Below are positions 1-64,000 of a stretch of 64,000 bases of DNA, one piece after another (the first letter of the stretch is position 1; each line of letters begins with the position of its first letter). The position numbers and the translations under genes were made by a program. Source of the DNA: Parcubacteria group bacterium. Lineage in GTDB: Bacteria > Patescibacteriota > Minisyncoccia > JACPHC01. The stretch covers positions 344 to 64,343 of the forward strand of contig JACPHC010000003.1 in NCBI GenBank assembly GCA_016188775.1. The letters are read 5' to 3'. The notes below the pieces were generated by a model. The model worked only from the letters and a program-made list of their open reading frames with translations. It was not told the DNA's origin and made no database searches.

Positions 1-252
1 TATTTGAATCCGGCCAAAGATGATTTTGACTGGGCCGGAACCGTTATTGTCAATAATCAGCCACAAGTTTTAAGAATCCACACCCATAGTTTGAGCGGGG
101 TGGCGGCTCAATTCTCAATAACGCGCGACCAAAGATATAATAACGTCGCCATGCAAATAAATCTCGACGGCCAAAATTTGATAAATTATTCCGCTATTGG
201 CGCGACCACTCAAGGCTCGGCCCCGGGAGTCATCGCTCCGGAACCGCAATAA
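1..252 (+). CDS. hypothetical protein, C-terminal fragment; the ORF probably enters from upstream of the window
   Basis: Open frame from position 1 with no upstream stop; ends at TAA 250-252. No recognisable motif. Confidence 0.3.
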   Translation, partial: YLNPAKDDFDWAGTVIVNNQPQVLRIHTHSLSGVAAQFSITRDQRYNNVAMQINLDGQNLINYSAIGATTQGSAPGVIAPEPQ

Positions 253-261
253 TCCGTTGAC

Positions 262-301
262 TTCCAATATACCAATATATTAATATACTGATATATTGGA
301 A
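262..301. promoter_or_regulatory. Palindromic operator-like site (TTCCAATATAC ... GTATATTGGAA arms) upstream of the TrpR-like gene
   Basis: Inverted repeat read directly. The same arms recur at 748-779. Confidence 0.5.
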
Positions 302-308
302 AAATAAA

Positions 309-740
309 ATGTCTCGCGTATCGCAAAATCTTTTAAGTCCCAACTACCTCGAAGAAATCCAGTCATCTTTTGACTGGGCGATTTCTAAACTTTCCAAAGA
401 AGAAGAAATTAAAAATTTTTTTGATGAATTTCTTACTCGCAGTGAACGGATAATGCTGGCTAAACGCTTAATTCTGATTTTTTTAATTTCCAAAGAGTTT
501 GACGCAATATCCATCTATTCTATTTTAAAAGTTAGTCCCACCACTGTTGTTTATTTTAAGGAAAAATTTCAAAAACGACCTGAAAATTTTCAGCCAGTTC
601 TAGATCAGCTGGCCAGACGAGAATCTCTTAAAAATTTATTCAAAAAAATTGAAAAATTTATTGAACCGGTAGCCGCTTTTATGCCTCCAGCAACGAAGTC
701 CGAAGTTTTAAAAAAATTACGCAGAATTTCTCGCAGTTAA
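309..740 (+). CDS. TrpR-like YerC/YecD family DNA-binding protein
   Basis: The segment FFDEFLTRSERIMLAKRLILIFLISKEFDAISIYSILKVSPTTV matches the YerC/TrpR-type helix-turn-helix pattern. The gene is bracketed by two palindromes sharing half-sites. Confidence 0.6.
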   Translation: MSRVSQNLLSPNYLEEIQSSFDWAISKLSKEEEIKNFFDEFLTRSERIMLAKRLILIFLISKEFDAISIYSILKVSPTTVVYFKEKFQKRPENFQPVLDQLARRESLKNLFKKIEKFIEPVAAFMPPATKSEVLKKLRRISRS

Positions 741-747
741 ATTTTTA

Positions 748-779
748 TTCCAATATACTGGTATATCAGTATATTGGAA
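748..779. promoter_or_regulatory. Perfect palindrome TTCCAATATACTG-GTATAT-CAGTATATTGGAA immediately upstream of the first pseudopilin gene
   Basis: 13-bp inverted arms with a 6-nt spacer. Same half-site as 262-301. Confidence 0.55.
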
Positions 780-788
780 TAATTAAAA

Positions 789-1277
789 ATGAATAAGGAT
801 CAAAATAGCGAACTAAAAAACGGTTTCGGTCTCGTAGAAATTATTGTGGCTGTCGGTCTTTTAGCCGGCGCGATTTTTGCCATTACCGAATTGACGTTTT
901 TTTTAAATCGAACCGCTAAAGAAAGGACGGTCTCGGAACGAGCCGTTTTTTTAACCAAAGAGGGTCTGGAATTGACTCGGACAATTCGAGACCGAGGCTG
1001 GACTAATTACATCGCTAATCAAACAATCGGAATTGATTTGCATCCGGTATTAGGAGGAACGCCGGCCGGCTGGAGTTTTGCCTCGGGAACGGAAACGATT
1101 GATAATATTTTTGTCAGAAAAATAGTTTTATCCAACGTCAATCGGGACAGTCAAGATAATATTGTTTTAACCGGCGGCGTTTTAGACCCGGGAACAAAAA
1201 AAGTCATCGCCACTGTTTCTTGGGGCGTTAAAAAAATAGAATTCACTGCCTATATAACGAATTTTTTGAATAATTGA
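789..1277 (+). CDS. Type IV pilin-like protein (pseudopilin) with prepilin N-terminal motif
   Basis: N-terminus NGFGLVEIIVAVGLLAG (G-F-x-L-x-E followed by a hydrophobic helix). Confidence 0.7.
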   Translation: MNKDQNSELKNGFGLVEIIVAVGLLAGAIFAITELTFFLNRTAKERTVSERAVFLTKEGLELTRTIRDRGWTNYIANQTIGIDLHPVLGGTPAGWSFASGTETIDNIFVRKIVLSNVNRDSQDNIVLTGGVLDPGTKKVIATVSWGVKKIEFTAYITNFLNN

Positions 1278-1281
1278 TAAT

Positions 1282-1302
1282 TTACGAGGCTTAGCCTCGT
1301 AA
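1282..1302. repeat. REP-like palindrome TTACGAGGCTTAGCCTCGTAA (copy 1)
   Basis: Palindrome with 9-10 bp arms; six near-identical copies in the window. Confidence 0.8.
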
Positions 1303-1309
1303 GACTAAA

Positions 1310-1864
1310 ATGATTAATAAAAATAAAAACGGATTTACCTTAATCGAAACGATTGTTTATTTCGGCATTTTCATCATTGCCGCTTCAATAATGGTGATTC
1401 TAACCGTCAATTTAACCCGAAATTACACCAGAATAAGAATCAAATCGCAGGTTTTGGTTGAGGCGGAAAAAGTTTTAAATGTTATGCTCAATGAAATCGC
1501 CACAGCCAAAGGAATTTACGCGCCGACTTCCTGCTTTGGAACATCTGACGCGAAAACAATTTGTCAGACAGGAAAAAGACAATTAAGTTTTGAGACAACT
1601 CTTAATCCGCCGACCGGCGAAAACTCCGCTTATGTTGATTTTTATCTGGATAATCAAAAAATTTATGTTAAAAGGGAATCTCAAACGGCTCAAACTCTCA
1701 CTTCGGATCGAATTCAAATCTCCAATCTGACATTTGACTACTATAATCCTTCGACTAATTCCGCCTCGATTAAAATCCGTTTAACCGCCGGCTTTAACGC
1801 TTCGGATCCGCAAAAAATTTTCCAAGTCAATCTCGATTCTTCAGCGGCCATTAGGGCATATTAG
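1310..1864 (+). CDS. Type IV pilin-like protein (pseudopilin)
   Basis: N-terminus KNGFTLIETIVYFGIFIIAAS, a prepilin cleavage/methylation motif. Confidence 0.7.
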   Translation: MINKNKNGFTLIETIVYFGIFIIAASIMVILTVNLTRNYTRIRIKSQVLVEAEKVLNVMLNEIATAKGIYAPTSCFGTSDAKTICQTGKRQLSFETTLNPPTGENSAYVDFYLDNQKIYVKRESQTAQTLTSDRIQISNLTFDYYNPSTNSASIKIRLTAGFNASDPQKIFQVNLDSSAAIRAY

Positions 1865-1865
1865 T

Positions 1866-1888
1866 CTTATGAGGCTAAGCCTCGTAAG
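1866..1888. repeat. REP-like palindrome (copy 2, TTATGAGGCTAAGCCTCGTAA)
   Basis: Same palindrome family, 2 nt after the pseudopilin stop. Confidence 0.8.
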
Positions 1889-1894
1889 ACTATA

Positions 1895-2010
1895 AGATTG
1901 CTTCGCTTTCAGCTCGCAATGACAACCAGTTCAGCTCGCAATAATATAAAAATATTTAACTGTCATTGCGAGGCGATGGAATCGCCGAAGCAATCTCTCT
2001 TAATATATTC
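1895..2010. mobile_element. Rearranged fragments of MITE-like element B (GTCATTGCGAG terminal inverted repeats): two left-end copies and one right end
   Basis: GCTCGCAATGACA occurs twice, followed by TGTCATTGCGAGGCGATGGAATCGCCGAAGCAATC. These match the reverse complement of element ends at 62517-62611 and 63060-63199. Confidence 0.6.
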
Positions 2011-2031
2011 AACAATCTTACAAGCAAAACA

Positions 2032-4932
2032 ATGTTCAATAAACACAAAAACGCCGGTTTCGCGACCTTGCTGACAATAGTAATTATTTTAGGCCTTAGC
2101 CTGATTATCGTCAGCGGTTTTTCCGTTGCCAGTCTGTCTAATATCCGTGAATCCAAACGCGCTATTAACTCTTCTAAAACTCAATACGTCGCCGAGGCTG
2201 GGATCGAAGACAGTCTTTATCGGATTATAGCCGGGAAACAATACACGGCGACTAATAATTTAGCGGTTGGCGAAGGAACCGCCATCACTAACATTACCGA
2301 TGTTTCCGGCAATAAAATTATCACTTCTCTGGGCAACCGAGAAAATATTTTTAGAAAACTGGAAACAAAATTATCCGTTTCCACTCAAAGCGTTCAATTT
2401 TTCTACGGCGCTCAAATCGGCGAAGGGGGCGCCACTCTTAATAATGGCGCCGAAATCAATGGCAATGTCTATTCCAACGGCAATATTGTAATGACTGCCA
2501 ACGCTAAAATTAGCGGCGGCGCTATTGTGGCCGGCGGCATCGCCCCAACGCCCGATCAGCAATGGACCATTGGAAATTCCGATTTTCCTTTTGGACTGAC
2601 CACTGGCACAACCGCCATCACCGTTGATGAGCCGGGCGATATCGGCGACTATAACGCATTAACTTTGGGTTCTGACGGACTAGCCCGGATCAGCTATTAC
2701 GACGCGTCCAATAATGATCTTAAATACGTCCGTTGTACTTCAGCCGACTGTGTTTCAAAAAATATTACTACAATTGATTCTAGCGGCGATGTCGGATTTC
2801 GTTATACTTCCATTGCCATTGCCCTGGATGGATTGGCCCGAATCAGTTATTACAATAATACTAACGGCGACCTAAAATACGTTCAATGCGCCAATGACGA
2901 CTGCACGACAAAAAATATCGCCACTATTGATTCCAGTGGCGATGTCGGCCAATTCAACTCTCTGGCTTTAGGCACTGACGGATTGGCCCGAATCAGCTAT
3001 TACGCCGTCTCGGGCGGCAATCTTAAATTCCTTCACTGTTTGAACGATAACTGTTCATTGCGAAACACTTACACTGTTGACTCAATTGGCGATGTGGGCA
3101 AATACACTTCAATAGTCTTGGATCAAAACAACATCGCGATGATCAGTTATCTTGACGAAACCAATGATGATTTAAAATTTACCCAATGTTTAAATGTTGA
3201 TTGCTCCGCGGTCAATAATTACATCGTTGACTCAACCGGCGATGTCGGCCAATTCAAAACTTCCATCGCTCTTGGGTCTGACGAACTGGCCCGAATCAGT
3301 TATTATGACGACACGGGTAAGGATCTTAAATACGCTCAATGTTTAAACATCAGTTGCACGCTTAAAAATATAACTATTGTGGACTCGGCAGATCAAGTTG
3401 GAAAATACAGCTCGCTTCGACTTAATCCGGCTGACGGATTGGCCCGAATTTCTTATTATGACGCGACCAACGGCGCTGCTAAATTCGCCCGATGCTTAAA
3501 CGATTCTTGCTCCCAAAAAAATATTTCCACTCCGGATACCACCGGCAATGTCGGGCTTTACACTTCTTTGGCGATGGCTCAAGACGGCTTTGGCCAAATC
3601 AGTTATCGCGATGACACGAATCAGGATTTAAAATTTCTCAAATGCGCTGATCCGGATTGTAATCCGGGACAAACCACCGGCGACGCGGCTCAAAGTTTTA
3701 TTCCGTCAGCCACTAATCTTTTGCGTAAAATCAGCCTCAATATCAAAAAAATCGGCAGTCCGGGTGATGCCACCGTCAGGATAATGGCCAATAAATCTCC
3801 ACAAAATGTTCCGGATAAAGATAATACATTAACCACTGGCACGCTTTATTCTTCGATGGTCACTGGCAGTTATGGCTGGGTGGACGCGGCTTTTGTCACT
3901 AATCCGACTTTAAATATCGGACAAACTTATTGGATTGTTATTGACGCGGTTAATGATTCCAATAATTATTGGGTTTGGGCTAAAGATAATACCGACGCTT
4001 ATGTTTCCGGCACTGGTAAATTCGCTTTAAATTGGGATATTTCGCCCAATAACTGGTCAAGCGCGGGCGGCGATCTTGATTTTAAAACTTGGATGGCCGG
4101 AACTGTGACGAAAATAGATGGTGGCGTTGTTTCCGACGCGGCTCAAGCCAATACTTTAATCAACACCAAAATCTGCGGGGACGCTTATTTTCAAGCCATT
4201 GACGCTTTTTCGCTCAATTTCGTCAATAATCCGACCAATCCCGATTGCGCTAATCCTTTAACTCCGGGCATGTCTTTTCCCGGTTCCTCCGACCCTTCTC
4301 CGCTGGCTATGCCTATTTCCGACGGCCAAATTGACGCGTGGAAAACCGACGCCCAAGCCGGCGGCGTTATTGCCGGAGATTACAACGTGACTTCTGATGT
4401 CAGTCTTGGTCCGAAAAAAATCACCGGCAATCTTAATATGACCAGTAACAATAGAACTCTGACCGTCACCGGAACAATTTATATCGCGGGCAATATAGAT
4501 ATTGCCAACAATTCAAGAATCCGCTGCGACGCTTCTTACGGGATAAATTCATGCGTTGTTGTGGCGGACGGTTGGATTCATATTTCCAATAACGGACAAT
4601 TCGCCGGATCGGGTCAGGCCGGCAGTTATATTATGCTGCTGACGACCGCTCCCTGCAAAGGAACCGGTTTTTCCAATCCGCCAACGCCTTGCGCCTCCGC
4701 CCACCATGAAGCCAGCGTTGACCTTCATAACAGCGCCACCGGAATAATTTTTTACGCCAAAAACGGACTGATTAATCTTCATAACACAGTTAATGTCACG
4801 GAATTGTCGTCTTTTAAACTGGCGCTGGATAACAACGCCGTGATAAATTACGAACAAGGACTGCAAAACGCTCAGTTCACTTCCGGCCCAAGCGCGGGCT
4901 ATAAAATCGAATACTGGAAAGAAGTGCCTTAA
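2032..4932 (+). CDS. Large pilus-associated protein: pilin-like N-terminal helix, eight tandem ~44-aa Cys-containing repeats (propeller-like) and a C-terminal beta-helix-like region; putative tip adhesin
   Basis: MFNKHKNAGFATLLTIVIILGL is a pilin-like N-terminus. The repeat unit is GDVGxYTS(I/L)AL..DGLARISYYDxTNxDLKYxxCxNxxC..KNI..IDS, eight copies. The ORF-track start at 1966 (TTG) lies inside a MITE fragment, so the ATG at 2032 is preferred. Confidence 0.6.
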   Translation: MFNKHKNAGFATLLTIVIILGLSLIIVSGFSVASLSNIRESKRAINSSKTQYVAEAGIEDSLYRIIAGKQYTATNNLAVGEGTAITNITDVSGNKIITSLGNRENIFRKLETKLSVSTQSVQFFYGAQIGEGGATLNNGAEINGNVYSNGNIVMTANAKISGGAIVAGGIAPTPDQQWTIGNSDFPFGLTTGTTAITVDEPGDIGDYNALTLGSDGLARISYYDASNNDLKYVRCTSADCVSKNITTIDSSGDVGFRYTSIAIALDGLARISYYNNTNGDLKYVQCANDDCTTKNIATIDSSGDVGQFNSLALGTDGLARISYYAVSGGNLKFLHCLNDNCSLRNTYTVDSIGDVGKYTSIVLDQNNIAMISYLDETNDDLKFTQCLNVDCSAVNNYIVDSTGDVGQFKTSIALGSDELARISYYDDTGKDLKYAQCLNISCTLKNITIVDSADQVGKYSSLRLNPADGLARISYYDATNGAAKFARCLNDSCSQKNISTPDTTGNVGLYTSLAMAQDGFGQISYRDDTNQDLKFLKCADPDCNPGQTTGDAAQSFIPSATNLLRKISLNIKKIGSPGDATVRIMANKSPQNVPDKDNTLTTGTLYSSMVTGSYGWVDAAFVTNPTLNIGQTYWIVIDAVNDSNNYWVWAKDNTDAYVSGTGKFALNWDISPNNWSSAGGDLDFKTWMAGTVTKIDGGVVSDAAQANTLINTKICGDAYFQAIDAFSLNFVNNPTNPDCANPLTPGMSFPGSSDPSPLAMPISDGQIDAWKTDAQAGGVIAGDYNVTSDVSLGPKKITGNLNMTSNNRTLTVTGTIYIAGNIDIANNSRIRCDASYGINSCVVVADGWIHISNNGQFAGSGQAGSYIMLLTTAPCKGTGFSNPPTPCASAHHEASVDLHNSATGIIFYAKNGLINLHNTVNVTELSSFKLALDNNAVINYEQGLQNAQFTSGPSAGYKIEYWKEVP
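2631..3670 (+). repeat. Eight tandem 132-nt coding repeats inside the large pilus-associated gene
   Basis: Recurring GACGGATTGGCCCGAATCAG(C/T)TATTAC at 132-nt spacing (around 2679, 2830, 2983, 3284, 3436). Confidence 0.75.
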
Positions 4933-4950
4933 ACTTTACGAGGCTTAAAC

Positions 4951-4973
4951 TTTACGAGGCTAAGCCTCGTAAA
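4951..4973. repeat. REP-like palindrome (copy 3; a half copy also at 4934-4946) overlapping the RAYT stop codon
   Basis: TTTACGAGGCTAAGCCTCGTAAA; encodes the last residues ...LRGLAS* of the RAYT on the minus strand. Confidence 0.8.
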
Positions 4974-5596
4974 TTTATTAAAGTGCTTTTTTTATACTGA
5001 ATCGGCCCGCCAAAAAATTTCATTAAAAATTTCCGTTGCGTGACTGAAGGGAAATTTTTTTTCCCAATATAATCACGAAAACTGCTCCATCGATAATTTT
5101 CCAAAAATTTCATCGCTTCTTTATAATTTTTAATTTCTTTATTTTTCCACTCTGGAGATTTCAAATCTAAAGGATTTAAATGGATATAATCAGGAATATG
5201 AAGAAATTGAGCGTCCTTTTCAACTAAAACTGCCTTAAAAGTTCCTTGAAATAAAGAACCGGTTCGTTCGTATTTTTGATTAAAATACATTGTATAACCT
5301 CCTCCTAATTTATGCATAAAATTTGCAATTCCGTTGTCCTGTCGCTGTCTTAAAAGTAAATGAAAATGATTTGGCATTAATGTAAAAACTAAAATTTCGA
5401 CTAATAATTTTCTTTTTTCAATTTTACGAGGCTTAGCCTCGTAATAAGAATTAAGCGCGGGCTTTTCGTCGTTAAATTCAAACAAGTCATGAATAAATCG
5501 AAAATAATCTTTATCATCTAAAAAAATATCGCGCTTTTCCACGCCACGATTATAAATATGATAAATTTTTCCTTCCGTGAATTTTATTTTTCTCAT
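4952..5596 (-). CDS. REP-associated tyrosine transposase (RAYT; IS200/IS605-like Y1 transposase)
   Basis: IYHIYNRGVEKRDIF ... LMPNHFHLLL (HuH motif) ... YTMYFNQKY (catalytic Tyr region). Flanked by REP palindromes. Confidence 0.75.
   Translation of the reverse strand: MRKIKFTEGKIYHIYNRGVEKRDIFLDDKDYFRFIHDLFEFNDEKPALNSYYEAKPRKIEKRKLLVEILVFTLMPNHFHLLLRQRQDNGIANFMHKLGGGYTMYFNQKYERTGSLFQGTFKAVLVEKDAQFLHIPDYIHLNPLDLKSPEWKNKEIKNYKEAMKFLENYRWSSFRDYIGKKNFPSVTQRKFLMKFFGGPIQYKKSTLINLRGLAS
5424..5444. repeat. REP-like palindrome (copy 4) located inside the RAYT CDS, in frame (encodes YYEAKPRK)
   Basis: TTACGAGGCTTAGCCTCGTAA within 4952..5596. Confidence 0.75.
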
Positions 5597-5605
5597 AAAA
5601 TAATT

Positions 5606-5626
5606 TTATGAGGCTTAGCCTCGTAA
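5606..5626. repeat. REP-like palindrome (copy 5), 10 nt upstream of the RAYT start
   Basis: TTATGAGGCTTAGCCTCGTAA. Confidence 0.8.
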
Positions 5627-5670
5627 AGTCAAGTTTTACATCTAAATAATTTATATGATAAAATATAACT

Positions 5671-6753
5671 ATGTCATTTTTTTCTTTCAAAGAAACCGCT
5701 ATCGGCCTTGATATTTCCGATTATTCGATTAAAGCCGTTTATTTAAAAAATACGCGCCAAGGTAAAATTATTAAAAATCTTTTTGAACTAGCCATACCGC
5801 CGGGCTTAATTAATCAAGGAGAAATTCAAAATCAGGATAAACTTTTTGAAATTTTTAAAGAATTTTTAAAAAAAATTAAGGCCAGCCGAATTAAAACGCC
5901 CTATATCGTCTCTTCTTTGCCGGAAGAAAAATCATTTATCTCGGTTATTCAGCTCCCCAAAATGGAAGAGAAAGAAATAGGATCGGCTCTTGGTTTTGAA
6001 ATTGAGGCTAATGTTCCTTACGCCTTTCAAGAAGTTTATTTTGACTGGAAAAGCCTGCCTTCGGCCAGCCTCGATCATCTGGATATTCTGGTCGCGGCTT
6101 CGCCTAAAAAAATAGTTGATTCTTATTTTTCTCTTCTCAAGCGCCTAAAACTTATATCGGTCGCTTTTGAAATTGAATCGCAAGCCATTGCCAGAGCTTT
6201 AATCAAAAATGAAATCCAAGAAAAACCGATATTGCTTATTGATTTAGGCGCGACCCGCACCAGTTTCATTATTTTTTCCGGCGGCTCTATTCGTTTTACT
6301 TCTTCCATCCCCGTCTCGTCCAAAGATTTAACTTCAGCTATCGCTGACGTCCTAAAAATTCCGGAAAATGAAGCCGAAATTTTAAAAATCAAACACGGGC
6401 TTGATAAAAAAGGGACGGAAGGAATTAAAATATTTGACGCGATTCTGCCGCGCCTAACCGCTCTCATTGAAAAAATTCAAAATCTCATTATTTTTTACCA
6501 AAGCCACGCCAAACACGAACACGGCCGGATTTTGGAATTCGAAAATATTCTTCTTTCCGGCGGAGGCGCCAATCTGGCCGGCCTTTCTCAATATTTAAAA
6601 GAGGAATTAAAACGAAAAATTGGATTAGGCAACCCTTTCGTTAATCTGGCAAAATCGCCAACAAAATTTTTATCTGATCTGGCGCCTGATAAGGCCGTCG
6701 CCTTCACCACCGCCATTGGCCTGGCTTTAAGAAACATTGAAACGGAAATTTAA
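5671..6753 (+). CDS. pilM: Type IV pilus assembly protein PilM (actin-like ATPase)
   Basis: N-terminus AIGLDISDYSIKAVYL, a typical PilM start, plus an actin-fold sugar-kinase-like pattern. Confidence 0.8.
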   Translation: MSFFSFKETAIGLDISDYSIKAVYLKNTRQGKIIKNLFELAIPPGLINQGEIQNQDKLFEIFKEFLKKIKASRIKTPYIVSSLPEEKSFISVIQLPKMEEKEIGSALGFEIEANVPYAFQEVYFDWKSLPSASLDHLDILVAASPKKIVDSYFSLLKRLKLISVAFEIESQAIARALIKNEIQEKPILLIDLGATRTSFIIFSGGSIRFTSSIPVSSKDLTSAIADVLKIPENEAEILKIKHGLDKKGTEGIKIFDAILPRLTALIEKIQNLIIFYQSHAKHEHGRILEFENILLSGGGANLAGLSQYLKEELKRKIGLGNPFVNLAKSPTKFLSDLAPDKAVAFTTAIGLALRNIETEI

Positions 6754-6757
6754 GTAT

Positions 6758-6921
6758 AGACCTTTTACAAAATAATTTTTCCTACTCTAATTCTCAAATT
6801 TCGGCTGTAAATTATTCAGAGCTCCTCAACGTATTTTAATCAAATACGCTTCGTCGCTCTTCATAATTTTCGCTCGAAATTTGCGAATTTCGTTACGAAA
6901 AAATTATTTCGCAAAAAGTCT
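6758..6921 (+). mobile_element. MITE-like element A, copy 1 (terminal inverted repeats AGACCTTTTACAAAATAAT / ATTATTTCGCAAAAAGTCT); the right end abuts the pilN ATG
   Basis: About 165 nt, bounded by ~19-bp imperfect inverted repeats. Homologous to 7460-7612 and to the reverse complement of 36810-37005. Lacks the 34-nt internal hairpin present in the other copies. Confidence 0.7.
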
Positions 6922-7456
6922 TATGCCAATTAATCTTTTGCCTCCGGACCAAAAAGAGGCGTTAAAATGGACGAGAATTTTTCATATCGTCAACTATTAT
7001 AGTTTCGGACTTGGAGCTCTTTTTATTATTTTGGCCGCTGTTTTTTATCTGATAAATTTTTACGGCAATTTTGAATTAAAACTGCTGGAAAAACTACTGG
7101 AAGCGGAAAAAGGCGGATCGAAATGGGCAAAAATCGTTCAACAAGAAAAAGAGATCGAGAAAGGGCGAACTCTTTTGAGCGCCTATGAAAAAAATCAAAA
7201 AGAAATTAAATCAATTCTTCCCTTCCTCGATAAAATTTCAGCGATTACGCCTCAAGGAGTATTTCTGACTTCGCTTTCTCTGGACGTGGGCGGACAGGCG
7301 AGTATTGCTGGCTACTCGCCCGACCGAAGCCGGGTCAAAGACATAGAAAACGCCCTCAAAAACGACCCGACGTTTCAAAATATCAGTTCTCCGGCCTCAA
7401 ACTTTTTAAAACCCATTGATATCAATTTTAAATTTTCTTTTACGATAAAAAAATAG
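6922..7456 (+). CDS. pilN: Type IV pilus assembly protein PilN
   Basis: MPINLLPP (the INLLP hallmark of PilN) followed by a single transmembrane segment. The track start at 6881 (TTG) falls inside the MITE; ATG 6922 is preferred. Confidence 0.7.
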
Positions 7457-7459
7457 CAT

Positions 7460-7612
7460 AGACCTCTTGCAAAATAATCTTTTCTACTCCAATTCTCAAA
7501 TTTCGGGTGTCAACCCTACGGGTGATCTCCCGTAGGGAGACAAATTATTCAGAGCTTCTCAACGTATTTTGATTAAAATACGCTTCGTCGCTCTTCATAA
7601 TTTTCGCAAAAA
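7460..7612 (+). mobile_element. MITE-like element A, copy 2 (right end internally deleted); contains the CCCTACGGG-TGATCT-CCCGTAGGG hairpin
   Basis: Left inverted repeat AGACCTCTTGCAAAATAAT at 7460. The 9-bp stem hairpin sits at 7514-7537. The right end is truncated after ...TTTTCGCAAAAA. Confidence 0.65.
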
Positions 7613-7758
7613 TTTTAATCTCCGGCCTATCCGCTCTATTCGTTGTAATAATTTTATTTTTTCTGGCGATTTTTCCTTTATCCAAAAAAATCAAGGAAAC
7701 GTCAAATAAAATATCCGAAACGAGATATGAAATTTTAAAAATCGCCAAGAAAAAACAA

Positions 7759-8145
7759 ATGAGCCGAAAAATAGAAGATCAATTCGAAAAAACTCAAAAA
7801 GATCTGCCGGAAATTAAAAACGCCTTATTCGATCCGGAAAAATTAGTGGATCTGGTGGTGACCTTGGAAGACATAGCGGCCGAAACATCAACCCAGCTTA
7901 ATATCGGCGAATCAAACACGCAGCAAAAATTCATCAATTTCTCCGTCAATCTCTGGGGAAATTTTACTAATTTTTACCGTTTTATAAAAAAAATAGAAAA
8001 TCTGCCGTATCTCGATCAAATTGACACTATCGCGATTAAAAAACTGGAACCGCAGGAAATTGCCGTTCGCAATCAAAACGGAGGCCCGATTCTCGGATCG
8101 GGCGATATTGGAGCGGTTATGAAATTTAAAATATTTACTCAATGA
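7759..8145 (+). CDS. pilO: PilO-like pilus assembly protein (periplasmic domain). The N-terminal transmembrane segment is encoded in frame upstream, from 7573, without a canonical start codon.
   Basis: Position in the pilM-pilN-pilO order. The upstream in-frame translation gives ...ILISGLSALFVVIILFFLAIFPL (a TM helix) with no ATG, GTG or TTG between the stop at 7570 and 7759. Confidence 0.5.
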   Translation: MSRKIEDQFEKTQKDLPEIKNALFDPEKLVDLVVTLEDIAAETSTQLNIGESNTQQKFINFSVNLWGNFTNFYRFIKKIENLPYLDQIDTIAIKKLEPQEIAVRNQNGGPILGSGDIGAVMKFKIFTQ

Positions 8146-8456
8146 TAAAAATCAATCTCCAATCAATTTCTAAAAAAATAAGAGAGGCTCAAAAAACGGC
8201 GCCGGAATTTTTTGAACGCCGCGGTCTTTTTATTCTCACTCTTATTTTTATTTTAATTATTTTCTGGCCGGCTTATATATTTTATTTTAAAATCTGGTTA
8301 ACCTTGAACGAACCTATTTTTATTGAAGAAAAAATAACGGAACTGCCGAAGACTTCTCTTGAATCAGCTCTGCGAAATATTGAAAACAGAGCCCAAATTT
8401 TTAAAAGCAACGAACAAACTGAAATAATTTCAGCGAATAAAAATCCCTTTCGTTGA
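8142..8456 (+). CDS. Small membrane protein in the pil operon (possible PilP analogue)
   Basis: A 4-nt overlap with pilO (ATGA) and one transmembrane helix, LFILTLIFILIIFWPAYIF. Confidence 0.4.
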   Translation: MIKINLQSISKKIREAQKTAPEFFERRGLFILTLIFILIIFWPAYIFYFKIWLTLNEPIFIEEKITELPKTSLESALRNIENRAQIFKSNEQTEIISANKNPFR

Positions 8457-8563
8457 TTTTTTCGCGTTTTTACACTAATATTTTCGTAGCTCAATGGATA
8501 GCCTTCGGCCCTATAGGTCGTAGGCCCGGAGGAAGCGGTTCGAATAATTTCTATAATGTCATT

Positions 8564-8635
8564 CTCCCCGTAGTTCAACGGATAGAACGAAGGACTTCTA
8601 ATCCTTAGATCGAGGTTCGATTCCTCGCGGGGAGA
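8564..8635 (+). tRNA. tRNA-Arg (anticodon TCT)
   Basis: Cloverleaf folded by hand. Acceptor CTCCCCG/CGGGGAG, D stem GTTC/GAAC, anticodon stem AAGGA/TCCTT with loop CTTCTAA, T stem CGAGG/CCTCG with loop TTCGATT. Confidence 0.8.
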
Positions 8636-8643
8636 CTTGCCTT

Positions 8644-8716
8644 GGAGACTATGGTGTAGTAGCAGCACAGCAGTTTGTGGCACTGCTAGCACGGGTGCAA
8701 ATCCCGTTAGTCTCCC
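8644..8716 (+). tRNA. tRNA-His (anticodon GTG) with the extra G-1:C73 base pair
   Basis: An 8-bp acceptor stem GGAGACTA/TAGTCTCC, anticodon stem GCAGT/ACTGC with loop TTGTGGC, T stem ACGGG/CCCGT. Confidence 0.8.
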
Positions 8717-8721
8717 AAATA

Positions 8722-8753
8722 AAAAGCATGAATTTTTTTATCCATGCTTTTTG
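8722..8753. terminator. Bidirectional hairpin terminator between tRNA-His (+) and the aldehyde dehydrogenase gene (-)
   Basis: AAAGCATG ... CATGCTTT stem flanked by A and T runs. Confidence 0.5.
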
Positions 8754-8757
8754 AATT

Positions 8758-10284
8758 TTATTTTTTAACTTCCGATGACAAGCCTTGAGCTAAGTTTATT
8801 TCTTTTCCGTAATTTACGGTAAAGGCTGTTTTATAACACATATAATCGAAAAGTCCGGCCGCAGAAGGCATGCCGGTTCCGGATCTTCTTATTCCGCCGA
8901 AAGGCAACTGAACTTCCGCGCCGATCGTCGGCAGATTAATATATTTTAAACCGGCTTTAGCCAGCGTTTTAAATTCCCGCATCTTCCGCCAATCTTCGGT
9001 AATCAAACTCATACTTAATCCATAGGGCGTGCTATTCGCAGTTTTCAGGGCTTCTTCAAAATCCCGGACAATAATAATCGCTATATTCGGAGTAAAAGCC
9101 TCTTCTTTAAAAACATGGGAATCGAAATCAAAACCATCTCGATAATGAAGGCGAAAAACATTTGGTTTAACAAAATTTGTGAAATTGTCATCGCGCAAAT
9201 CGCCTCTTAATAATTCAATTCCTTCCTCGATAACTTTTTTCCTGTAGAAATGGTGATTGATCACAGCTGTTTCATTAATTAAAGGCCCGGCAAACACTTT
9301 AGAATCAAACGGATCGCCAAACACCATCCTGTCGGTCAAATCAAGAAACTTTTTTGTAAATTCTTTTTCTATTTTTTCTTCCACGATGATTAAATCCGCC
9401 GACACGCATCTTTGATGGGTGGTTTTATAAGCGGACAAAATCGCGGCATTGAGGGCCAGATTTAGATTCGCGTCTTTTAAAACAATCAAAGAATTTTTCC
9501 CGCCCATTTCGCAAATGGCGAATTTTTCATCACTTTCTGCCGCGATTTTTTTGATTTTTTTTCCAACCGCGTAAGAGCCGGTAAACAGCAAGCCGACTAC
9601 CCGAGGATGACAAACTAGATGTTTTCCGATTTCTCCGTTGCCGTGAATTAAATTTAAAATACCCGGCGGCGCGTTATGTTTTTTCGCCGCTTTGTCAAAC
9701 AGCCGAATCAGATATTCTCCGGAAAAAGGCGTTTCTTCCGAAGGTTTAAAAATCACGGTATTGCCGGAAACCAATGATGGACCAATTAACCAAGTTGGAA
9801 TGGCAAAAGGAAAATTCCAGGGAGTGATAACAACAAAGACGCCTTTGGACTGAAGAAAAATCTCGGATTCTTTTTCCGAGAATTCCGAAGGGATTTTTTC
9901 GCCAATCGCTTGCCGGCCCCGTCCAACGCAATACTGAAGCATGTGAATGCCTTCGGTGACGTCAGCCCGGGCTTCGTTGATATGCTTTCCGGATTCCTGC
10001 GTGATTAAAACAGCTATTTCTTCAAAATGCGCTTTAACGAGTTGGACTAGATCATCAATTACCTCGGCTCTTTTAACCCAAGACCATTTTGACCATTTTG
10101 TAAAAGCCTCCTCGGCCGCGCCTACGGCTTCATTAATTTCATATTCGCCGGCGCAAGGCGCCAATCCTATTTGTTTGCGGTTTGCCGGGTTATAAACCCT
10201 AAAACCTCCCATACAATCCCGCGCGTCCCATTTTTCGGCGATATAATGCTCGCCGAACATCATATCATTAACTTTTAGAATCAT
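8758..10284 (-). CDS. NAD(P)-dependent aldehyde dehydrogenase (ALDH superfamily)
   Basis: ITPWNFPFAIP, catalytic FAICEMGGKN and the Cys in THQRCVSAD; length 508 aa. Confidence 0.85.
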   Translation of the reverse strand: MILKVNDMMFGEHYIAEKWDARDCMGGFRVYNPANRKQIGLAPCAGEYEINEAVGAAEEAFTKWSKWSWVKRAEVIDDLVQLVKAHFEEIAVLITQESGKHINEARADVTEGIHMLQYCVGRGRQAIGEKIPSEFSEKESEIFLQSKGVFVVITPWNFPFAIPTWLIGPSLVSGNTVIFKPSEETPFSGEYLIRLFDKAAKKHNAPPGILNLIHGNGEIGKHLVCHPRVVGLLFTGSYAVGKKIKKIAAESDEKFAICEMGGKNSLIVLKDANLNLALNAAILSAYKTTHQRCVSADLIIVEEKIEKEFTKKFLDLTDRMVFGDPFDSKVFAGPLINETAVINHHFYRKKVIEEGIELLRGDLRDDNFTNFVKPNVFRLHYRDGFDFDSHVFKEEAFTPNIAIIIVRDFEEALKTANSTPYGLSMSLITEDWRKMREFKTLAKAGLKYINLPTIGAEVQLPFGGIRRSGTGMPSAAGLFDYMCYKTAFTVNYGKEINLAQGLSSEVKK

Positions 10285-10547
10285 TTTATTCCTCCGTGAA
10301 ATAAATTTTCAAAGACCAATAGGTCATTACTTGTAGAGTGACAAATTTTTTAATAAAATGCAAAAAAATAATAAAATAAACTTATCAACCAAATTACAAA
10401 AAATGGCATAATGCCAAAAAATTGACAAAAGTCGCAATTTTGATAAACTATAATCAATCACTTTAATTTAGTTTTTTTTGACTTCATTAAAAGCGATTAT
10501 CAAAAGTCAATTTATGTTTATTATTTTATCTAATCTAAATATTTTTT

Positions 10548-12074
10548 ATGAACACCATCCTGCTTGTCTCGAGCGGGGCGACATTGGTTTTGGGTTTAGC
10601 TTTCGGATATTTTCTAAGAAAATCAATCGCGCAAAAACAAGCTCAATCAATCGAAGCCCAAATCGAGCATAAATTAAACGCAGCGAGCACAGAGGCCAAA
10701 GAGATTTTAATCGAGGCCAAAACGAATGCCGTTAAAATTTTAGAAGAAGCCAAACGCGAAGAAAAAGAAACTCAAGTTCGGTTTTTAAAAACCGAGGAAA
10801 GACTGTCAAGACGCGAAGAACAAATTGCCTCGCAACTGGCGGATTTTAAAAAACGCGAAGATGATTTGGGGCAAAAAATAGAAAACGTCAAGCAAATAAG
10901 GGTTAAGCTCGAAACCCTTGAAAAAGAACAAAGCGAATCCTTGGAACGAACGGCTCAACTGACTCAAGCTCAAGCCAAAGATGAGCTTTTTAAGATTGTG
11001 GAAAAAAATCATTCCGATGATCTGTTTAAAAAAATTCAGAAGCTGGAATTTTCAGGAAAAGAAGATCTGGAAAAAAAAGCCCGCGACATATTAGCGGCAG
11101 CCATTCAACGTTATGCCGGCTCTCACGCGGCCGAACTGACCACTACGACTTTGACTTTGCCATCCGATGATTTGAAAGGCAAAATTATCGGAAAGGAAGG
11201 ACGCAATATCCGAACTTTGGAACGGCTGACCGGCGTTGAAATTATTATTGACGAGACGCCGGAAACGTTGATGATTTCCGGTTTTGATCCGGTCCGGCGC
11301 CAAATCGCGAAAATAGCTCTGGAAAAATTGATGGTTGACGGACGCATCCAGCCGGCTCGAATTGAAGAAACGGTTGAAAAAGCCAAAGAGGAAATTACAA
11401 CGAAAATCAAAGAAGCCGGAGATCAGGCTTGCTACGAATGCGCTGTGACGGGTATTGATCCTCGGCTATCCTATCTTTTGGGAAGACTTAAATACCGAAC
11501 CAGTTACGGACAGAATGTTCTTTTGCATTCCGTGGAAATGGCTCATATAGCCGGCATTATGGCCAAAGAATTGGGAGCCGATGTTGGAGCGGCAAAAATG
11601 GGAGCTTTATTCCATGATATTGGCAAAGCCGTTGATCATGAAGTCAGCGGCACCCATGTTGAAATCGGCCGGAATATTTTAAAGAAATTTAACGTCAAAG
11701 AAGAAGTGATTGAGGCGATGCAGTCGCATCACGAAGAATATCCCTACGCGACCTTGGAGTCTCGGATAGTTCAGGCCGCTGACGCGATTTCCGGCGGCCG
11801 ACCCGGAGCGCGCCGAGACACGGCCGAATTATTCTTAAAGCGATTGGAAGATTTGGAAAAAATCGCCAATTCGTTTCCAGGAGTTGAAAAATCTTACGCT
11901 ATTGCCGCCGGCCGCGATCTTAGGGTTTTTGTCAAGTCAACGGAAATTGACGATCTGGGCGCTAAAAGAATGGCCCGCGATATCGCTTTGCGAATTGAAC
12001 AAGAAATGCAGTATCCGGGAGAAATAAAAATCAATGTTATTCGTGAAACAAGAATAATTGAATACGCCAGGTAG
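10548..12074 (+). CDS. rny: Ribonuclease Y
   Basis: N-terminal TM helix, coiled coil, KH domain (GKIIGKEGRNIRTLERLTGVEIIID) and HD domain (HSVEMAHIAGIMA ... FHDIGK). Confidence 0.9.
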   Translation: MNTILLVSSGATLVLGLAFGYFLRKSIAQKQAQSIEAQIEHKLNAASTEAKEILIEAKTNAVKILEEAKREEKETQVRFLKTEERLSRREEQIASQLADFKKREDDLGQKIENVKQIRVKLETLEKEQSESLERTAQLTQAQAKDELFKIVEKNHSDDLFKKIQKLEFSGKEDLEKKARDILAAAIQRYAGSHAAELTTTTLTLPSDDLKGKIIGKEGRNIRTLERLTGVEIIIDETPETLMISGFDPVRRQIAKIALEKLMVDGRIQPARIEETVEKAKEEITTKIKEAGDQACYECAVTGIDPRLSYLLGRLKYRTSYGQNVLLHSVEMAHIAGIMAKELGADVGAAKMGALFHDIGKAVDHEVSGTHVEIGRNILKKFNVKEEVIEAMQSHHEEYPYATLESRIVQAADAISGGRPGARRDTAELFLKRLEDLEKIANSFPGVEKSYAIAAGRDLRVFVKSTEIDDLGAKRMARDIALRIEQEMQYPGEIKINVIRETRIIEYAR

Positions 12075-12154
12075 TGAAATTTGGCTTTATTTCTGGTTTT
12101 TGTTATACTTTAATATAATAAAAAGGTCGCTAAAATAAATATTAATTTATCAAA

Positions 12155-12427
12155 ATGAATAAAGAAGGTTTAATTGAAGCGGTAATGGGAAAAATCGGCG
12201 GCACTAAAAGCGGAGCCGAAGACGCGATTAACGCCGTTTTTGACGCGATTACTTCCGCTATGGGCAAAGGCGACGATGTGGCTATTTCCGGTTTTGGCAC
12301 TTTTAAAGTCACTAAAAGAGCAGCTCGACAAGGCGTTAATCCTCGAACCGGCGCTAAAATTTCCATTCCGGCGATGAATGTTCCGAAATTCAAAGCTGGC
12401 AAAGGCTTGAAAGAAGCTGTGAAATAA
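12155..12427 (+). CDS. hup: DNA-binding protein HU
   Basis: A 90-aa HU/IHF fold: GFGTFKVTKRAARQGVNPRTGAKISIPA. Confidence 0.9.
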   Translation: MNKEGLIEAVMGKIGGTKSGAEDAINAVFDAITSAMGKGDDVAISGFGTFKVTKRAARQGVNPRTGAKISIPAMNVPKFKAGKGLKEAVK

Positions 12428-12450
12428 ATAAAATCTCTAGAGATTTAAAA

Positions 12451-12479
12451 ACAATCCGCCAGCCGGCGGATTGTTTTTA
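12451..12479 (+). terminator. Rho-independent terminator after hup
   Basis: ACAATCCGCC-AGCC-GGCGGATTGT followed by TTTTTAA. Confidence 0.7.
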
Positions 12480-12569
12480 ATTGAAACGGAGAAATGTTAT
12501 TCAAAATAAACTGTACTTTTTAGCGCGATAGCGTGAATAAGTACAGTTTATGAAATAAACGATAAATTT

Positions 12570-13094
12570 TTAAAACAAATCCGGATGGATAAATTTCACT
12601 AAAGCCGCGATAACCCCGTCTTGATAGGCCTTGGTTCTAGTGAGAGCGTTTTTAGTCATCAAACCAAAATGACCTTCGATTTGTTTTGAGTTTTTTCTTT
12701 TAAAAACCGCGTCGTTAATTTCTCCAAGCTCCATCCCTTTTTTCATCATAGCAACCATTTTCAATGGAATAAGCATTTTAATTGTCGAACCAATACTTTC
12801 GTTATTATTTTTATCTAAAATAACAATCCAGCCGCATTCAAAATAATCCTTGTTTATTTTTTGCGTTCCGCCCTCAAGGCCGACTCCAAAGTCGGCTTTT
12901 AATGCTCTAACAGCCAATTTCGCCCTGTTTCTGGCGCCTAAAATAGCTTCCTTATCGCTCATTGGCTGCTTAGAAACTCCGGATTCCACGGCTAAACCGT
13001 GAATCTTGAATTTTTTATCCGGCCATACTTTTTGAAACGCCGCTCTGGCCGCTTCAATTTTTACCGGATTTTTAGACCCAACCGCGATTTTCAT
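12570..13094 (-). CDS. YjjX-like non-canonical purine NTP phosphatase (inosine/xanthosine triphosphatase family)
   Basis: AVESGVS, GARNRA and a C-terminal pattern similar to E. coli YjjX. Confidence 0.65.
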   Translation of the reverse strand: MKIAVGSKNPVKIEAARAAFQKVWPDKKFKIHGLAVESGVSKQPMSDKEAILGARNRAKLAVRALKADFGVGLEGGTQKINKDYFECGWIVILDKNNNESIGSTIKMLIPLKMVAMMKKGMELGEINDAVFKRKNSKQIEGHFGLMTKNALTRTKAYQDGVIAALVKFIHPDLF

Positions 13095-13152
13095 AAAAAA
13101 CTGGAGTCTCTATTGTACTCCGCTAGAACCTAATTTATCAAAAATTCTAATT

Positions 13153-13226
13153 CTGGAGCGAGTGACGGGAATCGAACCCGTGTATCCTGCTTGGAAGGCA
13201 AGCGTACTGCCACTGTACTACACTCG
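13153..13226 (-). tRNA. tRNA-Gly (anticodon TCC), CCA encoded
   Basis: Reverse complement gives GCGAGTG ... anticodon loop CTTCCAA ... GGGTTCGATTCCCGT ... CACTCGC-T-CCA. Confidence 0.8.
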
Positions 13227-13286
13227 CGTAAACGCATTGGATGATTGCCTCTATACTAATCCCGCTTTTTGTGTAAATAATAATAT

Positions 13287-13835
13287 ATGCAAATCAAAAG
13301 ACTTGCAAGAAATTTTTATACAAAGCCGACTTTAGGGGTGGCTAAAAATCTTTTGGGTAAATATATTGTCAGGAAATGGCGAGGCAAAAAATTAAAAGGA
13401 ATGATTGTTGAGACAGAGGCGTATATTGGGCCGCAAGATCGCGCTTCGCACGCTTATCGCTGGAAAATCACGAACAGAAATAAGGTTGAATATTTAGCCG
13501 GCGGCCGCGTTTACATTTATTTAGTTTACGGCATGTATTGGCAGTTAAATATTGTTACGAATCGCAAGGGGCATCCGGAATGCGTTTTAATTAGAGCTAT
13601 TATTCCAGATGATTTAGAATTTAAAAGTTTAGTTAACGGTCCGGGCAAACTTTGCCGTTATTTAAAACTTGATAAATCTTTTTACGCGGAAAATCTAATA
13701 AAAAGCAAAAGAATCTGGCTTGAAGACAGAGGAATAAAAATTAAACCAAAAGATATTTTAGCAACTCCCAGAATCGGAATTGATTACGCCGGGCCATATT
13801 GGGCAAAAAGAAAATGGCGGTTTTTAATCAAATAA
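13287..13835 (+). CDS. mpg: DNA-3-methyladenine glycosylase (Mpg/AAG family)
   Basis: ETEAYIGPQDRASHA ... GGRVYIYLVYGMYWQLNIV ... VLIRA, the Pfam 3-methyladenine glycosylase pattern. Confidence 0.8.
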   Translation: MQIKRLARNFYTKPTLGVAKNLLGKYIVRKWRGKKLKGMIVETEAYIGPQDRASHAYRWKITNRNKVEYLAGGRVYIYLVYGMYWQLNIVTNRKGHPECVLIRAIIPDDLEFKSLVNGPGKLCRYLKLDKSFYAENLIKSKRIWLEDRGIKIKPKDILATPRIGIDYAGPYWAKRKWRFLIK

Positions 13836-13878
13836 ATGGTCTATGTGTATTTTTTTTCATTAACATGTATTTTAAAAT

Positions 13879-13920
13879 AAGCATTTTCTTTCATACTACG
13901 TAGTATGAAAGAAAATGCTT
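13879..13920. terminator. Perfect 19-bp-stem palindrome between convergent genes (bidirectional terminator candidate)
   Basis: AAGCATTTTCTTTCATACT-ACGT-AGTATGAAAGAAAATGCTT. Confidence 0.6.
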
Positions 13921-13998
13921 AAATGACACTCCCTGCCTGCATTCTTATCATTCGTAGAATAATGGAAGTAATCCGCGAATACATAAGAAAAAGGCGCG

Positions 13999-15150
13999 TT
14001 AGTGATGCGCCTTTTTGAGATTCGATTTTTTTGAAATAAGAGCGACAATCTTTCGGCTTATTTCAACTTCCCCGTTTTCATCAATTTTTAAAATTATTAC
14101 TTTTAAATCTTCATCCAGCGGCGATTCAAATATGGCCTTTTTTAAATCGTAGCCATCAGTAATTTTCTTGCCGTTAAATTCAACAATCAAGTCGCCTTTT
14201 TCAATATTGGCGTCTTCGGCCGGGCTTTCTTTTTCCACTAATTCAACAAGCGCCGCGCCGGAATTTTCTAAGATTTTCACCATCTCCGTCAGCATTAAAG
14301 TGTTGTCGATATCCAATAATTCATACAAAATTTTTAAATCTTCAAAAGTGTCGCTGAAAATAAATTTTTCCAAAGAACTTTTTACGCCTAACCAGCCCAT
14401 TTCAATATCGCCTTTTTTGAGTTTTTCCAATTCATTAATCGCGAAATTAATCGGAACGGCGAACCCGAGATTATTGGCATTATCTATAATAGCGGCGTTT
14501 ATACCGATCACTTCCTCATTTTCATTAATAAGCGGTCCGCCGGAATTTCCGTAATTTATTGCCGCGTCTGTTTGAATAAAATCTTCAATTTGGCCGGGGA
14601 AAAAATTTTTCCGATGAAGCGCGCTGATTCTTCCGGCTGTTAAAGTGTTTTTCAGTCCATACGGATTGCCAAAAGCGATTACTTTTTGGCCAACTTGAAT
14701 ATTGTCTGAATTTCCTAATTTAGCGGGAATAACGCCTCCTGGAACGACATCAATTTTTAAAAGCGCTAAATCCTGATACTTATCTCCGCCCAAAAGTTTC
14801 GCTCGGTACTTTTTACCTTCAAAAGTTACCCAATAAGTGTAACATTTTTCTTTAAGTTTTTGATGCTGGTCTTCTGATTCGTCGTTTTCAATTTTCGTAT
14901 CTTCTTCGTCTTTTACTATGTGATTATTCGTTAAAATTCTTCCTTCTAAGTCTATAAAAAATCCCGATCCTTCAAAAACGTCCTTATCGCCGTTTTGATA
15001 TTTAACTGTTGTTTCAATTCCAACCGCTGTTTTTTTGTATAAATTAGCTATTTTTACAACATAATCTTCGTTTTCGGAAAAAACATTGCCAGCTGAAAGT
15101 AAGAATAGCCAAGCTATAAACAAAATCATTGTTCTTTTTTTCCAAATCAT
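13999..15150 (-). CDS. HtrA/DegP-family trypsin-like serine protease with PDZ domain
   Basis: TNNHIV (His), GNSGGPL (catalytic Ser), a C-terminal PDZ-like region and an N-terminal signal/TM segment. Confidence 0.8.
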   Translation of the reverse strand: MIWKKRTMILFIAWLFLLSAGNVFSENEDYVVKIANLYKKTAVGIETTVKYQNGDKDVFEGSGFFIDLEGRILTNNHIVKDEEDTKIENDESEDQHQKLKEKCYTYWVTFEGKKYRAKLLGGDKYQDLALLKIDVVPGGVIPAKLGNSDNIQVGQKVIAFGNPYGLKNTLTAGRISALHRKNFFPGQIEDFIQTDAAINYGNSGGPLINENEEVIGINAAIIDNANNLGFAVPINFAINELEKLKKGDIEMGWLGVKSSLEKFIFSDTFEDLKILYELLDIDNTLMLTEMVKILENSGAALVELVEKESPAEDANIEKGDLIVEFNGKKITDGYDLKKAIFESPLDEDLKVIILKIDENGEVEISRKIVALISKKSNLKKAHH

Positions 15151-15245
15151 TTTTCACCTCTCTTTATTTTTAAAGTTCTTAATTAGAGATTAATTAATTA
15201 AAAATTTTATGTCAAATATTTGTCGGAAAGCCGAGACACTTCCAG

Positions 15246-15316
15246 TCGGAGAGCCGAGAATCGAACTCGGGCTTCATGCTCCCAAAGCATGTATACTACC
15301 ACTATACTACTCTCCG
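15246..15316 (-). tRNA. tRNA-Pro (anticodon TGG)
   Basis: Reverse complement gives CGGAGAG ... anticodon stem CATGC/GCATG with loop TTTGGGA ... GAGTTCGATTCTC ... CTCTCCG-A. Confidence 0.8.
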
Positions 15317-15389
15317 AATTAATTAGCACTCAATCATGGAGAGTGCTAATTTTAGCGCTCTCGCGTCGCGAGTGCTAATTTAATTTTTT

Positions 15390-15845
15390 TTAATTTTTAA
15401 TAATTTTTGAAAATTTTTTTAAAGCGTTGATTTGCCTTTTATTTAAATGAATCACAGGTCGTTTTTCTTGAAGTAAAGAAATCGCTTTTTCAATAGTATA
15501 GCCTTGAGTTAGAAGATGAGCCGCGACTAAAGTCGGCGCTCGGCCGTGGCCTTTTTCGCAATGCACAAAAACTTTATTTTTTTGTTTAATAATTTGATTA
15601 ATCGCGGCTACGCCTGCTAAAAATTGGTTTTTTGTCGGCGCGTACGCGTTTTGGACCGGCAGCCACAAATACAGCCAAACGCCGTAAGGCGCGTCCAGTC
15701 TTTCTCCTTCAACCGATATATCCGCGCCAATACCGATTTCTCTTAATCTTTCGTCAAAATGAAGCTGGCAGCAAGTGTTAGTGCCAATATAAATATATTT
15801 GGTAATTTGATTAAAATCCAGCTTATAATGAGGATGCTTTGGCAT
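15390..15845 (-). CDS. Dual-specificity protein phosphatase (CX5R P-loop)
   Basis: VHCEKGHGRAPT active-site motif. Confidence 0.7.
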   Translation of the reverse strand: MPKHPHYKLDFNQITKYIYIGTNTCCQLHFDERLREIGIGADISVEGERLDAPYGVWLYLWLPVQNAYAPTKNQFLAGVAAINQIIKQKNKVFVHCEKGHGRAPTLVAAHLLTQGYTIEKAISLLQEKRPVIHLNKRQINALKKFSKIIKN

Positions 15846-15848
15846 TTT

Positions 15849-16220
15849 TTAATAAAAAATCGCTTGTTCTAAGTGTCTAATTTCCGATTTTTTTGATTGC
15901 CGATCAACATCAATGCTAATAATATCAATTTGCCACTCTTGATTTTGCGGGTATTTATTTTTAATAAGGTATAATTCCGCTAACCTAATTAATTTTTTTT
16001 GTTTTTTAAAATTCACATTATCTTCCGGAGAAGCGAAATCGTTTTTTATTCTTGTTTTCACTTCACAGAATACCACAGTTTTACCTTTTTGAGCAACAAT
16101 ATCAAGCTCGCCGAATTTTAAACGATAATTCCTATCTAAAATTTTATAATTATGATTTTCTAAATATTGAACGGAAAAATCTTCGCCAAATTTTCCTAAT
16201 TCACTTTTTTGATTTTGCAT
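15849..16220 (-). CDS. YraN-family (UPF0102) predicted endonuclease
   Basis: GELDIVAQKGKTVVFCEVKTR pattern. Confidence 0.7.
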   Translation of the reverse strand: MQNQKSELGKFGEDFSVQYLENHNYKILDRNYRLKFGELDIVAQKGKTVVFCEVKTRIKNDFASPEDNVNFKKQKKLIRLAELYLIKNKYPQNQEWQIDIISIDVDRQSKKSEIRHLEQAIFY

Positions 16221-16302
16221 ATATTATTGAACATATTTCTTGACAACTTTGTCAAGTTTATTTTCTAATTACGAACTAATTTGACAAAATTGGCAAATGA
16301 TT

Positions 16303-17010
16303 TCACAGTTTTAACATTTTTCGTCCACGCTCTAATCTAATCTCTGTTCCCAAATCACTCCAATAACCATTATGAATAAAAGCTATTAAATGGCCATTTT
16401 TTGCTAAATTAGGAAAAATCTCGCGTTCAATAGAGAATGTTTCACGTGAAACATTTTTAAAAATATCCGGATGAAGAATATAATATCCAGTATTTATATA
16501 ACCAATGCATTCTTTTTGAGGTTTTTCCAAAAAATTCAAAATTTTTTTCTTTTCCGGATGAAAATTAATTAAACCAAAATCTTTCGCTTTTTGGCAATGC
16601 CAAACAGCGATTGAGCCCCTATTTTTAGTTTCACGTGAAACATTTTGGTAATTTTCTGTAAAAGATTTTAAGTTAATATCGCTAATTACGTCCCCATTTA
16701 GCGCTAAAAACGGCTTATCTATATCTTTTGAAGCGAATTTTATAGCGCCACCCGTGCCTAATGGTTCTTTTTCTATAACATAATCATACTGAAAAGGCAG
16801 CTTTTTACTTAATTGATTAATAAAATCAATAATTTGATCAGCAAAACGACCCAAGCTAATTCTAATATCGTTAAAGCCGTGTTTACTAAGCAATTCTATT
16901 TGATGTTGAAGAATTGCTTTATTTCCGATTTCAACTAAGGCCTTTGGTTTATTCTTGGCAGAAATCGGAAGACGAGTTGCTTTTCCGCCCGCTAAAATAA
17001 TAGTTTTCAT
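16303..17010 (-). CDS. Sugar-phosphate nucleotidyltransferase (NTP_transferase family)
   Basis: MKTIILAGGKATRL ... EPLGTGGAI. The CDS contains two in-frame copies of a 20-bp palindrome encoding NVSRET. Confidence 0.75.
   Translation of the reverse strand: MKTIILAGGKATRLPISAKNKPKALVEIGNKAILQHQIELLSKHGFNDIRISLGRFADQIIDFINQLSKKLPFQYDYVIEKEPLGTGGAIKFASKDIDKPFLALNGDVISDINLKSFTENYQNVSRETKNRGSIAVWHCQKAKDFGLINFHPEKKKILNFLEKPQKECIGYINTGYYILHPDIFKNVSRETFSIEREIFPNLAKNGHLIAFIHNGYWSDLGTEIRLERGRKMLKL
16436..16455. repeat. 20-bp palindrome AATGTTTCACGTGAAACATT (copy 1, inside a CDS)
   Basis: Perfect palindrome with a CACGTG core. Confidence 0.8.
16627..16644. repeat. Palindrome AGTTTCACGTGAAACATT (copy 2, inside a CDS)
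   Basis: 16 of 20 positions identical to copy 1. Confidence 0.75.
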
Positions 17011-17242
17011 TTTAAATTGTAAGATTTCATAGCGTTTTTATGCTTTTAAATAGCTATCGTCTTTAACAATTCACTCGAAAACACGCTATTAATTTCCCCA
17101 GCGGGAAATTGCGCTCCATCTCAGCCTCGCTCTTCGCCTTCGGCGAAACCATGCCCGCTTGGCCCGCGAAGAGTTTTCTTAGCGAATTGTCAAAAGCGAT
17201 ATTATGATGTAAATAACGCTCGGGATTCTTACATTAGTATTC

Positions 17243-17262
17243 AATGTTTCACGTGAAACATT
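17243..17262. repeat. 20-bp palindrome AATGTTTCACGTGAAACATT (copy 3, intergenic)
   Basis: Identical to copy 1. Confidence 0.8.
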
Positions 17263-17314
17263 TTCTATATTTATATTAAAATTTTAATGTTTAAATTTTG
17301 GCTTTATTAAGCTA

Positions 17315-17370
17315 AATGTCCGATAAATTGTCCAATAGAATGTCCTGTATTTTGTCCAATAATGTCCAAT
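17315..17370. promoter_or_regulatory. Five direct repeats of (A)TGTCC(A/G)ATA upstream of the nucleotidyltransferase gene
   Basis: ATGTCCGATAAAT, TGTCCAATAGA, ATGTCCTGTAT, TGTCCAATAA, TGTCCAATAAA. Confidence 0.4.
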
Positions 17371-17376
17371 AAAAAA

Positions 17377-18066
17377 TTATTTACCCAAACTTCTTCTTCT
17401 TTTTTTGTATTCTTCTATTGTCAGCTGAAAATCTTCAGGAGAGAATTCCGGCCATAGTTTCTCGCTAAAATAAAGCTGGGAATCACTAATTAACCACATC
17501 ATAAATCCGGAACTTAAATGAGGCTCTTTTCCGGTTCTTATTAAAAGATCCACTTCAGGCAAAAAACCGGTCGCCAGACTACTTTTTATATTTTCAAGAG
17601 TTATTTTTTCTTTTTCGGATTTTATTATTTTCTCCATTCCTTGTTTCATTTCTTCTTTGCCGTCATAAGCTATTAAAAAAGTTAAAAAACGTTTATTGTA
17701 ATTTTTGGTTTTTTCAATAATTTTTTCAAATAATTCGACGAGATTTTTCGGCAATAGATTTTTCCATTCTCCGATAATGTTAATTTGAATTTTGTTTTGA
17801 TTTATTTTTTTACTATTTAAAAACTTTTTAAAATAAAGAGAATAAAGACGAAAAAGGAAATTTATTTCCGTTTTATCTCTTTTGACAATATTGTCTTTTG
17901 AAGAGGCCCAAAATGTTAGATATTTTATATCGAATTTTAAAGCTTGGTCGATAATTTTTTCCAAATTTTTGGCGCCGACTCTGTGGCCAAACCACGGCTT
18001 TAACCCTCGTTTTTGAGCCCACCGGCGATTGCCGTCGGGAATTATAGCGATATGATTCGGCTGCAT
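17377..18066 (-). CDS. uppS: Undecaprenyl diphosphate synthase (isoprenyl transferase)
   Basis: HIAIIPDGNRRWA motif near the N-terminus. Confidence 0.9.
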   Translation of the reverse strand: MQPNHIAIIPDGNRRWAQKRGLKPWFGHRVGAKNLEKIIDQALKFDIKYLTFWASSKDNIVKRDKTEINFLFRLYSLYFKKFLNSKKINQNKIQINIIGEWKNLLPKNLVELFEKIIEKTKNYNKRFLTFLIAYDGKEEMKQGMEKIIKSEKEKITLENIKSSLATGFLPEVDLLIRTGKEPHLSSGFMMWLISDSQLYFSEKLWPEFSPEDFQLTIEEYKKRRRSLGK

Positions 18067-18307
18067 TTATTCAAAGTAACAAAAAGTTTTGAAAAATAAA
18101 AGCGTTTTTAGTTTTTTGCGATTTTGTTAAATCTAATTTTGTGTTTTAAAATAAGTAAATTTTTATTAAAGAAATTTGGTGGACTTCGTATGCGTGATTT
18201 GAAACCAGATTATAAGCGAAATGCTTAGCTGGCAACCTCTTGCACGACAATTTAAAGCTTTGTAGTATAGACATAGAATAAATTACGACAGACGCGAAAG
18301 GAGGTGA

Positions 18308-18517
18308 ATGGTTATGAATATGGACGAGATTCGTAAGGTGTTTAAGGAAAACGATCTTCGTCATTACGAAGTTCTTTCAAAAAAAAGAAAAATCGTGTTC
18401 ACATTTGATAATGACCATACACTAACAATTGAAGTTGATGGTCATCCAGGAATTCATTATGAATGGGACGAGAGCGTTATTGTTAAGATTGATGGAAAGC
18501 GAATAGCGAGCATATAA
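18308..18517 (+). CDS. Small hypothetical protein (69 aa)
   Basis: Strong Shine-Dalgarno AAAGGAGGTG 8 nt upstream, and an intrinsic terminator immediately downstream. Confidence 0.5.
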   Translation: MVMNMDEIRKVFKENDLRHYEVLSKKRKIVFTFDNDHTLTIEVDGHPGIHYEWDESVIVKIDGKRIASI

Positions 18518-19211
18518 TTTTTCCCTCCCCCTCCTCCGAGGGGGTTTTTATTACATACATACGTAGACACAAAAAGATTAATAATACGGCGGTGGACCTA
18601 GGGAGAATCGAACTCCCGCCTCCACAATGCGAATGTGGCGTCATGCCACTAGACCATAGGCCCATTCTTGATTCCACTCTAAAATAAAAAAGCCAATCTC
18701 GCAAGATTGGCTTTTTAAAAATTAAAGGAAAGTTTAACGGTATTCCTTTTTGTTTTCTTTCCAGTAATTTCTTTTCTTCATCATTTATTGAATCTTGAAT
18801 TTTAAGCAACTCTTTTTCTACCTGATTCATAGTCTGTTCCGCGTCTTTAGTCCACGCAATAATTACTTTTTCGTTATTTTTCCGCTGTTTATTAAGCATT
18901 TGTTTTATTTCTGGCGCCGGGCCATTAATTCGGTTGAGTTCTATCAGCATGGCTTCTAAACTGTTAAGCCATTCATTCAATTTTGGCCGTAATTTTGAAT
19001 TGGGCGGCACCAATATTCGAAGATGCATTACGGGCCCGGCTGTTGCTCTGAATTGTTCCATAATCGCGTCTAATCTTTGTAGAGCTTGATCGCCCTTAAT
19101 AAAAATTTCGCGATCCATTAGCTTATTATTTTCGTAGATAAAAATACCCCAAATTGTGATTATGAAACCAATAATGATCGAAATTCTCAAAAACAAGATT
19201 CCCTTTTGCAT
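18483..19211 (-). CDS. LemA-like membrane protein. The real product is probably shorter; the reported frame reads through tRNA-Ala without a stop.
   Basis: N-terminal TM helix, ALQRLDAIMEQF and a ...NFPLIFKKP C-terminal pattern resembling the LemA family. The portion overlapping the tRNA at 18593-18663 is unlikely to be coding. Confidence 0.4.
   Translation of the reverse strand: MQKGILFLRISIIIGFIITIWGIFIYENNKLMDREIFIKGDQALQRLDAIMEQFRATAGPVMHLRILVPPNSKLRPKLNEWLNSLEAMLIELNRINGPAPEIKQMLNKQRKNNEKVIIAWTKDAEQTMNQVEKELLKIQDSINDEEKKLLERKQKGIPLNFPLIFKKPILRDWLFYFRVESRMGLWSSGMTPHSHCGGGSSILPRSTAVLLIFLCLRMYVIKTPSEEGEGKIICSLFAFHQS
18528..18550 (+). terminator. Rho-independent terminator
   Basis: CCCCCTC-CTCC-GAGGGGG followed by TTTTT. 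Confidence 0.7.
18593..18663 (-). tRNA. tRNA-Ala (anticodon CGC) with the G3:U70 identity pair
   Basis: Reverse complement gives GGGCCTA ... anticodon stem CCACA/TGTGG with loop TTCGCAT ... GAGTTCGATTCTC ... TAGGTCC-A. Confidence 0.75.
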
Positions 19212-19293
19212 TTTTTCTCCTTATCCGCCATGCTGGCTTTTAGAAGTTATTATTTTTAAATAACTTTTTTTATGGTATCAGTTATTTAAATTA

Positions 19294-19325
19294 AGTCAAA
19301 AAAACAATCCCGCCATGGCGGGATT
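19294..19325 (-). terminator. Hairpin terminator for the ClpP-like gene (overlaps its stop codon)
   Basis: AATCCCGCC-AT-GGCGGGATT, followed on the minus strand by a T-run. Confidence 0.6.
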
Positions 19326-19854
19326 AAATAATCTCATCGATTATTCCTAGTTTTAAGGCTTCTTCGGCATTGAGACATTTTTTAAGTAAACATAATTCAC
19401 GTATTTCGTTTGTTGATCTTCCACTTCTATTGGCAATTATTTCATAATATCTATTTTGATATTTTTCTAATCTGTCATAATTTTCTTTAAGATATTTTTC
19501 AATCTCATTCCATTCTTTATCTATATCTAACTTAATGTTGTGGAAATAGAAACTTGCGTTGGCCATCGCTTTTCTTACTCGACAAGCTTGAAGCACGATT
19601 ATTGCCATTGAATTAGCTCTTCTATAAACAATACCTGTGATTGGCGCTTCGGAGAGGCGGATAATATCATGCATATCAAATCCCGCGTCTATGCCACCGC
19701 CATCACTGTCTATTATTACTTTTATTTCATCATAATTTTTTGCGTTTAAACGAGTAATTATTTTACCTATTTCATCCGCTATTAAATTATCCATACTTTC
19801 TAAATAAATAACCCGTTTTTTTAGAAGATCTCTTTTAAATTTGCGTTCTCTCAC
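19324..19854 (-). CDS. ClpP-family (S14) serine peptidase paralogue, 176 aa
   Basis: IDSDGGGIDAGFDMHDII ... RRANSMAIIV (Ser) ... FYFHN (His) aligns with the ClpP core motifs. Distinct from the canonical clpP at 26484..27074. Confidence 0.55.
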   Translation of the reverse strand: MRERKFKRDLLKKRVIYLESMDNLIADEIGKIITRLNAKNYDEIKVIIDSDGGGIDAGFDMHDIIRLSEAPITGIVYRRANSMAIIVLQACRVRKAMANASFYFHNIKLDIDKEWNEIEKYLKENYDRLEKYQNRYYEIIANRSGRSTNEIRELCLLKKCLNAEEALKLGIIDEII

Positions 19855-19990
19855 TCGTTATTTCACCTCCTTTCCGTTTTTATGTTAAAATTAAAGAACT
19901 GCTTATTAATTTAATGATGTCATATATTAATATATTTGTCAAATAAAATAAAAGGTCTGCAAGTTTATAATATTAAATTTTAATCAATAT

Positions 19991-20152
19991 ATGCGAGAAA
20001 AATTTGGACAACCGCAAAATCACGAAGAATTAAAAAAAAGAAAAGAAATTGAAATTGATACGGAAACGGGTCTGATGATGACAGAAGAAGAAAAAGAAGA
20101 AAAGAAAAAAGCGGGACGAGAAGGAACAGAAATTTGGCGGGAGCAAAAGTAG
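19991..20152 (+). CDS. Small Glu/Lys-rich ORF (53 aa); not in the ORF track because it is under 60 aa
   Basis: ATG to TAG frame, followed by a perfect palindromic terminator at 20161-20186. Confidence 0.25.
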   Translation: MREKFGQPQNHEELKKRKEIEIDTETGLMMTEEEKEEKKKAGREGTEIWREQK

Positions 20153-20160
20153 AAATAAAT

Positions 20161-20186
20161 CAAGGGCTATCATATGATAGCCCTTG
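20161..20186. terminator. Perfect palindromic bidirectional terminator
   Basis: CAAGGGCTATC-ATAT-GATAGCCCTTG, then TCTTTAGATTTTTT. Confidence 0.65.
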
Positions 20187-20190
20187 CTCT

Positions 20191-20622
20191 TTAGATTTTT
20201 TGACATTTCGCGCAAATAAGGAGATGCTCTTTTACTTCGTTTATTTCTTTTTCGGCTTGATTTTTTTCCTCCTCGGAAAAATCAATCAGGTCAAGCCGTC
20301 TTGGATTTTTTATAAAATCCAAGTTTTTTTTCACTTTCTGTCGCATCGGACAAGGTTCCTCCCACATCTCTTGCATTTCTTTATCTTGCCGGGCCATTAT
20401 TCCTCGGCAGGTATTACAACTGTTAATATGGTTTTTCTGCTCCTCAATTTCTCGGAGCAGTTCCTCCTTTTCTTTAGAAGAAAGGGATAACATTTGAATT
20501 TTTATGGGGTTGGAAATAAATGGTCCCAACCTATCTAATTTTTTTGCTTCCGGGCAAACCTGATACTTATCGAACATTTTTTCCTCCAATTGGAAATTTA
20601 AAATTGTTAAAATATCAATCAT
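20191..20622 (-). CDS. Hypothetical protein with two CxxC pairs (zinc-ribbon-like)
   Basis: CNTC ... and CAKC motifs. Confidence 0.45.
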   Translation of the reverse strand: MIDILTILNFQLEEKMFDKYQVCPEAKKLDRLGPFISNPIKIQMLSLSSKEKEELLREIEEQKNHINSCNTCRGIMARQDKEMQEMWEEPCPMRQKVKKNLDFIKNPRRLDLIDFSEEEKNQAEKEINEVKEHLLICAKCQKI

Positions 20623-20748
20623 TATCTTAAAATCAAGAATAGCATAGAAATTTTACTCTGTCAATCTTTTGAGCTTGACATTTTTATAAATAATGCTATA
20701 CTTATTTTAGTTAGGCAAATTTCTTTAACAATAAAAAAAGGAGATAAA

Positions 20749-20982
20749 ATGTTATCAGTCAGAATTTTAAGAGGAATGAGTAATTTATGTATTTTTTTGG
20801 CCGGTTTGATGACGGGAATATTCATTTCTGTTTATCAAATCGGAATTTTGACTAGAGGCGGAGAACTGTATGATCTGAATGCTATATATCTACTGCCCTG
20901 GTTTTATTATATCATTGCGGTTGTTGTTGCAATCGCTTTAACCGGTCTATTGCGTATGGCAGCGCGGGAAATGGAATCTTAA
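20749..20982 (+). CDS. Small membrane protein (two transmembrane helices)
   Basis: RBS AAAAAGGAGAT and a hydrophobic profile. Confidence 0.45.
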   Translation: MLSVRILRGMSNLCIFLAGLMTGIFISVYQIGILTRGGELYDLNAIYLLPWFYYIIAVVVAIALTGLLRMAAREMES

Positions 20983-21031
20983 TTTAAATAAAAAAAGAGT
21001 GGACAAAAATGTCTGCTCTTTTTTAAACCTT

Positions 21032-22621
21032 TTAAATTTTAATTCCAAACAATTTAATCAAACTTTTGCCGGTCATTTCTTTCGGTACCCCAAGCCCTAA
21101 AAGATCCAAAATAGTCGGGCCGATATCTGAAAGAAAACCAAGCGTCTGGCTTTTTTCCAACTCTATTTCCGTTACGGTTTTTACGGCTTTATACGGCGGG
21201 ACAATTAAATAAAAAGGAATGGGATTCATAGTGTGTTCGGTGCTGATTTCGCCGGTTTTTTCGTTAATTTTCATCTCGGCGTTGCCATGATCCGCGCTGA
21301 TAAGAAGAGCCGATTTTTCCATTGATAAAATTTTTTTTAATATTTTTCCCAAGACCATATCTACCGCTTCCAGTGCTTTAACGGTGGCTTGATAATTGCC
21401 CGTGTGGCCAATCATATCGGCGTTGGCAAAATTGGCTAAAATAAAGTCGTATTTTTTATCAATCGCTTCCAGTATTTTGTCGCCGATTTCCAGGGCGCGC
21501 ATTTCCGGTTTGTCTTCAAAATGTTCAATCGGCTGGGAAGGAATTAAAACGCGATCTTCGCCGGGAAAAGATTTTTCTTCAAAAGCGTTGAAAAAATAAG
21601 TGACATGAGCGTATTTTTCCGTCTCGGCGATTCTGATTTGCTTGAGTCCGGCGCCGGAGATAACTTTTCCAACCGGATTTTTTATCTCAATCGGCTCAAA
21701 AGCAATTTTGACCGGCAAACTCTCTTCGTATTTTGTCATAGTCGCGAAATATAAATCTTTAATCAATTCGCGATCAAACCCTTTAAATTCCGGCAAAACA
21801 AAAGCTTTGGTGAACTGGCGAACACTGTCTTCGCGAAAATTGAAAAAAATCACCGCGTCGTTGTTTTTAATTTTACCGACCGGCTCGGAGTTTTCCAAAA
21901 CAATGGCCGGTTTAATTGATTCGTCGTAGATGCCGTTATCATAGGAATGCTGAATATATTCCAAAGGGTTTTCAATAAAAGTTCCTTCCTGGCCGGTTAA
22001 AGCAAAATAAGCGGCTTTTGTCCGATCCCAATTTTGATCCCGATCCATAGCCCAAAATCTACCCATAATAGTGGCGATTTTCCCTTGTTTTAAAATATTG
22101 ATCCGTTCAGTGAAATTTTTGACCAGAGTTAGGCCTAATTTAGGCGAGGAATCTTTGCCATCGGTAAAAATATGAATTTTGACGCGATGGGAAATATTGT
22201 TTTGAGCCGCCATCTCCAGCAAAGCGTAAAGATGGTCAATATAACTATGGACTGAACCGGAGGAAAAAAGCCCCATCAAATGAAGATCGGATTTTTTTTC
22301 TTTAACATGGTTAATAGCTCCCAGCAACGCTTCATTTTTAAAAAACGAGCCGTCGCGGATGGAAAAAATAATCCGCGGCATGTATTGGTAAATGATTCGG
22401 CCCGAACCCATTGACGAGTGACCGACTTCGGAATTGCCGGGTTCGGACCAAGGCAAACCAACCGCCAATCCGGAAGCTTGAAGGGTGGTCAGCAGCCAGT
22501 TTTTTTCTATTTCGGCAATAGTCGGCAGATTGGCTTCATTAAATGGATTGCCTTTTTGAGGCGAGCCGATTCCCCAGCCGTCAAGAAATAAGTGCCCCCG
22601 AGAGGATTTGAACCTCTAACA
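21032..22621 (-). CDS. gpmI: 2,3-bisphosphoglycerate-independent phosphoglycerate mutase
   Basis: GNSEVGHSSMGSGRIIYQ and related iPGM motifs. The conserved N-terminal LFLDGWG lies upstream of the track start at 22468, in the same frame; the only in-frame TTG is at 22621. Confidence 0.8.
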
Positions 22622-22664
22622 ACAGGTCCGAAGCCTGTCGTGATATCCGTTTCACCACAGGGGC
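22593..22664 (-). tRNA. tRNA-Arg (anticodon TCG)
   Basis: Reverse complement gives GCCCCTG-TG-GTGA ... TCAC, anticodon stem ACAGG/CCTGT with loop CTTCGGA, T stem AGAGG/CCTCT, acceptor CGGGGGC-A. Confidence 0.75.
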
Positions 22665-23042
22665 AAAAGTTTATTGCGTGATATTTTTCAATCATTTTAT
22701 CTTAAATTTTTAAATTTTGCCAGTAATTTTCACAAGAATTTTTGATAAACATCGATAAACTAAAAATTTAGCACTTACTTGCTATCGCTTTTAAATACTT
22801 ATTATGTTATTTTACAAACAAAAAAAATAAATCCATTTTCATGTCCGTTTCCATCTCGTAACATCGCTAATGAATCGATTCATTGGTAAAAGTATTTAAA
22901 TTAAATTGCAAAAAAGCTTTCAGTCTTGATAAAATAAAGCATCCGCGCCGCAAGCGGCGCGGCATGGTGATAATGCTTTGTTATGAAAAGTTCTCGCTCG
23001 GCTCGACCGACTCGCCTCGCTCGATTCAAACTCGCTTCGCTC

Positions 23043-23083
23043 GCCGCCTTCATCCTCGTAGCAAAGCTACGAGGATGAAGGCG
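23043..23083 (+). promoter_or_regulatory. GC-rich perfect 19-bp-stem hairpin 14 nt upstream of the cca start
   Basis: CCGCCTTCATCCTCGTAGC-AAA-GCTACGAGGATGAAGGCGG. Confidence 0.45.
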
Positions 23084-23096
23084 GACACATAATAAT

Positions 23097-24551
23097 ATGG
23101 CAATGAAAATCCCTCAAGGAGTGGAAAATATAATTAAAATATTAGAAAAAGCCGAATTTGAGGCCTATCTTGTCGGCGGCTGCGTTCGGGATATTTTGAA
23201 CGGCATAGAGCCAAAAGACTGGGATATTGCTACTTCAGCCAAACCCGATCAAGTACAAAAATTATTTCCTGATAACGTTTACGAAAATCAATTTGGCACG
23301 GTTGGCGTAAAAACCGATTCGGAAAATTTAAATTTGCGGCTGATCGAAGTGACGACTTTTCGAGTTGAAGGAAAATACAGCGATAAACGTCATCCGGACG
23401 AAATTAAATTCGCTAAAACGATTGAAGAAGATTTGGCTCGGCGGGATTTTACGATTAACGCCATTGCCGCCTCCTCGAACTTAAAATTAATTGATCCTTT
23501 TTCCGGCCAAGCAGATTTAAAAAATAAAATTATCAAGGCGGTTGGCGACCCGAAAGAAAGATTTAACGAAGACGCGCTCCGAATGATGCGGGCGGTTCGT
23601 TTCGCCGCCGTTCTTAATTTTAAAATAGAAGAAAAAACGCGGGAAGCGATTAAAAAAAATTCCAATTTGCTTCAGATTATCGCCAAAGAAAGAATCCGCG
23701 ATGAACTGATTAAAATTATTGAATCGGCGAGAGCGAAAGAGGGATTAGAACTTTTATCCGATCTGCGTTTGCTGAAATTTGTTTTGCCTGAATTGGAAGA
23801 AGGAATTAATGTCGGCCAAAATAAGCACCATGTTTATACCGTTTGGGAGCATAATTTAAGAGCTTTGGATTACGCGGCGAAACAAAATTACGGGCTTGAG
23901 ACGCGATTCGCTTCTTTGCTGCACGATGTTGGAAAACCGCAATCCAAAAGAGGCGAAGGTCCGGATTCCACTTTTTACGGCCATGAGATGATCGGCGCTA
24001 AAATGGCGACTCGGATTTTGGAGCGGCTTAAATTTTCCAAAAAGCAAATTGAAAAAATATCGCTTTTGATTCGCTATCACCTTTTTTATTATAATGTGGA
24101 CGAAGTGACCGAAGCTTCAGTCAGACGACTTTTAGGAAAAGTCGGACCAGAAAACGTGGAGGATTTGATAAACGTGCGTAAAGCGGATCGAATCGGCTCC
24201 GGCGTGCCCAAAGCCGAACCTTTTAAGCTGCGCCATTTGCGCTATGTCATTGAAAAAGTTTCTCGAGATCCGTTATCCGTCAAAATGCTTTTGGTTAAAG
24301 GCGAAGATGTGATGAAAACATTAAACATCGGGCCCGGGCCAATAATCGGTTTTATTCTTAATATCTTATTGGGCGAGGCCCTTGACGATCCGGCTTTAAA
24401 CAGGCAGGATTATTTGACGCATCGCATTGAAGAATTAGGCGGAAAGTCTGACGCCGAATTAAAGAAAATGGCGAAAGAGGCGGAAAAAGAACGAGAGGAA
24501 GTTCAATTTAAAATAGAAGAGACGAGCAAACAGAGATATTGGGTGACGTAA
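23097..24551 (+). CDS. cca: CCA-adding tRNA nucleotidyltransferase with HD domain
   Basis: LVGGCVRDILNG ... DWDIAT (polymerase beta-type nucleotidyltransferase head) and HD motif LLHDVGKP. Confidence 0.85.
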   Translation: MAMKIPQGVENIIKILEKAEFEAYLVGGCVRDILNGIEPKDWDIATSAKPDQVQKLFPDNVYENQFGTVGVKTDSENLNLRLIEVTTFRVEGKYSDKRHPDEIKFAKTIEEDLARRDFTINAIAASSNLKLIDPFSGQADLKNKIIKAVGDPKERFNEDALRMMRAVRFAAVLNFKIEEKTREAIKKNSNLLQIIAKERIRDELIKIIESARAKEGLELLSDLRLLKFVLPELEEGINVGQNKHHVYTVWEHNLRALDYAAKQNYGLETRFASLLHDVGKPQSKRGEGPDSTFYGHEMIGAKMATRILERLKFSKKQIEKISLLIRYHLFYYNVDEVTEASVRRLLGKVGPENVEDLINVRKADRIGSGVPKAEPFKLRHLRYVIEKVSRDPLSVKMLLVKGEDVMKTLNIGPGPIIGFILNILLGEALDDPALNRQDYLTHRIEELGGKSDAELKKMAKEAEKEREEVQFKIEETSKQRYWVT

Positions 24552-24558
24552 TTTTTTA

Positions 24559-24591
24559 CGGGGTGTAGTATATCGGCAGTACGCACGCTTC
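24559..24591 (+). pseudogene. 5' half of a tRNA-Pro-like gene (acceptor, D arm, start of the anticodon arm)
   Basis: CGGGGTG-TA-GTAT-ATCGGCA-GTAC-G-CACGC-TTCG parallels the intact tRNA-Pro at 24655. Confidence 0.5.
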
Positions 24592-24654
24592 GCTGAAGCG
24601 CGAGCGAGGTGAGCAGTACGCGCGCTTCGGGCTTGCCCCATTAGAAATAAACAT

Positions 24655-24724
24655 CGGGCTGGAGTATGACGGCAGTACGCACGCTTCGGGTGCGTGTAGA
24701 CTGGGTTCGACTCCCAGCAGCCCG
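24655..24724 (+). tRNA. tRNA-Pro (anticodon CGG)
   Basis: CGGGCTG-GA-GTAT ... GTAC, anticodon stem CACGC/GCGTG with loop TTCGGGT, T stem CTGGG/CCCAG with loop TTCGACT, acceptor CAGCCCG-A. Confidence 0.75.
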
Positions 24725-24736
24725 AAAAATTTCTAA

Positions 24737-24781
24737 CGGGGCGAACATGAAGACTGAGTTCAATTCCCAGCACCCCGACCA
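24737..24781 (+). pseudogene. 3' half of a tRNA-Pro-like gene (variable loop, T arm, acceptor, CCA); it pairs with the 5' fragment at 24559
   Basis: ...CTGAG-TTCAATT-CCCAG-CACCCCG-A-CCA. CACCCCG is the exact complement of CGGGGTG at 24559. Confidence 0.5.
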
Positions 24782-24844
24782 TTTAAGACAAAAAAATTTA
24801 ATCTCTAAATCAGAACAATAGAACCTTGAAATTGAAGGAGGAAC

Positions 24845-25495
24845 ATGGACAATAACTGTGTTTTTTGCGACAGAACCAAGATTGGTAATCGCCTTATCGC
24901 TGAAAATAGCAGATGGTATGTGGCCGCTACGCTTGGCCAAATAATTGGTGGATATACTCTTGTAATTCCGAAAGTGCACATCTCGTGCATGGGAGCGCTT
25001 ACATCTCACCGACCTGGCAGCCAGACGGAAGCGATGCTTAAAATCGCGAAAGAAACGTGCCGCGCACTTTCGCTGGAATACCGGCACAGCAATTCGGCAA
25101 CTCCTTGTCCCGTTACAGCGTTTGAACATGGAATTATCGGACAAACAATCAAACACGCTCATCTCCATCTTTTGCCGACAGCGATTGACTTAACACAAAA
25201 GATACGCGCGGACTTTCCCGAATCCGAGTTTGAAGAGCTTCAGTATGCGGCGCGCTTGCAAGAACTTTACAGCAAGCGCCCGGAGCCATATCTTTTCTGG
25301 ACGACCCCTAACGGTAAATCGATGGTGTGTTGGAATCCGCCAGCGCCATCTCAATATCTGCGTATTATTATAGCTGAAATACTTGGTTATCCAGAACGCG
25401 GGAACTGGCGCAATATGGATCCTGAATTGGACAAAAAACTTTGGCAGGAAACAGTTAATCGTCTTAGGCCTTATTTTAAAAGGAGGGAAATTTAA
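24845..25495 (+). CDS. HIT-family (histidine triad) protein
   Basis: KHAHLHLLP histidine-triad motif. Local GC is higher than in neighbouring genes. Confidence 0.65.
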   Translation: MDNNCVFCDRTKIGNRLIAENSRWYVAATLGQIIGGYTLVIPKVHISCMGALTSHRPGSQTEAMLKIAKETCRALSLEYRHSNSATPCPVTAFEHGIIGQTIKHAHLHLLPTAIDLTQKIRADFPESEFEELQYAARLQELYSKRPEPYLFWTTPNGKSMVCWNPPAPSQYLRIIIAEILGYPERGNWRNMDPELDKKLWQETVNRLRPYFKRREI

Positions 25496-25721
25496 TGAAA
25501 ATTCTTGAAAGACCAATTGCTATTAACGGCGCAATGACCGCCTACGAAATCTATAAACGATTAGTAAGCGGTTAGTTCTGCAGAGACGAGAAAATTCTCG
25601 TCTCTTTTCTTTTTCGAAAAACTAAAAAATTTGACAAAATTTAAAATAATAGCTAATATATTTTAAATGGTTTTAGCTCTTTGATTTAAATTATAAATTA
25701 AAAAATAAAGGGGGGGGTAAA

Positions 25722-25910
25722 ATGAAGTTAGTGTATCGATGCGGCCAGGATGTTATGGATCACGAAACTTATATTCAAAGACTCGAGGATAATCTCAAGT
25801 ACGCGCTTTATCTAATAGACAAATATTACGTTCCTGAATACGAATCAAGACAAATTCGAGAAATGGTAAAATGTATTCATAATTCTCGTTATGAAAATCA
25901 TGAAAGATAA
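25722..25910 (+). CDS. Hypothetical small protein
   Basis: Strong RBS AAGGGGGGGGT upstream. Confidence 0.4.
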   Translation: MKLVYRCGQDVMDHETYIQRLEDNLKYALYLIDKYYVPEYESRQIREMVKCIHNSRYENHER

Positions 25911-25935
25911 TAACCAAAAAAGGAGGAAATGAATT

Positions 25936-26394
25936 ATGCTAAGAAGGGGGAGAAATGGATTATATCGGACGTATGAAAAACTAGCTAAAGCTGTACCGCA
26001 GCCATTTGTTATTGATGATATTATAATAGAAGTTAAAGAGTATAATTCGGATTTAGCCGATACCCATCCAAATTTAGCTAATAATATTCAAAGCTGGATT
26101 TCGAGTCAGGTAAGAATCGGAAAAATATTTAAACTGCCACAAAATGGAGGCCGATGCAAAAAATACTCATTCGATCCGGCGGATGCTGCTGCGATAACAA
26201 AAAATAAAACAAATGAAATGGAGGCGAAAAAAGAAATGCCTCCAGAAAAAGAAAATCCACCTCTCGAGAAATCATCGTTACGCGATCTCGTAAGATTTGA
26301 GGTCATTATACCCGCTAACGCCCGGCGTATGACCGTCGACGTGGGCGGAGTTGAATATGACATCGTAAAGCGTCAAGAAAATGACGAATTATAA
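25936..26394 (+). CDS. Hypothetical protein
   Basis: RBS AAAAAGGAGGAAAT, with a terminator downstream. Confidence 0.45.
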   Translation: MLRRGRNGLYRTYEKLAKAVPQPFVIDDIIIEVKEYNSDLADTHPNLANNIQSWISSQVRIGKIFKLPQNGGRCKKYSFDPADAAAITKNKTNEMEAKKEMPPEKENPPLEKSSLRDLVRFEVIIPANARRMTVDVGGVEYDIVKRQENDEL

Positions 26395-26414
26395 ATCTTG
26401 AATGCTTTATATTC

Positions 26415-26449
26415 GCAACAGGTTTAACCGGTTGCGTTTTTTTATACTT
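26415..26449 (+). terminator. Rho-independent terminator
   Basis: GCAACAGGTTTAACCGGTTGC followed by GTTTTTTT. Confidence 0.6.
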
Positions 26450-26483
26450 GTAATATCTTAAAATAAGATTGAAATGAAAAAAA

Positions 26484-27074
26484 TTATACCCTTTTTCCTT
26501 TTATAATTTCATCAACCACGCCGTAGGTCTTGGCTTCCTCGGCGGACATAAAAAAATCCCGGTCCGTGTCTTTTTGAATTTTAGCCAAACTTTGACCGGT
26601 GTGTTTGGCTAAAATTTGATTAAGTTTGTCGCGGATTTTCAGAATGTGTTTGGCAGAAATTTCTATTTCCACGGCTTGACCTTCGACTCCGCCCATTACT
26701 TGATGGAGTAAAATTTCCGAATTGGGCAAAGCGAATCTTTTGCCTTTTTGGCCGGCGGCCAGCAACACCGCCCCCATGGAAGCGGCATAACCGACGCAAA
26801 AAGTGGAAATTTCCGGTTTAACTAGCTGCATTGTGTCATAAATGGCCAGTCCGGCCGTCACCGAGCCGCCAGGGGAATTGATGTAGAGATGGATATCTTT
26901 TTTTGGATCCTCGTGCTCTAAAAATAAAAGCTGAGCAATAACGATGCTGGCCACGGCATCGGTAATCGGACCGCCTAAAAAGACGATTCGATCTTGAAGA
27001 AGGCGGGAATAAATGTCATAGGCTCGTTCTCCGAATTGCGATTTTTCGATAACGGTTGGGATTAAGTAAGTCAT
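26484..27074 (-). CDS. clpP: ATP-dependent Clp protease proteolytic subunit
   Basis: IVFLGGPI ... [20 protein letters not shown] ... [11 protein letters not shown] ... LHQVMGG. Confidence 0.95.
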
Positions 27075-27087
27075 AATTAATAGGTCA

Positions 27088-27220
27088 TAATTAATTAAGC
27101 GAAGGAAATGGATTTTAAAAATCGCAGACGGGGTCGGCCAAAATTTGAATTGCCCGCAGGGCGAAGCAAATTTTGGGGTGAAGGTGATTTTAAAAATCCA
27201 TTTCCGTAGCTTAATTTAAT
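27088..27220. mobile_element. MITE-like or structured element C between tig and clpP, with ~33-bp terminal inverted repeats
   Basis: ATAATTAATTAAGCGAAGGAAATGGATTTTAAAAATC ... GATTTTAAAAATCCATTTCCGTAGCTTAATTTAAT. Confidence 0.5.
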
Positions 27221-28505
27221 CAACTAATTTTTCCAGCAATTGAAAAACTTTTTCGTTTCTTAATACGCCCATAGTATACTCCCGCAAATCTTGAGGGTCA
27301 ATTTTCTTCTGAGCTTGTTGGGGCGAAGAAAAATTTTTTAAGTATTCGTGCATTCTTTCTTCGATTTCTTTTTCTTCCGGCTGAATATTTTTTACTTGTC
27401 CGATTTCTCTTAAAATTAAAGCGATTTTGACCCTTTTTTCCGCTTCTTTTTTCCAATCTTTTTTAATTTCTTCTTTAGTTTTGCCAAGACCAGCCAGATA
27501 ATCTTCTAAATTCAGTCCCATATTGGAAAGGCTGGTTTGAAATTCCGCCATCATTTTTTCGATTTCGTTTTCAATTAAAGTTTCGGGAATTTCAAAATCG
27601 GTTTTATCGGCGACAGCGTTGATTATTTCAAGTCGGATCCGGTCTTTTTCTTTTTGTTCTTTTTCTTGCTTAATTCCTTCCTCAACGCTTTTTTTAAGAC
27701 TAGCGATATCTGAAAATTTACCCAAGTTTTTAACAAATTCATCATTTAGTTCGGGCAAAATTATTTCTTCAACAGCGTTGATTTTCACTTTAAAATCCAC
27801 TATTTTTCCGGCTAATTTTTTTTGATGATAATCTTTCGGAAAAGTAATGGAAAATTCTTTTTCTTCTCCGGTTTTTAAACCAATGAGATTTTTTTCAAAT
27901 TCCGGCAAAAATTTTCCGTCCCCGAGAACAACGGGATGATTTTTTGAAACGCCGTTTTCAATCAGAATTTTATCTATTCGTCCTTCAAAATCAATTTCCA
28001 CCAGATCGCCTTTGATGGCCGGCCGGTCAACTTTTTGGTGTTGAGCTCGGGATTTTTGAAGCCAATGTAAAGTTTTTTCTATCTCTTCGGATTTGACCGT
28101 TATATTTTCCGGCTGTTTTTTAATGGATTTCGCGATGGAATTCCAATCCGGCAAAGAAATTTTTGGCAAGATCGCGGTTTTAGCACGAAAAACTAAAGGA
28201 TTATCCGGCGCGATTTTTAAAATTTCGATCTGCGGGCGGCCAATAGCCGGAATATTTTTTTCCAAAATCGCTTCCGGATAATATTTATGAATAGCCAGTT
28301 CGGCCGCTTTTTCCTCGATTTCAATCGGCTGAATTTTTGTTTTGGCGATTTCCGCCGGAACTTGACCGGGACGAAAACCGTCAATTTTTAAAAGTTTAGC
28401 GAGTTCTGCAAGCGCTTTTTGCCGAAAAGACGCCATCTCTTCGGAATTGAGCTCAAAATTAATTTCAATTTCCGATTGTGGAAGATTTTTAATGTCTATT
28501 TTCAT
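27216..28505 (-). CDS. tig: Trigger factor
   Basis: MKIDIKNLPQSEIEINFEL... with an FKBP-type PPIase region. The track start at 28574 is in a poor context; the internal ATG at 28505 is preferred. Confidence 0.85.
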   Translation of the reverse strand: MKIDIKNLPQSEIEINFELNSEEMASFRQKALAELAKLLKIDGFRPGQVPAEIAKTKIQPIEIEEKAAELAIHKYYPEAILEKNIPAIGRPQIEILKIAPDNPLVFRAKTAILPKISLPDWNSIAKSIKKQPENITVKSEEIEKTLHWLQKSRAQHQKVDRPAIKGDLVEIDFEGRIDKILIENGVSKNHPVVLGDGKFLPEFEKNLIGLKTGEEKEFSITFPKDYHQKKLAGKIVDFKVKINAVEEIILPELNDEFVKNLGKFSDIASLKKSVEEGIKQEKEQKEKDRIRLEIINAVADKTDFEIPETLIENEIEKMMAEFQTSLSNMGLNLEDYLAGLGKTKEEIKKDWKKEAEKRVKIALILREIGQVKNIQPEEKEIEERMHEYLKNFSSPQQAQKKIDPQDLREYTMGVLRNEKVFQLLEKLVD

Positions 28506-28634
28506 GTCAATGTGATTAAAATTTACGAGCCTCAATGCGAAATAAACTTTACTATCACATTGAGCACCCAGCACATAATTTTATATAAGGCTATACTGAA
28601 TTCTCTCTTTCAGTCTTCTTTTTGTTTGACCATG

Positions 28635-28850
28635 CTATTTCAATATCATCTCACGCGCACAAGCGTCTTTTTTGGCTTTATACGCCTCATAATATATTAA
28701 TTCAGGATTCTTAGTTTTATGCTCTTTTAATCTGCGCTGTAAATCATTGGTGTATCCAATATAGATTTCACCTTTGGTTTTATTTTTTAAGATGTATACA
28801 TAGTGCATAAATTTATGTGCTGGGTAAAGGTTTGGTTGCAAAATTTTCAT
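28635..28850 (-). CDS. GIY-YIG domain nuclease (UPF0213-like), 71 aa
   Basis: HYVYILKNKTKGEIYIGYTNDLQRRLKEH. Confidence 0.7.
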   Translation of the reverse strand: MKILQPNLYPAHKFMHYVYILKNKTKGEIYIGYTNDLQRRLKEHKTKNPELIYYEAYKAKKDACAREMILK

Positions 28851-28884
28851 CGCGTTTAGCGCTTGAAAATTTTGACCAAGCCCT

Positions 28885-30834
28885 TTAAAGCAGAGGCGCG
28901 ATAATCACGGCGATAATGGACATTAATTTAATTAAAATATTAAGAGACGGGCCAGCCGTGTCTTTAAAAGGGTCGCCGACCGTATCGCCAATAACCGCGG
29001 CTTTGTGAGGATCGGAACCTTTGCCGCCCAGTTGACCCGACTCAATATATTTTTTGGCGTTATCCCAGGCCCCGCCGGCATTCGCCATCATAATGGCTAA
29101 CAAAAATCCCGAAACCAAAGATCCGATTAAAAAACCTCCCAAAGTTGCTTTGCCAAGCCAGAATCCGATAATAATCGGCGCAATAATGGCCAGCGAACTC
29201 GGGACGACCATTTCTTTTAAAGCCGCGTTGGTGGAAATTGAAACCGTTTTGCCATAGTCCGGTTTTGTTTTCCCTTCAAGAAGGCCGGAAATTTCCCTAA
29301 ATTGTCTTCTTACTTCTTCAACCATTTTCATCGCGGCTTTTCCGACCGCTGACATAGCGAAAGACGAGAAAAGAAAAGGCATTGCCCCGCCGATAAATAA
29401 TCCGATGATCACTTTCGGATCCAAAAGATTAAATATTTTAATTTCAGCCGCTTGGGCAAAACTCGCTATTAAAACTAAAGCGGTTAAAGCAGCCGATCCG
29501 ATGGCAAAACCTTTGCCCACGGCCGCCGTAGTATTGCCGACCGCGTCTAGAGATTCCGCTCGTTCTCTGACTTCGCTGCCCATTCCGGCCATTTCAGCGA
29601 TGCCGGCGGCGTTGTCCGCCACCGGGCCGTAACTATCCGTGGCTAAAGTAATGCCAAGAGTTGAAAGCATGCCTAAAGAGGCGATGGACACGCCGTAAAG
29701 GCCGCCAAAATAATAAGAGCTGTAGATCGCGCCGCAGACAAAAATAACCGGCCAGAGAACGCTTTTCATCCCCAGAGCCAAGCCGGCGATAATATTGGTG
29801 GCCGGGCCGGTTTTGGAAGAAGCGCTTAAATTTCGAGTGGGTTGATATGAAGCCGAAGTGTAATATTGAGTAATAAATCCGATCATAACTCCGGCAAAAA
29901 GTCCGGCGGAAAAAGCCCAAAATAAATCCAAAGATTCGGTGATTCGCTTAATTAAAAAATAAGAAAAAATTGTCGTTAATGCGGTAGCCCAAAATACTCC
30001 CCGATTTAACTGTCTGTCCGGAGATTTTTTGCCGATTTTAACAAAAAGATTGCCCAAAAGGCTGGCGATAATACCCAAAGCGGCCAGTCCCAGCGGCAGA
30101 CTCAAGCCGATTTTTGGACCCAAATAAAAAGTAGAACCTAAAACTATAGCCGCGATAAGAGAATCGGCGTAGGATTCAAATAAATCAGCTCCCATGCCGG
30201 CCACATCGCCGACATTGTCGCCGACATTGTCGGCGATCACCGCCGGATTTCTCGGATCGTCTTCGGGAATGCCAACCTCCACTTTGCCGACAATATCGGC
30301 TCCGATGTCAGCCGCTTTGGTGTAAATACCGCCGCCGACTCGGGCAAAAAGAGCCACCGCCGAAGCGCCAAAACCGAAGCCGAAAATGATATTCGGGTCT
30401 TTAAACAGCCAAAAAAGCGCGATAATTCCTAAAACGCTTAAACTGACAACTGAAAAAGCCATAATCGAACCGGAAGAAAAAGCGATCCAAAGCCCCTTTT
30501 TAATATTTTTTTTGAGCGCTTCGGCGGTTCTGGCGTTGGCCAAAGTCGCCGCTCTCATTCCGATATTCCCGCTGGCTACTGATAATAAGGAACCCAGCGC
30601 GAAAGCAAGAGCTATTTTAAAATCAATGATAAAACCCAAAAAGAGAAAAACAATTAATCCAAAAATTGCCAGTATTCGATATTCTTTTTTCAAAAAAGCC
30701 AAAGCGCCTTCCCGAATGGCCAGGGATATTTCCTCGACTTTTTTTGATTCAATCTTTTGTTTTTTTAATTTCCAAGCCGAAAAAAAGGCAAAGGCCAGAG
30801 AGACTAATGATACGATAAAAGCGAATATAATCAT
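28885..30834 (-). CDS. hppA: Membrane-bound proton (or Na+)-translocating pyrophosphatase
   Basis: [19 protein letters not shown] ... [21 protein letters not shown]; 649 aa and polytopic. Confidence 0.9.
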
Positions 30835-30964
30835 AATTGATTTTTAAGCCAAAGCTAATTTTTTCTCTCGCCCTATCTTATTGTCGTTCCGACTTAATCG
30901 AACCCACTGACAACCCGACTAGAAAAAATTAGCTCCCGCTCTTTTATTGTTTATTTTCGATCTT

Positions 30965-32215
30965 TTAATTTTTTTCTTCCGATATTTCTTTTTCACCCGC
31001 CTCGGCTTCTTCTTTCAATCCCTCAATGGCTTCTCCGGTTGATTTAATTCCGACAACATCGATTTTCCAGCCGACAAGACGCGCGGCCAGCCGGACATTT
31101 TGCCCGCCTTTGCCGATTGCCAGAGAAAACTGATCTTCCAAAACTTCGGCTTTGGCATAATGAGTTTTCTCGTCTATTTTGACGTCGAAAATTTTGGCCG
31201 GTGAAAGAGCGTTAGCAATAAATTTGGCTTGGTCTTCGTTCCATTCGATAATATCAATTTTTTCGCCGCCCAGTTCGGATATGACCGTGCCGACTCGGGT
31301 GCCTTTCTGCCCTACCAAGGAGCCGACCGGATCAACGCGTTCTTGGGTTGAAGCAACGGCGATTTTTGTCCGGGAACCGGCTTCCCGAGCAATGGATTTG
31401 ATCACGACCGAGCCAACGGATATTTCTGGCACTTCCAGCTCAAAAAGCCTGGAAACTAACATCGGATGAGTTCGGGAAAGAATAACCCCCGGCCCTTTAA
31501 GGCTTTTTTCCACTCTTAAAATAAAAAATTTGTTGCGCGAACCGATATGATATCTTTCCCCGAAAATTTGTTCTTCCGGAAAAAGAATAGCCTGGGTTTT
31601 GCCGATTAAAACGAAAACTCGCCGGCCTTCGATTCGTTGCACTATGCCGCTGGCCGCTTGTCCTTCTTTATCTTTAAATTCATTATAGATTGTATCGCGT
31701 TCCACTTCGCGAATGCGCTGGATGATGACTTGTTTGGCGGTTTGAGCCGCGATCCGCCCATAGTCGTCTCTCGATTCAAGAGGAAACTCCAGTTCATCTC
31801 CCGGCTTCGCATCTTGTTTGATTTTTTTAGCTTCATCAATCATCATATGCCGTTCCAGGTTAAAGCGAACTCTTTTTTCAGTTATTTCCTCATTTTTTTC
31901 AGATCCAGCTTCAGCCGCCGCTTCTTTAATTTCTTCTTTTTCGCTTTGAACGGCTCTATTTTCAGAAATTTCTTGTTCGATTTCCTCTTCTTTTTTAATC
32001 ATGCTTTCGTCAAGAACGATTTTAATTTGAGAAAATTTGACTTTCCCGGTCTCCGGATCGAGCTTGGCCCGAATGATTTGCTGTTTTTCGCCGTATTCTT
32101 TTTTGTAAGCCGCGGCAATAGCCAGCTCAATGGTGGCAATAACTTGTTCGGATTTAATGCCTTTTTCTTCGGCGATTTGAGCAATGGCTGATAAAAATTG
32201 TTTTTGGTCAATCAT
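30965..32215 (-). CDS. nusA: Transcription termination/antitermination factor NusA
   Basis: N-terminal domain, S1 and two KH regions (VDPVGSLVGQKGTRV...). Confidence 0.9.
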   Translation of the reverse strand: MIDQKQFLSAIAQIAEEKGIKSEQVIATIELAIAAAYKKEYGEKQQIIRAKLDPETGKVKFSQIKIVLDESMIKKEEEIEQEISENRAVQSEKEEIKEAAAEAGSEKNEEITEKRVRFNLERHMMIDEAKKIKQDAKPGDELEFPLESRDDYGRIAAQTAKQVIIQRIREVERDTIYNEFKDKEGQAASGIVQRIEGRRVFVLIGKTQAILFPEEQIFGERYHIGSRNKFFILRVEKSLKGPGVILSRTHPMLVSRLFELEVPEISVGSVVIKSIAREAGSRTKIAVASTQERVDPVGSLVGQKGTRVGTVISELGGEKIDIIEWNEDQAKFIANALSPAKIFDVKIDEKTHYAKAEVLEDQFSLAIGKGGQNVRLAARLVGWKIDVVGIKSTGEAIEGLKEEAEAGEKEISEEKN

Positions 32216-32433
32216 CTCGTCAGAAGCAGACCGCGATCAAAAGATGCAATCTGCTTGTATTATTTTATAATTTCGAATTTGGGTAATATCCGCGTCTATC
32301 CCTAAAAGAAGCGATCGCGGCTTCTATCGGGATCATAATATTAAAAATTAAAGAGCCGTATTTCACGACTCTTTAATTAGGATATATCGCAATTTTTAAA
32401 TTGTCAACTATTTTGCATTATGCACTATTTGTA

Positions 32434-32473
32434 TTTTACATATTTTCAAACGATCGTTTAAAAATATGTAAAA
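32434..32473. repeat. 40-bp palindrome with CGATCG core (TTTTACATATTTTCAAACGATCGTTTAAAAATATGTAAAA)
   Basis: Near-identical to the copy at 44299-44338. Confidence 0.75.
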
Positions 32474-32506
32474 ATAGTTTCGTCAAATTTTGTCGGCGTC
32501 AAATTT

Positions 32507-34141
32507 TTACGGCGCCACTTCTTTAATTATCGGCAAAGGAGATTTGATATTGATAGTTTGAACGCGAGAACAACTGGTAGTTGGCGTTCCGTTATCAACC
32601 GCGTTTAATGAAACAATTTTACTTCCCTTGCTGATAAATTTTCCTCTGGGGTTTTGAGAATTAGCGTTAAAACCGGCGTCAAAAGCAAAGTCGGGGATTA
32701 TCCAGGTCCAAGCCGTGATAGCCGTGGCTCCGCCATTGGGAAAAGTTGTCGCGTCTTGGAAGGTGACGGTTTCGTTGGATGAAGGACTACCGGGCGTGAA
32801 AGTAAAGTCAGTGGCGTGTTTGGGAGTGGTAAAAGTTTCTCCCGCGGCCCAGCCGGAAATATTGTTATTGCTGTCCCAAACCCGAACTTGCCAATAATAA
32901 GTGGAGTTATATTGAAGAGAAGAAGTAAGATTAACTAAAACAATTTCGTTGCTGGCTGCCGTTAAAGTTGTCTGACCGGTATCTATCGCCGGAGTCGTGA
33001 AATTGTTAACAGTATTTAATTGAATTTGATAAGAGGACATCGCGTCCCCGTCAGAATCGGAATAAGTCCAAGAAAAAGTCGGCCTGATCATATTAAGACA
33101 AACATCTCCCGGATTATCGTCAGCGGTTGGGCCGACAGAAGGAGTGGTGACTCCGGTTTCACCGCCGGAGCCGGGCGGATTAGGCGGCTGGTTTTGATTA
33201 GTGGGAGGCAAAACTACTTCTCCGCTGGCAGTAGACGTATTAAGGTCAATCCAGCCCAATCCGGTAAAATCAGTATCCGAAGAACTGCCGGCCCAAGCGT
33301 AATGATTCGAGCTCCCGGCCGCGCCGATTGTGCCGTCGGAATTGATATGAACGCAGTAATTGGCGCAGTTGGAATTAAAATGGACCCAAGAAATAACGCT
33401 TGTATCAGCCACAATTGGCGCCCAGCCGACAATATTGCCAGAAGCGGAATCATATTTGGCTGGAAAATTATCGGCGGCCATACCGGGCGTTAAAATTGAA
33501 TCAAAATCCAGCCAGGCAAATCCGAGAGTATCGTCGCCAATCCAAGCTTTACCCGTGATAGTATTATTGGCAGCCGCGGCGTAATCAACATTAACTCCAT
33601 AATTCACGACTCCGCAATTTCCAGTATTAGAGCAGTTAAAACTGATCCAACCGAGCGGGTTAGTTTGACTGGCGCAACTCAAAATTCCATCGCAATTATC
33701 CGCTCCGATCCAGCCATAACCGGTGACATTGGCATTAGCAACTATAATAAGATCAACAGTGACTATTTGAGGATTATTAGTTGCCGCCGGATCGGATATC
33801 GTGATAGTCGCGGTGTAAGAACCTGGGGCGAGAGTTGTCGTAGAATAAGCCAGTGTTATGCTTTCGGAAGAACTGGAAGGAAGAGAGCCGGAAAGCGGAA
33901 AAAGGTCAAGCCAAGTCGCGTCATCAGAAGCGGTCCAATTAAGAACAGAGCCGTCAGTGGCTGAATTAGTGACAGTTAAAGCTTGATTTGGCGAATTGGT
34001 CCCTTGAGTGGCCGAGGCGGAAAATACCGTGGGAGAAAGGGAAATAGTAGCCGCCGCCATTGCTATTTTCGTTTGAAAAATTAAAATAAACGCAACCGAT
34101 AAAACGATTTGAAAAATTATTATTTTATATTTTTTATTCAT
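32507..34141 (-). CDS. Secreted or surface hypothetical protein (signal peptide; Thr/Ser/Asn-rich)
   Basis: N-terminal signal sequence followed by a low-complexity extracellular-type composition. Confidence 0.45.
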   Translation of the reverse strand: MNKKYKIIIFQIVLSVAFILIFQTKIAMAAATISLSPTVFSASATQGTNSPNQALTVTNSATDGSVLNWTASDDATWLDLFPLSGSLPSSSSESITLAYSTTTLAPGSYTATITISDPAATNNPQIVTVDLIIVANANVTGYGWIGADNCDGILSCASQTNPLGWISFNCSNTGNCGVVNYGVNVDYAAAANNTITGKAWIGDDTLGFAWLDFDSILTPGMAADNFPAKYDSASGNIVGWAPIVADTSVISWVHFNSNCANYCVHINSDGTIGAAGSSNHYAWAGSSSDTDFTGLGWIDLNTSTASGEVVLPPTNQNQPPNPPGSGGETGVTTPSVGPTADDNPGDVCLNMIRPTFSWTYSDSDGDAMSSYQIQLNTVNNFTTPAIDTGQTTLTAASNEIVLVNLTSSLQYNSTYYWQVRVWDSNNNISGWAAGETFTTPKHATDFTFTPGSPSSNETVTFQDATTFPNGGATAITAWTWIIPDFAFDAGFNANSQNPRGKFISKGSKIVSLNAVDNGTPTTSCSRVQTINIKSPLPIIKEVAP

Positions 34142-34145
34142 TTAT

Positions 34146-34559
34146 TTATTCCGCTATTATTTTGCCTTTGGCCTTGGAAATTTTATCTTGAAAATTATAA
34201 GTTTTAATTTCGCGAAAAGAACAGCCGATCGAATCGCCCGGTTTTAATTTAGCATTGCAGCCGACCAATCCTTCCACGAAAAGATTAATTTCTTTTTCGG
34301 ATTTATTGAAAAAATTTACTTGCGAGCCCGCTTTAATTTTTATTTCCAAAGGGAAAAACGCGCCATTTATAAATTCAACGCTATTTAATTGCGGCGGAAT
34401 AAATCTATCTTTGGTTGGCGCCACTTCTTTGGCTGATGGAGTTGATACTGGCGTTGTTATTTTTTCTTTAAAAACAAGCAAATAAACGAGAAAACCGCCG
34501 AGGATAATAATAGCTACAAGGCCGCCTGTTAAAATGGTTTTTTTTGATTCGGAAGACAT
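34146..34559 (-). CDS. Membrane-anchored hypothetical protein
   Basis: Single N-terminal TM helix, LVAIIILGGFLVYLLVF. Confidence 0.4.
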   Translation of the reverse strand: MSSESKKTILTGGLVAIIILGGFLVYLLVFKEKITTPVSTPSAKEVAPTKDRFIPPQLNSVEFINGAFFPLEIKIKAGSQVNFFNKSEKEINLFVEGLVGCNAKLKPGDSIGCSFREIKTYNFQDKISKAKGKIIAE

Positions 34560-34791
34560 TGGAAAGAAAAAATCTTCTCTATTGCTTAGATTTTTTTGCG
34601 TTATTATGGTTTCAACTAATAGATTTCACGCGTTAATATAGCTTCCTGCGTATTGCCTCCGGGAATGTCTATGCGAGCGCCTGCGTTAAAAAATACGAAG
34701 AAATTTTTTTATTAGCTATTGAATTTATAAATTCATTGCGTTAATATCATTATAAATTTTTTGTAATTGGGATGTCAAATTCGGCCTCGTT

Positions 34792-34815
34792 AGCTTCAGC
34801 CCAAGGCTAATCCGC
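34792..34815 (+). pseudogene. Duplicated 5' fragment of tRNA-Lys
   Basis: GCCTCGTTAGCTTCAGCC, compared with the tRNA-Lys 5' end GCCTCGTTAGCTCAATCGGCAG. Confidence 0.4.
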
Positions 34816-34862
34816 CTCGGGCGGACAATTGGCAGCTTCCAATCCTACGAAAAAAATTATTC

Positions 34863-34938
34863 AATCGCCTCGTTAGCTCAATCGGCAGAGCAGCTCCCTC
34901 TTAAGGAGAAGGTTGGAGGTTCGATTCCTCCACGAGGC
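34863..34938 (+). tRNA. tRNA-Lys (anticodon CTT), CCA encoded
   Basis: GCCTCGT-TA-GCTC ... GAGC, anticodon loop CTCTTAA, T arm GGAGG-TTCGATT-CCTCC, acceptor ACGAGGC-A-CCA. Confidence 0.75.
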
Positions 34939-35273
34939 ACCAAAAATAAAAAATACTCATAAAAACTGCCGACTCGCAATAACTTCGTTAATTTAATAAA
35001 AACAATAAATAAATTTTACCCACTTTTACGCTATCGCTGAAATATAGGTAAATTTACAAAAAAACTTGACAAAATTTTTTATAGTAATATAATAAAAATA
35101 TATAAAAAAGTTAATAAGATTTAGGCCTGCGAAAAGCGGGAACCTAAAAAGGAAAGGGCAAAGCTCAAACAAGAGCTCCAGTCTATCCCTAAAGGGCGAC
35201 GGAGTTATTGTTTGAGCTTTTTTGTATAATTAGACCTTTAAAAACAAAGAAACAACTAGAAAGGAGGAGGCAA

Positions 35274-35675
35274 ATGTTTAAAAGAATAATCATAACAGTT
35301 TTGATTATTCTCTTTACTGCAAATATGGCAATTGCCTGGGCTTGCGATAAATCAAACCACGAACTTCCGCCCGCTCCCGACGCCGTGCATCTAATTAATG
35401 AAGGCCATGATATGTGGTTCTACTACAAACTCTATTATGATGACAACGGCCATTATATGACCGCCCATGTCCTCAAACCCGAAACAGGCATTTTACCTGA
35501 TGAAAATGGAGATGTTGAATACTTTGAATTTCCTATTTTCTATTATTGGGATAAAAATGGAAACGGTAAATTCGAGGAAAGTCTAAACGAAATCTGGATT
35601 GATCCGGAGTGGCAAGAAGCGGATGCTGGAAATTGCAAAAACATCAAAATCTATAATGTGTTCCAAGATGAGTAA
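35274..35675 (+). CDS. Small secreted hypothetical protein
   Basis: RBS GAAAGGAGGAGG and the signal peptide MFKRIIITVLIILFTANMAIAWA. The track start at 35208 is upstream of the RBS. Confidence 0.5.
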   Translation: MFKRIIITVLIILFTANMAIAWACDKSNHELPPAPDAVHLINEGHDMWFYYKLYYDDNGHYMTAHVLKPETGILPDENGDVEYFEFPIFYYWDKNGNGKFEESLNEIWIDPEWQEADAGNCKNIKIYNVFQDE

Positions 35676-35688
35676 AAACAACTGAATA

Positions 35689-35716
35689 AAGTCCCGATTA
35701 ATTCAAGTCGGGACTT
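35689..35716 (+). terminator. Rho-independent terminator
   Basis: AAGTCCCGA-TTAATTCAAG-TCGGGACTT, followed by TTAAAATTGTCATTTTT. Confidence 0.6.
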
Positions 35717-35757
35717 TAAAATTGTCATTTTTATTTTTATTTATTGTATTGAAAATT

Positions 35758-35801
35758 AAATTTACACCTTTACGGACGATCGTCCGTAAAGGTGTAAATT
35801 T
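35758..35801. repeat. 44-bp perfect palindrome with CGATCG core (AAATTTACACCTTTACGGACGATCGTCCGTAAAGGTGTAAATTT)
   Basis: Shares the central ACGATCGT with the 32434 and 44299 palindromes; the arms differ. Confidence 0.7.
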
Positions 35802-35845
35802 CAAAAAAATCTAATTAAAAACTATCTAATTAAAAACTAACTTTT

Positions 35846-35960
35846 GCTAATTTTATCCAATCTGACAAGCTTAAATTCTCCGGCCTTAATTTTGGATCAA
35901 GGCCGGATTTTTTCAGCCAAATCTCGACTTTTTCTTTATCAAGGCCGAGGTTTTTAAATC
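35846..35960 (-). pseudogene. Diverged duplicate of the ksgA 3' end (encodes ...GLDPKLRPENLSLSDWIKLAKVSF*) immediately downstream of the functional gene
   Basis: About 115 nt, roughly 80% identical to 35990-36075. Confidence 0.55.
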
Positions 35961-35982
35961 TTACGATGCTAAGCCTCGTAAG
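35960..35982. repeat. REP-like palindrome (copy 6, one mismatch) forming the last codons and stop of ksgA
   Basis: CTTACGATGCTAAGCCTCGTAAG; the minus-strand reading gives ...VLRGLAS*. Confidence 0.75.
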
Positions 35983-36809
35983 ACTACTAATTTTATCCAA
36001 TCTTTTAAGCTTAAATTCTCCGGTCTTAATTTTGGATTAAGACCGGCTTTTTTTATCCAAATTTCAGTCTTTGCTTTATCCATACTTAAATTTTTTGAAA
36101 GCGTGTTTAAAATAGTTTTTCGTTTTCCTTGAAAAGCCGGCCGAGCGATTTTAAAAATTTTTTTTGTTTCCTTTTTTAAAGGTTTTTTAGTTTTAGGAAT
36201 AATTTTTAAAATCGCCGAATCCACTTTTGGCTGGGGCCAAAAAGAGCCTTTTTTCACATAATCCGCGATTTGGGCGTTAGCAAAAATTTGAACGCTCAAG
36301 GCTAATAAATTCATATCCGGCGGCCGAGCCAATATTCTTTGCCCCACTTCTTTTTGAACCATAATAATCATTTTTTGAGGCTGAAATTCGGAATCTAAAA
36401 ATTTTTGAATCACTCGTGAAGCGATATTGTAAGGCAAATTAGCCACCAGCGCGTAATTTTTCGCCAAATTAAGGCTTTGAATATCCAATTTCAAAATATC
36501 GGCCTGGATCAGCCGGATATTTTGAAGATTTTCTGATTCAAAAATGCCAGCGGCGATTTGAGCCAGTTGTTTATCTTTTTCAATCGCGACAACTTTTTTC
36601 GCTTTTCTCGCCAAAGCCACGGTCAAAGTTCCAAGACCGGCGCCTATTTCCAAAACTTCATCTTCCTTTTTTAAATCCGCGGCTTGAATAATTTTTTCTA
36701 AAACTCCGGGGTTAATTAAAAAATTCTGGCCTAAAGATTTCTTGGGATAAATATGATGTTGGGCTAAAATTTTTTTAATACTGACAGCCGAAAAAAAATT
36801 ATCACTCAT
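35961..36809 (-). CDS. ksgA: 16S rRNA (adenine1518/1519-N6)-dimethyltransferase
   Basis: SLGQNFL ... EIGAGLG ... NLPYNI motifs. Confidence 0.9.
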   Translation of the reverse strand: MSDNFFSAVSIKKILAQHHIYPKKSLGQNFLINPGVLEKIIQAADLKKEDEVLEIGAGLGTLTVALARKAKKVVAIEKDKQLAQIAAGIFESENLQNIRLIQADILKLDIQSLNLAKNYALVANLPYNIASRVIQKFLDSEFQPQKMIIMVQKEVGQRILARPPDMNLLALSVQIFANAQIADYVKKGSFWPQPKVDSAILKIIPKTKKPLKKETKKIFKIARPAFQGKRKTILNTLSKNLSMDKAKTEIWIKKAGLNPKLRPENLSLKDWIKLVVLRGLAS

Positions 36810-37005
36810 AAGACCTTTTGCGAAATAATTTTTCGTAACGAAATTCGCAAATTTCGAGCGAAAATTATGAAGAGCGACGAAGCGTATTTTAATTAAAATA
36901 CGTTGAGGAGCTCTGAATAATTTGTCTCCCTACGGGAGATCACCCGTAGGGTTGACACCCGAAATTTGAGAATTGGAGTAGAAAAGATTATTTTGCAAGA
37001 GGTCT
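36810..37005 (-). mobile_element. MITE-like element A, copy 3 (full length, with the internal hairpin). Its right end abuts the ksgA ATG; its left inverted repeat contributes the uvrD/pcrA stop codon.
   Basis: The reverse complement matches 7460-7612 and 6758-6921. Terminal inverted repeats are AGACCTCTTGCAAAATAAT / ATTATTTCGCAAAAGGTCT. Confidence 0.7.
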
Positions 37006-38938
37006 AAAAGATTATGATTTCTTCATTTTGTCCTACTCCTTCCGCTTCGTTAAATTCCACCAGATGTTCGGGAATATCGGCCAAAAACCTGGAAGGAGAA
37101 TTGATTGAATTTAGGCCGTAAAGAGTCCTGGAGCGGGTAAAAATCAAATGAAGCCTTTCTTTAGCCCGGGTCATTCCGACATAGCAAAGCCGTCTTTCTT
37201 CTTCAAGCTCGGCTGGATTCGTCAAACTGTCCCGCCAGGGAAGCAACCCTTCTTCGCAGCCGATAATAAAAACCGCCGGGAATTCCAGTCCTTTAGCCGC
37301 GTGGATGGTCATTAAACTGACCGCGTTTTTCTCGTCCATTTCGTCTCCGGAGCTAAAAAGCGAAACATGCGTTAAAAACTCCGGCAAAGTTTTTTGAGCC
37401 GGCTCATTGCCCCAATTTTTCGCCGCGCCCAAAAGTTCTTGAATATTTTCCCGGCGATCGTTATGACTCAACTCGGCCTCATTTTTTAAATAATCAAAAT
37501 AGCCGGTTTTCTCCATTATTAATTTGATCAAAGAATTGAGGCTTAAAGCCTCGCTTTCTTTTTTTAATTCTTCCATAAGAGAGAAAAAGCTTTTGACGTT
37601 TGAATTTAAATTCGCGGCTTCAATGAGCCCCTTTTGGAAAATCAGCTCTTGAGTTTTTTTGCCAATGCCCCTGGGAGGCGTATTGATAATTCTCAAAAGA
37701 GAAATTCTATCCGCTTCATTTTGAATGATTTTTAAATAAGACAAAGCGTCTTTAATTTCTTTTCGCGACCAAAATTTCACTCCGCCGATAATCCGATAAG
37801 GAATTTTTTCAGCTAAAAACGCTTCTTCCTGGGCCCGGGATTGAGCGTTAGTCCGGTAAAGCACGGCAAAATCTTTCGGTTTTAATTTATTTTCCCGCAT
37901 TAGATATTTTATTTCTTCCACCACCAGCCGAGCTTCGGATTTTTCCGTGGCCGCGCTGGAAATCAAAATCGGCTGGCCGGATTGATTGGAAGTCCAAAGA
38001 TTTTTGGGTTTTTGAAAAACATTTTTGGCAATAACGCCGGAAGCGGCCTCTAAAATATTTTGGGTCGACCGGTAATTCTCGTCCAAAAAAATCACTTTGG
38101 CATCCGGATAGTCGATTTCAAAATTTAAAATATTCCGGAAATCCGCGCCTCGAAAAGAATAAATTGCTTGAGCGTCGTCGCCGACAACGCAAACATTATT
38201 ATGATTTTGGCTCAGCAGCCGGATTAAAGCGTATTGGATAGAATTAGTATCTTGATACTCGTCGATTAAAATATAGCGAAATTGTTTTTGATATTGCGCT
38301 AACGTGGCGGGAAAATTTTGAAAAAGACTGACGGTTTTAACCAAAAGATCGTCAAAATCCAAAGCGTTATTTTCTTTCAGCTTTTCCTCGTAACGTTTAA
38401 AAATAAGCCCTAAAATTTTTTGAAAAACACTGGTTTGATTTTCCAGTTCGGAAAAAAATTTTTCTCCCCGAAGTTCGTTTTTAATGGAAGAAATTTTAGC
38501 CAAAACCGCGCCGGGGTTCCATGTTTTCGGATCGAGGTTTAATTCCTCAATCGTTTTTTTGATCAGGGCTTTGGAGTCATCGTCGTCATAAATAACAAAA
38601 TCTTGATTAAAACCGAGTTTGGATATTTCTCGACGAAGAATTTTGACGCCGAAAGCGTGAAAAGTGCCTAAATACGGCAAATGAAAATTTTGAAAACCGG
38701 AGTCGGTTTTCAATAAAAGATCGCGGATCCGATTTTTCATTTCTCCGGCCGCTTTATTGGTAAAAGTTAAAGCTAAAATATTTTCCGGTTTGGTTCCCTT
38801 TTTTAAAATATAGGCCAGACGATGGGTCAAGGTTTTGGTTTTGCCAGATCCAGCTCCGGCAATAATCAAAACCGGCCCTTGAGTGGCCAGAACCGCTTCT
38901 TTTTGCCTCGAATTTAATGATTCTAAAATAAAATCCAT
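37004..38938 (-). CDS. pcrA: ATP-dependent DNA helicase, UvrD/PcrA family
   Basis: Walker A GAGSGKTKTL plus UvrD-family helicase motifs throughout. Confidence 0.9.
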   Translation of the reverse strand: MDFILESLNSRQKEAVLATQGPVLIIAGAGSGKTKTLTHRLAYILKKGTKPENILALTFTNKAAGEMKNRIRDLLLKTDSGFQNFHLPYLGTFHAFGVKILRREISKLGFNQDFVIYDDDDSKALIKKTIEELNLDPKTWNPGAVLAKISSIKNELRGEKFFSELENQTSVFQKILGLIFKRYEEKLKENNALDFDDLLVKTVSLFQNFPATLAQYQKQFRYILIDEYQDTNSIQYALIRLLSQNHNNVCVVGDDAQAIYSFRGADFRNILNFEIDYPDAKVIFLDENYRSTQNILEAASGVIAKNVFQKPKNLWTSNQSGQPILISSAATEKSEARLVVEEIKYLMRENKLKPKDFAVLYRTNAQSRAQEEAFLAEKIPYRIIGGVKFWSRKEIKDALSYLKIIQNEADRISLLRIINTPPRGIGKKTQELIFQKGLIEAANLNSNVKSFFSLMEELKKESEALSLNSLIKLIMEKTGYFDYLKNEAELSHNDRRENIQELLGAAKNWGNEPAQKTLPEFLTHVSLFSSGDEMDEKNAVSLMTIHAAKGLEFPAVFIIGCEEGLLPWRDSLTNPAELEEERRLCYVGMTRAKERLHLIFTRSRTLYGLNSINSPSRFLADIPEHLVEFNEAEGVGQNEEIIIF

Positions 38939-38945
38939 GTTATTT

Positions 38946-40502
38946 TTAAGGCATCGCCAATTCTAGTATAAATTTAGTCCCTTTATCTATTCCTTCGGAC
39001 TCAAAAGAAAGACGGCCACTATGATGGTCAATGATAGTTTTGGCAAGAAAAAGACCGATGCCTGAACCTCTGGTATGCATCAAGGCAGCTCTTTGAGACC
39101 GAAAAAATTTTTGGAAAATATTAGGAATTTCGTCTTTGGCAATTCCAATGCCAAAGTCTTGAATAGAAATTATAAGTTTTTTAGTTTTATTATTGAAAAT
39201 AGCTGAAATTATGATCTTGCCGCCTTTATGACTGTAAAAAATAGCGTTATTCAGCAATACCTGGATAACGGTTTTGAGTCGCGTGAAATCGCCTCGAATT
39301 TCAGGAAGAACATCGAAAACATTTAAACTTAAATCAATTTTTTTCTCCTGGATAAAAGGCGCCGCATCAAGTAAAACATCTGTGATGATTTTTTTCATAT
39401 CAACAGGGCTCATTACGTATTCATATCCTTTTTCTTCCGCCAAAACAATTTCAAAAAGCACGTCGGTTAGTTGCGCCAATTCGTTATTTGAATTATTTAA
39501 AATAAAGATATTATTCATATCTTTATCTGTTAAGGCGCGGCCAACGCTAAAAGTATCAATCAACTCAGCAAGCATCCATTTCATCTCCGTGATTGGCGTT
39601 CTAAACCTATGAGATATTAAGGCTAAAAATTCACGTTTGGCTCGCTCGGTTTCCGTGGCTTTGCGATAGAAAAACCATCCAATCAAGAAAGCGAACATGC
39701 TGATTACCATTGGAGTGATCCAAGAATAAATGCCAATGCCCGCGAGCCAATTGTTTAAAAAGCCGAGACTTCCAATTATGAGACTGAGAATACCAATCGC
39801 GACGCCGGAAAAAAATGTTTTTTTGATCACGACTTTCACCTCCATCAATTGATGGGTAATAATAGCGTAAGTCATAATTATCGGATAAAATGGAATAGCA
39901 AAAGTACCCCACGGATAGACATCAAATCCAAATATGGGAAGGTAAGCAAGCGTTCCTCCGGAAAAACCGACAGCCGTGGCAAGAAAAAAATATTTAATTT
40001 GGTTTTGTTGAAAAGGAGACGTTTGGACGTAAGCTCGAATTAAAAGATAATGGCCATAAAAAACAAGAAACAACCACCATAAAAAATAAAAGTGATACAA
40101 AGGAAAATTGGCAGTTAAATAATAAAAAGAATTGAAAACGAAGCGGACAGGGTCAAAAAAATATTCAGTAAAAATAAGCGGAATGAAAAGCAGGGCAATT
40201 CCGTAATTTAAAAAAAGGAATAAAGTATTCTTCAGCCCTAAAAATACAAAAACAAATCGATAAAAAAGAGGCGCGATCCAAAGAACGCCGAAAATATAGG
40301 TAATTTGCCAGGCGAATAGAGCTGCTTCTGGCGAACTCGTATTCGTAGACCAGGCAACGCCAAATCCGTATATCGCAACGGAAATAGAAAAATAAAACCA
40401 AGCTCGATTTAATTTTTTTCTCGGGTTTTTGAAAAAAACAAAAAATCCGAGAGAAAAACAAGTAATTCCAGTCAGTAATCCCGCGATAGCGTAAGGATTC
40501 AT
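38946..40502 (-). CDS. Sensor histidine kinase with polytopic N-terminal membrane domain
   Basis: About eight TM helices, an H-box ISHRFRTP and an HATPase region ...RGSGIGLFLAKTII.... No response regulator is adjacent. Confidence 0.8.
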   Translation of the reverse strand: MNPYAIAGLLTGITCFSLGFFVFFKNPRKKLNRAWFYFSISVAIYGFGVAWSTNTSSPEAALFAWQITYIFGVLWIAPLFYRFVFVFLGLKNTLFLFLNYGIALLFIPLIFTEYFFDPVRFVFNSFYYLTANFPLYHFYFLWWLFLVFYGHYLLIRAYVQTSPFQQNQIKYFFLATAVGFSGGTLAYLPIFGFDVYPWGTFAIPFYPIIMTYAIITHQLMEVKVVIKKTFFSGVAIGILSLIIGSLGFLNNWLAGIGIYSWITPMVISMFAFLIGWFFYRKATETERAKREFLALISHRFRTPITEMKWMLAELIDTFSVGRALTDKDMNNIFILNNSNNELAQLTDVLFEIVLAEEKGYEYVMSPVDMKKIITDVLLDAAPFIQEKKIDLSLNVFDVLPEIRGDFTRLKTVIQVLLNNAIFYSHKGGKIIISAIFNNKTKKLIISIQDFGIGIAKDEIPNIFQKFFRSQRAALMHTRGSGIGLFLAKTIIDHHSGRLSFESEGIDKGTKFILELAMP

Positions 40503-40620
40503 GGTTTAACTTTTTATTAATTCTTTAATAATTATAATTATTTTAGCCGCTAAAATCTATGTTAAAAGATTACTACATTTTTAAAAAAATAACCAAATAA
40601 TACAAATACATAATAAAATA

Positions 40621-40690
40621 AAGAAATGGGGTATATTTTGCCACCTCACTGCTTCGCATGAGGATTCCGTCAAAATATACCCCATTTCTT
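40621..40690. repeat. Inverted repeat with 20-bp arms (AAGAAATGGGGTATATTTTG ... CAAAATATACCCCATTTCTT). Its right half is repeated at 41916-41957, flanking the M23 peptidase gene.
   Basis: Read directly from the sequence; the core CACTGCTTCGCATGAGGATTCCGTCAAAATATACCCCATTTCT is shared. Confidence 0.65.
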
Positions 40691-40715
40691 TATTTTATAA
40701 CTATTAGCTATTTTT

Positions 40716-41681
40716 TTATCTCACAAAAGGATTTCGGCCGCCCCGGACTTCAAAATGGACATGACAGCCGGTGGAATGGCCGGTAGAACCCATGTAAGCG
40801 ATAAGTTGGCCTTTCGTCACTTCGTCTTCTTCGTCAACCAATATTTTTTTATTATGGGCGTAAAGAGTCACCAGGCCGTTCGGGTGCTCTATTTTAATGT
40901 ATCGGCCATAGCCGCCATTCCAGCCTTTGGTAAAAGCGGCTAAAACCATACCGTCAGCCGCGGCGTAAATCGGAATATTTTCTTCATAGCAAGCGGAGTT
41001 GGAAATATCAACGGCGTTATAGCGATGCCATTGGCCCTGATTATAACTTGAACGAGTAGTGGGAAAAATAAAATACCCCCTAGTGTCCGTTAAAGGAGCT
41101 GAAACTGGCGTTTTTGGCCTGGGAGGCATATTTTGACTTAAAACGCTCGCTTTAACGCCATCCGGGACAATTAAAATATCGTCAATCTGAAGATTTTCCG
41201 GTTCAGTTAAAGCGTTAAAAGCGATAATAACTTCAATATTGGCTTTATATTTAGCCGCGATTTTTTCCACAGTGTCGCCAGCCGCGACAACATGCCGCAC
41301 CCCGGAAACCGGCAAAATAACCAGTTCGTCCCCAGGCTTAATAACCGCTGATTTTAAATTATTAGCCCAAATAATCGTGTTAACCGAGATATTAAACTCT
41401 TTAGCTATGCCGGAAAGAGTGTCTCCCGCCTTAACTTCATAAACAATTTCATCTTTTGGCAAAGGGCCGGGAGAAAGAACAGACAGTAAACTTGACCCAT
41501 TAGTGATTAAAAGATTTTCATTACTTAAAAAATCAGTTGTTTCATCGTTAAAAGCTAATAATTGAGGATTTAAAAATGACTGCCGACTGGAAAGCAGTTG
41601 TTCATTGCTATCTGGCCCGCCTAAAGAAGATAAAACTATAGCTTGAGCTAAGAATGGAAAAAGTTGGCTTAACAAAGCCAA
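40716..41681 (-). CDS. LysM-domain M23-family peptidoglycan metalloendopeptidase
   Basis: Two LysM repeats (DTLSGIAKEFNISVNTIIWANNL; DTVEKIAAKYKANIEVIIAFN) and the M23 motif GSTGHSTGCHVHFEV. Confidence 0.85.
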   Translation of the reverse strand: MALLSQLFPFLAQAIVLSSLGGPDSNEQLLSSRQSFLNPQLLAFNDETTDFLSNENLLITNGSSLLSVLSPGPLPKDEIVYEVKAGDTLSGIAKEFNISVNTIIWANNLKSAVIKPGDELVILPVSGVRHVVAAGDTVEKIAAKYKANIEVIIAFNALTEPENLQIDDILIVPDGVKASVLSQNMPPRPKTPVSAPLTDTRGYFIFPTTRSSYNQGQWHRYNAVDISNSACYEENIPIYAAADGMVLAAFTKGWNGGYGRYIKIEHPNGLVTLYAHNKKILVDEEDEVTKGQLIAYMGSTGHSTGCHVHFEVRGGRNPFVR

Positions 41682-41915
41682 TAATACCCCAACAAAAATT
41701 AAGGGCTTCCTAAGAAGCTGTTTTATTGGGCTGATTTTAATTGTTTTAATCGCTCTTTTAAGCTTTTTTGAGCCAAAAAAGCGGGCTAAACGCGTATTAA
41801 TAGATTTAAAAATGGCTTTAATAAGCCATTAATACACTGAATACTCTATTCGACTCTGTTAATGCCAGTTTAGCATCCTGATATTCACTGTCAAGTAATT
41901 TATCCACGCCTACTC

Positions 41916-41957
41916 ACTGCTCCGCATGAGAATTCCGTCAAAATATACCCCACTTCT
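41916..41957. repeat. Partial direct copy of the 40621-40690 repeat (CACTGCTCCGCATGAGAATTCCGTCAAAATATACCCCACTTCT)
   Basis: About 90% identical to the right half of the downstream repeat. Confidence 0.65.
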
Positions 41958-41974
41958 CTGTTGTTTTATTTAAC

Positions 41975-43975
41975 TCACCACAAAATTATTCTTAATTTTA
42001 CGCCAATGTTCTGAATTTTTTGCGGCTCAGCGTCTTTATATTTTTCTTCGCCGACGCCGCCAAAAATATTGATTTCTCCAATCGGCCTCTGCTTAATTTT
42101 ACTCAAAGCAAATTGATAACCCAGCGACCCTTCAATCAGTTCTTTGGACGGCTTGACTGTTTCAAGCGCGGAAAGTTCCTTCAGCCAGCTAATTTCGGAT
42201 TTAATCGGCCATTCAGTCAAACCGGCTTTGATTAAATAATTGCGTCCGTAATCAAGTTGCGCCAAAGCAGTTTCCAGATTTATCAACGTTCCTTCCCTGA
42301 CTTTATATTCTCCTCCGACGGCGATTTTTCTGAGGATTTCCTGAACCACGAAATCCTGATTTTGAAAATCATCAATCGTTCCGCGAAAAGCGTCTTGAGC
42401 TTCAACAAAGAATTTACCGGTTTCAGCCGGGCTAAGATAAATCAGCCGCGTCCCAAGTCCCGCCTCGCCTTTACCGCTGATTTTGGAAGCCGACATCCCT
42501 TGTTCCAAGAAATAGGCAATCCCGCTTTCCAAGGTCGCGCCGAAATTTAAAACGAATTTCCCATGTTCGCCTTTTGTCAATTTCTTTGACTCAATGTAAT
42601 TGGCCGCCAGGCGAGCCGCGATCGCGTCACGGGGAAAAAGTTTCGTTCCCATATCCTTGATATCAAAATGCATTATCGTTAAATCGGTTTCCGCGCCCAA
42701 TTTTTTATCTCCAAGCCGTAAACTGCCTCTAGCCGCGTTTAAATCTTCCAGAGAATTATAAACATTGCCCGAGTTTTGATAATTAACATAATAAAATCCG
42801 AGATGGTCGCGGCTGAATTCAATCTCTTTTGTTTCCGGGCTTAATTTGATTTCCAATTTCCTTTCCTTTTCTATTTTTCCAGCCTCCAATCTTTTCGATA
42901 ACTCTTTGCCTATTTCTTTAAATCCGGCCGCTTTTTCCATTATTTCCTGGGCGTAGCTTTTTACCGGAAACAAAACTTCCTTCGTGTCGCCGACAAAAGA
43001 ATTAAACAAAGCAATTTCTTTATTTCTCCTTTCTATTACTCCCAATGCTTCCTTGTAATTTAAAGTCCCGGTTGGAATTAAATTGCCATAGTCAATAAAG
43101 GCAATTTCTTTTTTATCTTCGCGTTCGACTATCGCGCCCATCCAGACATGTCCCGTTTGAGATGTAAAACCGCTTTGAAGCCAGGCCTCAATGCCCAAAT
43201 TCTCGGCGGCCTTGACCATAAAAGTATGAATATTGCCGCAGATGCCAGAAGGAGAGCCGTTCTTAATCGCGTTAAACATTTTTTCGTCCGAGACGACAAC
43301 ATGCTCATTATCTTGAAACATTTCGTAATTATACGTACTTCTCAAATCATTGCCGAGTCGCTGGAGAAAATATATCTTTTGTTCAGCGTTTAATTCGCCT
43401 GATTTTTCTTTCAGTTTTTCAAAAAAAGATTGGGACGATAGAGAATTTTGAACGCTTTCAACGTAAAATTTTGATGTTTTGTCTTTTTCTTGGACGGAAA
43501 AATCTCCGTAAAATTCGGTTTGATTTAAATCGGCGGCAACGGGTATTTCTTCCGCTTCAAATGTTTTTTTAGGAATATATGGCGTTTCATACGAAACATT
43601 GATTTCATTGACGATTTTTTTCCAATCAAATTCCGGTTCAAGTCGCGGCTGTTTTTTAAGAGCGAATTCCGCCGTTGGCTCGGCCGGAACTTCTTTAGGC
43701 GCGTATTTTTGATCCTCCTGCGCCCAAGCCATCTCCGCAAAAAGCGTTGAGGCTTGCAAGAGCAAACTAAAAGCCGCTATTGCCTTAGCTTTACGGCTCT
43801 TTTCGAGAACTTGGCCCGACAGATTTTCCAAAACTCGCGCTGCTTTCGCGAGAATCGAGAACTCTCCTTGCTTTAAAGATTCTATCGAATTTTCAACCAT
43901 GGCTTCTTTTTGTTCCGGTTGAGCTGAGCTCGACTCTTGTCGTTCAAATTTATAATGTTTTAATTCAGGATTCAT
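41975..43975 (-). CDS. Large hypothetical protein with a transglutaminase-like Cys/His core
   Basis: GICGNIHTFMVKAA ... GHVWMGAIV resembles the transglutaminase-like Cys/His arrangement; weak call. Confidence 0.4.
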   Translation of the reverse strand: MNPELKHYKFERQESSSAQPEQKEAMVENSIESLKQGEFSILAKAARVLENLSGQVLEKSRKAKAIAAFSLLLQASTLFAEMAWAQEDQKYAPKEVPAEPTAEFALKKQPRLEPEFDWKKIVNEINVSYETPYIPKKTFEAEEIPVAADLNQTEFYGDFSVQEKDKTSKFYVESVQNSLSSQSFFEKLKEKSGELNAEQKIYFLQRLGNDLRSTYNYEMFQDNEHVVVSDEKMFNAIKNGSPSGICGNIHTFMVKAAENLGIEAWLQSGFTSQTGHVWMGAIVEREDKKEIAFIDYGNLIPTGTLNYKEALGVIERRNKEIALFNSFVGDTKEVLFPVKSYAQEIMEKAAGFKEIGKELSKRLEAGKIEKERKLEIKLSPETKEIEFSRDHLGFYYVNYQNSGNVYNSLEDLNAARGSLRLGDKKLGAETDLTIMHFDIKDMGTKLFPRDAIAARLAANYIESKKLTKGEHGKFVLNFGATLESGIAYFLEQGMSASKISGKGEAGLGTRLIYLSPAETGKFFVEAQDAFRGTIDDFQNQDFVVQEILRKIAVGGEYKVREGTLINLETALAQLDYGRNYLIKAGLTEWPIKSEISWLKELSALETVKPSKELIEGSLGYQFALSKIKQRPIGEINIFGGVGEEKYKDAEPQKIQNIGVKLRIILW

Positions 43976-43981
43976 AATTCT

Positions 43982-44257
43982 TTATTTTTGATTCAAATCG
44001 GCTATTGTTTTTGTCAGTATTTTTTCTTCTTCATTTAAAATATCCGCGAGCTTCACGTGGCTTGACTGTTTAATGAAGTCTAATTTCGCGGCAAGAATCT
44101 CTTTAAAAACCGGCAAATATTCTGGAAATCCTTTCAAAATCAAAAAAAACGTTTGCCGTTCCGACGGAGCAAGTCGCGCTAAAAAAGAAAAAAGCTGCTT
44201 AATTTCTTCAGCCGAAAAACCCCGCTCCCCGCAAATTTTTTGCAGTTCTTTCCGCAT
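43982..44257 (-). CDS. Hypothetical protein (91 aa)
   Basis: ORF with consistent codon usage, directly upstream of the 41975 gene. Confidence 0.4.
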   Translation of the reverse strand: MRKELQKICGERGFSAEEIKQLFSFLARLAPSERQTFFLILKGFPEYLPVFKEILAAKLDFIKQSSHVKLADILNEEEKILTKTIADLNQK

Positions 44258-44298
44258 AAATTTATTTTACAATAATATAATAAAAAATGACAAACTAT

Positions 44299-44338
44299 TT
44301 CTACATATTTTCAAACGATCGTTTGAAAATATGTAGAA
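44299..44338. repeat. 40-bp perfect palindrome with CGATCG core (TTCTACATATTTTCAAACGATCGTTTGAAAATATGTAGAA)
   Basis: Second copy of the 32434 element. Confidence 0.75.
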
Positions 44339-44385
44339 GTTAAAATTTAAAACCCGAGTCCTTTATTCTCATCTATGTCTCTATA

Positions 44386-45921
44386 TCAAATTTTTTTTGG
44401 CCGATACTGGAAAGCTTCGGCTAAATGAGCGGCTGAAATCGCGTTCTGGCCGGCTAAATCGGCAATAGTTCTGGCTAGTCTCAAAATTCTGTGATAAGCC
44501 CGGCCGGAAAGCTGATAACGCTCAACCCCTTGACGCATAATTTTTTCGCCGGCTTCGTCTAGAACGCAATATTTTCTAATCATCGCTAAATTCATTTCGC
44601 TATTTAAACGAATGGGCTTTTTTTCATTTAAAAGCCGCTCTTTTTGAATCGTTCTGGCTTTTTCAATCCTTTTTCTAATTACCAAAGACGGCTCGGCAAC
44701 GGCTTTTTTCGCTAAAATATCATAAGGCAAACGAGGAACTGTTATGTGAAGATCAATTCGGTCTAAAAGCGGGCCGGAAATTCTTTTTTGATATCGGGAA
44801 ATTTCCCGAGGCGAGCATTTGCATTCCGTCCCGCCGTCATTCAAATTGCCGCAAGGACAGGGATTCATCGCTCCGACTAAAATAAACTTGGCTGGGAAAT
44901 TTATCGAACCCTGGGCTCTAGCCACGGTTATATTGCCTTCTTCCAAGGGCTGACGCAAACTTTCCAAAACATTTCTGGAAAATTCCGGAAATTCGTCCAG
45001 AAACAAAACGCCTCGATGGGCCAAAGTAATTTCGCCTGGCCTGGGATAACTGCCGCCGCCGACTAAAGCCGGCCCGGAAGCGCTGTGATGAGGCGAACGA
45101 AAAGGCGGAATGACCACCCTATTTCGATTTCCCAATAATCCGGCCACGCTGAAAATTTTAGTTGTTTCAATCATCTCTTGACTGACAAGTTTTGGCAAAA
45201 TCGAAGGCAAGGATTTGGCTAGCAGAGTTTTGCCGGATCCGGGCGGCCCGGTCATTAAAAGATTATGTCCGCCGGCCGCCGCGATTTCCAAAGCCCGTTT
45301 AGCTTGTTCTTGGCCGCTAATATAGGCCATATCCTGAACATTTTCATCTTCGTTTTCATCTCCCGTTTCAAAAAACGATTCATTTTTAACCGACGCTAAA
45401 TTCAACCGTCCCTCTAGCCAATCAATCAATTCAATTAAATTTTCAACCCCAAAAACATCAATCCCTTCAACTAAGGACGCTTCTCGGGCGTTTTCTTTGG
45501 GCAATATTAATTGTTTAATCCCGATTTTTTTAGCCAGCTCGGCCGCGGACAGCGCGCCGTAAATCGGCCGGATTTTTCCGTCCAGAGCCAGCTCGCCCAA
45601 AAACATCCGGCCTTGATGGTCAAATTTCGCCTGTTCCGAAGCTAAAAGATAACCTAAAGCGATGGGCAAATCATAAGCCGGGCCTTCTTTTCTAATGTCG
45701 GCCGGCGCCAAATTGACAATCACTCTTTGATTATTTTTATGCGGCGGCTTGGCGCCGATATGTTTAATGGCCGAAGCGATTCTTTCCCGAGATTCTTCAA
45801 TCGCTTTATCCGGCAGGCCGACAATATGAAAAACATGAAGCCCGGGAGTAATGTCAATCTCCACTTCGACCAGCTCGGCGTCTAAACCGACAATGGCGCT
45901 GGAAAAAATTTTTGCTAACAT
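44386..45921 (-). CDS. comM: Mg-chelatase-like AAA+ ATPase YifB/ComM
   Basis: N-terminal Lon-like domain, Walker A GPPGSGKT and a C-terminal ChlI-like domain; 511 aa. Confidence 0.9.
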   Translation of the reverse strand: MLAKIFSSAIVGLDAELVEVEIDITPGLHVFHIVGLPDKAIEESRERIASAIKHIGAKPPHKNNQRVIVNLAPADIRKEGPAYDLPIALGYLLASEQAKFDHQGRMFLGELALDGKIRPIYGALSAAELAKKIGIKQLILPKENAREASLVEGIDVFGVENLIELIDWLEGRLNLASVKNESFFETGDENEDENVQDMAYISGQEQAKRALEIAAAGGHNLLMTGPPGSGKTLLAKSLPSILPKLVSQEMIETTKIFSVAGLLGNRNRVVIPPFRSPHHSASGPALVGGGSYPRPGEITLAHRGVLFLDEFPEFSRNVLESLRQPLEEGNITVARAQGSINFPAKFILVGAMNPCPCGNLNDGGTECKCSPREISRYQKRISGPLLDRIDLHITVPRLPYDILAKKAVAEPSLVIRKRIEKARTIQKERLLNEKKPIRLNSEMNLAMIRKYCVLDEAGEKIMRQGVERYQLSGRAYHRILRLARTIADLAGQNAISAAHLAEAFQYRPKKI

Positions 45922-46240
45922 TGAAATTCAAATTAACAAAAATAAAAAATAAAGCAAGATTTTTTATTTTAAAAGAGTACTTTTTCACGCTATCGCTGAA
46001 ATAAGTATCGTTTGAATATTTACCAAATGTTTACCAATGGATCAATTCATTGGTAAAAAACAAATTGAATTGGCAAAACTTCATTTTATAAAATAAAATT
46101 TATTGTATAATAAGCAAAGTTTTTTATGGATACGCGGCTATATTTATTATTTGTCGGCGCGCTGGCGTCTCGGCGAACTTGAGAAAACATTGCATTAGTG
46201 TTTTGCATAAAATATATTATAATGCTATAATAATCAAAAT

Positions 46241-47014
46241 ATGAAAAATATAAAAACGTTTGTATCCTCTCTTTTTTTAACATTTATTTTTACTCATATT
46301 GCTTTTGCCGGCACTGCAACGCTTTCTTGGAACGCAAATACGGAAACTGATTTAGCGGGTTATAAAATATATTACGGGACATTGCCCAGAACCAATTCTT
46401 GTCCATTAGGCGGCTATCCAAACAATATCAACGCAGGCAATGTCACGTCTTATGTTTTTAGCAATTTAACTGACGGTCAAACATATTATTTCTCTATTAC
46501 GGCTTACGATGCTTCAAGCAATGAAAGTTGTTTTTCAAGCGAAGTCAGTAAATATATTCCAGTGCCAAATATATATATTTCAAATGTTAAATTTATTCCC
46601 GTTATTGAGAGCGCGACAAGTATTTCTGGTAAAAATTTCACAATAACAATTTTTAATGCCGGAACAACAACCCAAGTCGCTCAATTTACGACTCAACTCG
46701 ATCAATCAGGAAATTTAGTAATGCCTGCGAGCATAAATATAGAAAGCGGCGTTTACGATATCCTTACTTACTCGCCGACATATCTTAAAAAGAAAAAAAA
46801 TAATACTGTTTTGTCATCCAATTCAATCACTTCTTTGCCAACATTGCCGGCTGGCGACTTAAATAATGACAATACCATAAACTCGCTTGATTGGTCATTG
46901 ATGAGTCCTAAATGGTTTAGCCAGGACGCAATAGCGGATATTAACGGAGATAATATAATCAATGCTATTGATTATAGTTTTTTAAACAAAAATTGGTGGT
47001 TGGCGGGGGATTAA
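46241..47014 (+). CDS. Secreted protein with an FN3-like domain and C-terminal dockerin-like repeats
   Basis: Signal peptide; DLNNDNTINSLD and DINGDNIINAIDYSFL resemble dockerin Ca-binding repeats. Confidence 0.55.
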   Translation: MKNIKTFVSSLFLTFIFTHIAFAGTATLSWNANTETDLAGYKIYYGTLPRTNSCPLGGYPNNINAGNVTSYVFSNLTDGQTYYFSITAYDASSNESCFSSEVSKYIPVPNIYISNVKFIPVIESATSISGKNFTITIFNAGTTTQVAQFTTQLDQSGNLVMPASINIESGVYDILTYSPTYLKKKKNNTVLSSNSITSLPTLPAGDLNNDNTINSLDWSLMSPKWFSQDAIADINGDNIINAIDYSFLNKNWWLAGD

Positions 47015-47029
47015 AACAAAATAATTTTT

Positions 47030-47662
47030 ATGAATCAATTCATTAATATAACAAAAGGCAAAACAAGATGGTTTTTTATTGTGGTCGTATTTTTGACGGG
47101 TGTTGGTTTTACTAGTCTTATTTATATTTCTTTACTCTCGACTTCTTTATATATAGAAGGCTTAAATGAATATATTTATAAAAAACAGCCCTTAGTGGCG
47201 CTTTCGCTTATCACTCCAAAAGTTGAAAACTATAAAATTGGCGATCTTGTTGAGGTCGGCATTTTATTAGAAAATGGACAAAAAAAGACGACCGGAGTTG
47301 ATATAGTCTTAACTTATGATCCTCAAATAGTGGAACTTCAAGGCAAAAATTCGCAGATTAAACAAAACGGCAAAACGGAGCCGAAAAATTTTCTTGATGT
47401 TGAATTTTCTTCTTTTGATTTTTTCCCTTATTTTAATTTAAATACTAAAAATGGAAAAATATATTTTTCTGCTTTAGCTAGGCCTTTAAGAGAAGTAGTG
47501 GGAAAAGGAGTAATAGCCACATTAACTTTTAAGGTTATTAAAACAGGAGAAACGAGTATTAATTTAGTTTTTGAAAAGGGCCTTTCTTCGGATTCTAACG
47601 TGGCTTACGCCGGCCGAGATATTTTAAAGCAGGTGCGCAATCTTAATCTTGTTATTAAATGA
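47030..47662 (+). CDS. Membrane-anchored cohesin-like domain protein
   Basis: N-terminal TM segment and a beta-sandwich cohesin-like pattern (VEVGILLENGQKKTTGVDIVLTYDPQIVEL ... VIATLTFKVIKTGETSINL). Confidence 0.45.
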   Translation: MNQFINITKGKTRWFFIVVVFLTGVGFTSLIYISLLSTSLYIEGLNEYIYKKQPLVALSLITPKVENYKIGDLVEVGILLENGQKKTTGVDIVLTYDPQIVELQGKNSQIKQNGKTEPKNFLDVEFSSFDFFPYFNLNTKNGKIYFSALARPLREVVGKGVIATLTFKVIKTGETSINLVFEKGLSSDSNVAYAGRDILKQVRNLNLVIK

Positions 47663-49233
47663 ATTATTTGTTGGGTTTTAAAAATAAAAACCGCCTTTTT
47701 TATTGTCTTATTTTTTTATTTTTTCTACCCGGCATAACGGCAAAAGCGGCTACTTTGTCTTTATCGCCAGCTTCCAGTTCTCAGACAATTGGAGACATTT
47801 TCTCAGTCAATATTTTATTGGACACTCAAGCCGCGGGGATTGATGGCGCGGATATCCTTTATTTAAATTTTAACCCGGTTTTGCTGGAAGTTCAGGATGA
47901 TAATATTGGGGTTACCGGTGTTCAAATTGCCCCGGGCGTTTTAATGATGAATACTTTGGCGAATTCCGCGGATAATGCTACCGGCAGAATCAGTTTTTCT
48001 CAAATTCCGGATTTTGGAAACGCTTTTACCGGAAATGGCGCGTTGGCCACTGTTCGTTTTAAGGCTCTTGCCGCTGGAACTGCGACGGTAACTTTTAATT
48101 TTACCCCTGGCGCGACTAACGACACCAACGCAGCTTCCGGTGGAACTGATATTTTAACCAGCGCTACTAATGGAAATTATACTTTAATCGTTAATCCGCC
48201 ACCATCAGGAGGTGGTGGAGGTGGAGGTGGAGGTGGTGGAGGTGGGGGAGGATCGGATACTACGCCTCCTTCCGCCGTCGCTAATTTAACTGCTTCAAAT
48301 CCCACTGAAACTTCCGTAATTCTTAAATGGATTGCTCCCGGAGATGATGGGGCAAATGGAACAGCTTCAAGTTACGATATACGATATTCGTCAACTTCAA
48401 TCATTACCGATGCTAATTGGATTTCCGCTGTTCAGGCGACAGGCGAACCTATTCCTCAAACGGCCGGCGCTTCCCAATCTTATACTTTAGTCGGACTTAC
48501 GCCATCTAAAACTTATTTCGCCGCAATAAAAACGACTGATGAGCAGTCAAATACCTCCGCTCTTTCCAATATTGCGACATTTCAAACAAATAGTCCGCCT
48601 CCTCCGCCAGATGGAGGCGGCAGTGGTGAAGGTTATGTATCTCCCGCCTCTGACACTTCGCCTCCTGCAAATGTAAAAAATCTTATTTTAACCCCTGGCG
48701 TTAAACGGATTAAGCTTGCGTGGTTAAATCCCAAAAGCGATCCTGATTGGGTAAGAACGATGATTGTAAGAAAAATCGGTTCCGCTCCTATAAGCACTTT
48801 AGACGGCGTTAAAATTTATGAAGGAACAGAAGGAACATTTATTGATTTAAATTTGGAAAAGAATAAGGAATATTTTTATTCCGTTTTTACCCTTGACCTC
48901 GTGCCGAATTATTCCAAAGGAGTAATGGCAAAGGGAATTGCTTTAACTAATCCTTCTTTTTCTTTTACTAAAAACCTTCTTCGTGGTTCAGTCAGCGAAG
49001 AAGTTAAAAATCTTCAAATTCTTCTTAACAATCTTGGTTTTCAGGTAGCGCGATCAGGCAGAGGTTCTTCGGGTAATGAAGTAAACTATTTCGGCAACTT
49101 AACCAAGCAAGCTGTTATTAAATTCCAGAATCATTATCGCGCTGAAATTTTAACTCCTGCCGGATTAACCAAAGGCACGGGTTATGTTGGACCGCTAACA
49201 AGAGCTAAATTGAATATTTTAGCTGAAAAATAA
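47659..49233 (+). CDS. Cell-surface protein: signal peptide, cohesin-like domain, poly-Gly linker, FN3 domains and a C-terminal peptidoglycan-binding domain
   Basis: SVNILLDTQAAGIDGADILYLNFNPVLLEV (cohesin-like); 13 consecutive Gly; TPPSAVANLTAS (FN3 start); C-terminal LQILLNNLGF ... LTKQAVIKFQ (PG_binding_1-like). Confidence 0.6.
   Translation: MNYLLGFKNKNRLFYCLIFLFFLPGITAKAATLSLSPASSSQTIGDIFSVNILLDTQAAGIDGADILYLNFNPVLLEVQDDNIGVTGVQIAPGVLMMNTLANSADNATGRISFSQIPDFGNAFTGNGALATVRFKALAAGTATVTFNFTPGATNDTNAASGGTDILTSATNGNYTLIVNPPPSGGGGGGGGGGGGGGGSDTTPPSAVANLTASNPTETSVILKWIAPGDDGANGTASSYDIRYSSTSIITDANWISAVQATGEPIPQTAGASQSYTLVGLTPSKTYFAAIKTTDEQSNTSALSNIATFQTNSPPPPPDGGGSGEGYVSPASDTSPPANVKNLILTPGVKRIKLAWLNPKSDPDWVRTMIVRKIGSAPISTLDGVKIYEGTEGTFIDLNLEKNKEYFYSVFTLDLVPNYSKGVMAKGIALTNPSFSFTKNLLRGSVSEEVKNLQILLNNLGFQVARSGRGSSGNEVNYFGNLTKQAVIKFQNHYRAEILTPAGLTKGTGYVGPLTRAKLNILAEK
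48205..48251 (+). repeat. GGA/GGT simple sequence repeat encoding a poly-Gly linker
   Basis: GGAGGTGGTGGAGGTGGAGGTGGAGGTGGTGGAGGTGGGGGAGGA. Confidence 0.8.
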
Positions 49234-49266
49234 TCTGCAAATAATACTGCTAATTCTTATATTTTA

Positions 49267-50394
49267 CTATAAAACTACTAATCCCGTCGGCGCGGAAGGC
49301 GGCGTGGTGTCGGAAGTGGTCAAGAGATACCCATTTGCATTTACATTGCCATTCTCATCAATCACATATAAGTAAGTGCTAATAAAATCACTAAAAGAAC
49401 CCTGATTCAAAGTTATGATAATAGATGTATTTGACCAAGCAGACGGGATTTGGATTTCGCACTTATTACGAATGGTAGAAGTTGCACCAGCACAAACTTC
49501 AACTCTTGCCCAAGAGTTATCAATATATAAATCATCCCAATAAGTACTAACAGCTTGTCCCGTGGGGACATTAACTAATCCATATCCAAAATGAGGAGTT
49601 GATAAATATGTACCTGTTTGGGATATTGTAACACCAGTTTTACTTCTTCTAACGACAGTCCCATCACTATGATAAGCAACCCAATTTGCAACTCCATCTG
49701 AAGAATTTGCATCTGTTGAGTCTCGGAACTCTATTTCAAACCGTACCCACTGTGCAGGTCTTATCCAATCATCCCAAGTAGAAGGAATCCATTCTCCGCC
49801 TGTAGAGCCGGTTCTAAACTCATAATAGTTACCACTTGAGCCTATTGTGCCATCAGCTTCCCACCAAGATTGTAAAGCTAACACCGGTTCATCTGCATGT
49901 GCAGGGCCTGAACCAATATGAATTAATTTAATCTGCCAATCTACTAAACTTTGTAAACTTACCATACTCACATAAAGATACCCAGAAATGTATTTTATCC
50001 CTGTAGTCGTCCAAGCATTTAATTTGTAAAAACCATTATTACCTGGACCAAAACCAGTACCTGGATACACCATCCTATCTACTACTGACAAACTTGAACG
50101 ACTATTTCTTTGATTTTTATTTGTGAATTTTGCATCCGCCTGATCATCCCTATTAGTCCAATAACCAGTTGATTCTACATCATTACCATTTGTACCATTT
50201 TCAAAATTCTCCCATTTCAATGGCGCAGCAGTTGCCTTTGTCCCAAACCCACTCCCCGCAATTGTCACTATCCCGTTATGAACAAATGCGCCGCCTGTAT
50301 TCGTGATCTGCACCGCCGCGCTTGCAAAACCCACTCCCCCAAAAAGCCCGAGGGAAATTATGGCGAAGTAAATTAGGTTTTTTGTTTTGCGCAT
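49267..50394 (-). CDS. Secreted surface protein, paralogue 1 (conserved 5' and 3' boxes, variable core; ends ...TTPPSAPTGLVVL*)
   Basis: Signal peptide MRKTKNLIYFAIISLGLFGGVGFASA. The N-terminal ~55 aa and C-terminal ~45 aa are near-identical to 51414..52481. GC is higher than the local average. Confidence 0.6.
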   Translation of the reverse strand: MRKTKNLIYFAIISLGLFGGVGFASAAVQITNTGGAFVHNGIVTIAGSGFGTKATAAPLKWENFENGTNGNDVESTGYWTNRDDQADAKFTNKNQRNSRSSLSVVDRMVYPGTGFGPGNNGFYKLNAWTTTGIKYISGYLYVSMVSLQSLVDWQIKLIHIGSGPAHADEPVLALQSWWEADGTIGSSGNYYEFRTGSTGGEWIPSTWDDWIRPAQWVRFEIEFRDSTDANSSDGVANWVAYHSDGTVVRRSKTGVTISQTGTYLSTPHFGYGLVNVPTGQAVSTYWDDLYIDNSWARVEVCAGATSTIRNKCEIQIPSAWSNTSIIITLNQGSFSDFISTYLYVIDENGNVNANGYLLTTSDTTPPSAPTGLVVL

Positions 50395-50523
50395 GTTTTT
50401 AGTTTACCACCAATCCCGTCGGCGCCGCGGGCGGGGTGGTGTCGGGCAGTTTTTCGCGCGTTTTAATATATTATTTTGCTATTCCAAATTTTTTCGGATT
50501 TTCTAAAACACCTTTAACTCCTC

Positions 50524-50883
50524 TTAAGAAAACATCAAAATCAACCAATTTATCATTGATGATTTTATAATTCTGTAACCAGCCATCTCTTGTAGCGCGG
50601 TATCGGCAAAGTGTTTGTCAACAATGTGATATTCTCCGATTTTTCTTGCCATCTCTTTGTATTCCGAAGCCTGGGCGCCGGGAATTCTCGATAATATGTG
50701 GGCGCTGATATGGAACACTCCTTCCAATGCTCGATGGAGGTGGAATTGAGCTAATTTAAAACCAACTCCTTTTTCAAATTCTTCAAACGACAATTGCGCG
50801 AGCTTCTCAAGTTCTTTAATTTCTCCTTGAATTCCGTTTATTCTTTTTAGAATAATGTCTCTATCAAGAAAAAGTTTTGTCAT
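50524..50883 (-). CDS. hepT: HepT-like (DUF86) toxin of a HepT/MntA toxin-antitoxin pair
   Basis: Size and a C-terminal RxxxxHxY-like region (ARKIGEYHIV); 4-nt overlap with the upstream MntA gene. Confidence 0.6.
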   Translation of the reverse strand: MTKLFLDRDIILKRINGIQGEIKELEKLAQLSFEEFEKGVGFKLAQFHLHRALEGVFHISAHILSRIPGAQASEYKEMARKIGEYHIVDKHFADTALQEMAGYRIIKSSMINWLILMFS

Positions 50884-51290
50884 ATTCTTTGAAGTATGGC
50901 TTTATGGAACTCTGATCGCAATGGAGCAAAATCGGCATATTCCTCCATTGTCGTTTCCAAGAAATTTGAGATTATTTTCTGATCTCCAAGATAGAGCAAA
51001 ACGCCGTCTTGGGCGATGCGATGCTTAATTTGTAAATCAGCTTGTTCAACAAAGACAATATCAATATTGATTAGGGCGTTAATTTGTTTAGACAGTATTT
51101 CATAAAGCTTATTATAGATTTTTTTTCTTTCCGCGGCGTCTCTTATCATTTTTTTATTTTTAACCAAAACGGCAAAGTCAAAATCGCTGGTTTTATTTGC
51201 CGTTCCCTGGGCTTGTGAACCAAACAAAAAAATGCCGGCAATGCCAAGTTCTTCCATTTTTTCTTTTTGAAATTTAAATTTCATAAACAT
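50880..51290 (-). CDS. mntA: MntA-like minimal nucleotidyltransferase (antitoxin)
   Basis: GS-x9-13-DxD motif: LFGSQAQGTANKTSDFDFAV. Confidence 0.75.
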   Translation of the reverse strand: MFMKFKFQKEKMEELGIAGIFLFGSQAQGTANKTSDFDFAVLVKNKKMIRDAAERKKIYNKLYEILSKQINALINIDIVFVEQADLQIKHRIAQDGVLLYLGDQKIISNFLETTMEEYADFAPLRSEFHKAILQRI

Positions 51291-51317
51291 AATATACCAT
51301 AGTAATTATTACCAGTT

Positions 51318-51413
51318 CAACTTTAATTTACCGCCAATCCCGCCCGCCTTCATTACATTACGGCCCGCTTCGCCTAAGCTCCAGCGAGGCGAGCGAGGCC
51401 AGTCGGCCTTCAA
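51318..51413. repeat. GC-rich stacked scars of the surface-protein 3' module (near-identical to 52515-52600)
   Basis: AATCCCGCCCGCCTTCA ... TTACGGCCCGCTTCGCCTAAGCTCCAGCGAGGCGAGCGAGGCCAGTCGGCCT is shared by both loci. Confidence 0.7.
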
Positions 51414-52481
51414 TTAATTTACGGCGAGGCCCGTCGGCGCGGAAGGCGGGGCGGTGTCGGGAGTGGTCAAGAGATACCCATTTGCATTTACATTGCCATT
51501 CGCATCAAATACGTAGAGGTAGGCATTATTTTGAATTTCTAGATTTCCTTGGTTTATAGTTATTGTAATGGAGGTATCTGACCAGGCTAATGGAATCTGA
51601 ACCTCCCGAATAGTGGAGGCCGCCAAAGTTGGAGCATTCCCAATCTCAGCCCTAGCCCACGTGTTATCTATATATATGTTATCCGCATATGTAATATCAT
51701 CAGGTCTACCCGTAGCACCACCTGCCGCGGCTGCACCTACCCATCCTCCAATATGGGGTTCCTGAATTCCTGGGGCATTTGTGTCGGCAAAACGAAGCCC
51801 AGTTCCGCTTGATATAAGGACATTATCCATATATATATACGCAGAACCATTAGCTCCATATACCCCATTATTATAATCTATATCTAATATAACCTTAAAA
51901 TCGTACCATTTGTCCTTTAACGCAGAAAAATTTCCCCATGAGGTTTCGGGCGACAGATTACCTAAATATATTTTATTAAGCTCATGTCTTGCGTCTAACG
52001 CAAAATTCGGGGGCGCGCCATCCCAATTATCGCCCCACATGAATATTTTTTCGTTTCCAGTGCCTCCGCTTGTGTCAAAAGTAAAATTAGGATCCCATTT
52101 CCATTTAAAAAAGGCTATTGTATGGTTGAGCGTTTGCCCCACAGGTTTTGATGCCCATCTTGTTCCATAGTTTGCGAATGATTCAAATTGCAGGAATCTT
52201 GTTGAGACTGCGCTTATTTGGTTAGGGCCTGTTGCGTAAACATTGTTACCAATAACACTATTATAATTAGCTGCGACCGTGCCTGTTTCAGCATCATCCC
52301 ACCATAGCGGCGCAGCTATTGCCTTTGTCCCAAACCCGCTCCCCGCAATTGTCACTATCCCGTTATGAACAAATGCGCCGCCTGTATTCGTGATCTGCGC
52401 CGCCGCGCTTGCAAAACCCGCTCCCCCGAAAAGCCCGAGGGAAATTATGGCGAGACAAATTATGTTTTTTGATTTGTTCAT
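51414..52481 (-). CDS. Secreted surface protein, paralogue 2 (ends ...DTAPPSAPTGLAVN*)
   Basis: Signal peptide MNKSKNIICLAIISLGLFGGAGFASA. Termini are shared with paralogue 1; the core is divergent. Confidence 0.6.
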   Translation of the reverse strand: MNKSKNIICLAIISLGLFGGAGFASAAAQITNTGGAFVHNGIVTIAGSGFGTKAIAAPLWWDDAETGTVAANYNSVIGNNVYATGPNQISAVSTRFLQFESFANYGTRWASKPVGQTLNHTIAFFKWKWDPNFTFDTSGGTGNEKIFMWGDNWDGAPPNFALDARHELNKIYLGNLSPETSWGNFSALKDKWYDFKVILDIDYNNGVYGANGSAYIYMDNVLISSGTGLRFADTNAPGIQEPHIGGWVGAAAAGGATGRPDDITYADNIYIDNTWARAEIGNAPTLAASTIREVQIPLAWSDTSITITINQGNLEIQNNAYLYVFDANGNVNANGYLLTTPDTAPPSAPTGLAVN

Positions 52482-52514
52482 AAATTTGACCCTAAACTAA
52501 TGACCGCTTTCTAC

Positions 52515-52600
52515 TGTACCGCTAATCCCGCCCGCCTTCAATTAATTTACGGCCCGCTTCGCCTAAGCTCCAGCGAGGCGAGCGAGGCCAGTCGGCCTGC
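52515..52600. repeat. GC-rich 3' module scar (copy of 51318-51413)
   Basis: About 75 nt near-identical to the 51340-51413 copy. Confidence 0.7.
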
Positions 52601-52604
52601 AATC

Positions 52605-52907
52605 TTAATATATATATGGGTTGTATATTTCTACGTCTGATTGAAGGTTTATGATTCCCGAGACACCGAAAATTACTATCCTTGCCTCTGAAGCAGTCAC
52701 GGCCTCTCTGAAACTTCCAGGCCCATTATCATTTAAGTTTGTAACTCTAATAACTTGTCCTCCCCTGCCGCCCACGCTATTTGCTCCAAAACCTTCAGCC
52801 CCTGGAAAAGCAACTAACGCAAATGAACTTTTGGAAATTCCAAAGACGCCAAGCAGGATAATGATATTAATAATTAAAATTTTGCTTTTTAATTTCATAT
52901 TTCCCAC
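52605..52907 (-). pseudogene. N-terminal fragment (100 aa) of a pectate-lyase-like secreted protein
   Basis: Signal peptide plus AFPGAEGFGANSVGGRGGQVIRVTNLNDNGPGSFREAV (the pectate lyase N-terminal motif), then a premature stop followed by the module scar. Confidence 0.5.
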
Positions 52908-54103
52908 GCTTCAATAATATTGTGTCTGCCAACGTTTTTCATTTTAACGGATAAAGAAACAATTTTAAAATTAAAATCTTTATAATTTTCCATAAAAATT
53001 TTATAATTCTTTTCTTTAAATTGCAGCGGCTGGGCTTTAACTTCTATCGCTTCCTTTTCTTTAATAATAAAATCAATTTCATTTTTCTGGACTGTGCGCC
53101 AAAATTTTATATCATTTGAATCATATTTATCAAGAAGCTGGCGGAAAACAGCGTTTTCAAGAAGTATGCCCTTATCTTCCCTTGTGTCATAAGGAGAAAA
53201 ATTATCAACCAAAAAATTTCTTAATCCCAAGTCGTAAAAATAAACCTTGGGCATCTTGGTTAGCTCTTTTCTTACATTTTTATAAAAAGGGTTTATCAAT
53301 TTTATATGAAATGATTTTTGCATTACATATAAATAATGATCTACGGCGGTTTTTGAAACTCCCAAAGTATTAGCTAATTCCGAAGCATTAACGAGACTGC
53401 CAACCTGAACGGCAAAAATCTTGAATAATTTATAAAAAATTTCTTCTTGCCGAATATGGGCCTCAAAAATATCTTTTTTGATATACGAATAAACTATGTC
53501 TCTCAAAATATCTTGCTTTTCCGATAAAGGAGCTAAAACCACCCGCGGATAGCCGCCGTAAATAATATACTCTCTATAATATAGCTCAATTTTTTCTTTT
53601 TCAGACAATGTTAATTTTTCAAAATCTTTTTTGGATAATTCTTCTTCCTCTTTAAAGCGCAGAAATTCCCTGAAAGAAACGGTGAAAACATTGAATATCT
53701 TTTTTCTTCCGGCCAGCGAATCTTTAAATTTTTTATCCAAATAAAACGCGGATGAGCCGGAAGCAATAATTTTAATAGCGCCGGCATACTCGTCATAAAA
53801 ATATTTTAAAAAATTTGAAGGATTTTTGAGATATTGAATTTCATCAATAAAAATAAAGTTTTTCTTTTTTAAATCAACGGGGAAAATTTTAAAAAGATTT
53901 TTAGGCGATTCATTAAGCAGAATCAGATAATCAGGATCTTCTAAATTCAAAAAATAGGTTTTTTTATTCTCTTGTTCAAGAATGCTTTGAAGTTGTTTTA
54001 AAATTGTAGTTTTTCCCGCTTGTCTTGAGCCAATAAAAATAAGGATTTCCGGATCCTCAAGGTATTTTCGGGCTTTTAATGTAATATCTCTGATAATAGT
54101 CAT
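52895..54103 (-). CDS. AAA+ ATPase with C-terminal DUF4143-type domain (COG1373-like)
   Basis: Walker A GSRQAGKTT and Walker B IFIDEIQ; 402 aa. Confidence 0.7.
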   Translation of the reverse strand: MTIIRDITLKARKYLEDPEILIFIGSRQAGKTTILKQLQSILEQENKKTYFLNLEDPDYLILLNESPKNLFKIFPVDLKKKNFIFIDEIQYLKNPSNFLKYFYDEYAGAIKIIASGSSAFYLDKKFKDSLAGRKKIFNVFTVSFREFLRFKEEEELSKKDFEKLTLSEKEKIELYYREYIIYGGYPRVVLAPLSEKQDILRDIVYSYIKKDIFEAHIRQEEIFYKLFKIFAVQVGSLVNASELANTLGVSKTAVDHYLYVMQKSFHIKLINPFYKNVRKELTKMPKVYFYDLGLRNFLVDNFSPYDTREDKGILLENAVFRQLLDKYDSNDIKFWRTVQKNEIDFIIKEKEAIEVKAQPLQFKEKNYKIFMENYKDFNFKIVSLSVKMKNVGRHNIIEAWEI

Positions 54104-54144
54104 AAATACATTTTATCCGTTATTTTGTATTTGTCAAATTATTA

Positions 54145-54195
54145 TTTCTATTGTACCACTAATCCCGCCCGCCTGAGAGACCCTTTCGCCTGCAA
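54145..54195. repeat. GC-rich 3' module scar (variant copy)
   Basis: CTAATCCCGCCCGCCTGAGAGACCCTTTCGCCTGCAATTAATTTACGG. Confidence 0.6.
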
Positions 54196-55962
54196 TTAAT
54201 TTACGGCTAGGCCAGTCGGCGCCGCGGGCGGGGTAGTGTCCTGCTGTGCTCCTGACACATATTCATACGCGCCAATATCCCAAGCCAATCCTTGTGGGCG
54301 AGTTACCTTGTCGAAGTCTACGGCGATAGAGAGGCCGTAAATATTTTGGAAGGTTTGGTAAACCGAGGAAACAAGGCCCGCATTTACAGCGGAACTTCCC
54401 GATTGGAGATGGAAATCATTTGCCGATGAGTTTACAAATAACGGATCGGCATTCAAAGAATTCGCGCCCTTACTGGTTGCCGACTGGAAAGTGGCAAGCG
54501 AGGTATAGGTATTCGCGCCCCAAATCGTCTTAAAACCACCTCCAAAAAGAAAGTTATCAACCGTTGAGTTTGCGGCGTTTATCGATGAAGCAAGAAATAT
54601 ATCGCTTCCCGCTCCCAGTCCCGCGATAATGTTATTAGCCATGAAAAAAGAGCCGCTGTCGGGGGAATTCACGCCAGCGTCCACATCATAAAATGTATTG
54701 TTGATGACATAGCGGTTCCGCCCTCCCCAGGTGGTCATGGCCGCTCCGTTTGAATAAGCGTTATTGGGATCGAAAGCCGGACTGTGAATGCCATGAATCA
54801 CGTTGCCGATAAAATACAAATTCTGACCAAAGCCATCTCCATCCGGCCCGCTTGTGCTGGCGCCGCCGATACCCGTGTGGCAATCATACAAATTGTTATA
54901 GAGAAACCACACCCGTTCCGGACCGTACTGATACCCGGCGCAATTGCCCCCGGACGACGATGGGCTTGGCACAATTCCGTAGGCGGTATTTCGCGAGAAA
55001 ACCACATCGGTTGCCTGCTTCGTCCAAAATCCGGTCTGTTTATGGTGATGAGATGTATTTCCCCCAAAATAAATATGATGAGTTCGCGACGTAACTGAAT
55101 CAGAATCCGCCTTGCTGCCGCCGTTGACTTGAATGCCGTCGCCGCTGCAGCGCGCAAGTTCATTATCGAGCACCCAAACATTGTCAGCATGCCCAATTCC
55201 GACACAATGAACATCTTGGTCGATCGTTGTGGCGATGTCGCCATTGTCATGGATATAATTACTGTACACCAAAATATTCGAAATTCGGTTAGTATCAGAG
55301 CTTGCGATCTCGACTCCGCCGCCCACGAGGTTCCCATGCGCGTCGCTAAAACGAAGCGCGAGGTGATCTGACGGCGATACGATAACGAAACTCCCGGACG
55401 AGCCTCCGGAAAGGTCGCCGTCCGCATCGGCAAATTCAAGATTTTCGAAGATAGCATAAGTTCCCTTGACTTGCATGTTTGCAATAATTTTTGGCTTTTC
55501 TGAATCGCTAACCCCCCGGATAAAGACCGGACTTGTCGAGGTTCCGTTCGCGGTAATGATATTAGGATTGGTATAGCTGCATATCCCTGAGCAATCCCGA
55601 TATATATTTCCATGCATTTCGACAACGGATCCTTCCGGAATGGGTTTAGGCGGACTTTTTCGCGGTAAGGCCGGTGTTCCATAGAGGTTATTTGAATCAG
55701 TAGCGCCGGCGCATGAAGTGCAGACGAAATAAAAGCCGGGGGTGGGCAATGTCCATGGATTCGGGGCTACGGGCGCGGTTTCTGCGATGCCAAACGGCGG
55801 ATTTGGAATGCCGACAGGAGGAATATACGCGTGAACCGTACTTCCCAAAACGATGATGCTTGCCAAGACTAGGAACAACGAAGCGAGCCAAAGCGATATT
55901 TGTTTTATAAGCCAACGGAAAGGAAAATAATTTAAATATGAAATATTTGCTTTTTTAAACAT
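54196..55962 (-). CDS. Secreted right-handed beta-helix (pectate-lyase-fold) protein ending in the shared ...DTTPPAAPTGLAVN* module
   Basis: Signal/TM segment, NxDxxH-rich beta-helix repeats (NGDIATTIDQDVHCVGIGHADNVWVLDNE...) and WDIGAYEY near the C-terminus. High GC. Confidence 0.65.
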   Translation of the reverse strand: MFKKANISYLNYFPFRWLIKQISLWLASLFLVLASIIVLGSTVHAYIPPVGIPNPPFGIAETAPVAPNPWTLPTPGFYFVCTSCAGATDSNNLYGTPALPRKSPPKPIPEGSVVEMHGNIYRDCSGICSYTNPNIITANGTSTSPVFIRGVSDSEKPKIIANMQVKGTYAIFENLEFADADGDLSGGSSGSFVIVSPSDHLALRFSDAHGNLVGGGVEIASSDTNRISNILVYSNYIHDNGDIATTIDQDVHCVGIGHADNVWVLDNELARCSGDGIQVNGGSKADSDSVTSRTHHIYFGGNTSHHHKQTGFWTKQATDVVFSRNTAYGIVPSPSSSGGNCAGYQYGPERVWFLYNNLYDCHTGIGGASTSGPDGDGFGQNLYFIGNVIHGIHSPAFDPNNAYSNGAAMTTWGGRNRYVINNTFYDVDAGVNSPDSGSFFMANNIIAGLGAGSDIFLASSINAANSTVDNFLFGGGFKTIWGANTYTSLATFQSATSKGANSLNADPLFVNSSANDFHLQSGSSAVNAGLVSSVYQTFQNIYGLSIAVDFDKVTRPQGLAWDIGAYEYVSGAQQDTTPPAAPTGLAVN

Positions 55963-55984
55963 TAGTAATTTTTTATATTAGTTT

Positions 55985-56040
55985 CAAATTTTAATTTACC
56001 GCCAATCCAGTCGGCGTGGCGGGCGGAGTGGTGTCAGGGG
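55985..56040. repeat. 3' module scar upstream of the beta-helix protein gene
   Basis: TTAATTTACCGCCAATCCAGTCGGCGTGGCGGGCGGAGTGGTGTCAGG. Confidence 0.6.
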
Positions 56041-56081
56041 TGAGAAAAATAGGCGCGCCTCCTCCAAGTCGGGCTTTTTTA

Positions 56082-56450
56082 TTATTCCACGTGCTTTAAA
56101 CAAGTTTTGGCGGCCGGGTTGGCTTCCAATCGCTCCAATTCAATTTTTTCTTGGCCGATTTCGCAAAAACCGTATTGGCCGGCTTTCATTTTAACAAGCG
56201 CGGCGTCAACTTCTTTTAATCTCAATTCCAAAACATGTTCTTCGCCCACTAAATTATCGTATTCCTCAACTTCATCTTGCGCCTCATCGCGATAAATTCC
56301 GATTTCCTGGCCAAATTGAGGATAACGAGTGTCCCAGTCGCCTTTTAATTTCGGGTCCCTTTTGGCAAAACGAGAAAGAGTGTTTTCCAAATCTTTTTTT
56401 TCTTTAATCAGAGCCGATTCTAATTTTTCTAAAAATTTTTGATCTAACAT
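56082..56450 (-). CDS. DksA/TraR-family C4 zinc-finger protein
   Basis: GQYGFCEIGQEKIELERLEANPAAKTCLKH, a DksA-type zinc finger. Confidence 0.75.
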   Translation of the reverse strand: MLDQKFLEKLESALIKEKKDLENTLSRFAKRDPKLKGDWDTRYPQFGQEIGIYRDEAQDEVEEYDNLVGEEHVLELRLKEVDAALVKMKAGQYGFCEIGQEKIELERLEANPAAKTCLKHVE

Positions 56451-56486
56451 ATTTATTAAATAGAATAAATTAAAAATTAAATAAGG

Positions 56487-56750
56487 TTACAAGTGTTTAT
56501 AAATATCTTTACGGTGATCAATATCAAAAAAGATCACTGTTGTCATGTCTTGAAAATAAAATAAAACTCTATATTGACGAGTAATTCTAAATGAAAAAGC
56601 ATATTCAAGAGAATAAACTTTTTTGATATGTAATCGTGAATCACGCCAGTTATTAACAAAACGCTCCTTTTGGATTTCAAAAAAGCGTTGGATATTTTTT
56701 GGTAATTTAGAAAAATTATGATCAAAATCTTCAGAACAGATTATCCGCAT
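56487..56750 (-). CDS. RelE/ParE-family toxin
   Basis: An 87-aa product with YRVLFYFQDMTTVIFFDIDHRKDIY, the RelE/ParE C-terminal signature. Confidence 0.6.
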   Translation of the reverse strand: MRIICSEDFDHNFSKLPKNIQRFFEIQKERFVNNWRDSRLHIKKVYSLEYAFSFRITRQYRVLFYFQDMTTVIFFDIDHRKDIYKHL

Positions 56751-56950
56751 AATAATCTTGGAGGATATTTTTTTAAGGCTTTCTGATATGAATTTTTAAT
56801 CCGTTCCGGATGCGCGTATTCTTTAATATTTTCTCGTGGAAGAATTAATGTGATTTCCTGACGCAAAAAACGCACTTCTTGCAAAAGAGAATTTAGTGTT
56901 TTATTGATGTTTAATTTATCTTTTTGAATTTTAACAGTCGTTGTATTCAT
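56741..56950 (-). CDS. Putative cognate antitoxin (69 aa)
   Basis: Directly upstream of the toxin with a 10-nt overlap; a palindromic operator lies upstream. Confidence 0.45.
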   Translation of the reverse strand: MNTTTVKIQKDKLNINKTLNSLLQEVRFLRQEITLILPRENIKEYAHPERIKNSYQKALKKYPPRLLCG

Positions 56951-56972
56951 AATCCCAGTATATCAATAATAA

Positions 56973-56996
56973 AACGCAAGTCAATTTCCTTGCGTT
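56973..56996. promoter_or_regulatory. Palindromic operator candidate AACGCAAG-TCAATTTC-CTTGCGTT between the toxin-antitoxin operon and rpsO
   Basis: 8-bp inverted arms 23 nt upstream of the antitoxin start. Confidence 0.4.
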
Positions 56997-57025
56997 AATT
57001 AAAAAAATATAGTAAAGTGTTTGTA

Positions 57026-57292
57026 ATGTTAAACGTTAAAGAAAAAACTAAAATCATTGAATCATACAAACTTCACGAAAGAGACACCGGCTCGACCGAA
57101 GTGCAAATCGCCATTATGACCGAGGAAATTGACCGGCTGGCCGAACATCTCAAAAAACACGCCAAAGACAACCACTCGCGAAGAGGGCTTTTGAAAATGG
57201 TGGCGAAAAGAAAAAAATTCCTCGATTTGCTTAAAAACGAAAACGAAAAGCGGTATAATACTTTAATTAAAAAATTGGGATTAAAAAAATAA
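57026..57292 (+). CDS. rpsO: 30S ribosomal protein S15
   Basis: [29 protein letters not shown] ... an S15 signature; 88 aa. Confidence 0.95.
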
Positions 57293-57819
57293 TGTCCGTT
57301 ATCAAACATAAAGATCAGCGAGTGGCGGTTTTGATTGACGTGCAAAATATGTACCACTCGGCCAGAAATCTCTACAACGCCCGGGTGAATTTTAACGAGA
57401 TTGTCCGTCAGGCCGTTGGCGGCCGGCGATTGGTTCGGGCTTTGGCTTACGTGGTTCGCACCAAAACCGGCGAAGAAAAACCCTTTATCGAAGCTTTGAG
57501 CAAACTCGGCATTGAAATCCGGGAAAAAGATCTCCAGGAATTTTTCGGCGGCGCCAAAAAAGCCGACTGGGACGTGGGCATTACCATTGACGCGGTCAGA
57601 CTTTCGGAAATCGTGGACGCGGTGGTTCTGGCTTCCGGCGATGGCGATTTTATTCCGGTCTTGGAATATCTGAAAGGCCGAGGCCGGCAAGCCGAAGTAA
57701 TCGCTTTTGGCCGCACCGCTTCCAGCCGCCTTAGAGAATCAGCCGATGACTTCATTGATTTGGGAGAAAATAAAGAAAAATTTTTAATTAAAACCAGTCG
57801 AAAAAAAATAATTAAATGA
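57292..57819 (+). CDS. NYN-domain (LabA-like, PIN-like) protein
   Basis: VAVLIDVQNMYHS ... DVGITIDAV ... LASGDGDFIPVLE is the NYN pattern. Its start overlaps the rpsO stop (TAATG). Confidence 0.75.
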   Translation: MSVIKHKDQRVAVLIDVQNMYHSARNLYNARVNFNEIVRQAVGGRRLVRALAYVVRTKTGEEKPFIEALSKLGIEIREKDLQEFFGGAKKADWDVGITIDAVRLSEIVDAVVLASGDGDFIPVLEYLKGRGRQAEVIAFGRTASSRLRESADDFIDLGENKEKFLIKTSRKKIIK

Positions 57820-57890
57820 ATAAAACCATTCTGGCCAAAGGGAAGAGTTTATAAAAAAACTTCCCTCTGTTCAGAATGGCTGATTAAATC

Positions 57891-59981
57891 GTGAAAACGA
57901 AAAAACATGTTTTTGAAAAAGAATTCGCGGGTCAAACCCTGCGTTACGAAATAGGGGAATTAGCCGAACAAGCCAACGCGGCCGTTTTTGCCCATTACGG
58001 CGAAACCAGCGTTTTGGTAACGGTCGTGATGTCAAAAAATGTTCGCGAGAGCATTGATTATATGCCGCTGACCGTGGATTATGAAGAGCGTTTTTACGCC
58101 GCGGGGAAAATTTTGGGCAGCCGATTCTTGCGCCGCGAAGGTCGGGCCTCAACTGAAGCGATGTTGAACGGCCGACTGATTGATCGAGCTCTGCGGCCTC
58201 TTTTTAATCCGTGGATGAGAAACGATGTCCAAATTATCGCCACGGTCCTTTCTTTTGACGGAAAAAACGATCCGGCCGTGCTGGGTTTAAACGCCGCTTC
58301 TTTGGCGCTTCTCATTTCCGATATTCCCTGGTCAGGCCCCATCGGCGCTTTAAGAGTAGGTCAAGCCAATAATGAATTTGTCGTTGGAATGGCCTTCTCC
58401 GAAAACTCTTCTCTGGACGCGGTTTTGGCCGGCAGTCAAGAAAAAATTATTATGATCGAAGCCGGAGCCGATCAAATTTCGGAATCGGACTTTCTCGATT
58501 CTATCCAATTCAGCCAAAAATATTTAGGCGAACTGGTTGATTTCCAAAACGAAATAGCCCAAAAAATCGGCCAAACGAAAAAAGCCATCGTCATTGAAGA
58601 GCCGGACAAAGAACTGATGGATTTAATCGAAAAAATTGTCGGCCAAAAACTCGATGAAGCTTTGTACCGGCCCGGAAAAATAGAGCGGATGGAAGAGTTG
58701 GGAATTTTAAAAGAAGAATGGCGAAACGCGGTCAAAGAAAAATGGCCGGATGATTTTCTGAAATTAAAACTGGGGGAAAACGCTTTTGAAGAAAAAATAA
58801 ACGCCATCGTCCATCGAAATATTATTGAAAAAAATAAAAGGCCGGATGGCCGCCAACTGGACGAAGTCAGGCCTCTTTCCGTTTCTGTTCCGTTTTTGAA
58901 ACGGGCCCACGGCTCGGCTCTTTTTGTCCGGGGGCAAACCCAATCCCTTTCAATTTTAACTTTAGGAGCTCCCGGAGACGAACTTTTAATTGAAGGAATG
59001 GAAATCCGGGAGAAAAAAAGATTTATCCATCACTATAATTTTCCGCCTTTTTCCAGCGGCGAAATCAAACCCCTAAGAGGCCCGGGCCGAAGAGAAATCG
59101 GCCACGGCGCTTTGGCGGAAAAAGCCCTGTTGCCGATCATACCGAATCAAGAAAAATTTCCTTACACAATCCGAATCGTCTCGGAAATCCTGTCTTCCAA
59201 CGGATCAACTTCCATGGCCTCGGCCACCAGCTCCACTTTGGCTTTAATGGACGCGGGCGTACCCATCAAAGAAATGGTCACCGGTATTGCCATGGGACTG
59301 ATGAGCGATGAAAAAGGCAATTTTAAAATTTTAACCGATATTCAAGGTCCGGAAGATCATCACGGCGATATGGATTTGAAAGTCGCCGGCACCAAAAATG
59401 GCATCACCGCGATTCAAATGGACGTCAAAGTCCACGGCGTTAGCGAAAAAATACTGGCGGCCGGAATAAAGCAAGCCAAAGAAGCCAGAGAGCATATATT
59501 AAAAACAGTAAGAGAAGCGATCAGCGAGCCGAGACCGGAACTTTCGCCTTACGCCCCTCGAGTGTTGACAATTCAAATCAATCCGGAAAAAATCGGCGAA
59601 GTCATTGGTCCGGGCGGAAAAATGATCAATAAAATTATCGCCGAGACCGGCGCGGAAATTGATATTGAAGACAGTGGCGTCGTTTTTATCACAGCCGAAA
59701 ATCCGGAAGCCGCGAACAAGGCTTTGGCTTGGGTCAAAAACATTGTCCGAGAAGCCAAGCCCGGAGAAATCTTTGAAGGCAAGGTTGTCAGAATTATGGA
59801 TTTTGGCGCTTTCGTGGAAATCCTTCCCGGGCAAGACGGCTTGGTTCACATCTCGGAAATTTCTCCAAAACGAATTGAAAAAGTGACTGATGTTTTGAAA
59901 ATCGGCGATATAGTCACGGTTAAAGTCAAAAACATTGATGAACTGGGCAGGATAAACCTGACAATCAAAGGGGCAAAATAA
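57891..59981 (+). CDS. pnp: Polyribonucleotide nucleotidyltransferase (PNPase)
   Basis: GTG start; two RNase PH domains, a KH domain (GPGGKMINKIIAETGAEIDIED) and an S1 domain (GKVVRIMDFGAFVEIL). Confidence 0.95.
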   Translation: MKTKKHVFEKEFAGQTLRYEIGELAEQANAAVFAHYGETSVLVTVVMSKNVRESIDYMPLTVDYEERFYAAGKILGSRFLRREGRASTEAMLNGRLIDRALRPLFNPWMRNDVQIIATVLSFDGKNDPAVLGLNAASLALLISDIPWSGPIGALRVGQANNEFVVGMAFSENSSLDAVLAGSQEKIIMIEAGADQISESDFLDSIQFSQKYLGELVDFQNEIAQKIGQTKKAIVIEEPDKELMDLIEKIVGQKLDEALYRPGKIERMEELGILKEEWRNAVKEKWPDDFLKLKLGENAFEEKINAIVHRNIIEKNKRPDGRQLDEVRPLSVSVPFLKRAHGSALFVRGQTQSLSILTLGAPGDELLIEGMEIREKKRFIHHYNFPPFSSGEIKPLRGPGRREIGHGALAEKALLPIIPNQEKFPYTIRIVSEILSSNGSTSMASATSSTLALMDAGVPIKEMVTGIAMGLMSDEKGNFKILTDIQGPEDHHGDMDLKVAGTKNGITAIQMDVKVHGVSEKILAAGIKQAKEAREHILKTVREAISEPRPELSPYAPRVLTIQINPEKIGEVIGPGGKMINKIIAETGAEIDIEDSGVVFITAENPEAANKALAWVKNIVREAKPGEIFEGKVVRIMDFGAFVEILPGQDGLVHISEISPKRIEKVTDVLKIGDIVTVKVKNIDELGRINLTIKGAK

Positions 59982-60001
59982 AATTTCAATCTGCCAAAGA
60001 A

Positions 60002-60093
60002 TGTCATTGCGAACGACCGAAGGAAGCAAAGCAATCTCAAAAGCTCGTATAAACACGAGATTGCCACGGCGTCTTCGACGCCTCGCGATGACA
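60002..60093. mobile_element. MITE-like element B, copy 3 (TGTCATTGCGA ... CCTCGCGATGACA inverted repeats)
   Basis: Terminal inverted repeats, 20 nt after the pnp stop. Confidence 0.55.
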
Positions 60094-60158
60094 AGAATAG
60101 TTTAAAATTAAATTAGTTTTCCACAATGAAATACTAAGATAATTTATGGTATAATTAA

Positions 60159-61265
60159 TTGATGGAAACTAATAACAAAAGAATTCCTTTACGGACGATG
60201 AAAGCGGATATTGAAGCCGCTAAAAAATTGGGAGCTAAACCCTCTTTGCAATCAAAACCGGCTCCATCCGCGCCAACTCCTTTGCCGACCGGCAGTCCAT
60301 CGTCCGCTCCGCCGCCCGCTCCCGCGCCGCTCTCTTCTAAACTGCCTCAACCACAACCCTTGCCTCAATCTGAACCAAAACCAATAGAACCTCAAATTCC
60401 GGTTTATCGTCCGAGCGAGCCGAAAATTAAATTTGAAACGCCAATGGAAGAAATGGATGAAAAAATCAACATACCGGAAATAGAAAAAGAGCGGGAAGAA
60501 GTTTCAGCGATCAAAGCCCGCCTTGAGCGGGAAAGAGCCGCTATGCTGGAAAAAGAAGTGGCGGACCTGGAATCCAAAATCGAAGAAATGGAAAAAGAAG
60601 AATGGATTCATGTCCGGCAGGAAGAAGAAATTAAAAAACTCAAAGAACAGCTGGAATTTTTAAGAAAAGAAAGGGAACTGGCCATTAAAAAAACCGTAAC
60701 GGAAAAAGAAAAAGAGTTTGAACCGCTCAAAGAACAGCTGAAGCTGTTAGAAGAAGAGCGTTTGATATTGGCCCAGCGGTCCATCAAGGCCGAATCCAAA
60801 ATCAACGAGCTGACTTTAAAAACCAGAGAGCTGGAAGCCTTGACCGCCATGGGTCTGCGCAAAGAAAAGATTATTGAAGCCGCTAAAACCAAATTGGTCA
60901 AATTAGAAGAGAAAATCGCTGAAGCCGAAAAGAAAAAAGCTTTGGTTCGCGCCAAAGAAATGGCCCGGGAATCGGAAAAAGAAGAAAAAATAAGAGAATT
61001 AAAGAAACAAATTGACGCCTTGGAAACTGAAAAAACATTGATTAAGGGAGAGGAAGAAAGAGAAATTAAAATCATTGAATCGGGAATTGAAGACGTTAAA
61101 AGCGAAGAAAAAAATATCCTTTCTGAAGAAATGAGAGCCCTGGAAGAAGAACGCCTCAAAGCCAAAGAAGAACAAGAAAAAGTCAGCTCGATGATTGAAG
61201 AATTAAAAAGCCGAATTAGCGCTAAAACCGAATCGGAAGAATTAGGCTCAAAGCTTGAATTATAA
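60159..61265 (+). CDS. Hypothetical protein: Pro-rich N-terminal region followed by a long Glu/Lys-rich coiled coil
   Basis: Composition and heptad-like EK repeats. The antisense ORF 60608..61558 is a low-complexity artefact. Confidence 0.5.
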   Translation: MMETNNKRIPLRTMKADIEAAKKLGAKPSLQSKPAPSAPTPLPTGSPSSAPPPAPAPLSSKLPQPQPLPQSEPKPIEPQIPVYRPSEPKIKFETPMEEMDEKINIPEIEKEREEVSAIKARLERERAAMLEKEVADLESKIEEMEKEEWIHVRQEEEIKKLKEQLEFLRKERELAIKKTVTEKEKEFEPLKEQLKLLEEERLILAQRSIKAESKINELTLKTRELEALTAMGLRKEKIIEAAKTKLVKLEEKIAEAEKKKALVRAKEMARESEKEEKIRELKKQIDALETEKTLIKGEEEREIKIIESGIEDVKSEEKNILSEEMRALEEERLKAKEEQEKVSSMIEELKSRISAKTESEELGSKLEL

Positions 61266-61268
61266 AAA

Positions 61269-62513
61269 ATGACTCCAACTAATTTCGATGAAGAAAAAGA
61301 GGATCTTTTGCATCGAATTGTCCAAGCAAGGCGTAAACTTGAAGAACTGCGCGCTTCAGGTCCTAAACCCGCCCCGGAAATCAAAATAGAAACGGAAATT
61401 AAAAAACCGGAGTTTAAAATTGAAGAATCCGAAAGGTTAAAATTGGAAGCCGAAGAAGAAATACGAAAAATCATTGAAAAAAAACCGGAAATTCCCGAAG
61501 CGGAAATTATAAAACCCCTGCCGATTTTGCCGGAAGAAAAACCGGAAATCTTGTTCAAGCCAAAACTTGAACCGATTATTCGGACTATGCATCAAGATAT
61601 CGCCGAACTCAAACCTAAAACAACTGAACCGTTAAAACCAATAACTCCGCCCATCGCGGTCCCGCTTCCTCAAAGATTTTCTCCGGCCAAAACTCCTCAG
61701 GTTCTGCCTAAAAATTTTTTCAAAATAATTTTCGCCGGTCTCATCGCCGTTTTGTTCCTCGCGTTGATTGGAGGAAGCGTTGGTTGGTATTTTAAATATC
61801 AGCCGGCCCTACCTCGAATTAAAAAGTTGGAAGCCCCGGAAAGTTTTATTCGCTCTGAAAAAAATACTGTCATTGAACTGGCAACGCTCAACGAAAAAAC
61901 AATCAGACAGGCCGTCCAAAACGAAACGGTTTCTCTTGAAAAAAATACTTTCAAAGAAATTTATTTTAAAAAGTCTTTTGCCGAACAATTTTGCCGATTT
62001 GGCAAATGCGTCAACGTCAGCCGAGAAAAATTTATTGCTTCAAAAGATTTTTTTCAAGCTTTGGAAATTCGAGCGCCGGAATCGTTTTTTGAATCGCTGG
62101 AACCTGAATTCAATATTTTAATATTCAATCAAAATGATCAACCCAGGCGCGGTTTAATTTTCCAAAGCCGAGATTTGGAAAAAACCCGTTTTGCCCTGGA
62201 AACTTGGCCCGACATTATTAACGATTTAGCTTTTTTATTTGAAGGCATTCCGATTGGCATTGAAGCTAAGGCTCAACCGTTTAAAGACGGATTGTATCAA
62301 AATATCTCGTTTCGAAGCATCGATTTGGGCGGTTTTAACTCTTCGTTTGATTATTTTTTCTTCCCGGCTAAAAATATTGTGATTTTAAGTTCTTCCGGCG
62401 ATTTAACTCGAGAATTAATTAACCGATTATTAGGCCAGCCCGAAATTATTCCGTCGATTATTGAAATAATTCCCGAACAAACCATTCCTTCTCCGAAACC
62501 TATTTTTCCGTAG
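61269..62513 (+). CDS. Hypothetical membrane-anchored protein
   Basis: Internal TM helix FKIIFAGLIAVLFLALIGGSVGWYF; placed 4 nt after the previous gene. Confidence 0.5.
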   Translation: MTPTNFDEEKEDLLHRIVQARRKLEELRASGPKPAPEIKIETEIKKPEFKIEESERLKLEAEEEIRKIIEKKPEIPEAEIIKPLPILPEEKPEILFKPKLEPIIRTMHQDIAELKPKTTEPLKPITPPIAVPLPQRFSPAKTPQVLPKNFFKIIFAGLIAVLFLALIGGSVGWYFKYQPALPRIKKLEAPESFIRSEKNTVIELATLNEKTIRQAVQNETVSLEKNTFKEIYFKKSFAEQFCRFGKCVNVSREKFIASKDFFQALEIRAPESFFESLEPEFNILIFNQNDQPRRGLIFQSRDLEKTRFALETWPDIINDLAFLFEGIPIGIEAKAQPFKDGLYQNISFRSIDLGGFNSSFDYFFFPAKNIVILSSSGDLTRELINRLLGQPEIIPSIIEIIPEQTIPSPKPIFP

Positions 62514-62516
62514 TTT

Positions 62517-62650
62517 GTCATTGCGAGCAAAGCGAAGCAATCTTAAAAAGAATCGCGTAAATTTTTAAATTAAGAGATCGCTTCGGCCATTCCATCGCCT
62601 CGCAATGACGGTTAAAAGATTGTTTTTAACGATTCCATCGCCTCGCGCTG
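62517..62650. mobile_element. MITE-like element B, copy 1 (inverted repeats GTCATTGCGAG / CTCGCAATGAC) plus an extra partial right end
   Basis: TGTCATTGCGAGCAAAGCGAAGCAATC ... GATCGCTTCGGCCATTCCATCGCCTCGCAATGACGG, then GATTCCATCGCCTCGCGCTG. Confidence 0.65.
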
Positions 62651-63059
62651 TATGCTTTATTGAATAATAAATCTTACCTGTGGATAAATTGGGGAAATGA
62701 TAAAGAATTACAAATGTAAATTTATTAAACTATCTTTAAAAATCCGCTCAACCAAGCGGATTTTTAAAGATTAAACATTTGACAAATATCTTAAAAAGTT
62801 ATCAACTGAATAACCTATTGACTTCTTTCGCGCGTAGACTAAAATATAAATAGATCTTTGCGAGTTTGAAAAAATTTCCCGAATTCAACGGGAAAACAGT
62901 TCTTTTTTCAATTTTGTTCTTTGCTCAAAGTCCAATTCGGACAAACTGGCAGAGATTTGCAAATTTCTGTCTTGTTTCGAAGACAGAACCAAAGGCGCTT
63001 TAGCCCAATTTATACAAAATATATTTTAAGGGCTTATAAAGCGCCTTTTTTATTTATTT

Positions 63060-63199
63060 TGTCATTGCGAGCTGAAAGCGAAGCAATTTCAAAAAAAATC
63101 GCGTAAATTTTTAAATTAAGAGATCGCTTCGGCCATTCCATCTCCTCGCAATGACGGTTAAAAGATTGTTTTAGCGATTCCATCGCCCCGCAATGACGA
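63060..63199. mobile_element. MITE-like element B, copy 2 (about 90% identical to copy 1, with a duplicated right end)
   Basis: TGTCATTGCGAGCTGAAAGCGAAGCAAT ... CTCCTCGCAATGACGG ... GATTCCATCGCCCCGCAATGACGAG. Confidence 0.65.
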
Positions 63200-63263
63200 G
63201 CTGAAAAATTATTTTGATGATTTCATTTGATATCTGATTTTACAAATAGTAAAATAAAAGCAA

Positions 63264-64000
63264 GATGCTGAAAATCGCTTATCGACTCGGAAAAATTTTA
63301 AATATTTATACTTTAGGACTATTTAATCTGGCGATAATTTTATTCGCTGAATTTTTCGGCAATGGAGTATTTTTCTATAAATCAAATTTAATTCACTTAA
63401 TCGGCATTATCTTTCCCGTATTCATTCTAATTTTTTTATTCAGTCAATATCTGATTTTCGACGCGACTCTGCGCAAAGCTCTTAGCTTTTTTCTGGGAGC
63501 TTTTGTATTATCCGGCCTGATCCATACGATTATCCATATTTTAGAAATCGTGAAAAATCTTCTCGCCCCGGAATCCATTAGAATAAGCATGCAGATGATA
63601 TATATTATTAGTTTTCTTTTGATTATCATCGCCGCTGAAATACCTTGGAGCGTTTACACGAAAAAATTCCATATCGGCGTCTTAAATTATATCGCCTTAA
63701 TCGCGATTCTATTTATCTTGACGGTCTTTGCTCTCGTCAATATAAATTTTTCTCTTTTGATAAAAAACAGCCTTGCTTCTAAAGTATTAGTCGCGATGCT
63801 TGTTGGTTTCGGCCTTCTCGCGATTTACGAGATCAGAAAAAAAATAAAATACATTCTGCCTCTTATCTTCGGTAAATTTTCCAATTTTATAATCGCCGGC
63901 ATCGGCGTTAATATAATTTCCGGCCTTTTTGAATTTTTCGCTTTAAAAAATCCTTTGATTTTGGGGTTGATTCAAAATCTCTATATTTCTCATTTTCTGT
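63264..64000 (+). CDS. Polytopic membrane protein, 5' partial; it runs off the window end and is absent from the ORF track
   Basis: ATG at 63264 with an open frame to position 64000; at least six hydrophobic helices. Confidence 0.5.

What the first reader, a model, noticed from the sequence alone, without database searches (positions are those of the whole stretch)
24559..26450. tRNA-Pro(CGG) flanked by complementary halves of a second tRNA-Pro-like gene, next to a higher-GC islet (HIT-family protein plus two hypotheticals)
The 5' half sits at 24559-24591 and the 3' half, with CCA, at 24737-24781. Their acceptor strands are exact complements (CGGGGTG and CACCCCG), so they look like one tRNA gene split by ~150 nt. 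That intervening stretch contains an intact tRNA-Pro(CGG) and a partially duplicated segment, CAGTACGC(A/G)CGCTTCGG repeated three times. Immediately downstream, 24845-26394 is visibly more GC-rich and encodes a HIT protein and two orphan ORFs, ending at a terminator. This fits integration or excision scars at a tRNA gene, though no integrase remains.
Basis: partly seen in the sequence, partly recalled or inferred. Interest (0 to 1): 0.55.

Follow-up and report, generated by a model that had tools for sequence, protein, structure and literature searches.

The report
Working tRNA nested inside dead tRNA
An intact proline tRNA gene, flanked by the inverted-repeat arms of a widespread miniature mobile element, sits inside the broken remains of an older proline tRNA gene; the same "Russian-doll" layout recurs for several tRNAs in related tiny-genome bacteria and suggests an undescribed way of replacing essential tRNA genes.

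Summary
The core observation is real. An intact tRNA-Pro(CGG) (24655-24725) lies between a 5' half (24559-24592) and a 3' half with CCA (24746-24781) of a second tRNA-Pro(CGG). A third, decayed 5' fragment lies at 24596-24631. The "GC-rich islet" is not real: 0.399 GC against 0.394 for the window.

The outer gene occupies the ancestral position, 7 nt after the cca gene, where most of 80 Parcubacteria relatives carry one uninterrupted tRNA-Pro(CGG). The inner tRNA is bracketed by inverted arms, CCCCATTAGAAAT and ATTTCTAACGGGG. These arms belong to a very common palindromic insertion element found in more than 120 metagenome contigs. It usually has 4-bp TNNA target duplications, and removing it restores the reading frames it interrupts.

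Arm pairs of this family that carry a tRNA (6 of 6) always sit inside a disrupted tRNA gene of the same anticodon. Pro, Arg, Val, Ala and Lys examples exist. One pair of related loci, L011 and L046, gives a filled site against an empty site.

Best reading: a small promoter-less cassette carrying a replacement tRNA was inserted into the resident tRNA gene, killed it, and thereby became indispensable. How it reaches its cognate gene is unresolved. No integrase, intron core or bulge-helix-bulge motif is present.

The parts
23097..24551 (+). cca gene (CCA-adding enzyme). Its stop codon lies 7 nt before the outer tRNA half, so it probably supplies transcription for the whole nested unit.
   Evidence: ORF. 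Precomputed Pfam PF01743, PF12627 and PF01966 on the identical protein. cca followed by tRNA-Pro(CGG) is seen in about 65 of 80 relatives.
24559..24592 (+). Outermost tRNA-Pro(CGG) 5' half (positions 1-35, ending T32 T33 C34 G35). This is the remnant of the resident gene at the ancestral position.
   Evidence: nhmmer model 1-34, E=4.8e-6. Together with the 3' half it matches the intact tRNA-Pro(CGG) of L023 at 61 of 65 nt. Sequence.
24593..24631 (+). Junction filler (CTGAAG...) plus a decayed third 5' half. It is recognisable from the D-loop to G37 (GCAGTACGCGCGCTTCGGG).
   Evidence: Repeat family D1, copy 24596-24629, 62% identity to the outer 5' half. Weak nhmmer hit 24613-24632. Inverted repeat 24595-24602 / 24621-24628.
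24632..24648 (+). Left flank CTTG plus left arm CCCCATTAGAAAT of the palindromic insertion element.
   Evidence: It matches the family core CCCC[AG]TTAGA found in more than 120 metagenome contigs.
24655..24725 (+). Inner, intact tRNA-Pro(CGG), with no encoded CCA. Presumed to be the functional gene.
   Evidence: ARAGORN. Rfam RF00005, 47.9 bits, full length. Forms a cloverleaf in the minimum-free-energy fold.
24729..24745 (+). Right arm ATTTCTAACGGGG plus right flank CGAA.
   Evidence: Leader-trailer duplex of -29.0 kcal/mol, stronger than the 5th-percentile value (-23.3) among 290 tRNAs.
24746..24781 (+). Outer tRNA-Pro 3' half: rest of the anticodon stem (CATG, formerly CGTG), variable loop AAGA, T arm with one A.C mismatch (24757/24767), acceptor strand CACCCCG, A73 and encoded CCA.
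   Evidence: nhmmer model 36-72, E=3.5e-5. Repeat D2, 84% identity to the inner 3' half. Sequence.
24845..25495 (+). HIT-domain gene. It is a neighbour and not part of the nested element.
   Evidence: Pfam HIT 25.9 bits. 246 homologues; all the named ones are Patescibacteria. Homology to other contigs starts at 24785-24798.
25722..26394 (+). Two ORFs of 62 and 152 aa (25722-25910 and 25936-26394) with no Pfam match, AT-rich. Neighbours, not part of the element.
   Evidence: No homologue near cca in the 80 relatives.

Best explanation
A small promoter-less cassette was inserted into the anticodon arm of the resident tRNA-Pro(CGG) gene just downstream of cca. The cassette is a complete tRNA-Pro(CGG) gene bracketed by the inverted arms of a MITE-like palindromic element.

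The insertion destroyed the resident gene, whose two halves remain as the outer shell. The cassette's own tRNA took over the function. It is probably transcribed from cca or the old tRNA promoter, released by RNase P and RNase Z, and given its CCA end by the enzyme encoded upstream.

Because the resident copy is dead, the cassette cannot be lost. The third, decayed 5' fragment suggests this happened more than once at this site, giving serial replacement.

Shown: the anatomy; membership of the arms in a mobile-element family; a filled-versus-empty site in relatives; recurrence with a matching anticodon.

Inferred: expression and processing; the order of events; how the cassette finds its cognate gene.
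For: 1. Ancestral position. In 29 of 54 scorable relatives tRNA-Pro lies within 40 nt of the cca stop. The closest cca relative (79% aa, L204) has an uninterrupted tRNA-Pro(CGG) 4 nt after the stop.

2. Filled versus empty site. The outer halves of L011 match the intact tRNA of L046 at 66 of 67 nt, and the upstream flank is 92% identical. The L011 inner tRNA ranks only 48th of 71 in similarity to its own outer halves, so it is foreign.

3. The arms are mobile DNA.
- The core CCCC[AG]TTAGA...TCTAA[CT]GGGG occurs in more than 120 metagenome contigs.
- 125 of 131 arm pairs hold no tRNA.
- 71 of 130 have identical 4-nt TNNA flanks.
- Removing the element plus one repeat restores ORFs in which a single Pfam domain spans the junction: AAA_22, HAD hydrolase and DUF559.

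4. Recurrence. The window, L011, L025, L112, L155 and L193 (this arm family), and L038, L067, L052, L045, L044, L022 and L071 (other arms), all have the inner tRNA inside a broken gene of the same isotype. Where the outer anticodon is still readable, it is the same anticodon.

5. The outer genes cannot decode. Between 2 and 4 anticodon-loop nucleotides are missing. The window's outer T stem has a mismatch. The outer gene in L112 carries two further insertions.

6. The element occurs in both orientations relative to the tRNA.

7. tRNA-Pro(CGG) sequences at this syntenic site are almost uncorrelated with the cca phylogeny (Spearman 0.12), as expected if replacement is frequent.
Against: - The window's copy lacks the family's usual target duplication (CTTG on the left, CGAA on the right). 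All tRNA-carrying copies share CNNG...TGAA-type flanks rather than TNNA repeats. They may therefore not have arrived by ordinary transposition.
- Cargo-less copies show no preference for tRNA genes (2.4% within 200 nt against 2.5% for random positions). Random insertion plus selection therefore explains poorly why 6 of 6 cargo copies sit in the cognate gene.
- No transposase with these ends was found.
- Outer acceptor stems are mostly intact and often carry an encoded CCA. This could mean recent insertion, or some retained role.
- Expression and processing are untested.
Confidence: 0.6

Rival explanations
1. Homing rather than transposition. The cassette copies itself into intact cognate tRNA genes by homology-dependent repair. 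The conserved outer halves act like exons of a homing intron, after DNA uptake or after a nuclease cuts the tRNA gene. This would explain the anticodon match directly.
For: - 6 of 6 cargo copies lie in the cognate gene, although the arm family as a whole does not target tRNAs.
- Junction types are shared between different genomes: L011 with L038, L155 with L193, L067 with L052, and L045 with L010.
- A second arm family is seen only in tRNA loops and has the same flanks.
- In 7 of 80 loci an ORF with an HTH and a LAGLIDADG-like YWAEG motif abuts tRNA-Lys(CTT). Three of these keep a 5' remnant of an older tRNA-Lys.
Against: - No nuclease gene lies next to the window's cassette.
- The homology arms would be only about 30-38 nt long.
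- The ORF has no significant match to any nuclease family.
- The window's junction (positions 37/39) differs from that of L011 and L038 (31/36), although all three are Pro(CGG).
Confidence: 0.2
2. Local duplication and rearrangement. Tandem or slipped duplications of the resident tRNA-Pro gene, followed by deletions, produced the fragments without any mobile element.
For: - The three 5' copies and two 3' copies are direct repeats.
- In L038 and L001 the inner tRNA is the closest relative of, or is identical to, the outer fragment.
Against: - Duplication gives tandem copies, not nested ones.
- The arms belong to a mobile family.
- The L011 inner tRNA is clearly foreign.
- In the window, L023's tRNA matches the outer halves better (61 of 65) than the inner tRNA does (56 of 65).
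Confidence: 0.1
3. Integrase scar. A phage or island integrated at the tRNA and later excised or decayed, leaving attachment-site duplications and the HIT islet.
For: - tRNA genes are classical integration sites.
- L004 shows such a layout: an intact tRNA-Pro plus a 3' fragment 1 kb downstream.
- In L207 a HIT homologue lies next to a serine recombinase.
Against: - Both halves of the old gene are present, and the insert is only about 150 nt.
- There is no tRNA fragment beyond the islet.
- No recombinase lies nearby.
- There is no compositional anomaly.
- The two junctions do not share a common core sequence.
Confidence: 0.06
4. RNA-level device. The outer tRNA is an intron-containing or split tRNA that is spliced or assembled, or the outer shell is a processing scaffold or tRNA-like RNA with a role of its own.
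For: - The transcript is predicted to fold as a cloverleaf within a cloverleaf: window -99.7 kcal/mol (z=-5.4) and L011 -85.7 kcal/mol (z=-4.4).
- Outer acceptor stems are intact and often carry CCA.
- The insertions lie in loops (anticodon loop or D-loop).
- The arms vary between copies but stay self-complementary.
Against: - Joining the halves does not give a 7-nt anticodon loop; 2-4 nucleotides are missing.
- There is no group I core in Rfam, and the insert is too short for one.
- No bulge-helix-bulge motif is seen by inspection.
- The element occurs in both orientations.
- The window's outer gene is visibly decaying.
Confidence: 0.05

Closest known systems
tRNA-dependent lysogeny of actinobacteriophages (Guerrero-Bustamante and Hatfull 2024, PMC10865867)
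   Same: An inserted element disrupts an essential host tRNA gene without rebuilding it. [quoted passage not shown]
   Different: That system is a whole prophage with a tyrosine integrase and a roughly 10-bp attP/attB core. Here the insert is 110-150 nt, has inverted arms, has no recombinase, and lies fully inside the old gene.
Miniature inverted-repeat transposable elements (MITEs) and foldback-type palindromic repeats of bacteria
   Same: Terminal inverted repeats, small size, no transposase gene, many copies, a 4-bp target duplication, and insertion into genes and intergenic DNA.
   Different: Carrying a complete functional tRNA gene, and sitting only inside the cognate tRNA gene, is not in any description I found in five full-text searches. 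The cargo copies also lack the normal target duplication.
Classical tRNA-gene integration of genomic islands and prophages
   Same: A tRNA gene is the target, and tRNA fragments are left behind.
   Different: Those events restore the tRNA from an element-borne 3' part and leave one partial repeat at the far end of a kilobase-scale island that has an integrase.
Archaeal intron-containing, split and permuted tRNA genes; group I introns in bacterial tRNA anticodon loops
   Same: A tRNA gene is interrupted in a loop by a helix-forming insert. In Nanoarchaeum (from memory) a 12-14-bp helix joins the two halves.
   Different: No bulge-helix-bulge motif, no group I core, and no restorable anticodon. 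The insert contains its own complete tRNA.
Free-standing homing endonuclease genes in tRNA clusters (phage T4 SegB; from memory, not tested)
   Same: Selfish replacement of a tRNA-gene region by a linked allele.
   Different: No nuclease gene accompanies the window's cassette. It applies only as an analogy for the ORF plus tRNA-Lys(CTT) modules seen in relatives.

Membership tests
MITE-like palindromic insertion element (CCCCGTTAGA family) | Terminal inverted repeats with the family's core sequence | tested here: met
   Window arms at 24636-24648 and 24729-24741 match the core used in the scan.
MITE-like palindromic insertion element (CCCCGTTAGA family) | Target-site duplication (4 bp, TNNA) flanking the copy | tested here: not met
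   The family as a whole shows 71 of 130 identical flanks. The window copy has CTTG against CGAA.
MITE-like palindromic insertion element (CCCCGTTAGA family) | Evidence of insertion: empty versus filled sites, or interrupted genes restored by removing the element | tested here: met
   L046 (empty) against L011 (filled). ORFs restored with a single Pfam domain across the junction. No empty-site allele was found for the window's own species.
MITE-like palindromic insertion element (CCCCGTTAGA family) | A cognate autonomous element or transposase with the same ends | tested here: inconclusive
   No arm pair 0.4-4 kb apart in the 200 loci held. The collections were not searched further.
Integrase-mediated island at a tRNA gene | Recombinase gene, plus a partial tRNA direct repeat at the distal end of the island | tested here: not met
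   No recombinase in the ORFs tested between 20.2 and 30.8 kb. No further tRNA-Pro fragment in the window.
Integrase-mediated island at a tRNA gene | Island composition differs from the genome | tested here: not met
   GC 0.399 against 0.394, 54th percentile.
Intron-containing tRNA (group I or bulge-helix-bulge type) | Group I catalytic core, or a bulge-helix-bulge motif at the junctions | tested here: not met
   No Rfam family other than tRNA, even at E<=10. No 3-nt bulge / 4-bp helix / 3-nt bulge motif by inspection.
Intron-containing tRNA (group I or bulge-helix-bulge type) | Joined exons give a complete tRNA with a 7-nt anticodon loop | tested here: not met
   In the window the anticodon stem 3' strand is degenerate (CATG). 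In L011, L038, L112, L155, L193 and L067, 2-4 loop nucleotides are missing.
tRNA-dependent lysogeny type of element | [quoted passage not shown] | tested here: met
tRNA-dependent lysogeny type of element | Prophage with a tyrosine integrase and a short common attP/attB core | tested here: not met
   The insert is about 150 nt with no ORF, and the junctions share no core.

The most novel reading that the evidence does not exclude
Parcubacteria harbour a class of miniature 'tRNA replacement cassettes'. Each is a palindromic-arm element carrying a complete tRNA. It homes specifically into the loop of the resident gene for the same anticodon, kills that gene, and so becomes essential. These cassettes spread horizontally and pile up as multi-level Russian-doll tRNA genes. 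They would be a main driver of the near-complete decoupling of tRNA sequence from host phylogeny seen here. The conserved CNNG...TGAA junction signature would be the footprint of a still unknown, homology- or structure-guided insertion mechanism.
Probability: 0.35. Interest if true: 0.8.

Novelty: new variant of a known kind. Interest (0 to 1): 0.62.

Why it matters
- tRNA genes are usually treated as stable, vertically inherited landmarks and as passive integration sites.
- Here an essential tRNA gene appears to have been overwritten by a 110-150-nt cassette that brings its own copy. The same pattern was seen in about 15 of 80 related loci, and for at least five amino-acid specificities.
- If general, this is a minimal form of genetic "addiction" by a mobile element.
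- It would explain why tRNA sequences in these reduced genomes do not follow the organismal tree.
- It is a source of mis-annotation, as false "intron-containing" tRNAs and tRNA pseudogenes.
- It poses a concrete mechanistic puzzle: how does a non-coding cassette find the gene for its own anticodon?

Tried and rejected
- **Rfam** at gathering and at E<=10 on the region, and on 16 related loci: only tRNA matches. There was no group I intron and no family for the arms.
- **ARAGORN with introns allowed:** it produced chimeric calls only.
- **Viral contig scan** for the arm pattern: no hits.
- **Autonomous element search** (arm pairs 0.4-4 kb apart): none found.
- **tRNA targeting by cargo-less copies:** no enrichment near tRNA genes.
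- **Identity of the ORF next to tRNA-Lys(CTT):** Pfam, PHROGs, PDB sequence search and PDB profile search gave only a weak HTH match.
- **Models fitted by inspection and rejected:** bulge-helix-bulge, kink-turn, integron attC and tyrosine-recombinase core-site models did not fit the junctions.
- **TG rule for the junctions:** a rule that the cassette CTTG..TGAA replaces a TG in the target loop fits the window, L025, L112, L155 and L193. It does not fit L011 or L038.
- **Literature:** five full-text searches found no description of nested tRNA genes in bacteria.
Full report
**1. What is at the coordinates**

- ARAGORN and Rfam find one intact tRNA-Pro(CGG) at 24655-24725 (47.9 bits, full length).
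- A profile built from 71 tRNA-Pro genes also finds three fragments:
  - a 5' piece at 24559-24592 (model positions 1-34, E=4.8e-6);
  - a 3' piece at 24743-24779 (positions 36-72, E=3.5e-5), followed by CCA;
  - a weak third piece at 24613-24632.
- The acceptor strands of the outer pieces, CGGGGTG and CACCCCG, are exact complements. They differ from the inner pair, CGGGCTG and CAGCCCG.
- The repeat finder shows three copies of the 5' segment and two of the 3' segment.
- The outer gene is decaying. Its T stem has an A.C mismatch, and the 3' strand of its anticodon stem now reads CATG after the insert.

**2. The "islet"**

- The stretch 24845-26394 has GC 0.399, against 0.394 for the window. 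That is the 54th percentile of equal-sized windows. Its trinucleotide distance is at the 63rd percentile.
- Only the HIT gene is somewhat GC-richer (0.465, 89th percentile). The remainder is AT-rich.
- The HIT domain is confirmed weakly. The two other ORFs match nothing.
- The HIT protein has 246 homologues at up to 89% identity, and every named one is from Patescibacteria.
- Its neighbours differ from contig to contig. In L207 it is flanked by 103-nt inverted repeats next to a serine recombinase. It may therefore be mobile in its own right.
- In the window it lies outside the split tRNA, and no tRNA fragment follows it. It is not part of the nested structure.
- No recombinase or transposase lies within about 4 kb.

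**3. Context in relatives**

- The upstream gene is the CCA-adding enzyme. The 80 best genomic relatives are all Patescibacteria/Parcubacteria at 57-64% identity.
- About 65 of the 80 carry tRNA-Pro(CGG) downstream of cca. In 29 of 54 scorable cases it lies within 40 nt of the stop codon.
- The window's outer 5' half starts 7 nt after the stop, so it occupies the ancestral position.
- The closest cca relative in the protein collection (79%, L204) has an ordinary, uninterrupted tRNA-Pro(CGG) 4 nt after the stop.

**4. The same architecture elsewhere**

- L011 and L038 show a cleaner version. The outer tRNA-Pro(CGG) is interrupted in the anticodon loop by a 13-bp helix that encloses a complete inner tRNA-Pro(CGG).
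- L046 is an empty-site counterpart of L011. Its intact tRNA equals the L011 outer halves at 66 of 67 nt, and the upstream flank is 92% identical. The L011 inner tRNA ranks 48th of 71 in similarity to its own shell, so it came from elsewhere.
- Nested or remnant-flanked tRNAs appear in about 15 of the 80 loci:

| Isotype | Loci |
|---|---|
| Pro | window, L011, L038, L071; L001 and L025 keep a 5' remnant only |
| Ala | L044, L045, L052, L067; L010 keeps a 5' remnant only |
| Arg | L025 (insertion in the D-loop), L038, L071 |
| Lys | L022, L057 |
| Lys, ORF-linked, 5' remnant only | L032, L055, L064 |

- In every case the fragment's best-matching isotype equals that of the inner tRNA.
- Where the outer anticodon is still partly readable, it is the same anticodon: Val GAC in L155, Val TAC in L193, Arg TCG, Lys CTT and Pro CGG.

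**5. What the arms are**

- The window's arms are CCCCATTAGAAAT and ATTTCTAACGGGG. Their core also occurs as hairpins without any tRNA in several relatives.
- Of 131 arm pairs now held, 125 contain no tRNA and have very varied interiors. Rfam has no family for them.
- 71 of 130 have identical 4-nt flanks of the form TNNA.
- Deleting the element plus one repeat restores reading frames in which a single Pfam domain runs across the junction: AAA_22 in L118, HAD hydrolase in L139 and DUF559 in L100.
- This is therefore a MITE-like or foldback DNA insertion element with a 4-bp target duplication.
- The six arm pairs of this family that do contain a tRNA (window, L011, L025, L112, L155, L193) are all nested in the cognate tRNA gene.

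**6. Mechanism: what is shown and what is inferred**

Shown:
- an insertion carrying a complete tRNA disrupted the resident gene;
- the arms belong to a mobile family;
- the outer genes have lost 2-4 anticodon-loop nucleotides and cannot decode;
- the element occurs in both orientations relative to the tRNA.

Inferred:
- The inner tRNA, which has no promoter-like site of its own and no encoded CCA, is transcribed from cca or the old gene. It is then cut out by RNase P and RNase Z and completed by the CCA-adding enzyme.
- Once the resident gene is dead, the cassette cannot be lost.
- The extra decayed 5' half in the window, and similar middle fragments in L045 and L010, suggest repeated rounds of replacement.

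Consistent with frequent replacement, tRNA-Pro(CGG) identity at this syntenic site is almost uncorrelated with cca identity (Spearman 0.12). L037 and L055 share 89% cca identity but only 56% tRNA identity.

**7. What remains unexplained**

- Cargo-less copies of the family do not favour tRNA genes, so random insertion plus selection is a weak explanation for the 6-of-6 nesting.
- Cargo copies lack the TNNA duplication. They share CNNG...TGAA-type flanks instead. So does an unrelated arm family (CCCCCACACCA...), which was seen only in tRNA anticodon loops, once without cargo.
- A rule that the cassette CTTG..TGAA replaces a TG in the loop fits the window, L025, L112, L155 and L193, but not L011 or L038.
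- These points favour a dedicated, homology- or structure-guided insertion route, possibly intron-like homing through the conserved outer halves.
- A possibly related case: in 7 of 80 loci an ORF with an HTH and a LAGLIDADG-like motif abuts tRNA-Lys(CTT). Three of these keep a 5' remnant of an older tRNA-Lys upstream. The ORF could not be assigned to any nuclease family.

**8. Alternatives**

- **Integrase scar:** fails on anatomy, on the absence of a recombinase and on composition.
- **Spliced intron or split tRNA:** fails because there is no group I core, no bulge-helix-bulge motif and no restorable anticodon. The transcript is nevertheless predicted to fold as a cloverleaf within a cloverleaf, so a role for the outer shell in processing cannot be excluded.
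- **Pure local duplication:** does not give nesting and does not explain the mobile arms.
- **Assembly artefact:** unlikely, because independent assemblies from many studies show the same layout. However, the Logan contigs L201 and L202 diverge from the window exactly after a shared 31-mer inside the inner tRNA, and are probably chimeras.

**9. Comparison with what is known**

- The nearest described phenomenon is tRNA-dependent lysogeny. There a prophage disrupts a host tRNA and supplies one of the same isotype (PMC10865867).
- The present case shares that logic but is a 110-150-nt, recombinase-less, inverted-repeat cassette lying wholly inside the old gene.
- Five full-text literature searches found no description of it.
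- I rate it a new variant of a known kind. The window's copy is a somewhat decayed, three-level example.

Noticed in passing
L032 1381-2249, L064 3224-4094, L055 368-1260; also L016, L018, L033, L079: A conserved ORF of 240-258 aa directly abuts tRNA-Lys(CTT) in 7 of 80 Parcubacteria loci. It has an N-terminal HTH and a LAGLIDADG-like 'YWAEG' motif, and no Pfam, PHROGs or PDB assignment. In three loci a 26-30-nt 5' remnant of an older tRNA-Lys lies just upstream of the ORF. It looks like a protein-coding tRNA replacement or homing cassette.
   Followed up: partly
L201 and L202, positions 1697 onward (window 24710): Independent Logan assemblies are 99.8% identical to the window. They switch inside the inner tRNA, after a shared 31-mer, to a different T arm and acceptor (GGGAGTTCGATTCTCCCCACCCCGAC), followed by a sigma-70 gene. 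A third contig, L203, ends at 24588. This is either a k-mer chimera with a second strain carrying an intact 'outer-type' tRNA-Pro, or a real recombinant allele.
   Followed up: partly
L207 4716-4818 and 5750-5852; recombinase gene at 3051-4586: A HIT homologue (about 81% nt identity to the window gene) is flanked by 103-nt, 97% complementary inverted repeats next to a 511-aa serine recombinase. This is an invertible or mobile HIT cassette. In L205 the same gene lies between tRNA-Leu(TAG) and tRNA-Gly(GCC).
   Followed up: partly
L081-L200 (arm-family copies): Among the 71 copies with identical TNNA flanks, the palindromic TTAA never occurs, although TAAA, TTTA, TGAA, TTGA and TTCA are common. 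In addition, the arms beyond the 10-nt core differ between copies but stay self-complementary within each copy, up to about 35 bp. That suggests selection for, or generation by, hairpin formation.
   Followed up: no
L038 241-417 (minus strand): A tRNA-Arg pseudogene carries a cargo-less 29-nt hairpin (CCCCCACACCAAAACTTTTGGTGTGGGGG) in its anticodon loop. An intact tRNA-Arg(TCG) starts 9 nt downstream, so this is a tandem arrangement rather than a nested one.
   Followed up: partly
window 24662 and 24668; L070 7452-7525: The inner tRNA-Pro has G8 and G14 instead of the near-universal U8 and A14. The same pair of changes occurs in the tRNA-Pro(CGG) of L070 (Staskawiczbacteria).
   Followed up: no
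L001-L080: cca followed by tRNA-Pro(CGG) is a widely conserved gene order in Parcubacteria. Yet the tRNA sequence there is nearly uncorrelated with the cca phylogeny (Spearman 0.12). For example, L037 and L055 share 89% cca identity but only 56% tRNA identity.
   Followed up: yes
L112 537-826 (minus strand): The outer tRNA-Pro(TGG) shell carries three insertions: a small CCCCGGTAGT...ACTACGGGG hairpin in the D-loop, the tRNA-bearing cassette in the anticodon loop, and a further insert in the T-arm region.
   Followed up: no
L046 2014-2148: Another palindromic insertion (arms CCCAGTAACTCAACTCCGA / TCGGAGTTGAGTTAACTGGG) lies between cca and a small zinc-ribbon-like ORF. It is absent from the otherwise collinear L011.
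   Followed up: no
window 28635-28850 (minus strand): A stand-alone 71-aa GIY-YIG nuclease-domain ORF (Pfam 44.3 bits) lies 3.9 kb downstream of the nested tRNA. No link to the nested structure was established.
   Followed up: no

Follow-up and report, generated by a model that had tools for sequence, protein, structure and literature searches.

According to Di Nocera et al. (2013, PMC3733652), a flanking ORF often takes its stop codon from the terminus of a REP, slightly more than 10% of the intragenic REPs are located where an ORF ends, and a RAYT gene may share its 5' or its 3' end with a REP. The supply of gene ends by REPs has already been described. The REPs of the GTAG and CGTC super-families (PMC3733652) are short palindromes that lie mostly just downstream of genes, some of them terminating ORFs, and in this respect they resemble the REP family described here. 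In contrast to those super-families, our REPs lack a conserved head of the GTAG or CGTC kind, as shown by a position matrix from 52 oriented copies, the host belongs to the Patescibacteria, and in ksgA the REP is followed by a diverged 109-nt duplicate of the gene end.

In the gammaproteobacterial REPtrons (PMC2817692; Bertels and Rainey, bioRxiv 10.1101/2021.07.10.451892) a Y1 HUH gene is flanked by its cognate REPs, as is the case here, and our REPs likewise lie at or immediately after stop codons. However, the transposase gene studied here has a REP inside its own reading frame, its product remains below the NCBIfam cutoff for RAYTs (39.9 bits against REP_Tyr_transpos, NF047646; cutoff 80), and all six REPs are single units and not REPIN doublets. 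The RAYT-specific motif NP(L/V)(R/K)xG, which follows the tyrosine (Nunvar et al. 2010, PMC2817692), reads NPLDLK in this protein, so that NPL is present and (R/K)xG is absent. In BIMEs the 3' ends of rayt genes have been found captured between REPs (Nunvar et al. 2010, PMC2817692), and there, as at ksgA, a copy of a gene 3' end adjoins a REP head-to-tail. The BIME segment lies between two REPs and derives from rayt, whereas at ksgA a single REP is involved, the gene is a housekeeping gene and the copy is 20% diverged; a search of the region around 35700-36200 for a second REP, allowing 2-3 mismatches, found none.

Three further systems are relevant. Rickettsia palindromic elements (RPE; Ogata et al. 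2000, mentioned also in PMC3733652) are reportedly inserted in frame into protein-coding genes. Like the REP in ksgA, these palindromic repeats contribute to the translated sequence of conserved housekeeping proteins, which apparently are not destroyed by the addition, but they are ~100-150 nt long, are inserted internally, and have neither a dedicated transposase nor a flanking duplicate. Homology-facilitated illegitimate recombination, which reportedly occurs in natural transformation (de Vries and Wackernagel 2002; Prudhomme et al. 2002), combines a homologous anchor with an illegitimate joint and can place foreign DNA beside its resident homologue; the resulting partial duplication of diverged alleles would be like the one proposed for ksgA, for which, however, the mechanism is purely one that we infer. 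Finally, E. coli REPs located at most ~15 nt from a stop codon reportedly lower translation via ribosome stalling and trans-translation (Liang, Rudd and Deutscher 2015). In ksgA a stable hairpin is likewise present at the stop codon (-12.5 kcal/mol for the RNA, with the TAA in its 3' arm).

The REP family and its RAYT-like gene

The window, i.e. the whole stretch of 64 kb that was analysed, originates from a MAG. The REP core is present in it in 6 copies (at 1281, 1866, 4951, 5423, 5605 and 35960), against 0.01 expected. REPs are imperfect palindromes of 20-40 nt that are far more frequent than expected by chance and mostly located just outside genes; the elements found here, palindromes of 21-31 nt, can be regarded as such, and their hairpins range from -8 to -21 kcal/mol. 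An identical core was also found in 34 stretches of other genomes. The flanks of the 52 oriented copies showed only a palindromic extension, aatc..gatt or aact..agtt, and the GTAG seen at the ksgA copy consists of a G plus the local TAGTC stem. In the ksgA copy the core, CTTACGAGGCTTAGCATCGTAAG, runs from 35960-35982 with one mismatch to the consensus, and the inverted arms of 12 nt (35959-35970 and 35972-35983) are 92% complementary. The features of the locus are listed in Table 1.

Table 1. Features of the ksgA locus and of the REP family in the window
Feature	Position	Strand	Basis
REP between two pilin-like genes	1281-1303		core match
REP right after pilin-like ORF 1310-1864; outer stem overlaps the TAG stop of the ORF	1866-1888		core match
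REP at the RAYT 3' end, adjoining a perfect 16-nt partial duplication (4928-4961)	4951-4973		core match, tandem-repeat scan
RAYT-like IS200-type Y1 transposase gene, ending ...LRGLAS* within REP	4952-5596	-	Pfam Y1_Tnp 4e-9
REP within the RAYT coding sequence, frame reading YYEAKPRKI	5423-5445		core match
REP in front of the RAYT gene, 9 nt from its start codon (ATG)	5605-5627		core match
44-nt perfect palindrome, likely ksgA transcription terminator	35758-35801	-	terminator scan, inverted repeat, fold
Perfect 15-nt tandem duplication (2.1 copies) including the stop of copy B	35809-35839		TRF, 100% matches
Native-type tail and stop after copy B, AKVSF*	35830-35846	-	fits homologue tail consensus; P0127 ends KLAKIF
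Copy B, untranslated orphan (KNLGLDKEKVEIWLKKSGLDPKLRPENLSLSDWIKL), -1 frame relative to ksgA	35847-35955	-	repeat alignment, tblastn, profile
Hairpin in copy B equivalent to that in copy A (TCCGGCCTT..AAGGCCGGA + TTTTTT)	35879-35907	+	sequence reading, RNA fold
REP copy 6, 31 nt separating the two ksgA 3' copies (TAGTCTTACGAGGCTTAGCATCGTAAGATTT); encodes (V)VLRGLAS + TAA	35956-35986	-	core match, 1 mismatch
ksgA/rsmA coding sequence, 282 aa; stop codon within REP	35961-36809	-	ORF list, Pfam, TIGR00755
Copy A, translated last 36 conserved ksgA codons (KNLSMDKAKTEIWIKKAGLNPKLRPENLSLKDWIKL, + 1 nt)	35987-36095	-	repeat alignment
Hairpin in copy A, followed by a T-run on the plus strand, terminator-like	36020-36046	+	terminator and inverted-repeat scans

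What the REP encodes depends on its central base on the coding strand: a T gives LRGLAS* and an A gives LRG*. The preliminary description of this DNA, which had the REP reading LRGLAS* in either orientation, was mistaken on this point. In the frame of ksgA a stop codon is supplied by either orientation, and over all frames and orientations 3 of the 6 combinations terminate the incoming reading frame.

The RAYT-like gene is the only one in the window and lies ~30 kb from ksgA; five of the six REPs are found within 4.4 kb, the sixth is dispersed 30 kb away. Its product has the Y1 fold (Y1_Tnp, 4e-9, residues 63-139) with readable HUH and catalytic tyrosine motifs (NHFHLLL and DYIHLNP), and gave no significant match to PDB sequences. 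The protein ends in ...LINLRGLAS* inside the REP at 4951, and so shares its end with KsgA, as had been noticed before, while its homologues extend 20-25 aa further. The gene has a REP on both sides, one before its ATG and one overlapping its stop codon, and this layout recurs in four other loci (L004, L028, L031 and L005).

The C-terminus of KsgA

The product of the ORF that ends in the sixth REP is KsgA/RsmA (Pfam RrnaAD, E = 2e-55, 188 bits). It scores 243 bits against the equivalog TIGR00755 (cutoff 171), covering residues 21-275, and its SAM-binding motif EIGAGLGTLT and catalytic NLPY motif (ANLPYNI) align with solved KsgA structures. The C-terminal sequence is ...LSLKDWIKLVVLRGLAS, with the tail ...DWIKL-VVLRGLAS. 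The REP core supplies LRGLAS and the TAA, and the two valines before it are mostly encoded by the window-specific outer stem TAGTC, so that eight residues are non-native; the earlier proposal that the REP provides the tail and stop codon of ksgA was therefore correct, and the contribution of the REP includes the outer-stem valines. The nearest KsgA proteins are 51-53% identical. Among the 119 nearest homologues none ends in LRGLAS; after ...DW[IL]KL their tails follow the pattern [T/A]-K-[S/T/N]-[F/Y], which matches what is encoded by copy B, and one representative (P0127) ends in ...DWVKLAKIF*. This comparison of sequences supports the view that the VVLRGLAS tail is REP-derived and non-ancestral. 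With the stop codon and last residues inside the repeat and homologues that end otherwise, the locus has the features of an ORF-terminal REP insertion.

The fusion between KsgA and REP is at codon 275, and residues 273-275 are also the last positions covered by the TIGR00755 profile and by the alignments to solved structures. The exchange is confined to 5 residues outside the conserved domain, in a tail that varies naturally (3-16 aa among homologues). Since the conserved fold ends at ...DWIKL, the enzyme is probably intact and most likely still works. KsgA is universally conserved, yet it is not strictly essential in model bacteria. To speak of the replaced native C-terminus of an essential enzyme, as was done initially, is thus an overstatement.

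With the 44-nt palindrome as the likely terminator of ksgA, the mRNA would have a 3' UTR of ~160 nt that contains the REP and copy B. This palindrome shares its outer CTTTACG..CGTAAAG with the RAYT-proximal REP variant. It may be a second REP, but it is unique in the window and looks more like a CGATCG-centred palindrome family. A search for RNA families in the region of the REP and copy B gave nothing above threshold, the tRNA-Lys at 34867 being the sole match. From 36036 onwards the frame of copy B has no stop codon as far as the end of the REP, whose hairpin begins ~5 nt past an AAAATTA. A programmed -1 frameshift into this frame is very unlikely, given that AAAATTA is not a canonical slippery heptamer and that no other support was found. 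GC3 is low over the final 250 nt of ksgA; this was considered as a sign of a recombination boundary, but is probably just the effect of lysine-rich AAA codons.

The second copy of the ksgA 3' end

Copy B lies directly behind the REP and continues into AKVSF and a TAA, so that the locus consists of ksgA codons 1-275, the REP, and the last 41 codons of a second ksgA. Copies A and B are 109 nt each with a period of 140 nt, and are identical at 87/109 positions (79.8%) without a gap (blastn, E = 4e-27; tblastn, 77.8% over 36 aa, E = 9e-14). The preliminary description of a ~115-nt, roughly 80% identical downstream copy with a normal KsgA end thus holds as regards homology, identity and encoded end (AKVSF*, in agreement with the homologue tails); its length does not, as the repeat has 109 nt, and copy A extends to 36095 and not to 36075. 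A second ksgA paralogue as a source of copy B is absent from the window. The 56-codon ORF at 35830-36000 should be annotated as a fragment and not as a gene of its own.

Copy B contains no indel and no in-frame stop codon, and it keeps the empty site, TTAG directly followed by CAAAAG, uninterrupted. The 22 substitutions between the copies, on which all polarity and codon statistics given here rest, are 10 synonymous and 12 non-synonymous ones (dN/dS ~0.18), a coding-like pattern. Synonymous divergence is ~0.5, whereas the REP differs from the core consensus at one position only. On a profile of the 119 KsgA homologues copy B scores better than copy A (57.8 vs 52.7 bits), and it is nearer than copy A to 98 of them. 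The derived residues of copy A are M5, A8, T10 and I14; thus it has W-I where 113/119 homologues have W-L. Copy A has a GC3 of 0.22 and copy B, whose GC content is normal, one of 0.42, compared to a genome mean of 0.39. The divergence is mosaic, with 61% identity over the first 33 nt and 88% over the other 76 nt (permutation p = 0.018). In the hairpin common to both copies, one stem pair differs on both sides, from T-A in copy A to C-G in copy B.

The simplest history would be a single REP-linked event that made the A-REP-B arrangement, after which untranslated copy B decayed neutrally and copy A remained under selection. Copy B is indeed out of frame and downstream of a stop codon, and the one stem mismatch in the REP indicates that the REP event is not brand new. 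This history predicts, however, that copy B is the more derived and the AT-shifted one, while copy A is both (16 vs 5 sites for the AT-shift, p = 0.027). It also predicts even decay along copy B, in contrast to the observed differences at third codon positions (7/11 vs 4/25, p = 0.008). Furthermore, 126 nt of supposedly neutral DNA would have remained without an indel, and divergence at the synonymous sites of the copies far exceeds that of the REP. Plain insertion of a REP after ...AAATTAG would leave just a 17-nt remainder, CAAAAGTTAGTTTTTAA, and not a second copy of 36 codons. We regard this history as improbable. The initial interpretation, in which the REP insertion appeared to have replaced the native C-terminus, with a diverged duplicate left downstream, is thus upheld only for the non-ancestral tail and for the homology of the downstream copy: insertion alone leaves no 109-nt repeat, and the copy taken as a decaying leftover is intact and nearer to the family consensus, with the AT-shift in the working copy and divergence that is mosaic.

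Origin of the duplicate and its implications

Searches for relatives and for a donor were negative. Exact-protein contig look-up found no close relatives. Metagenome DNA was scanned twice, first for the shared ksgA 3' motif and then for the REP subtype specific to the window, with 0 hits each time. When the copy B peptide was used in an exhaustive phmmer search, there were 7 matches, all with at most 64% identity, and none pointed to a donor lineage; with nothing else above 64%, copy A (78%) is the nearest known relative of copy B. A word-indexed protein search with the same peptide gave no match, which is uninformative, as the KsgA of the window, which shares several 5-residue words with the query, was not returned either.

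As the source is a MAG and assemblies do break at repeats, the arrangement might be an assembly or scaffolding artefact, in which a contig ending in the REP was joined to a contig from a variant population and the diverged overlap was not recognised. The period of 140 nt is near common k-mer and read lengths. On the other hand, copies A and B differ by 12-39%, far beyond strain variation, the joint has neither Ns nor an exact k-1 overlap, and no other diverged tandem of this kind is present in the 64 kb. The sequences to the left and right of the junction have three repeat families in common, one of them the REP subtype with a GACTA stem that is specific to the window; for this reason a cross-species chimera was rejected. 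We consider an assembly or scaffolding artefact very improbable.

The explanation that we favour, tentatively and with a probability of about 40%, is that recombination joined two diverged ksgA ends at the REP. Because the orphan is intact, consensus-like, of normal GC content and with an empty site, whereas copy A is derived and AT-shifted, and because the divergence is mosaic, we infer that the copies diverged within working genes of separate lineages. Unequal, illegitimate recombination, for instance homology-anchored integration of taken-up DNA, would then have brought both ends together, so that an allele filled with a REP (A-REP) would have been connected, at or next to its REP, with an allele free of REPs (B-tail) where the homologous segment of the latter begins. 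Copy B and the hairpin that the REP forms at the stop codon would now merely be a structured 3' UTR, to which we assign no adaptive function. Against this explanation, no donor or close relative is known, the sequence stems from a MAG, and microhomology at the putative illegitimate joint amounts to a few bases at most. The mosaic divergence demands an extra assumption here too, either an earlier recombination or a nucleotide-level constraint on the shared hairpin.

The duplicate could also have arisen in situ. An in-frame tandem duplication of 108 nt (36 codons) of the ksgA 3' end would have come first, and both copies would have been translated for a long time, with the terminal copy B conservative, the internal copy A drifting, and partial gene conversion between them. 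Later a REP would have landed at the repeat boundary, cutting the protein to normal length. In a variant of this explanation, segment and REP were duplicated together (140 nt), and the distal REP was then excised precisely. The period of 140 nt equals 108 nt plus a 32-nt insert, copies A and B are mutually closest among all known KsgA sequences, and the open, indel-free frame and low dN/dS of copy B are expected if it was translated until recently. Gene conversion could account for the block of 88% identity, and the genome does form local duplications at or near REPs, namely the perfect 16-nt one at 4928-4961 and the 15-nt one at 35809-35839. Nevertheless, two or three rare events would have had to occur independently in one place, with the REP exactly at the repeat boundary; no trace of a second REP is seen; and it would be left unexplained that the copy kept in use is the one that is more derived and AT-shifted. 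An origin in situ appears rather unlikely to us.

A transposase product could in principle have made the repeat. The identical repeats of 2-14 bp that a transposase leaves as target-site duplications do not resemble the ksgA repeat, which is 109 nt and 80% identical. Nothing comparable flanks ~50 other REP copies in 34 loci, and the few other matches between REP flanks are far weaker (15-62 nt). The flank duplication is thus not a by-product of ordinary REP insertion, and the idea that it is a general signature of these REPs was rejected. What could still be envisaged is a single RAYT-mediated event in which the Y1 transposase copied the REP plus 109 nt of adjacent host DNA and pasted them in tandem, comparable to the formation of BIME modules or to one-ended transposition of other HUH elements. 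The capture of rayt 3' ends in BIMEs would be a precedent, as would the partial duplication of REP plus flank beside the RAYT gene (4928-4961). However, the segment at ksgA is bounded by one REP and not by a REP on each side, the ~50 other copies lack such a duplication, and the objections to the simplest history apply here as well, since the copies would have started identical. We consider this event highly improbable. We likewise give little credence to the wider proposal that the unit of 109-nt ksgA end plus REP reflects a single RAYT-type reaction co-mobilising REP and host DNA, within an undescribed REP-RAYT association of Patescibacteria. If it were true, REP insertions at gene ends would be self-buffering and reversible, with the native end kept as a spare direct repeat, and there would be a previously undescribed REP-RAYT association in several Patescibacteria lineages, with an identical 21-nt REP in frame inside the transposase gene.

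Taken as recombination at the REP, the ksgA locus is a real but probably harmless scar of a REP-linked event. If diverged gene ends did recombine at the REP, a history to which we hold with the reserve expressed above, the orphan ksgA 3' end records the origin of such a junction, a footprint that is rarely preserved. For annotation, protein ends such as ...LRGLAS or ...LRG should be read as repeat-derived and not as functional motifs. The wider REP-RAYT observations may be a more valuable lead than the ksgA locus itself. In the tiny, gene-dense genomes of Patescibacteria, housekeeping genes can be hit at their very ends by this REP family, which changes the last few residues of the protein without obvious damage, as in ksgA and, in other Patescibacteria, in the PurN-like, UDG and VKOR genes that also end in the same REP.

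KsgA and its REP-encoded end

The ksgA (rsmA) product exceeds the TIGR00755 cutoff of 171 with a score of 243 bits; residues 21–275 are covered, and the SAM and NLPY motifs are intact. Its C-terminus reads ...ENLSLKDWIKL-VVLRGLAS, and the last codons lie inside TAGTCTTACGAGGCTTAGCATCGTAAGATTT, the core of which is a near-perfect palindrome in an inverted-repeat scan. This bears out the preliminary description, in which the end of ksgA was supplied by a short palindromic repeat (REP). The REP core, CTTACGAGGCTWAGCCTCGTAAG, occurs in 6 copies in the 64-kb window (0.01 expected). Five of the six are grouped around a gene for an IS200-like Y1 transposase (Pfam Y1_Tnp, 4e-9), similar to REP-associated tyrosine transposases (RAYTs), and the sixth is the ksgA copy. 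As had been claimed, the transposase shares the ksgA ending, with ...LINLRGLAS and the stop inside a REP. The statement that both orientations of the REP read LRGLAS-stop was wrong: in one frame a central T on the coding strand gives LRGLAS-stop and a central A gives LRG-stop. Shifted to the next frame, the A-centred REP stays open (YEAKPRK), and the third can be read through in either orientation (TRLSLV). An incoming ORF is terminated in three of the six combinations of frame and orientation, so REP-encoded C-termini are to be expected wherever the REP lands in a gene end.

Since the nearest KsgA, in a search of about 5.8 billion protein clusters, was only 51–53% identical, the 119 best homologues were taken as outgroup; the window itself comes from a singleton Parcubacteria MAG. 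None of the 119 ended in LRGLAS. Past ...DW[IL]KL their tails comprise 3–16 residues, with T/A, K, S/T/N and F/Y by position. Behind the REP, the homologous orphan segment (copy B) runs into AKVSF and TAA, the normal-looking KsgA end described there earlier. This tail matches the homologue pattern (+4.5 bits on the homologue profile vs +1.6 for VVLRGLAS), and one representative matched by the copy B peptide ends in ...DWVKLAKIF. The proposed replacement of the native tail thus stands; plain insertion as its origin is improbable, and the term essential is an overstatement for KsgA in model bacteria. TIGR00755 coverage stops at residues 273–275, as do alignments to solved KsgA structures, which places the exchanged tail outside the conserved fold. 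Judged from its sequence, KsgA with the REP tail is most probably functional, and the functional consequence of the swap is probably negligible. A 44-nt perfect palindrome, found by terminator scan, inverted repeat and fold, probably terminates ksgA transcription, in which case REP and copy B would make a structured 3' UTR. No Rfam family was found at the REP/copy B site.

Coordinates of the features, in the window unless a stretch from another genome (L number) is named
Feature	Position	Strand	Remark
ksgA/rsmA ORF	35961–36809	minus	849 nt, 282 aa; Pfam RrnaAD E = 2e-55
REP at ksgA	35986 down to 35956	minus	31 nt
Copy A	36095 down to 35987	minus	109 nt directly before REP
Copy B	35955 down to 35847	minus	109-nt repeat directly after REP
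Hairpins in the ksgA 3' copies	36020–36046; 35879–35907		9–12 bp
44-nt perfect palindrome	35758–35801		ksgA terminator candidate
Y1 transposase (RAYT-like) gene	4952–5596	minus	
Intragenic REP in RAYT gene	5423–5445; L004 526–546; L005 7620–7640; L026 4656–4676; L028 3431–3451; L031 5574–5594		
REP ending other genes	L015 7835–7855; L018 442–462; L031 6107–6127		
MITE-like copies	36811–37004; 6758–6869; 7460–7603		
40-nt palindromes centred on ACGATCGT	32434–32473; 44299–44338; 35014–35053; 35760–35799		
Tandem duplication	4928–4961		16 nt, 2.1 copies
Tandem duplication	35809–35839		15 nt, 2.1 copies
Pilin-like ORF	1310–1864		TAG stop at 1862–1864
988-aa ORF	1966–4932	plus	pilus cluster

Other repeats in the window

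The window RAYT is itself cut by a REP (YKKST/LINLRGLAS); RAYT homologues run 20–25 residues past ..YKK(D/E) (..KWLxE......LE). Another REP lies 9 nt upstream of its ATG, and in L004, L005 and L031 a REP is found a few codons at most from the RAYT start. The TAG of the pilin-like ORF overlaps the outer stem of the REP at 1866 (1863–1891; AGTCTTATG...), making this the third window gene with a stop partly supplied by a REP.

Members of a second repeat family, MITE-like and about 110–195 nt long, have a long internal hairpin and are bounded by terminal inverted repeats AGACCTYTTGCRAAATAAT. One copy occupies the entire gap from the stop of a UvrD-like helicase gene (37004) to the ksgA ATG (36809), so that ksgA has a mobile-looking palindromic element on either side. 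The other two copies lie to both sides of a pilN-like gene that belongs to the type IV pilus cluster. The ACGATCGT-centred palindromes, of which two copies are 93% identical, look like bidirectional terminators at gene ends; the one downstream of ksgA has an outer CTTTACG..CGTAAAG in common with the RAYT-proximal REP variant. In each ksgA 3' copy the GL(N/D)PKLRPE codons form a hairpin, with one stem pair changed on both sides (T-A vs C-G); read on the plus strand, both hairpins precede a T-run and resemble intrinsic terminators directed towards the convergent gene 35275–35675. At least 6 copies of a repeated unit about 150 nt long are present in the 988-aa ORF (..GLARISYYDxxxxDLKYxxC..; 60–74% nucleotide identity; families D1, D2 and D15), and dispersed or local repeat families of 80–96% identity (D3, D5, D7, D11–D13, D18) lie among genes at 49283–56027 and 62529–63226.

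The same REP in other genomes

An identical REP core (TTACGAGGCTWAGCCTCGTAA) was present in 34 stretches, from Wolfebacteria, Jorgensenbacteria, Saccharibacteria, other Patescibacteria and one Omnitrophica MAG, where its flanks prolong the palindrome (caatc..gattg or caact..agttg). The REP also ends other housekeeping genes: besides the window RAYT, LRGLAS-stop ends a VKOR protein (..MRSLRGLAS, L031), and LRG-stop ends a PurN-like formyltransferase (..KILRG, L015) and a family-4-like UDG (..AILRG, L018), all in other Patescibacteria. In known systems, REP termini often give the flanking ORF its stop codon, just over 10% of REPs within genes are placed at ORF ends, and RAYT genes may be overlapped by REPs at either end (Di Nocera et al. 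2013, PMC3733652); rayt 3' ends have been found captured between REPs in BIMEs (Nunvar et al. 2010, PMC2817692). Unlike GTAG REPs, the present family has no GTAG head, and its transposase falls below the NCBIfam RAYT cutoff; REP and transposase behave as a REP-RAYT unit yet are, at best, a distant member of that family. Together they look like an undescribed REP-RAYT family across several Patescibacteria lineages. None of the papers listed in a literature search linked RAYT or REPIN to Patescibacteria, which is not proof of novelty.

Five RAYT homologues (~56–71% amino acid identity) carry the exact 21-nt core within their own coding sequence, always in the ..YEAKPRK.. frame and in a linker of variable length that joins FNDExPAxNxYY to the HUH strand LLVEILxFxLMPNHFH; it was not found in the more distant L034 homologue (47% identity). 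The nucleotides of this REP are invariant while the flanking protein diverges, a pattern that suggests either autoregulation, with the transposase itself binding the site, or recurrent homogenisation.

The duplicated 3' segment and the history of the locus

Copy A, the translated ksgA segment before the REP, and copy B are repeated with a period of 140 nt and are identical at 87 of 109 positions, ungapped (blastn E = 4e-27). The homology of the ~115-nt, ~80% duplicate first described is thus confirmed; its length is corrected to 109 nt, copy A reaching up to 36095. Because copy B is in the -1 frame with respect to ksgA, read-through does not translate it. No second ksgA was found in the window. 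We favour, at a probability of about 0.4, an origin by unequal, illegitimate crossing of a REP-filled and a REP-free allele, which would give [ksgA 1–275]-REP-[last 41 codons], the last piece keeping an intact empty site (TTAG/CAAAAG). Homology-anchored integration of foreign DNA would be one possible route to such a cross.

Simple REP insertion followed by decay of copy B is improbable. Insertion after ...AAATTAG would leave a 17-nt remainder behind the REP, not 36 extra codons, and copy B shows better family fit than copy A (57.8 vs 52.7 bits on the family profile; nearer to 98 of the 119 homologues), without indel or stop. Its only unusual residue is S31; those of copy A are M, A, T and I, the last in place of the L that follows the conserved W in 113 of 119 homologues. 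The 22 differences (10 synonymous, 12 non-synonymous) give a dN/dS of about 0.18. The AT shift, which also argues against a decaying copy B, is in copy A: 16 sites are A/T in A and G/C in B, vs 5 the reverse (p = 0.027), and GC3, with a genome mean of 0.39, drops to 0.22 in copy A, compared with 0.42 in copy B. The mosaic divergence argues against it as well: the first 33 nt are 61% identical and the remaining 76 nt 88% (p = 0.018 in a maximum chi-square permutation test), and the copies differ at 7/11 third codon positions on the left vs 4/25 on the right. The polarity and codon statistics, few in sites yet concordant in direction, indicate that copy B belonged to a functional gene through most of the divergence time. 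The ksgA REP is one position off the core consensus, whereas about half of the synonymous sites differ between the copies.

The main rival, which we consider somewhat less probable than the cross, is an in-frame 108-nt tandem duplication with both copies long translated, until a REP at the repeat boundary trimmed the protein. Slippage does occur here, as seen in two perfect short tandem duplications. The duplication at 4928–4961 comprises flank and the left half of a REP next to the RAYT gene, and that at 35809–35839, just after copy B, takes in the copy B stop codon; both are recent slippage, either directly at REP-associated sites or close to them.

Co-mobilisation of the REP with its flank in one RAYT-mediated event is very unlikely: about 50 same-REP copies in 34 loci of other genomes have no comparable flanking repeat, so REP insertion does not ordinarily duplicate its flank. 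Least probable is an assembly or scaffolding artefact, as judged from the contig sequence; no other diverged tandem like A/B was found in the window. A cross-species chimera was rejected, since three repeat families are common to both sides of the joint: a window-specific REP subtype (GACTA/TAGTC outer stem), the MITE-like element and the CGATCG-centred palindromes.

That a REP supplies a gene end is already known. What is unusual is the diverged orphan ksgA end, which argues for recombination at the REP over plain insertion.

Follow-up and report, generated by a model that had tools for sequence, protein, structure and literature searches.

A conserved C-terminal peptide matching FN3 strand A marks secreted proteins at a Parcubacteria locus and may dock them on an FN3 domain that lacks this strand

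The window, i.e. the whole stretch of 64,000 nucleotides of a Parcubacteria group bacterium that was analyzed here, carries three minus-strand genes for secreted proteins, gene 1 (49267-50394, 375 aa), gene 2 (51414-52481, 355 aa) and gene 3 (54196-55962, 588 aa), all of which terminate in DTTPPxAPTGLxVx (C-termini DTTPPSAPTGLVVL, DTAPPSAPTGLAVN and DTTPPAAPTGLAVN, each followed by the stop codon). Only 3 of the 89 open frames of at least 100 aa in the window bear this tag. The original prediction had placed the genes at these positions and had taken the module for the start of a fibronectin type III (FN3) domain cut off by a stop; both points are borne out, as is the intact FN3 start in the gene at 47659-49233, where the Pfam fn3 match begins at profile position 1 (residue 205). 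The supposed GC richness of the genes is evident for gene 3 (0.49) and gene 2 (0.45) and marginal for gene 1 (0.41), the window mean being 0.39.

Genes 1 and 2 belong to the same family and share their architecture, which in gene 1 consists of a signal peptide, an Ig/IPT-like strand set, a divergent jelly-roll core, a C-terminal Ig-like domain and the strand-A tag. The gene 1 product has no match in Pfam or NCBIfam. The AF2 model of the gene 2 product (mean pLDDT 77.7, pTM 0.80) predicts a beta-jelly-roll core resembling polysaccharide lyases and lectins, with Foldseek matches to TtX122, PL36, PL20, PL14 and PL7 (E down to 7.5e-07), and leaves the tag as a free, low-confidence tail (residues 350-355 below 50). 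This core is 69% identical to a protein that has different ends and is encoded on a Nitrospirae-binned contig. Gene 3 encodes a right-handed beta-helix protein with a choice-of-anchor Q domain (NCBIfam NF041518, 1.8e-08) at residues 514-568, directly before the tag. None of the three products has an anchor other than the tag.

The common 5' box of genes 1 and 2 (50192-50394 and 52279-52481, respectively, minus strand), which spans the signal peptide together with the first Ig-like strands, exists as predicted but measures 203 nt at 87% identity instead of being a near-identical stretch of about 170 nt; the 3' stretch common to both genes comprises 92 nt at 90% identity. Codons 1-60 show 85-97% nucleotide identity with only 4 synonymous differences, and codons 361-380 show 95% identity with none; codons 61-300 cannot be aligned, and the conserved codons 301-360 contain 17 synonymous differences. 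The cores, thought to be unrelated, are indeed unalignable but lie within one protein family of identical domain order. Judged by its sequence, the 5' box is a gene-conversion tract, and with such tracts on both sides of the unalignable cores the proposal that the common ends serve as recombination substrates holds.

The predicted stacked scars in the spacers are real. All lie on the minus strand, and they amount to two complete orphan and five truncated or rearranged copies of the ~45-nt module; a 29-nt degenerate module pattern occurs at exactly 5 sites in the 64 kb, as compared to 0.00 expected from shuffles. Modules A (49267-49311, including the TAG stop and the most diverged copy), C (51414-51458) and D (54196-54240) are the tag-coding ends of genes 1, 2 and 3, respectively. 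Module B (50399-50443), located 4 nt upstream of the gene 1 ATG, encodes a complete orphan tag (DTTPPAAPTGLVVN plus stop) with no gene body, and module E (55991-56035), upstream of gene 3, encodes another (DTTPPATPTGLAVN plus stop). Both are intergenic, with in-frame open stretches of 23 and 34 codons, respectively, that lack a start codon, and both retain a coding-type substitution pattern. The reading frame of module B is intact, and where the module departs from the other copies the changes are mostly synonymous; at two other loci (L032 and L028) real genes terminate in a near-identical module, and we read module B as what is left of the 3' end of an array gene that has been lost. Orphan tags and truncated relics are present at other loci too.

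The remaining copies are of two kinds. G1 (51352-51413) is a 5'-truncated module with a 30-nt GC-rich hairpin insertion and is 95% identical to G2 (52541-52603). F1 (51318-51351, TGAAGGCGGGCGGGATTGGCGGTAAATTAA), F2 (52512-52540) and F3 (54149-54195) have the sequence GGCGGGCGGGATT(A/G)G(C/T)GGTA in common. F1 is a truncated or inverted derivative whose 5' part repeats the 5' half of module C as its reverse complement, and F3 is a module-derived inverted partner downstream of gene 3, whose TAGTG pairs with CACTA of module D. No complete module stands in front of F2 and G2, which lie downstream of a truncated gene fragment. This pseudogene (52605-52898, minus strand) encodes 97 N-terminal residues comprising a signal peptide and a pectate-lyase-like start (AFPGAEGFGA...), is also called as a 97-aa product on an independent contig (L096), and has its start overlapping the stop of the adjacent ATPase gene; its body and tag were lost by internal deletion. 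The ATPase (52895-54103, minus strand; Pfam AAA_14/DUF4143, 1.4e-34 and 7e-30; PADLOC PDC-S01, 3.5e-99) is a phage-defence candidate interleaved in the array, is preceded by a strong promoter-like site located after F3 (TTGACA-16-TAAAAT), and has homologues at the same position in three other loci (L001, L028 and L085). Inserted between F1 and B is a toxin-antitoxin pair, MNT (50880-51290) and HepT (50524-50883), again on the minus strand, with Polbeta/NTP_transf_2 and HepT-like Pfam domains; MNT also matches PADLOC PDC-S09 and has a promoter-like site after F1, and HepT carries a 43-nt deletion as compared to another sample (L090). Every unit from E to A is flanked by a module derivative, with all genes on one strand.

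What is conserved in the module is the protein that it encodes. Among 86 non-redundant modules the third codon positions have an entropy of 0.9-1.9 bits and are thus free to vary, which makes the module first of all a functional peptide tag. On this sequence evidence it is not primarily a recombination box and encodes a conserved C-terminal peptide made up of a linker, FN3 strand A and a stop. The tag is found on unrelated secreted glycan-active proteins of many phyla, both in a metagenome scan with the exact pattern and in unbiased homologue sets. The scan returned at least 80 loci with at least four unrelated catalytic contexts, often as same-strand tandem arrays, and their GC content of 0.36-0.66 speaks against a module specific to the Candidate Phyla Radiation (CPR). 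Most homologues of gene 2, retrieved from many taxa without regard to protein ends, end 3-5 residues after PT(G/N)L. Likewise, among the best 150 of 4,082 representatives homologous to the choice-of-anchor Q region of gene 3, the tag is followed by the end of the protein in at least 16 and by an intact FN3 domain in only 3. The stop after strand A is hence a conserved and widespread state of these proteins and not the scar of a truncated domain.

A candidate partner for the tag is encoded nearby on the plus strand. The gene at 46241-47014 specifies a signal peptide (..AFA|G), an FN3 domain, a beta-sandwich and a type I dockerin. Since its signal peptide is followed immediately by FN3 strand B (GTATLSWNANTETDLAGYKIYYG), strand A is absent, and we refer to the domain as FN3(ΔA). 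Besides Dockerin_1, Pfam reports an fn3 match to profile positions 15-74 only, and in an alignment with the FN3 domains of human fibronectin, residue 1 of the mature domain falls at their residue ~17. Downstream follow genes for a membrane-anchored cohesin (47030-47662, plus strand; Pfam Cohesin) and a cohesin-FN3-peptidoglycan-binding protein (47659-49233, plus strand; Pfam Cohesin, fn3 and PG_binding_1). The same set is present in L089, L094 and L095, next to tagged genes in L089 and L095 and with none nearby in L094. Homologues of FN3(ΔA) (n=85) are small proteins in which an N-terminal membrane anchor or signal peptide leads directly into G(S/T)ATLSWNANTE.DLAGYKIYYG; the upstream strand-A motif is absent in all of the ~38 occurrences in the fetched loci, and the mature N-terminus, after AXA cleavage, is always Gly. 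In a natural intact version, P0116, ETPPAAPIGLTQ.. directly precedes ..LSISWNAN... Then again, an internal WNAN-type FN3 (L087, residue 523) likewise has no canonical strand A, which hints that this subtype may simply not use one. AF2 models the six strands of the FN3(ΔA) domain, the first at residues 24-29, with pLDDT 89-98, and this confidence without strand A means that the domain may need no further strand to be stable and complete. The Pfam fn3 score does not discriminate here, as it rises equally with a scrambled and with the real tag.

Among seven neighbourhoods chosen through the FN3(ΔA) gene alone, five contain tagged genes in the same cluster (five in L085, one in L087, three in L089, two each in L093 and L095), in four of these five directly upstream on the same strand; L092 and L094 show no tagged gene within about 10 kb. 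FN3(ΔA) genes were also found in 11 of the tag-selected loci, most of which are too short to show a partner. These co-occurrence counts are inflated, as surface-protein genes cluster anyway. In the window the putative receptor gene is transcribed towards the tagged genes, not together with them.

We consider it an even bet that a split FN3 domain docks enzymes here by strand complementation. The module would encode a C-terminal address tag, composed of a Pro/Thr linker (DTTPP) and FN3 beta-strand A (P-x-A-P-T-G-L-x-V-x), and unrelated Sec-exported, glycan-acting proteins carry it, here two jelly-roll lyase/lectin-like proteins and one beta-helix protein. The cognate partner would be an FN3 domain without strand A that starts at strand B right after the signal-peptide cleavage site or membrane anchor, here the FN3(ΔA)-dockerin, which would bind the cohesins encoded next to it, one held at the membrane and one at the peptidoglycan. 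The tag may then insert, outside the cell, as the missing edge strand and complete the FN3 fold, so that one anchored receptor could dock many different enzymes. At the DNA level, selection would hold paralogues to a near-identical tag, and genes 1 and 2 also to a near-identical signal peptide and first Ig strand. Such GC-rich stretches in an AT-rich genome would provide homology for gene conversion, unequal recombination and capture of foreign genes, as is shown in part. In this way genes could have become mosaic, tags B and E orphaned, the pseudogene internally deleted, G and F derivatives stacked, and toxin-antitoxin and defence-candidate genes interleaved, all with no need for a dedicated recombinase.

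But could the tag serve a different process, with the FN3(ΔA) genes merely being co-located surface-protein genes? The tag might, for example, be recognized by a protease or transpeptidase, be O-glycosylated on its TTPP linker or bind a wall polymer, all of which would be equally compatible with its conservation; moreover, choice-of-anchor Q domains usually precede sorting signals, and the invariant N-terminal Gly of mature FN3(ΔA) is reminiscent of transpeptidation acceptors. However, the tag lacks the hydrophobic segment and basic tail of sortase, exosortase and PGF signals, it matches no NCBIfam or Pfam model, no sortase-like gene was found in the cluster, and it equals FN3 strand A residue for residue while a neighbouring gene lacks exactly that strand. 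We regard this explanation as the most serious competitor, if a rather improbable one. Neutral decay, in which the genes would be what remains of once longer enzyme-FN3-anchor proteins after truncation and the module copies would be functionless debris, is already strongly disfavoured and the least credible account of all. Debris is present (the deleted pseudogene, the orphan tags, the HepT deletion), yet dozens of unrelated lineages and protein families have their stop at one and the same position in strand A, tag-then-end is more than five times as frequent as the intact arrangement behind the same upstream domain among the best 150 of 4,082 matches, and synonymous changes dominate the substitutions.

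The remaining alternatives concern the DNA. The module-derived hairpins (module plus F, G, B and E) could be recombination sites or a small mobile element, such as integron attC-like sites or a MITE/REP-like element, delimiting same-orientation mobile cassettes formed by the tagged genes, the toxin-antitoxin pair and the ATPase. The flanking of every unit on one strand would fit, as would the long imperfect hairpin with a bulge formed by module and F, the matching differences between C/F1 and D/F3 (CCGCC/GGCGG versus CACTA/TAGTG), the GC-rich hairpins nested in G and in an F copy, and the five occurrences of G in two MAGs, behind different genes at 92-100% identity. Nevertheless we find this account unlikely: neither IntI or another tyrosine recombinase nor RYYYAAC/GTTRRRY core sites were found, within the 64 kb the elements are confined to this locus, folding yields weak z-scores (C+G1+F1 -2.2, E -1.8, D+F3 and G2+F2 about -1, B and A close to zero or positive), a downstream inverted match of at least 8 nt accompanies only about 7 of 84 tagged genes elsewhere, B and E show coding-type substitutions, and an Rfam search gave no match. 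More doubtful still is the programmed cassette shuffling or antigenic variation of the original prediction, in which the 5' and 3' boxes would exchange variable cores. The mosaic structure of genes 1 and 2, with a conversion tract at either end, and the orphan and stacked module copies would agree with it, and there is one alternative junction, G-F-MNT in another MAG (L001), where 7712-7777 matches G1 (100% over 66 nt) and 7842-7988 matches F1 plus the MNT 5' end (99.3%). This stretch recurs there at 99-100% in a different context, unlike the housekeeping proteins of the window, which have no relative at 90% identity or above. Against shuffling, however, neither a recombinase, integrase or reverse transcriptase nor an attC signature was found in the 64 kb, the only transposase being an IS200-like Y1 gene 45 kb away, and there is no archive of silent, promoterless core cassettes; the interleaved genes have promoter-like sites of their own, and the module is conserved as protein across phyla. 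Independent Logan assemblies of other samples reproduce the junctions gene2-C-G1-F1-MNT, HepT-B-gene1 and gene3-D-F3-ATPase-fragment, which disposes of an assembly artefact, and three independent assemblies of this population, from three samples, show a single fixed arrangement and not the expected variation. The lack of such enzymes and of attC together with this one arrangement leaves programmed antigen shuffling unsupported.

Returning to docking through a split FN3 domain, the adjacency of tag and FN3(ΔA) genes suggests that enzymes are attached to the cell surface in a manner not described before. A precedent for the underlying principle comes from CPR pili, whose truncated Ig-like domains have been shown to be completed by donor-strand exchange (bioRxiv 10.64898/2026.03.03.709456).

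The three minus-strand secreted-protein genes of the locus, gene 1 (49267-50394), gene 2 (51414-52481) and gene 3 (54196-55962), are present exactly as the original prediction described them, and their products end in DTTPPSAPTGLVVL, DTAPPSAPTGLAVN and DTTPPAAPTGLAVN, respectively, each directly before the stop. This shared end, hereafter the tag, is encoded by a 3' module of about 45 nucleotides and consists of a Pro/Thr linker and strand A of a fibronectin type III (FN3) fold. Set against the seven-stranded Pfam profile PF00041 (positions 1-84) it covers the linker and strand A only (about positions 1-10), Pfam reports no fn3 match in genes 1-3, and the tag itself is covered by no Pfam or NCBIfam model. 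Judged by its sequence, the tag is a fragment of the FN3 fold and not a domain. Three of the 89 long open frames of the window carry it.

We consider it very likely that the tag has a function as a C-terminal element and is linked to genes for an FN3 domain that starts at strand B and has no strand A, hereafter FN3(ΔA). Homologues of gene 2 from many taxa, collected irrespective of how they end, have a common layout (a signal peptide, an Ig-like start, a variable core and an Ig-like end), and most of them stop three to five residues past P-T-(G/N)-L, for example with APTNLRVQ, PPTSLQVQ, APTGLRILR or APTGLVVD as the final residues. When the last 85 residues of gene 3 were searched against 1.84 billion representative proteins, the best 150 matches included at least 16 in which the tag is followed by the protein end and only three in which it is followed by an intact FN3 domain, which argues that a stop after strand A is the normal state and not an accident of truncation. 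An exact-pattern scan found at least 80 tagged loci in metagenome contigs, with GC contents of 36-66% and with the tagged genes often in same-strand tandem arrays. At least four unrelated catalytic contexts bear the tag, among them beta-helix proteins with ..WDIGAYEY.. and those marked by ..YTPYTYPHPLR.., ..NGNVNANGY.. and ..FDIDYVRLYE... Since third codon positions are almost free across 86 non-redundant modules, conservation acts on the peptide. Among GTDB representative genomes the strict pattern gave one match, a contig of Ca. Brennerbacteria (L001). A link of the tag to phages was rejected, viral contigs having yielded a single loose match (PTGFLVQ before the stop).

The AlphaFold2 (AF2) model of gene 2 (pLDDT 77.7, pTM 0.80) shows a beta-jelly roll flanked by Ig-like ends, with the last residues as an unstructured tail of low confidence, and Foldseek groups the core with TtX122 domains and the polysaccharide lyase families PL36, PL20, PL14 and PL7. 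Gene 1 is a member of the gene 2 family, its core being unalignable, and gene 3 encodes a right-handed beta-helix protein. The closest relative of gene 2, P0002 (contig L083, 3701-4732), is 69% identical in the core only and lies in a glycosyltransferase cluster on a contig binned as Nitrospirae; this likeness points to a transfer of the core between phyla or to mis-binning. None of the three products has a dockerin, a transmembrane anchor or another sorting signal. Like the C-terminal signals of the LPXTG/sortase, PEP-CTERM/exosortase, PGF-CTERM and T9SS CTD systems, the tag is a short conserved C-terminal element on unrelated secreted proteins, and in gene 3 it comes after an NCBIfam 'choice-of-anchor Q' domain, a position usually occupied by sorting signals. 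Unlike these signals, it includes no CTD-sized domain; it matches no sorting-signal model of NCBIfam or Pfam, and the locus holds no gene for a sortase-like or cognate sorting enzyme. Signals of the sortase, exosortase or archaeosortase type were rejected because the proteins end three to four residues past the motif, with no hydrophobic helix or transmembrane segment and no basic tail.

The FN3(ΔA) protein of the window is encoded at 46241-47014 on the plus strand. Its signal peptide (..AFA, cleaved before G) is followed at once by GTATLSWNANTETDLAGYKIYYG, which is FN3 strand B. The match to PF00041 spans profile positions 15-74, from residue 25, instead of a complete domain with strand A; AF2 models six strands (pLDDT 89-98), the first at residues 24-29, and the alignment with human fibronectin FN3 domains begins at about their residue 17. 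Strand A is missing from this domain. The protein ends in a dockerin, and by Pfam the next two genes encode a membrane-anchored cohesin and a cohesin-FN3-peptidoglycan-binding protein. Its homologues (n=85) are small proteins of 72-149 amino acids in which an N-terminal membrane anchor or signal peptide directly precedes the same strand-B start, and the upstream strand-A motif is absent from all of the approximately 38 FN3(ΔA) occurrences in the fetched loci. A natural intact version does exist in P0116, where ..ETPPAAPIGLTQ.. stands directly before ..LSISWNAN... A PDB sequence search with the FN3(ΔA) domain returned no solved relative, only distant human fibronectin and designed Kelch proteins. 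The family (P0042-P0100 and window 46241-47014) has two invariant-looking cysteines, in ..CPPGGY.. and ..NESCFS.., and an invariant W-N-x-N-x-E start; forms with a signal peptide are always cleaved between AXA and G, so that the mature N-terminus is a glycine at the start of strand B.

The strongest evidence for a pairing of tag and FN3(ΔA) is gene neighbourhood. Seven contexts were chosen through the FN3(ΔA) gene alone, and in five of them tagged genes lie in the same cluster, in four directly upstream on the same strand: five tagged genes in L085 (ending ..SAPSGLSVS), one in L087, three in L089 (ending ..SPTGVTVN) and two each in L093 and L095. Two of the seven are without tagged genes nearby. 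Conversely, FN3(ΔA) genes occur in 11 loci selected through the tag, despite a median locus length of only 3.6 kb, and on the Nitrospirae-binned contig 25 nt separate the closest gene 2 homologue from an upstream gene for a 122-aa FN3(ΔA) lipoprotein. Tagged genes, FN3(ΔA)-dockerin genes and cohesin genes occur together in L089 and L095, as they do in the window, and in L094 the FN3(ΔA)-dockerin and cohesin genes are present with no tagged genes nearby. Such co-location has to be read with the caveat that surface-protein genes tend to cluster anyway.

What, then, could join a conserved C-terminal strand-A peptide and a conserved strand-A-less FN3 domain whose genes are linked? After export, the tag would insert into the FN3(ΔA) receptor as the edge strand that this domain lacks, and several enzymes would dock on one receptor, which would be held by a membrane helix, by lipid or, in the window, by a dockerin-cohesin-peptidoglycan connection. 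Such an arrangement would combine the logic of donor-strand complementation with cellulosome-like anchoring. We regard docking by strand complementation, as predicted from these sequences, as evenly balanced between true and false. The tag matches both the FN3 strand-A consensus and the intact natural protein P0116. A weak point is that AF2 accepts the six-stranded FN3(ΔA) domain as it is, and the Pfam fn3 scores of tag-FN3(ΔA) concatenates do not separate the real tag (+1.5 bits) from a scrambled one (+3.8 bits). The broader reading, on which we lean slightly towards doubt, is that of a natural split-FN3 'tag and catcher', in which a detached strand A at the end of diverse secreted glycan-active enzymes of CPR and other uncultivated bacteria completes a strand-A-less FN3 receptor anchored by membrane, lipid or dockerin, so that enzymes are displayed on the cell surface in modular fashion, and in which the conservation of the tag across species may also provide portable homology for swapping enzyme cores and defence cassettes between organisms. 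The tag-receptor pairing is a testable hypothesis for strand-complementation docking and the more interesting side of the locus, whose architecture the original prediction had likened to a cassette-shuffling or gene-conversion system for surface antigens.

At the DNA level, a degenerate 29-nt pattern matches the window (64 kb) at five module sites and shuffled sequence at none. Copies A (49267-49311), C (51414-51458) and D (54196-54240) are the ends of genes 1, 2 and 3; B (50399-50443, preceding the ATG of gene 1 by 4 nt) and E (55991-56035) are complete orphans with no gene body. The other degenerate copies that had been noticed in the spacers resolve into two kinds. G1 (51352-51413) and G2 (52541-52603) are 5'-truncated module copies with a GC-rich 30-nt hairpin insertion after ..GGCCT. 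F1 (51318-51351), F2 (52512-52540) and F3 (54149-54195) have (TGAA)GGCGGGCGGGATT(A/G)G(C/T)GGTA in common, and in their 5' part they are reverse-complementary to the CCCGCC(C/T)..C of the module, so that module and F would be able to form a long imperfect hairpin, with differences that match between pairs (CCGCC/GGCGG in C/F1 vs CACTA/TAGTG in D/F3). We make no claim of a structured RNA or DNA element, as folding is barely more favourable than that of shuffles: z = -2.2 for C+G1+F1, which is marginal, -1.8 for E and weaker for the remaining elements. An Rfam scan of 49000-56500 at E<=1 gave nothing but a chance snoRNA match, and terminators show no excess (7 found, 8.6 expected from shuffles). 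In a check for dispersed repeats of the REP/BIME or MITE type, covering the 64 kb and L001, module, G and F were confined to this locus within the window, and G recurred behind non-tagged genes in L001. GC-rich hairpins are nested in module derivatives of L001 at 7701-7870 and 6100-6300, namely the 30-nt insertion by which G is defined and, inside one F copy, an additional double hairpin of 70 nt, both with the motif CGCCTCGC. They are reminiscent of the mobile GC clusters of AT-rich genomes. The GC enrichment attributed to all three genes holds for gene 3 (0.49) and gene 2 (0.45) and barely for gene 1 (0.41), the window having 0.39.

Compared codon by codon, genes 1 and 2 are mosaics of shared ends and unalignable cores. 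Codons 1-60 of gene 2 are 85-97% identical to gene 1 in nucleotides, with 4 synonymous differences; codons 61-300 are unalignable; codons 301-360 show about 50% amino acid identity and 17 synonymous differences, and codons 361-380 show 95% nucleotide identity and none. At the protein level the gene 2 core (codons 61-340) instead shares 55-95% identity with P0002, a protein with other ends. It follows that gene conversion or recombination has homogenised both ends of genes 1 and 2. Other loci preserve similar traces, with orphan or truncated tag relics in L003/L035, L008, L018, L023, L028, L057 and L060 and stacked partial module copies in L013, L028 and L040. In L001 three G copies stand behind three different genes, and the last 277 nt, which comprise G, an F copy enlarged by a 70-nt hairpin insertion, a promoter and the 5' end of the MNT nucleotidyltransferase gene, are 99-100% identical to window 51203-51407; there, the G-F-MNT stretch comes after a DUF4143 ATPase gene and an orphan module, not after gene 2. 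Because the housekeeping proteins of the window have no relative at 90% identity or more among 15 billion proteins, this sharing looks horizontal, or derived from another, unplaced locus or strain.

The tagged genes are interspersed with an MNT/HepT toxin-antitoxin pair, a gene for an AAA_14/DUF4143 ATPase and a pectate-lyase-like gene reduced to a 97-aa N-terminal fragment, its body and tag deleted. The pair consists of overlapping genes for a nucleotidyltransferase (Polbeta/NTP_transf_2, 5.6e-16) and a HEPN RNase (HepT-like, 1.7e-06); HepT (50524-50883) is truncated to 119 aa from 151 aa by a 43-nt deletion and frameshift relative to the Logan contig L090 of another sample. The ATPase (52895-54103) matches the PADLOC candidate PDC-S01 (3.5e-99). 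Genes for such ATPases recur within tagged-gene arrays of at least four unrelated contigs (that of the window, L001 6381-7679, L028 ~500-1759 and L085 4534-5901 and 7333-8529), usually directly after a module or module relic and with a stop codon that overlaps or adjoins the point where the next tagged gene starts. Upstream of the locus, two small overlapping minus-strand ORFs of 69 and 87 aa (56487-56950) are toxin-antitoxin-like in look, with no Pfam or PADLOC match.

Does this array then represent a dedicated cassette-shuffling system, as had been proposed? The observation behind that proposal stands, and its interpretation is supported in part. An assembly artefact is refuted, since the junctions are reproduced in independent Logan assemblies of other samples. 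Nor did the arrangement vary within the population: exact-protein matches of MNT and the ATPase all lie on contigs arranged like the window, and the arrangement is fixed in three samples, with the 43-nt HepT deletion as the sole population-level variant seen. Pfam scanning of the window ORFs revealed no recombinase, integrase or reverse transcriptase, the locus has no attC cores, and the interleaved genes have promoter-like sites of their own, all of which speaks against a shuffling system. The locus does resemble an integron cassette array or CALIN in its co-oriented genes of unrelated function, a toxin-antitoxin pair included, each followed by a related imperfect palindrome; unlike in integrons, these palindromes originated from coding sequence, and promoter-like sites accompany the individual genes. 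This reading was rejected, as IntI is missing among the Pfam-scanned ORFs and inspection of all elements for attC structure (R''/L''-L'/R') and RYYYAAC...GTTRRRY cores gave only one chance GTTGAAC after F1. A diversity-generating retroelement was likewise rejected, there being no reverse transcriptase in the window and the module differences lying mainly at third codon positions without being A-specific. Our conclusion is that the array is dynamic and that the conserved sequences of tag and signal peptide serve in it as passive homology, not as components of a dedicated shuffling machine.

Of eight window proteins looked up at 90% identity, seven, namely the DUF4143 ATPase and six housekeeping proteins, proved to be singletons, and the eighth was absent from the collection. 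Among approximately 15 billion proteins, no other member shares a cluster with ClpP, NusA, RNase Y, H+-PPase, UvrD or YifB (examples of these genes are at 26484-27074, 30965-32215 and 10548-12074), and the organism has no sequenced close relative. The window also contains six perfect or near-perfect palindromes ACGAGGCT(A/T)AGCCTCGTAAA (1281-1303, 1866-1888, 4951-4973, 5423-5445, 5605-5627 and 35960-35982; 12 strand matches vs 0.01 expected), which are unrelated in sequence to module, G and F. Three of them flank or sit within the ORF of a 214-aa IS200-like Y1 transposase (4952-5596, minus strand), which adjoins the type IV pilus assembly genes pilM and pilN (5671-7456); together, palindromes and transposase resemble a pairing of the REP/RAYT type, here in the genome of a CPR bacterium.

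Should the strand-less FN3 domain indeed accept the tag, this docking would represent a new and widespread mechanism for attaching enzymes to the envelope, of particular importance in the ultra-small CPR bacteria, whose surface biology and interactions with hosts and substrates are largely uncharted. It would also give a role to a very common 'hypothetical' architecture, proteins ending in ...PxAPT(G/N)LxVx together with small membrane-anchored FN3 proteins, and would explain cohesin and dockerin genes beside dockerin-less enzymes. A natural tag of 10-14 residues and a receptor of about 85 residues could serve protein engineering. The locus further illustrates that an address tag, short and conserved as protein, can create a hotspot at which genes are converted or lost and defence genes are captured.

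No description of a strand-A tag or of a strand-A-less FN3 receptor turned up in Pfam, in NCBIfam, in the PDB or in the literature that could be searched, and literature searches for split FN3, strand-A tags, CPR cohesin-dockerin systems and the peptide strings returned nothing relevant but a preprint on the CPR Pam pilus. In SpyTag/SpyCatcher, the beta-sandwich CnaB2 was split into a short terminal strand and a catcher that are reconstituted in trans. The proposed pair would likewise rejoin a short terminal tag strand with the remainder of a beta-sandwich, and differs in being natural, in using FN3 instead of CnaB2 and in a predicted docking without isopeptide evidence. Cellulosome-type cohesin-dockerin display is similar in that several glycan-active enzymes share one short address module for a proposed anchored scaffold, and the neighbouring genes encode cohesins, a dockerin and a peptidoglycan-binding anchor; here, however, the enzymes lack a dockerin, which is instead carried by the FN3(ΔA) adaptor, and the address is a strand of 10-14 residues as opposed to a Ca-binding domain of 60. 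With donor-strand pili (chaperone-usher Pap/Fim; CPR Pam) the proposed system shares an acceptor, here FN3(ΔA), that is an Ig-like beta-sandwich without one edge strand, a putative donor that would be a short strand on another secreted protein, Sec export of both, and a precedent in CPR bacteria, donor-strand complementation having just been demonstrated in their Pam pili (bioRxiv 10.64898/2026.03.03.709456). Unlike the pilins, which lack the last strand (G), the acceptor lacks the first (A); the putative donor forms the very C-terminal end of enzymes and is not part of a pilin; the cluster encodes no polymerising subunits or PapD-like chaperone, and many donors would meet one receptor in a docking predicted from sequence. 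The nearest mechanisms are donor-strand complementation in pili and cohesin-dockerin display, and the nearest formal analogue is the engineered split-domain tag and catcher.
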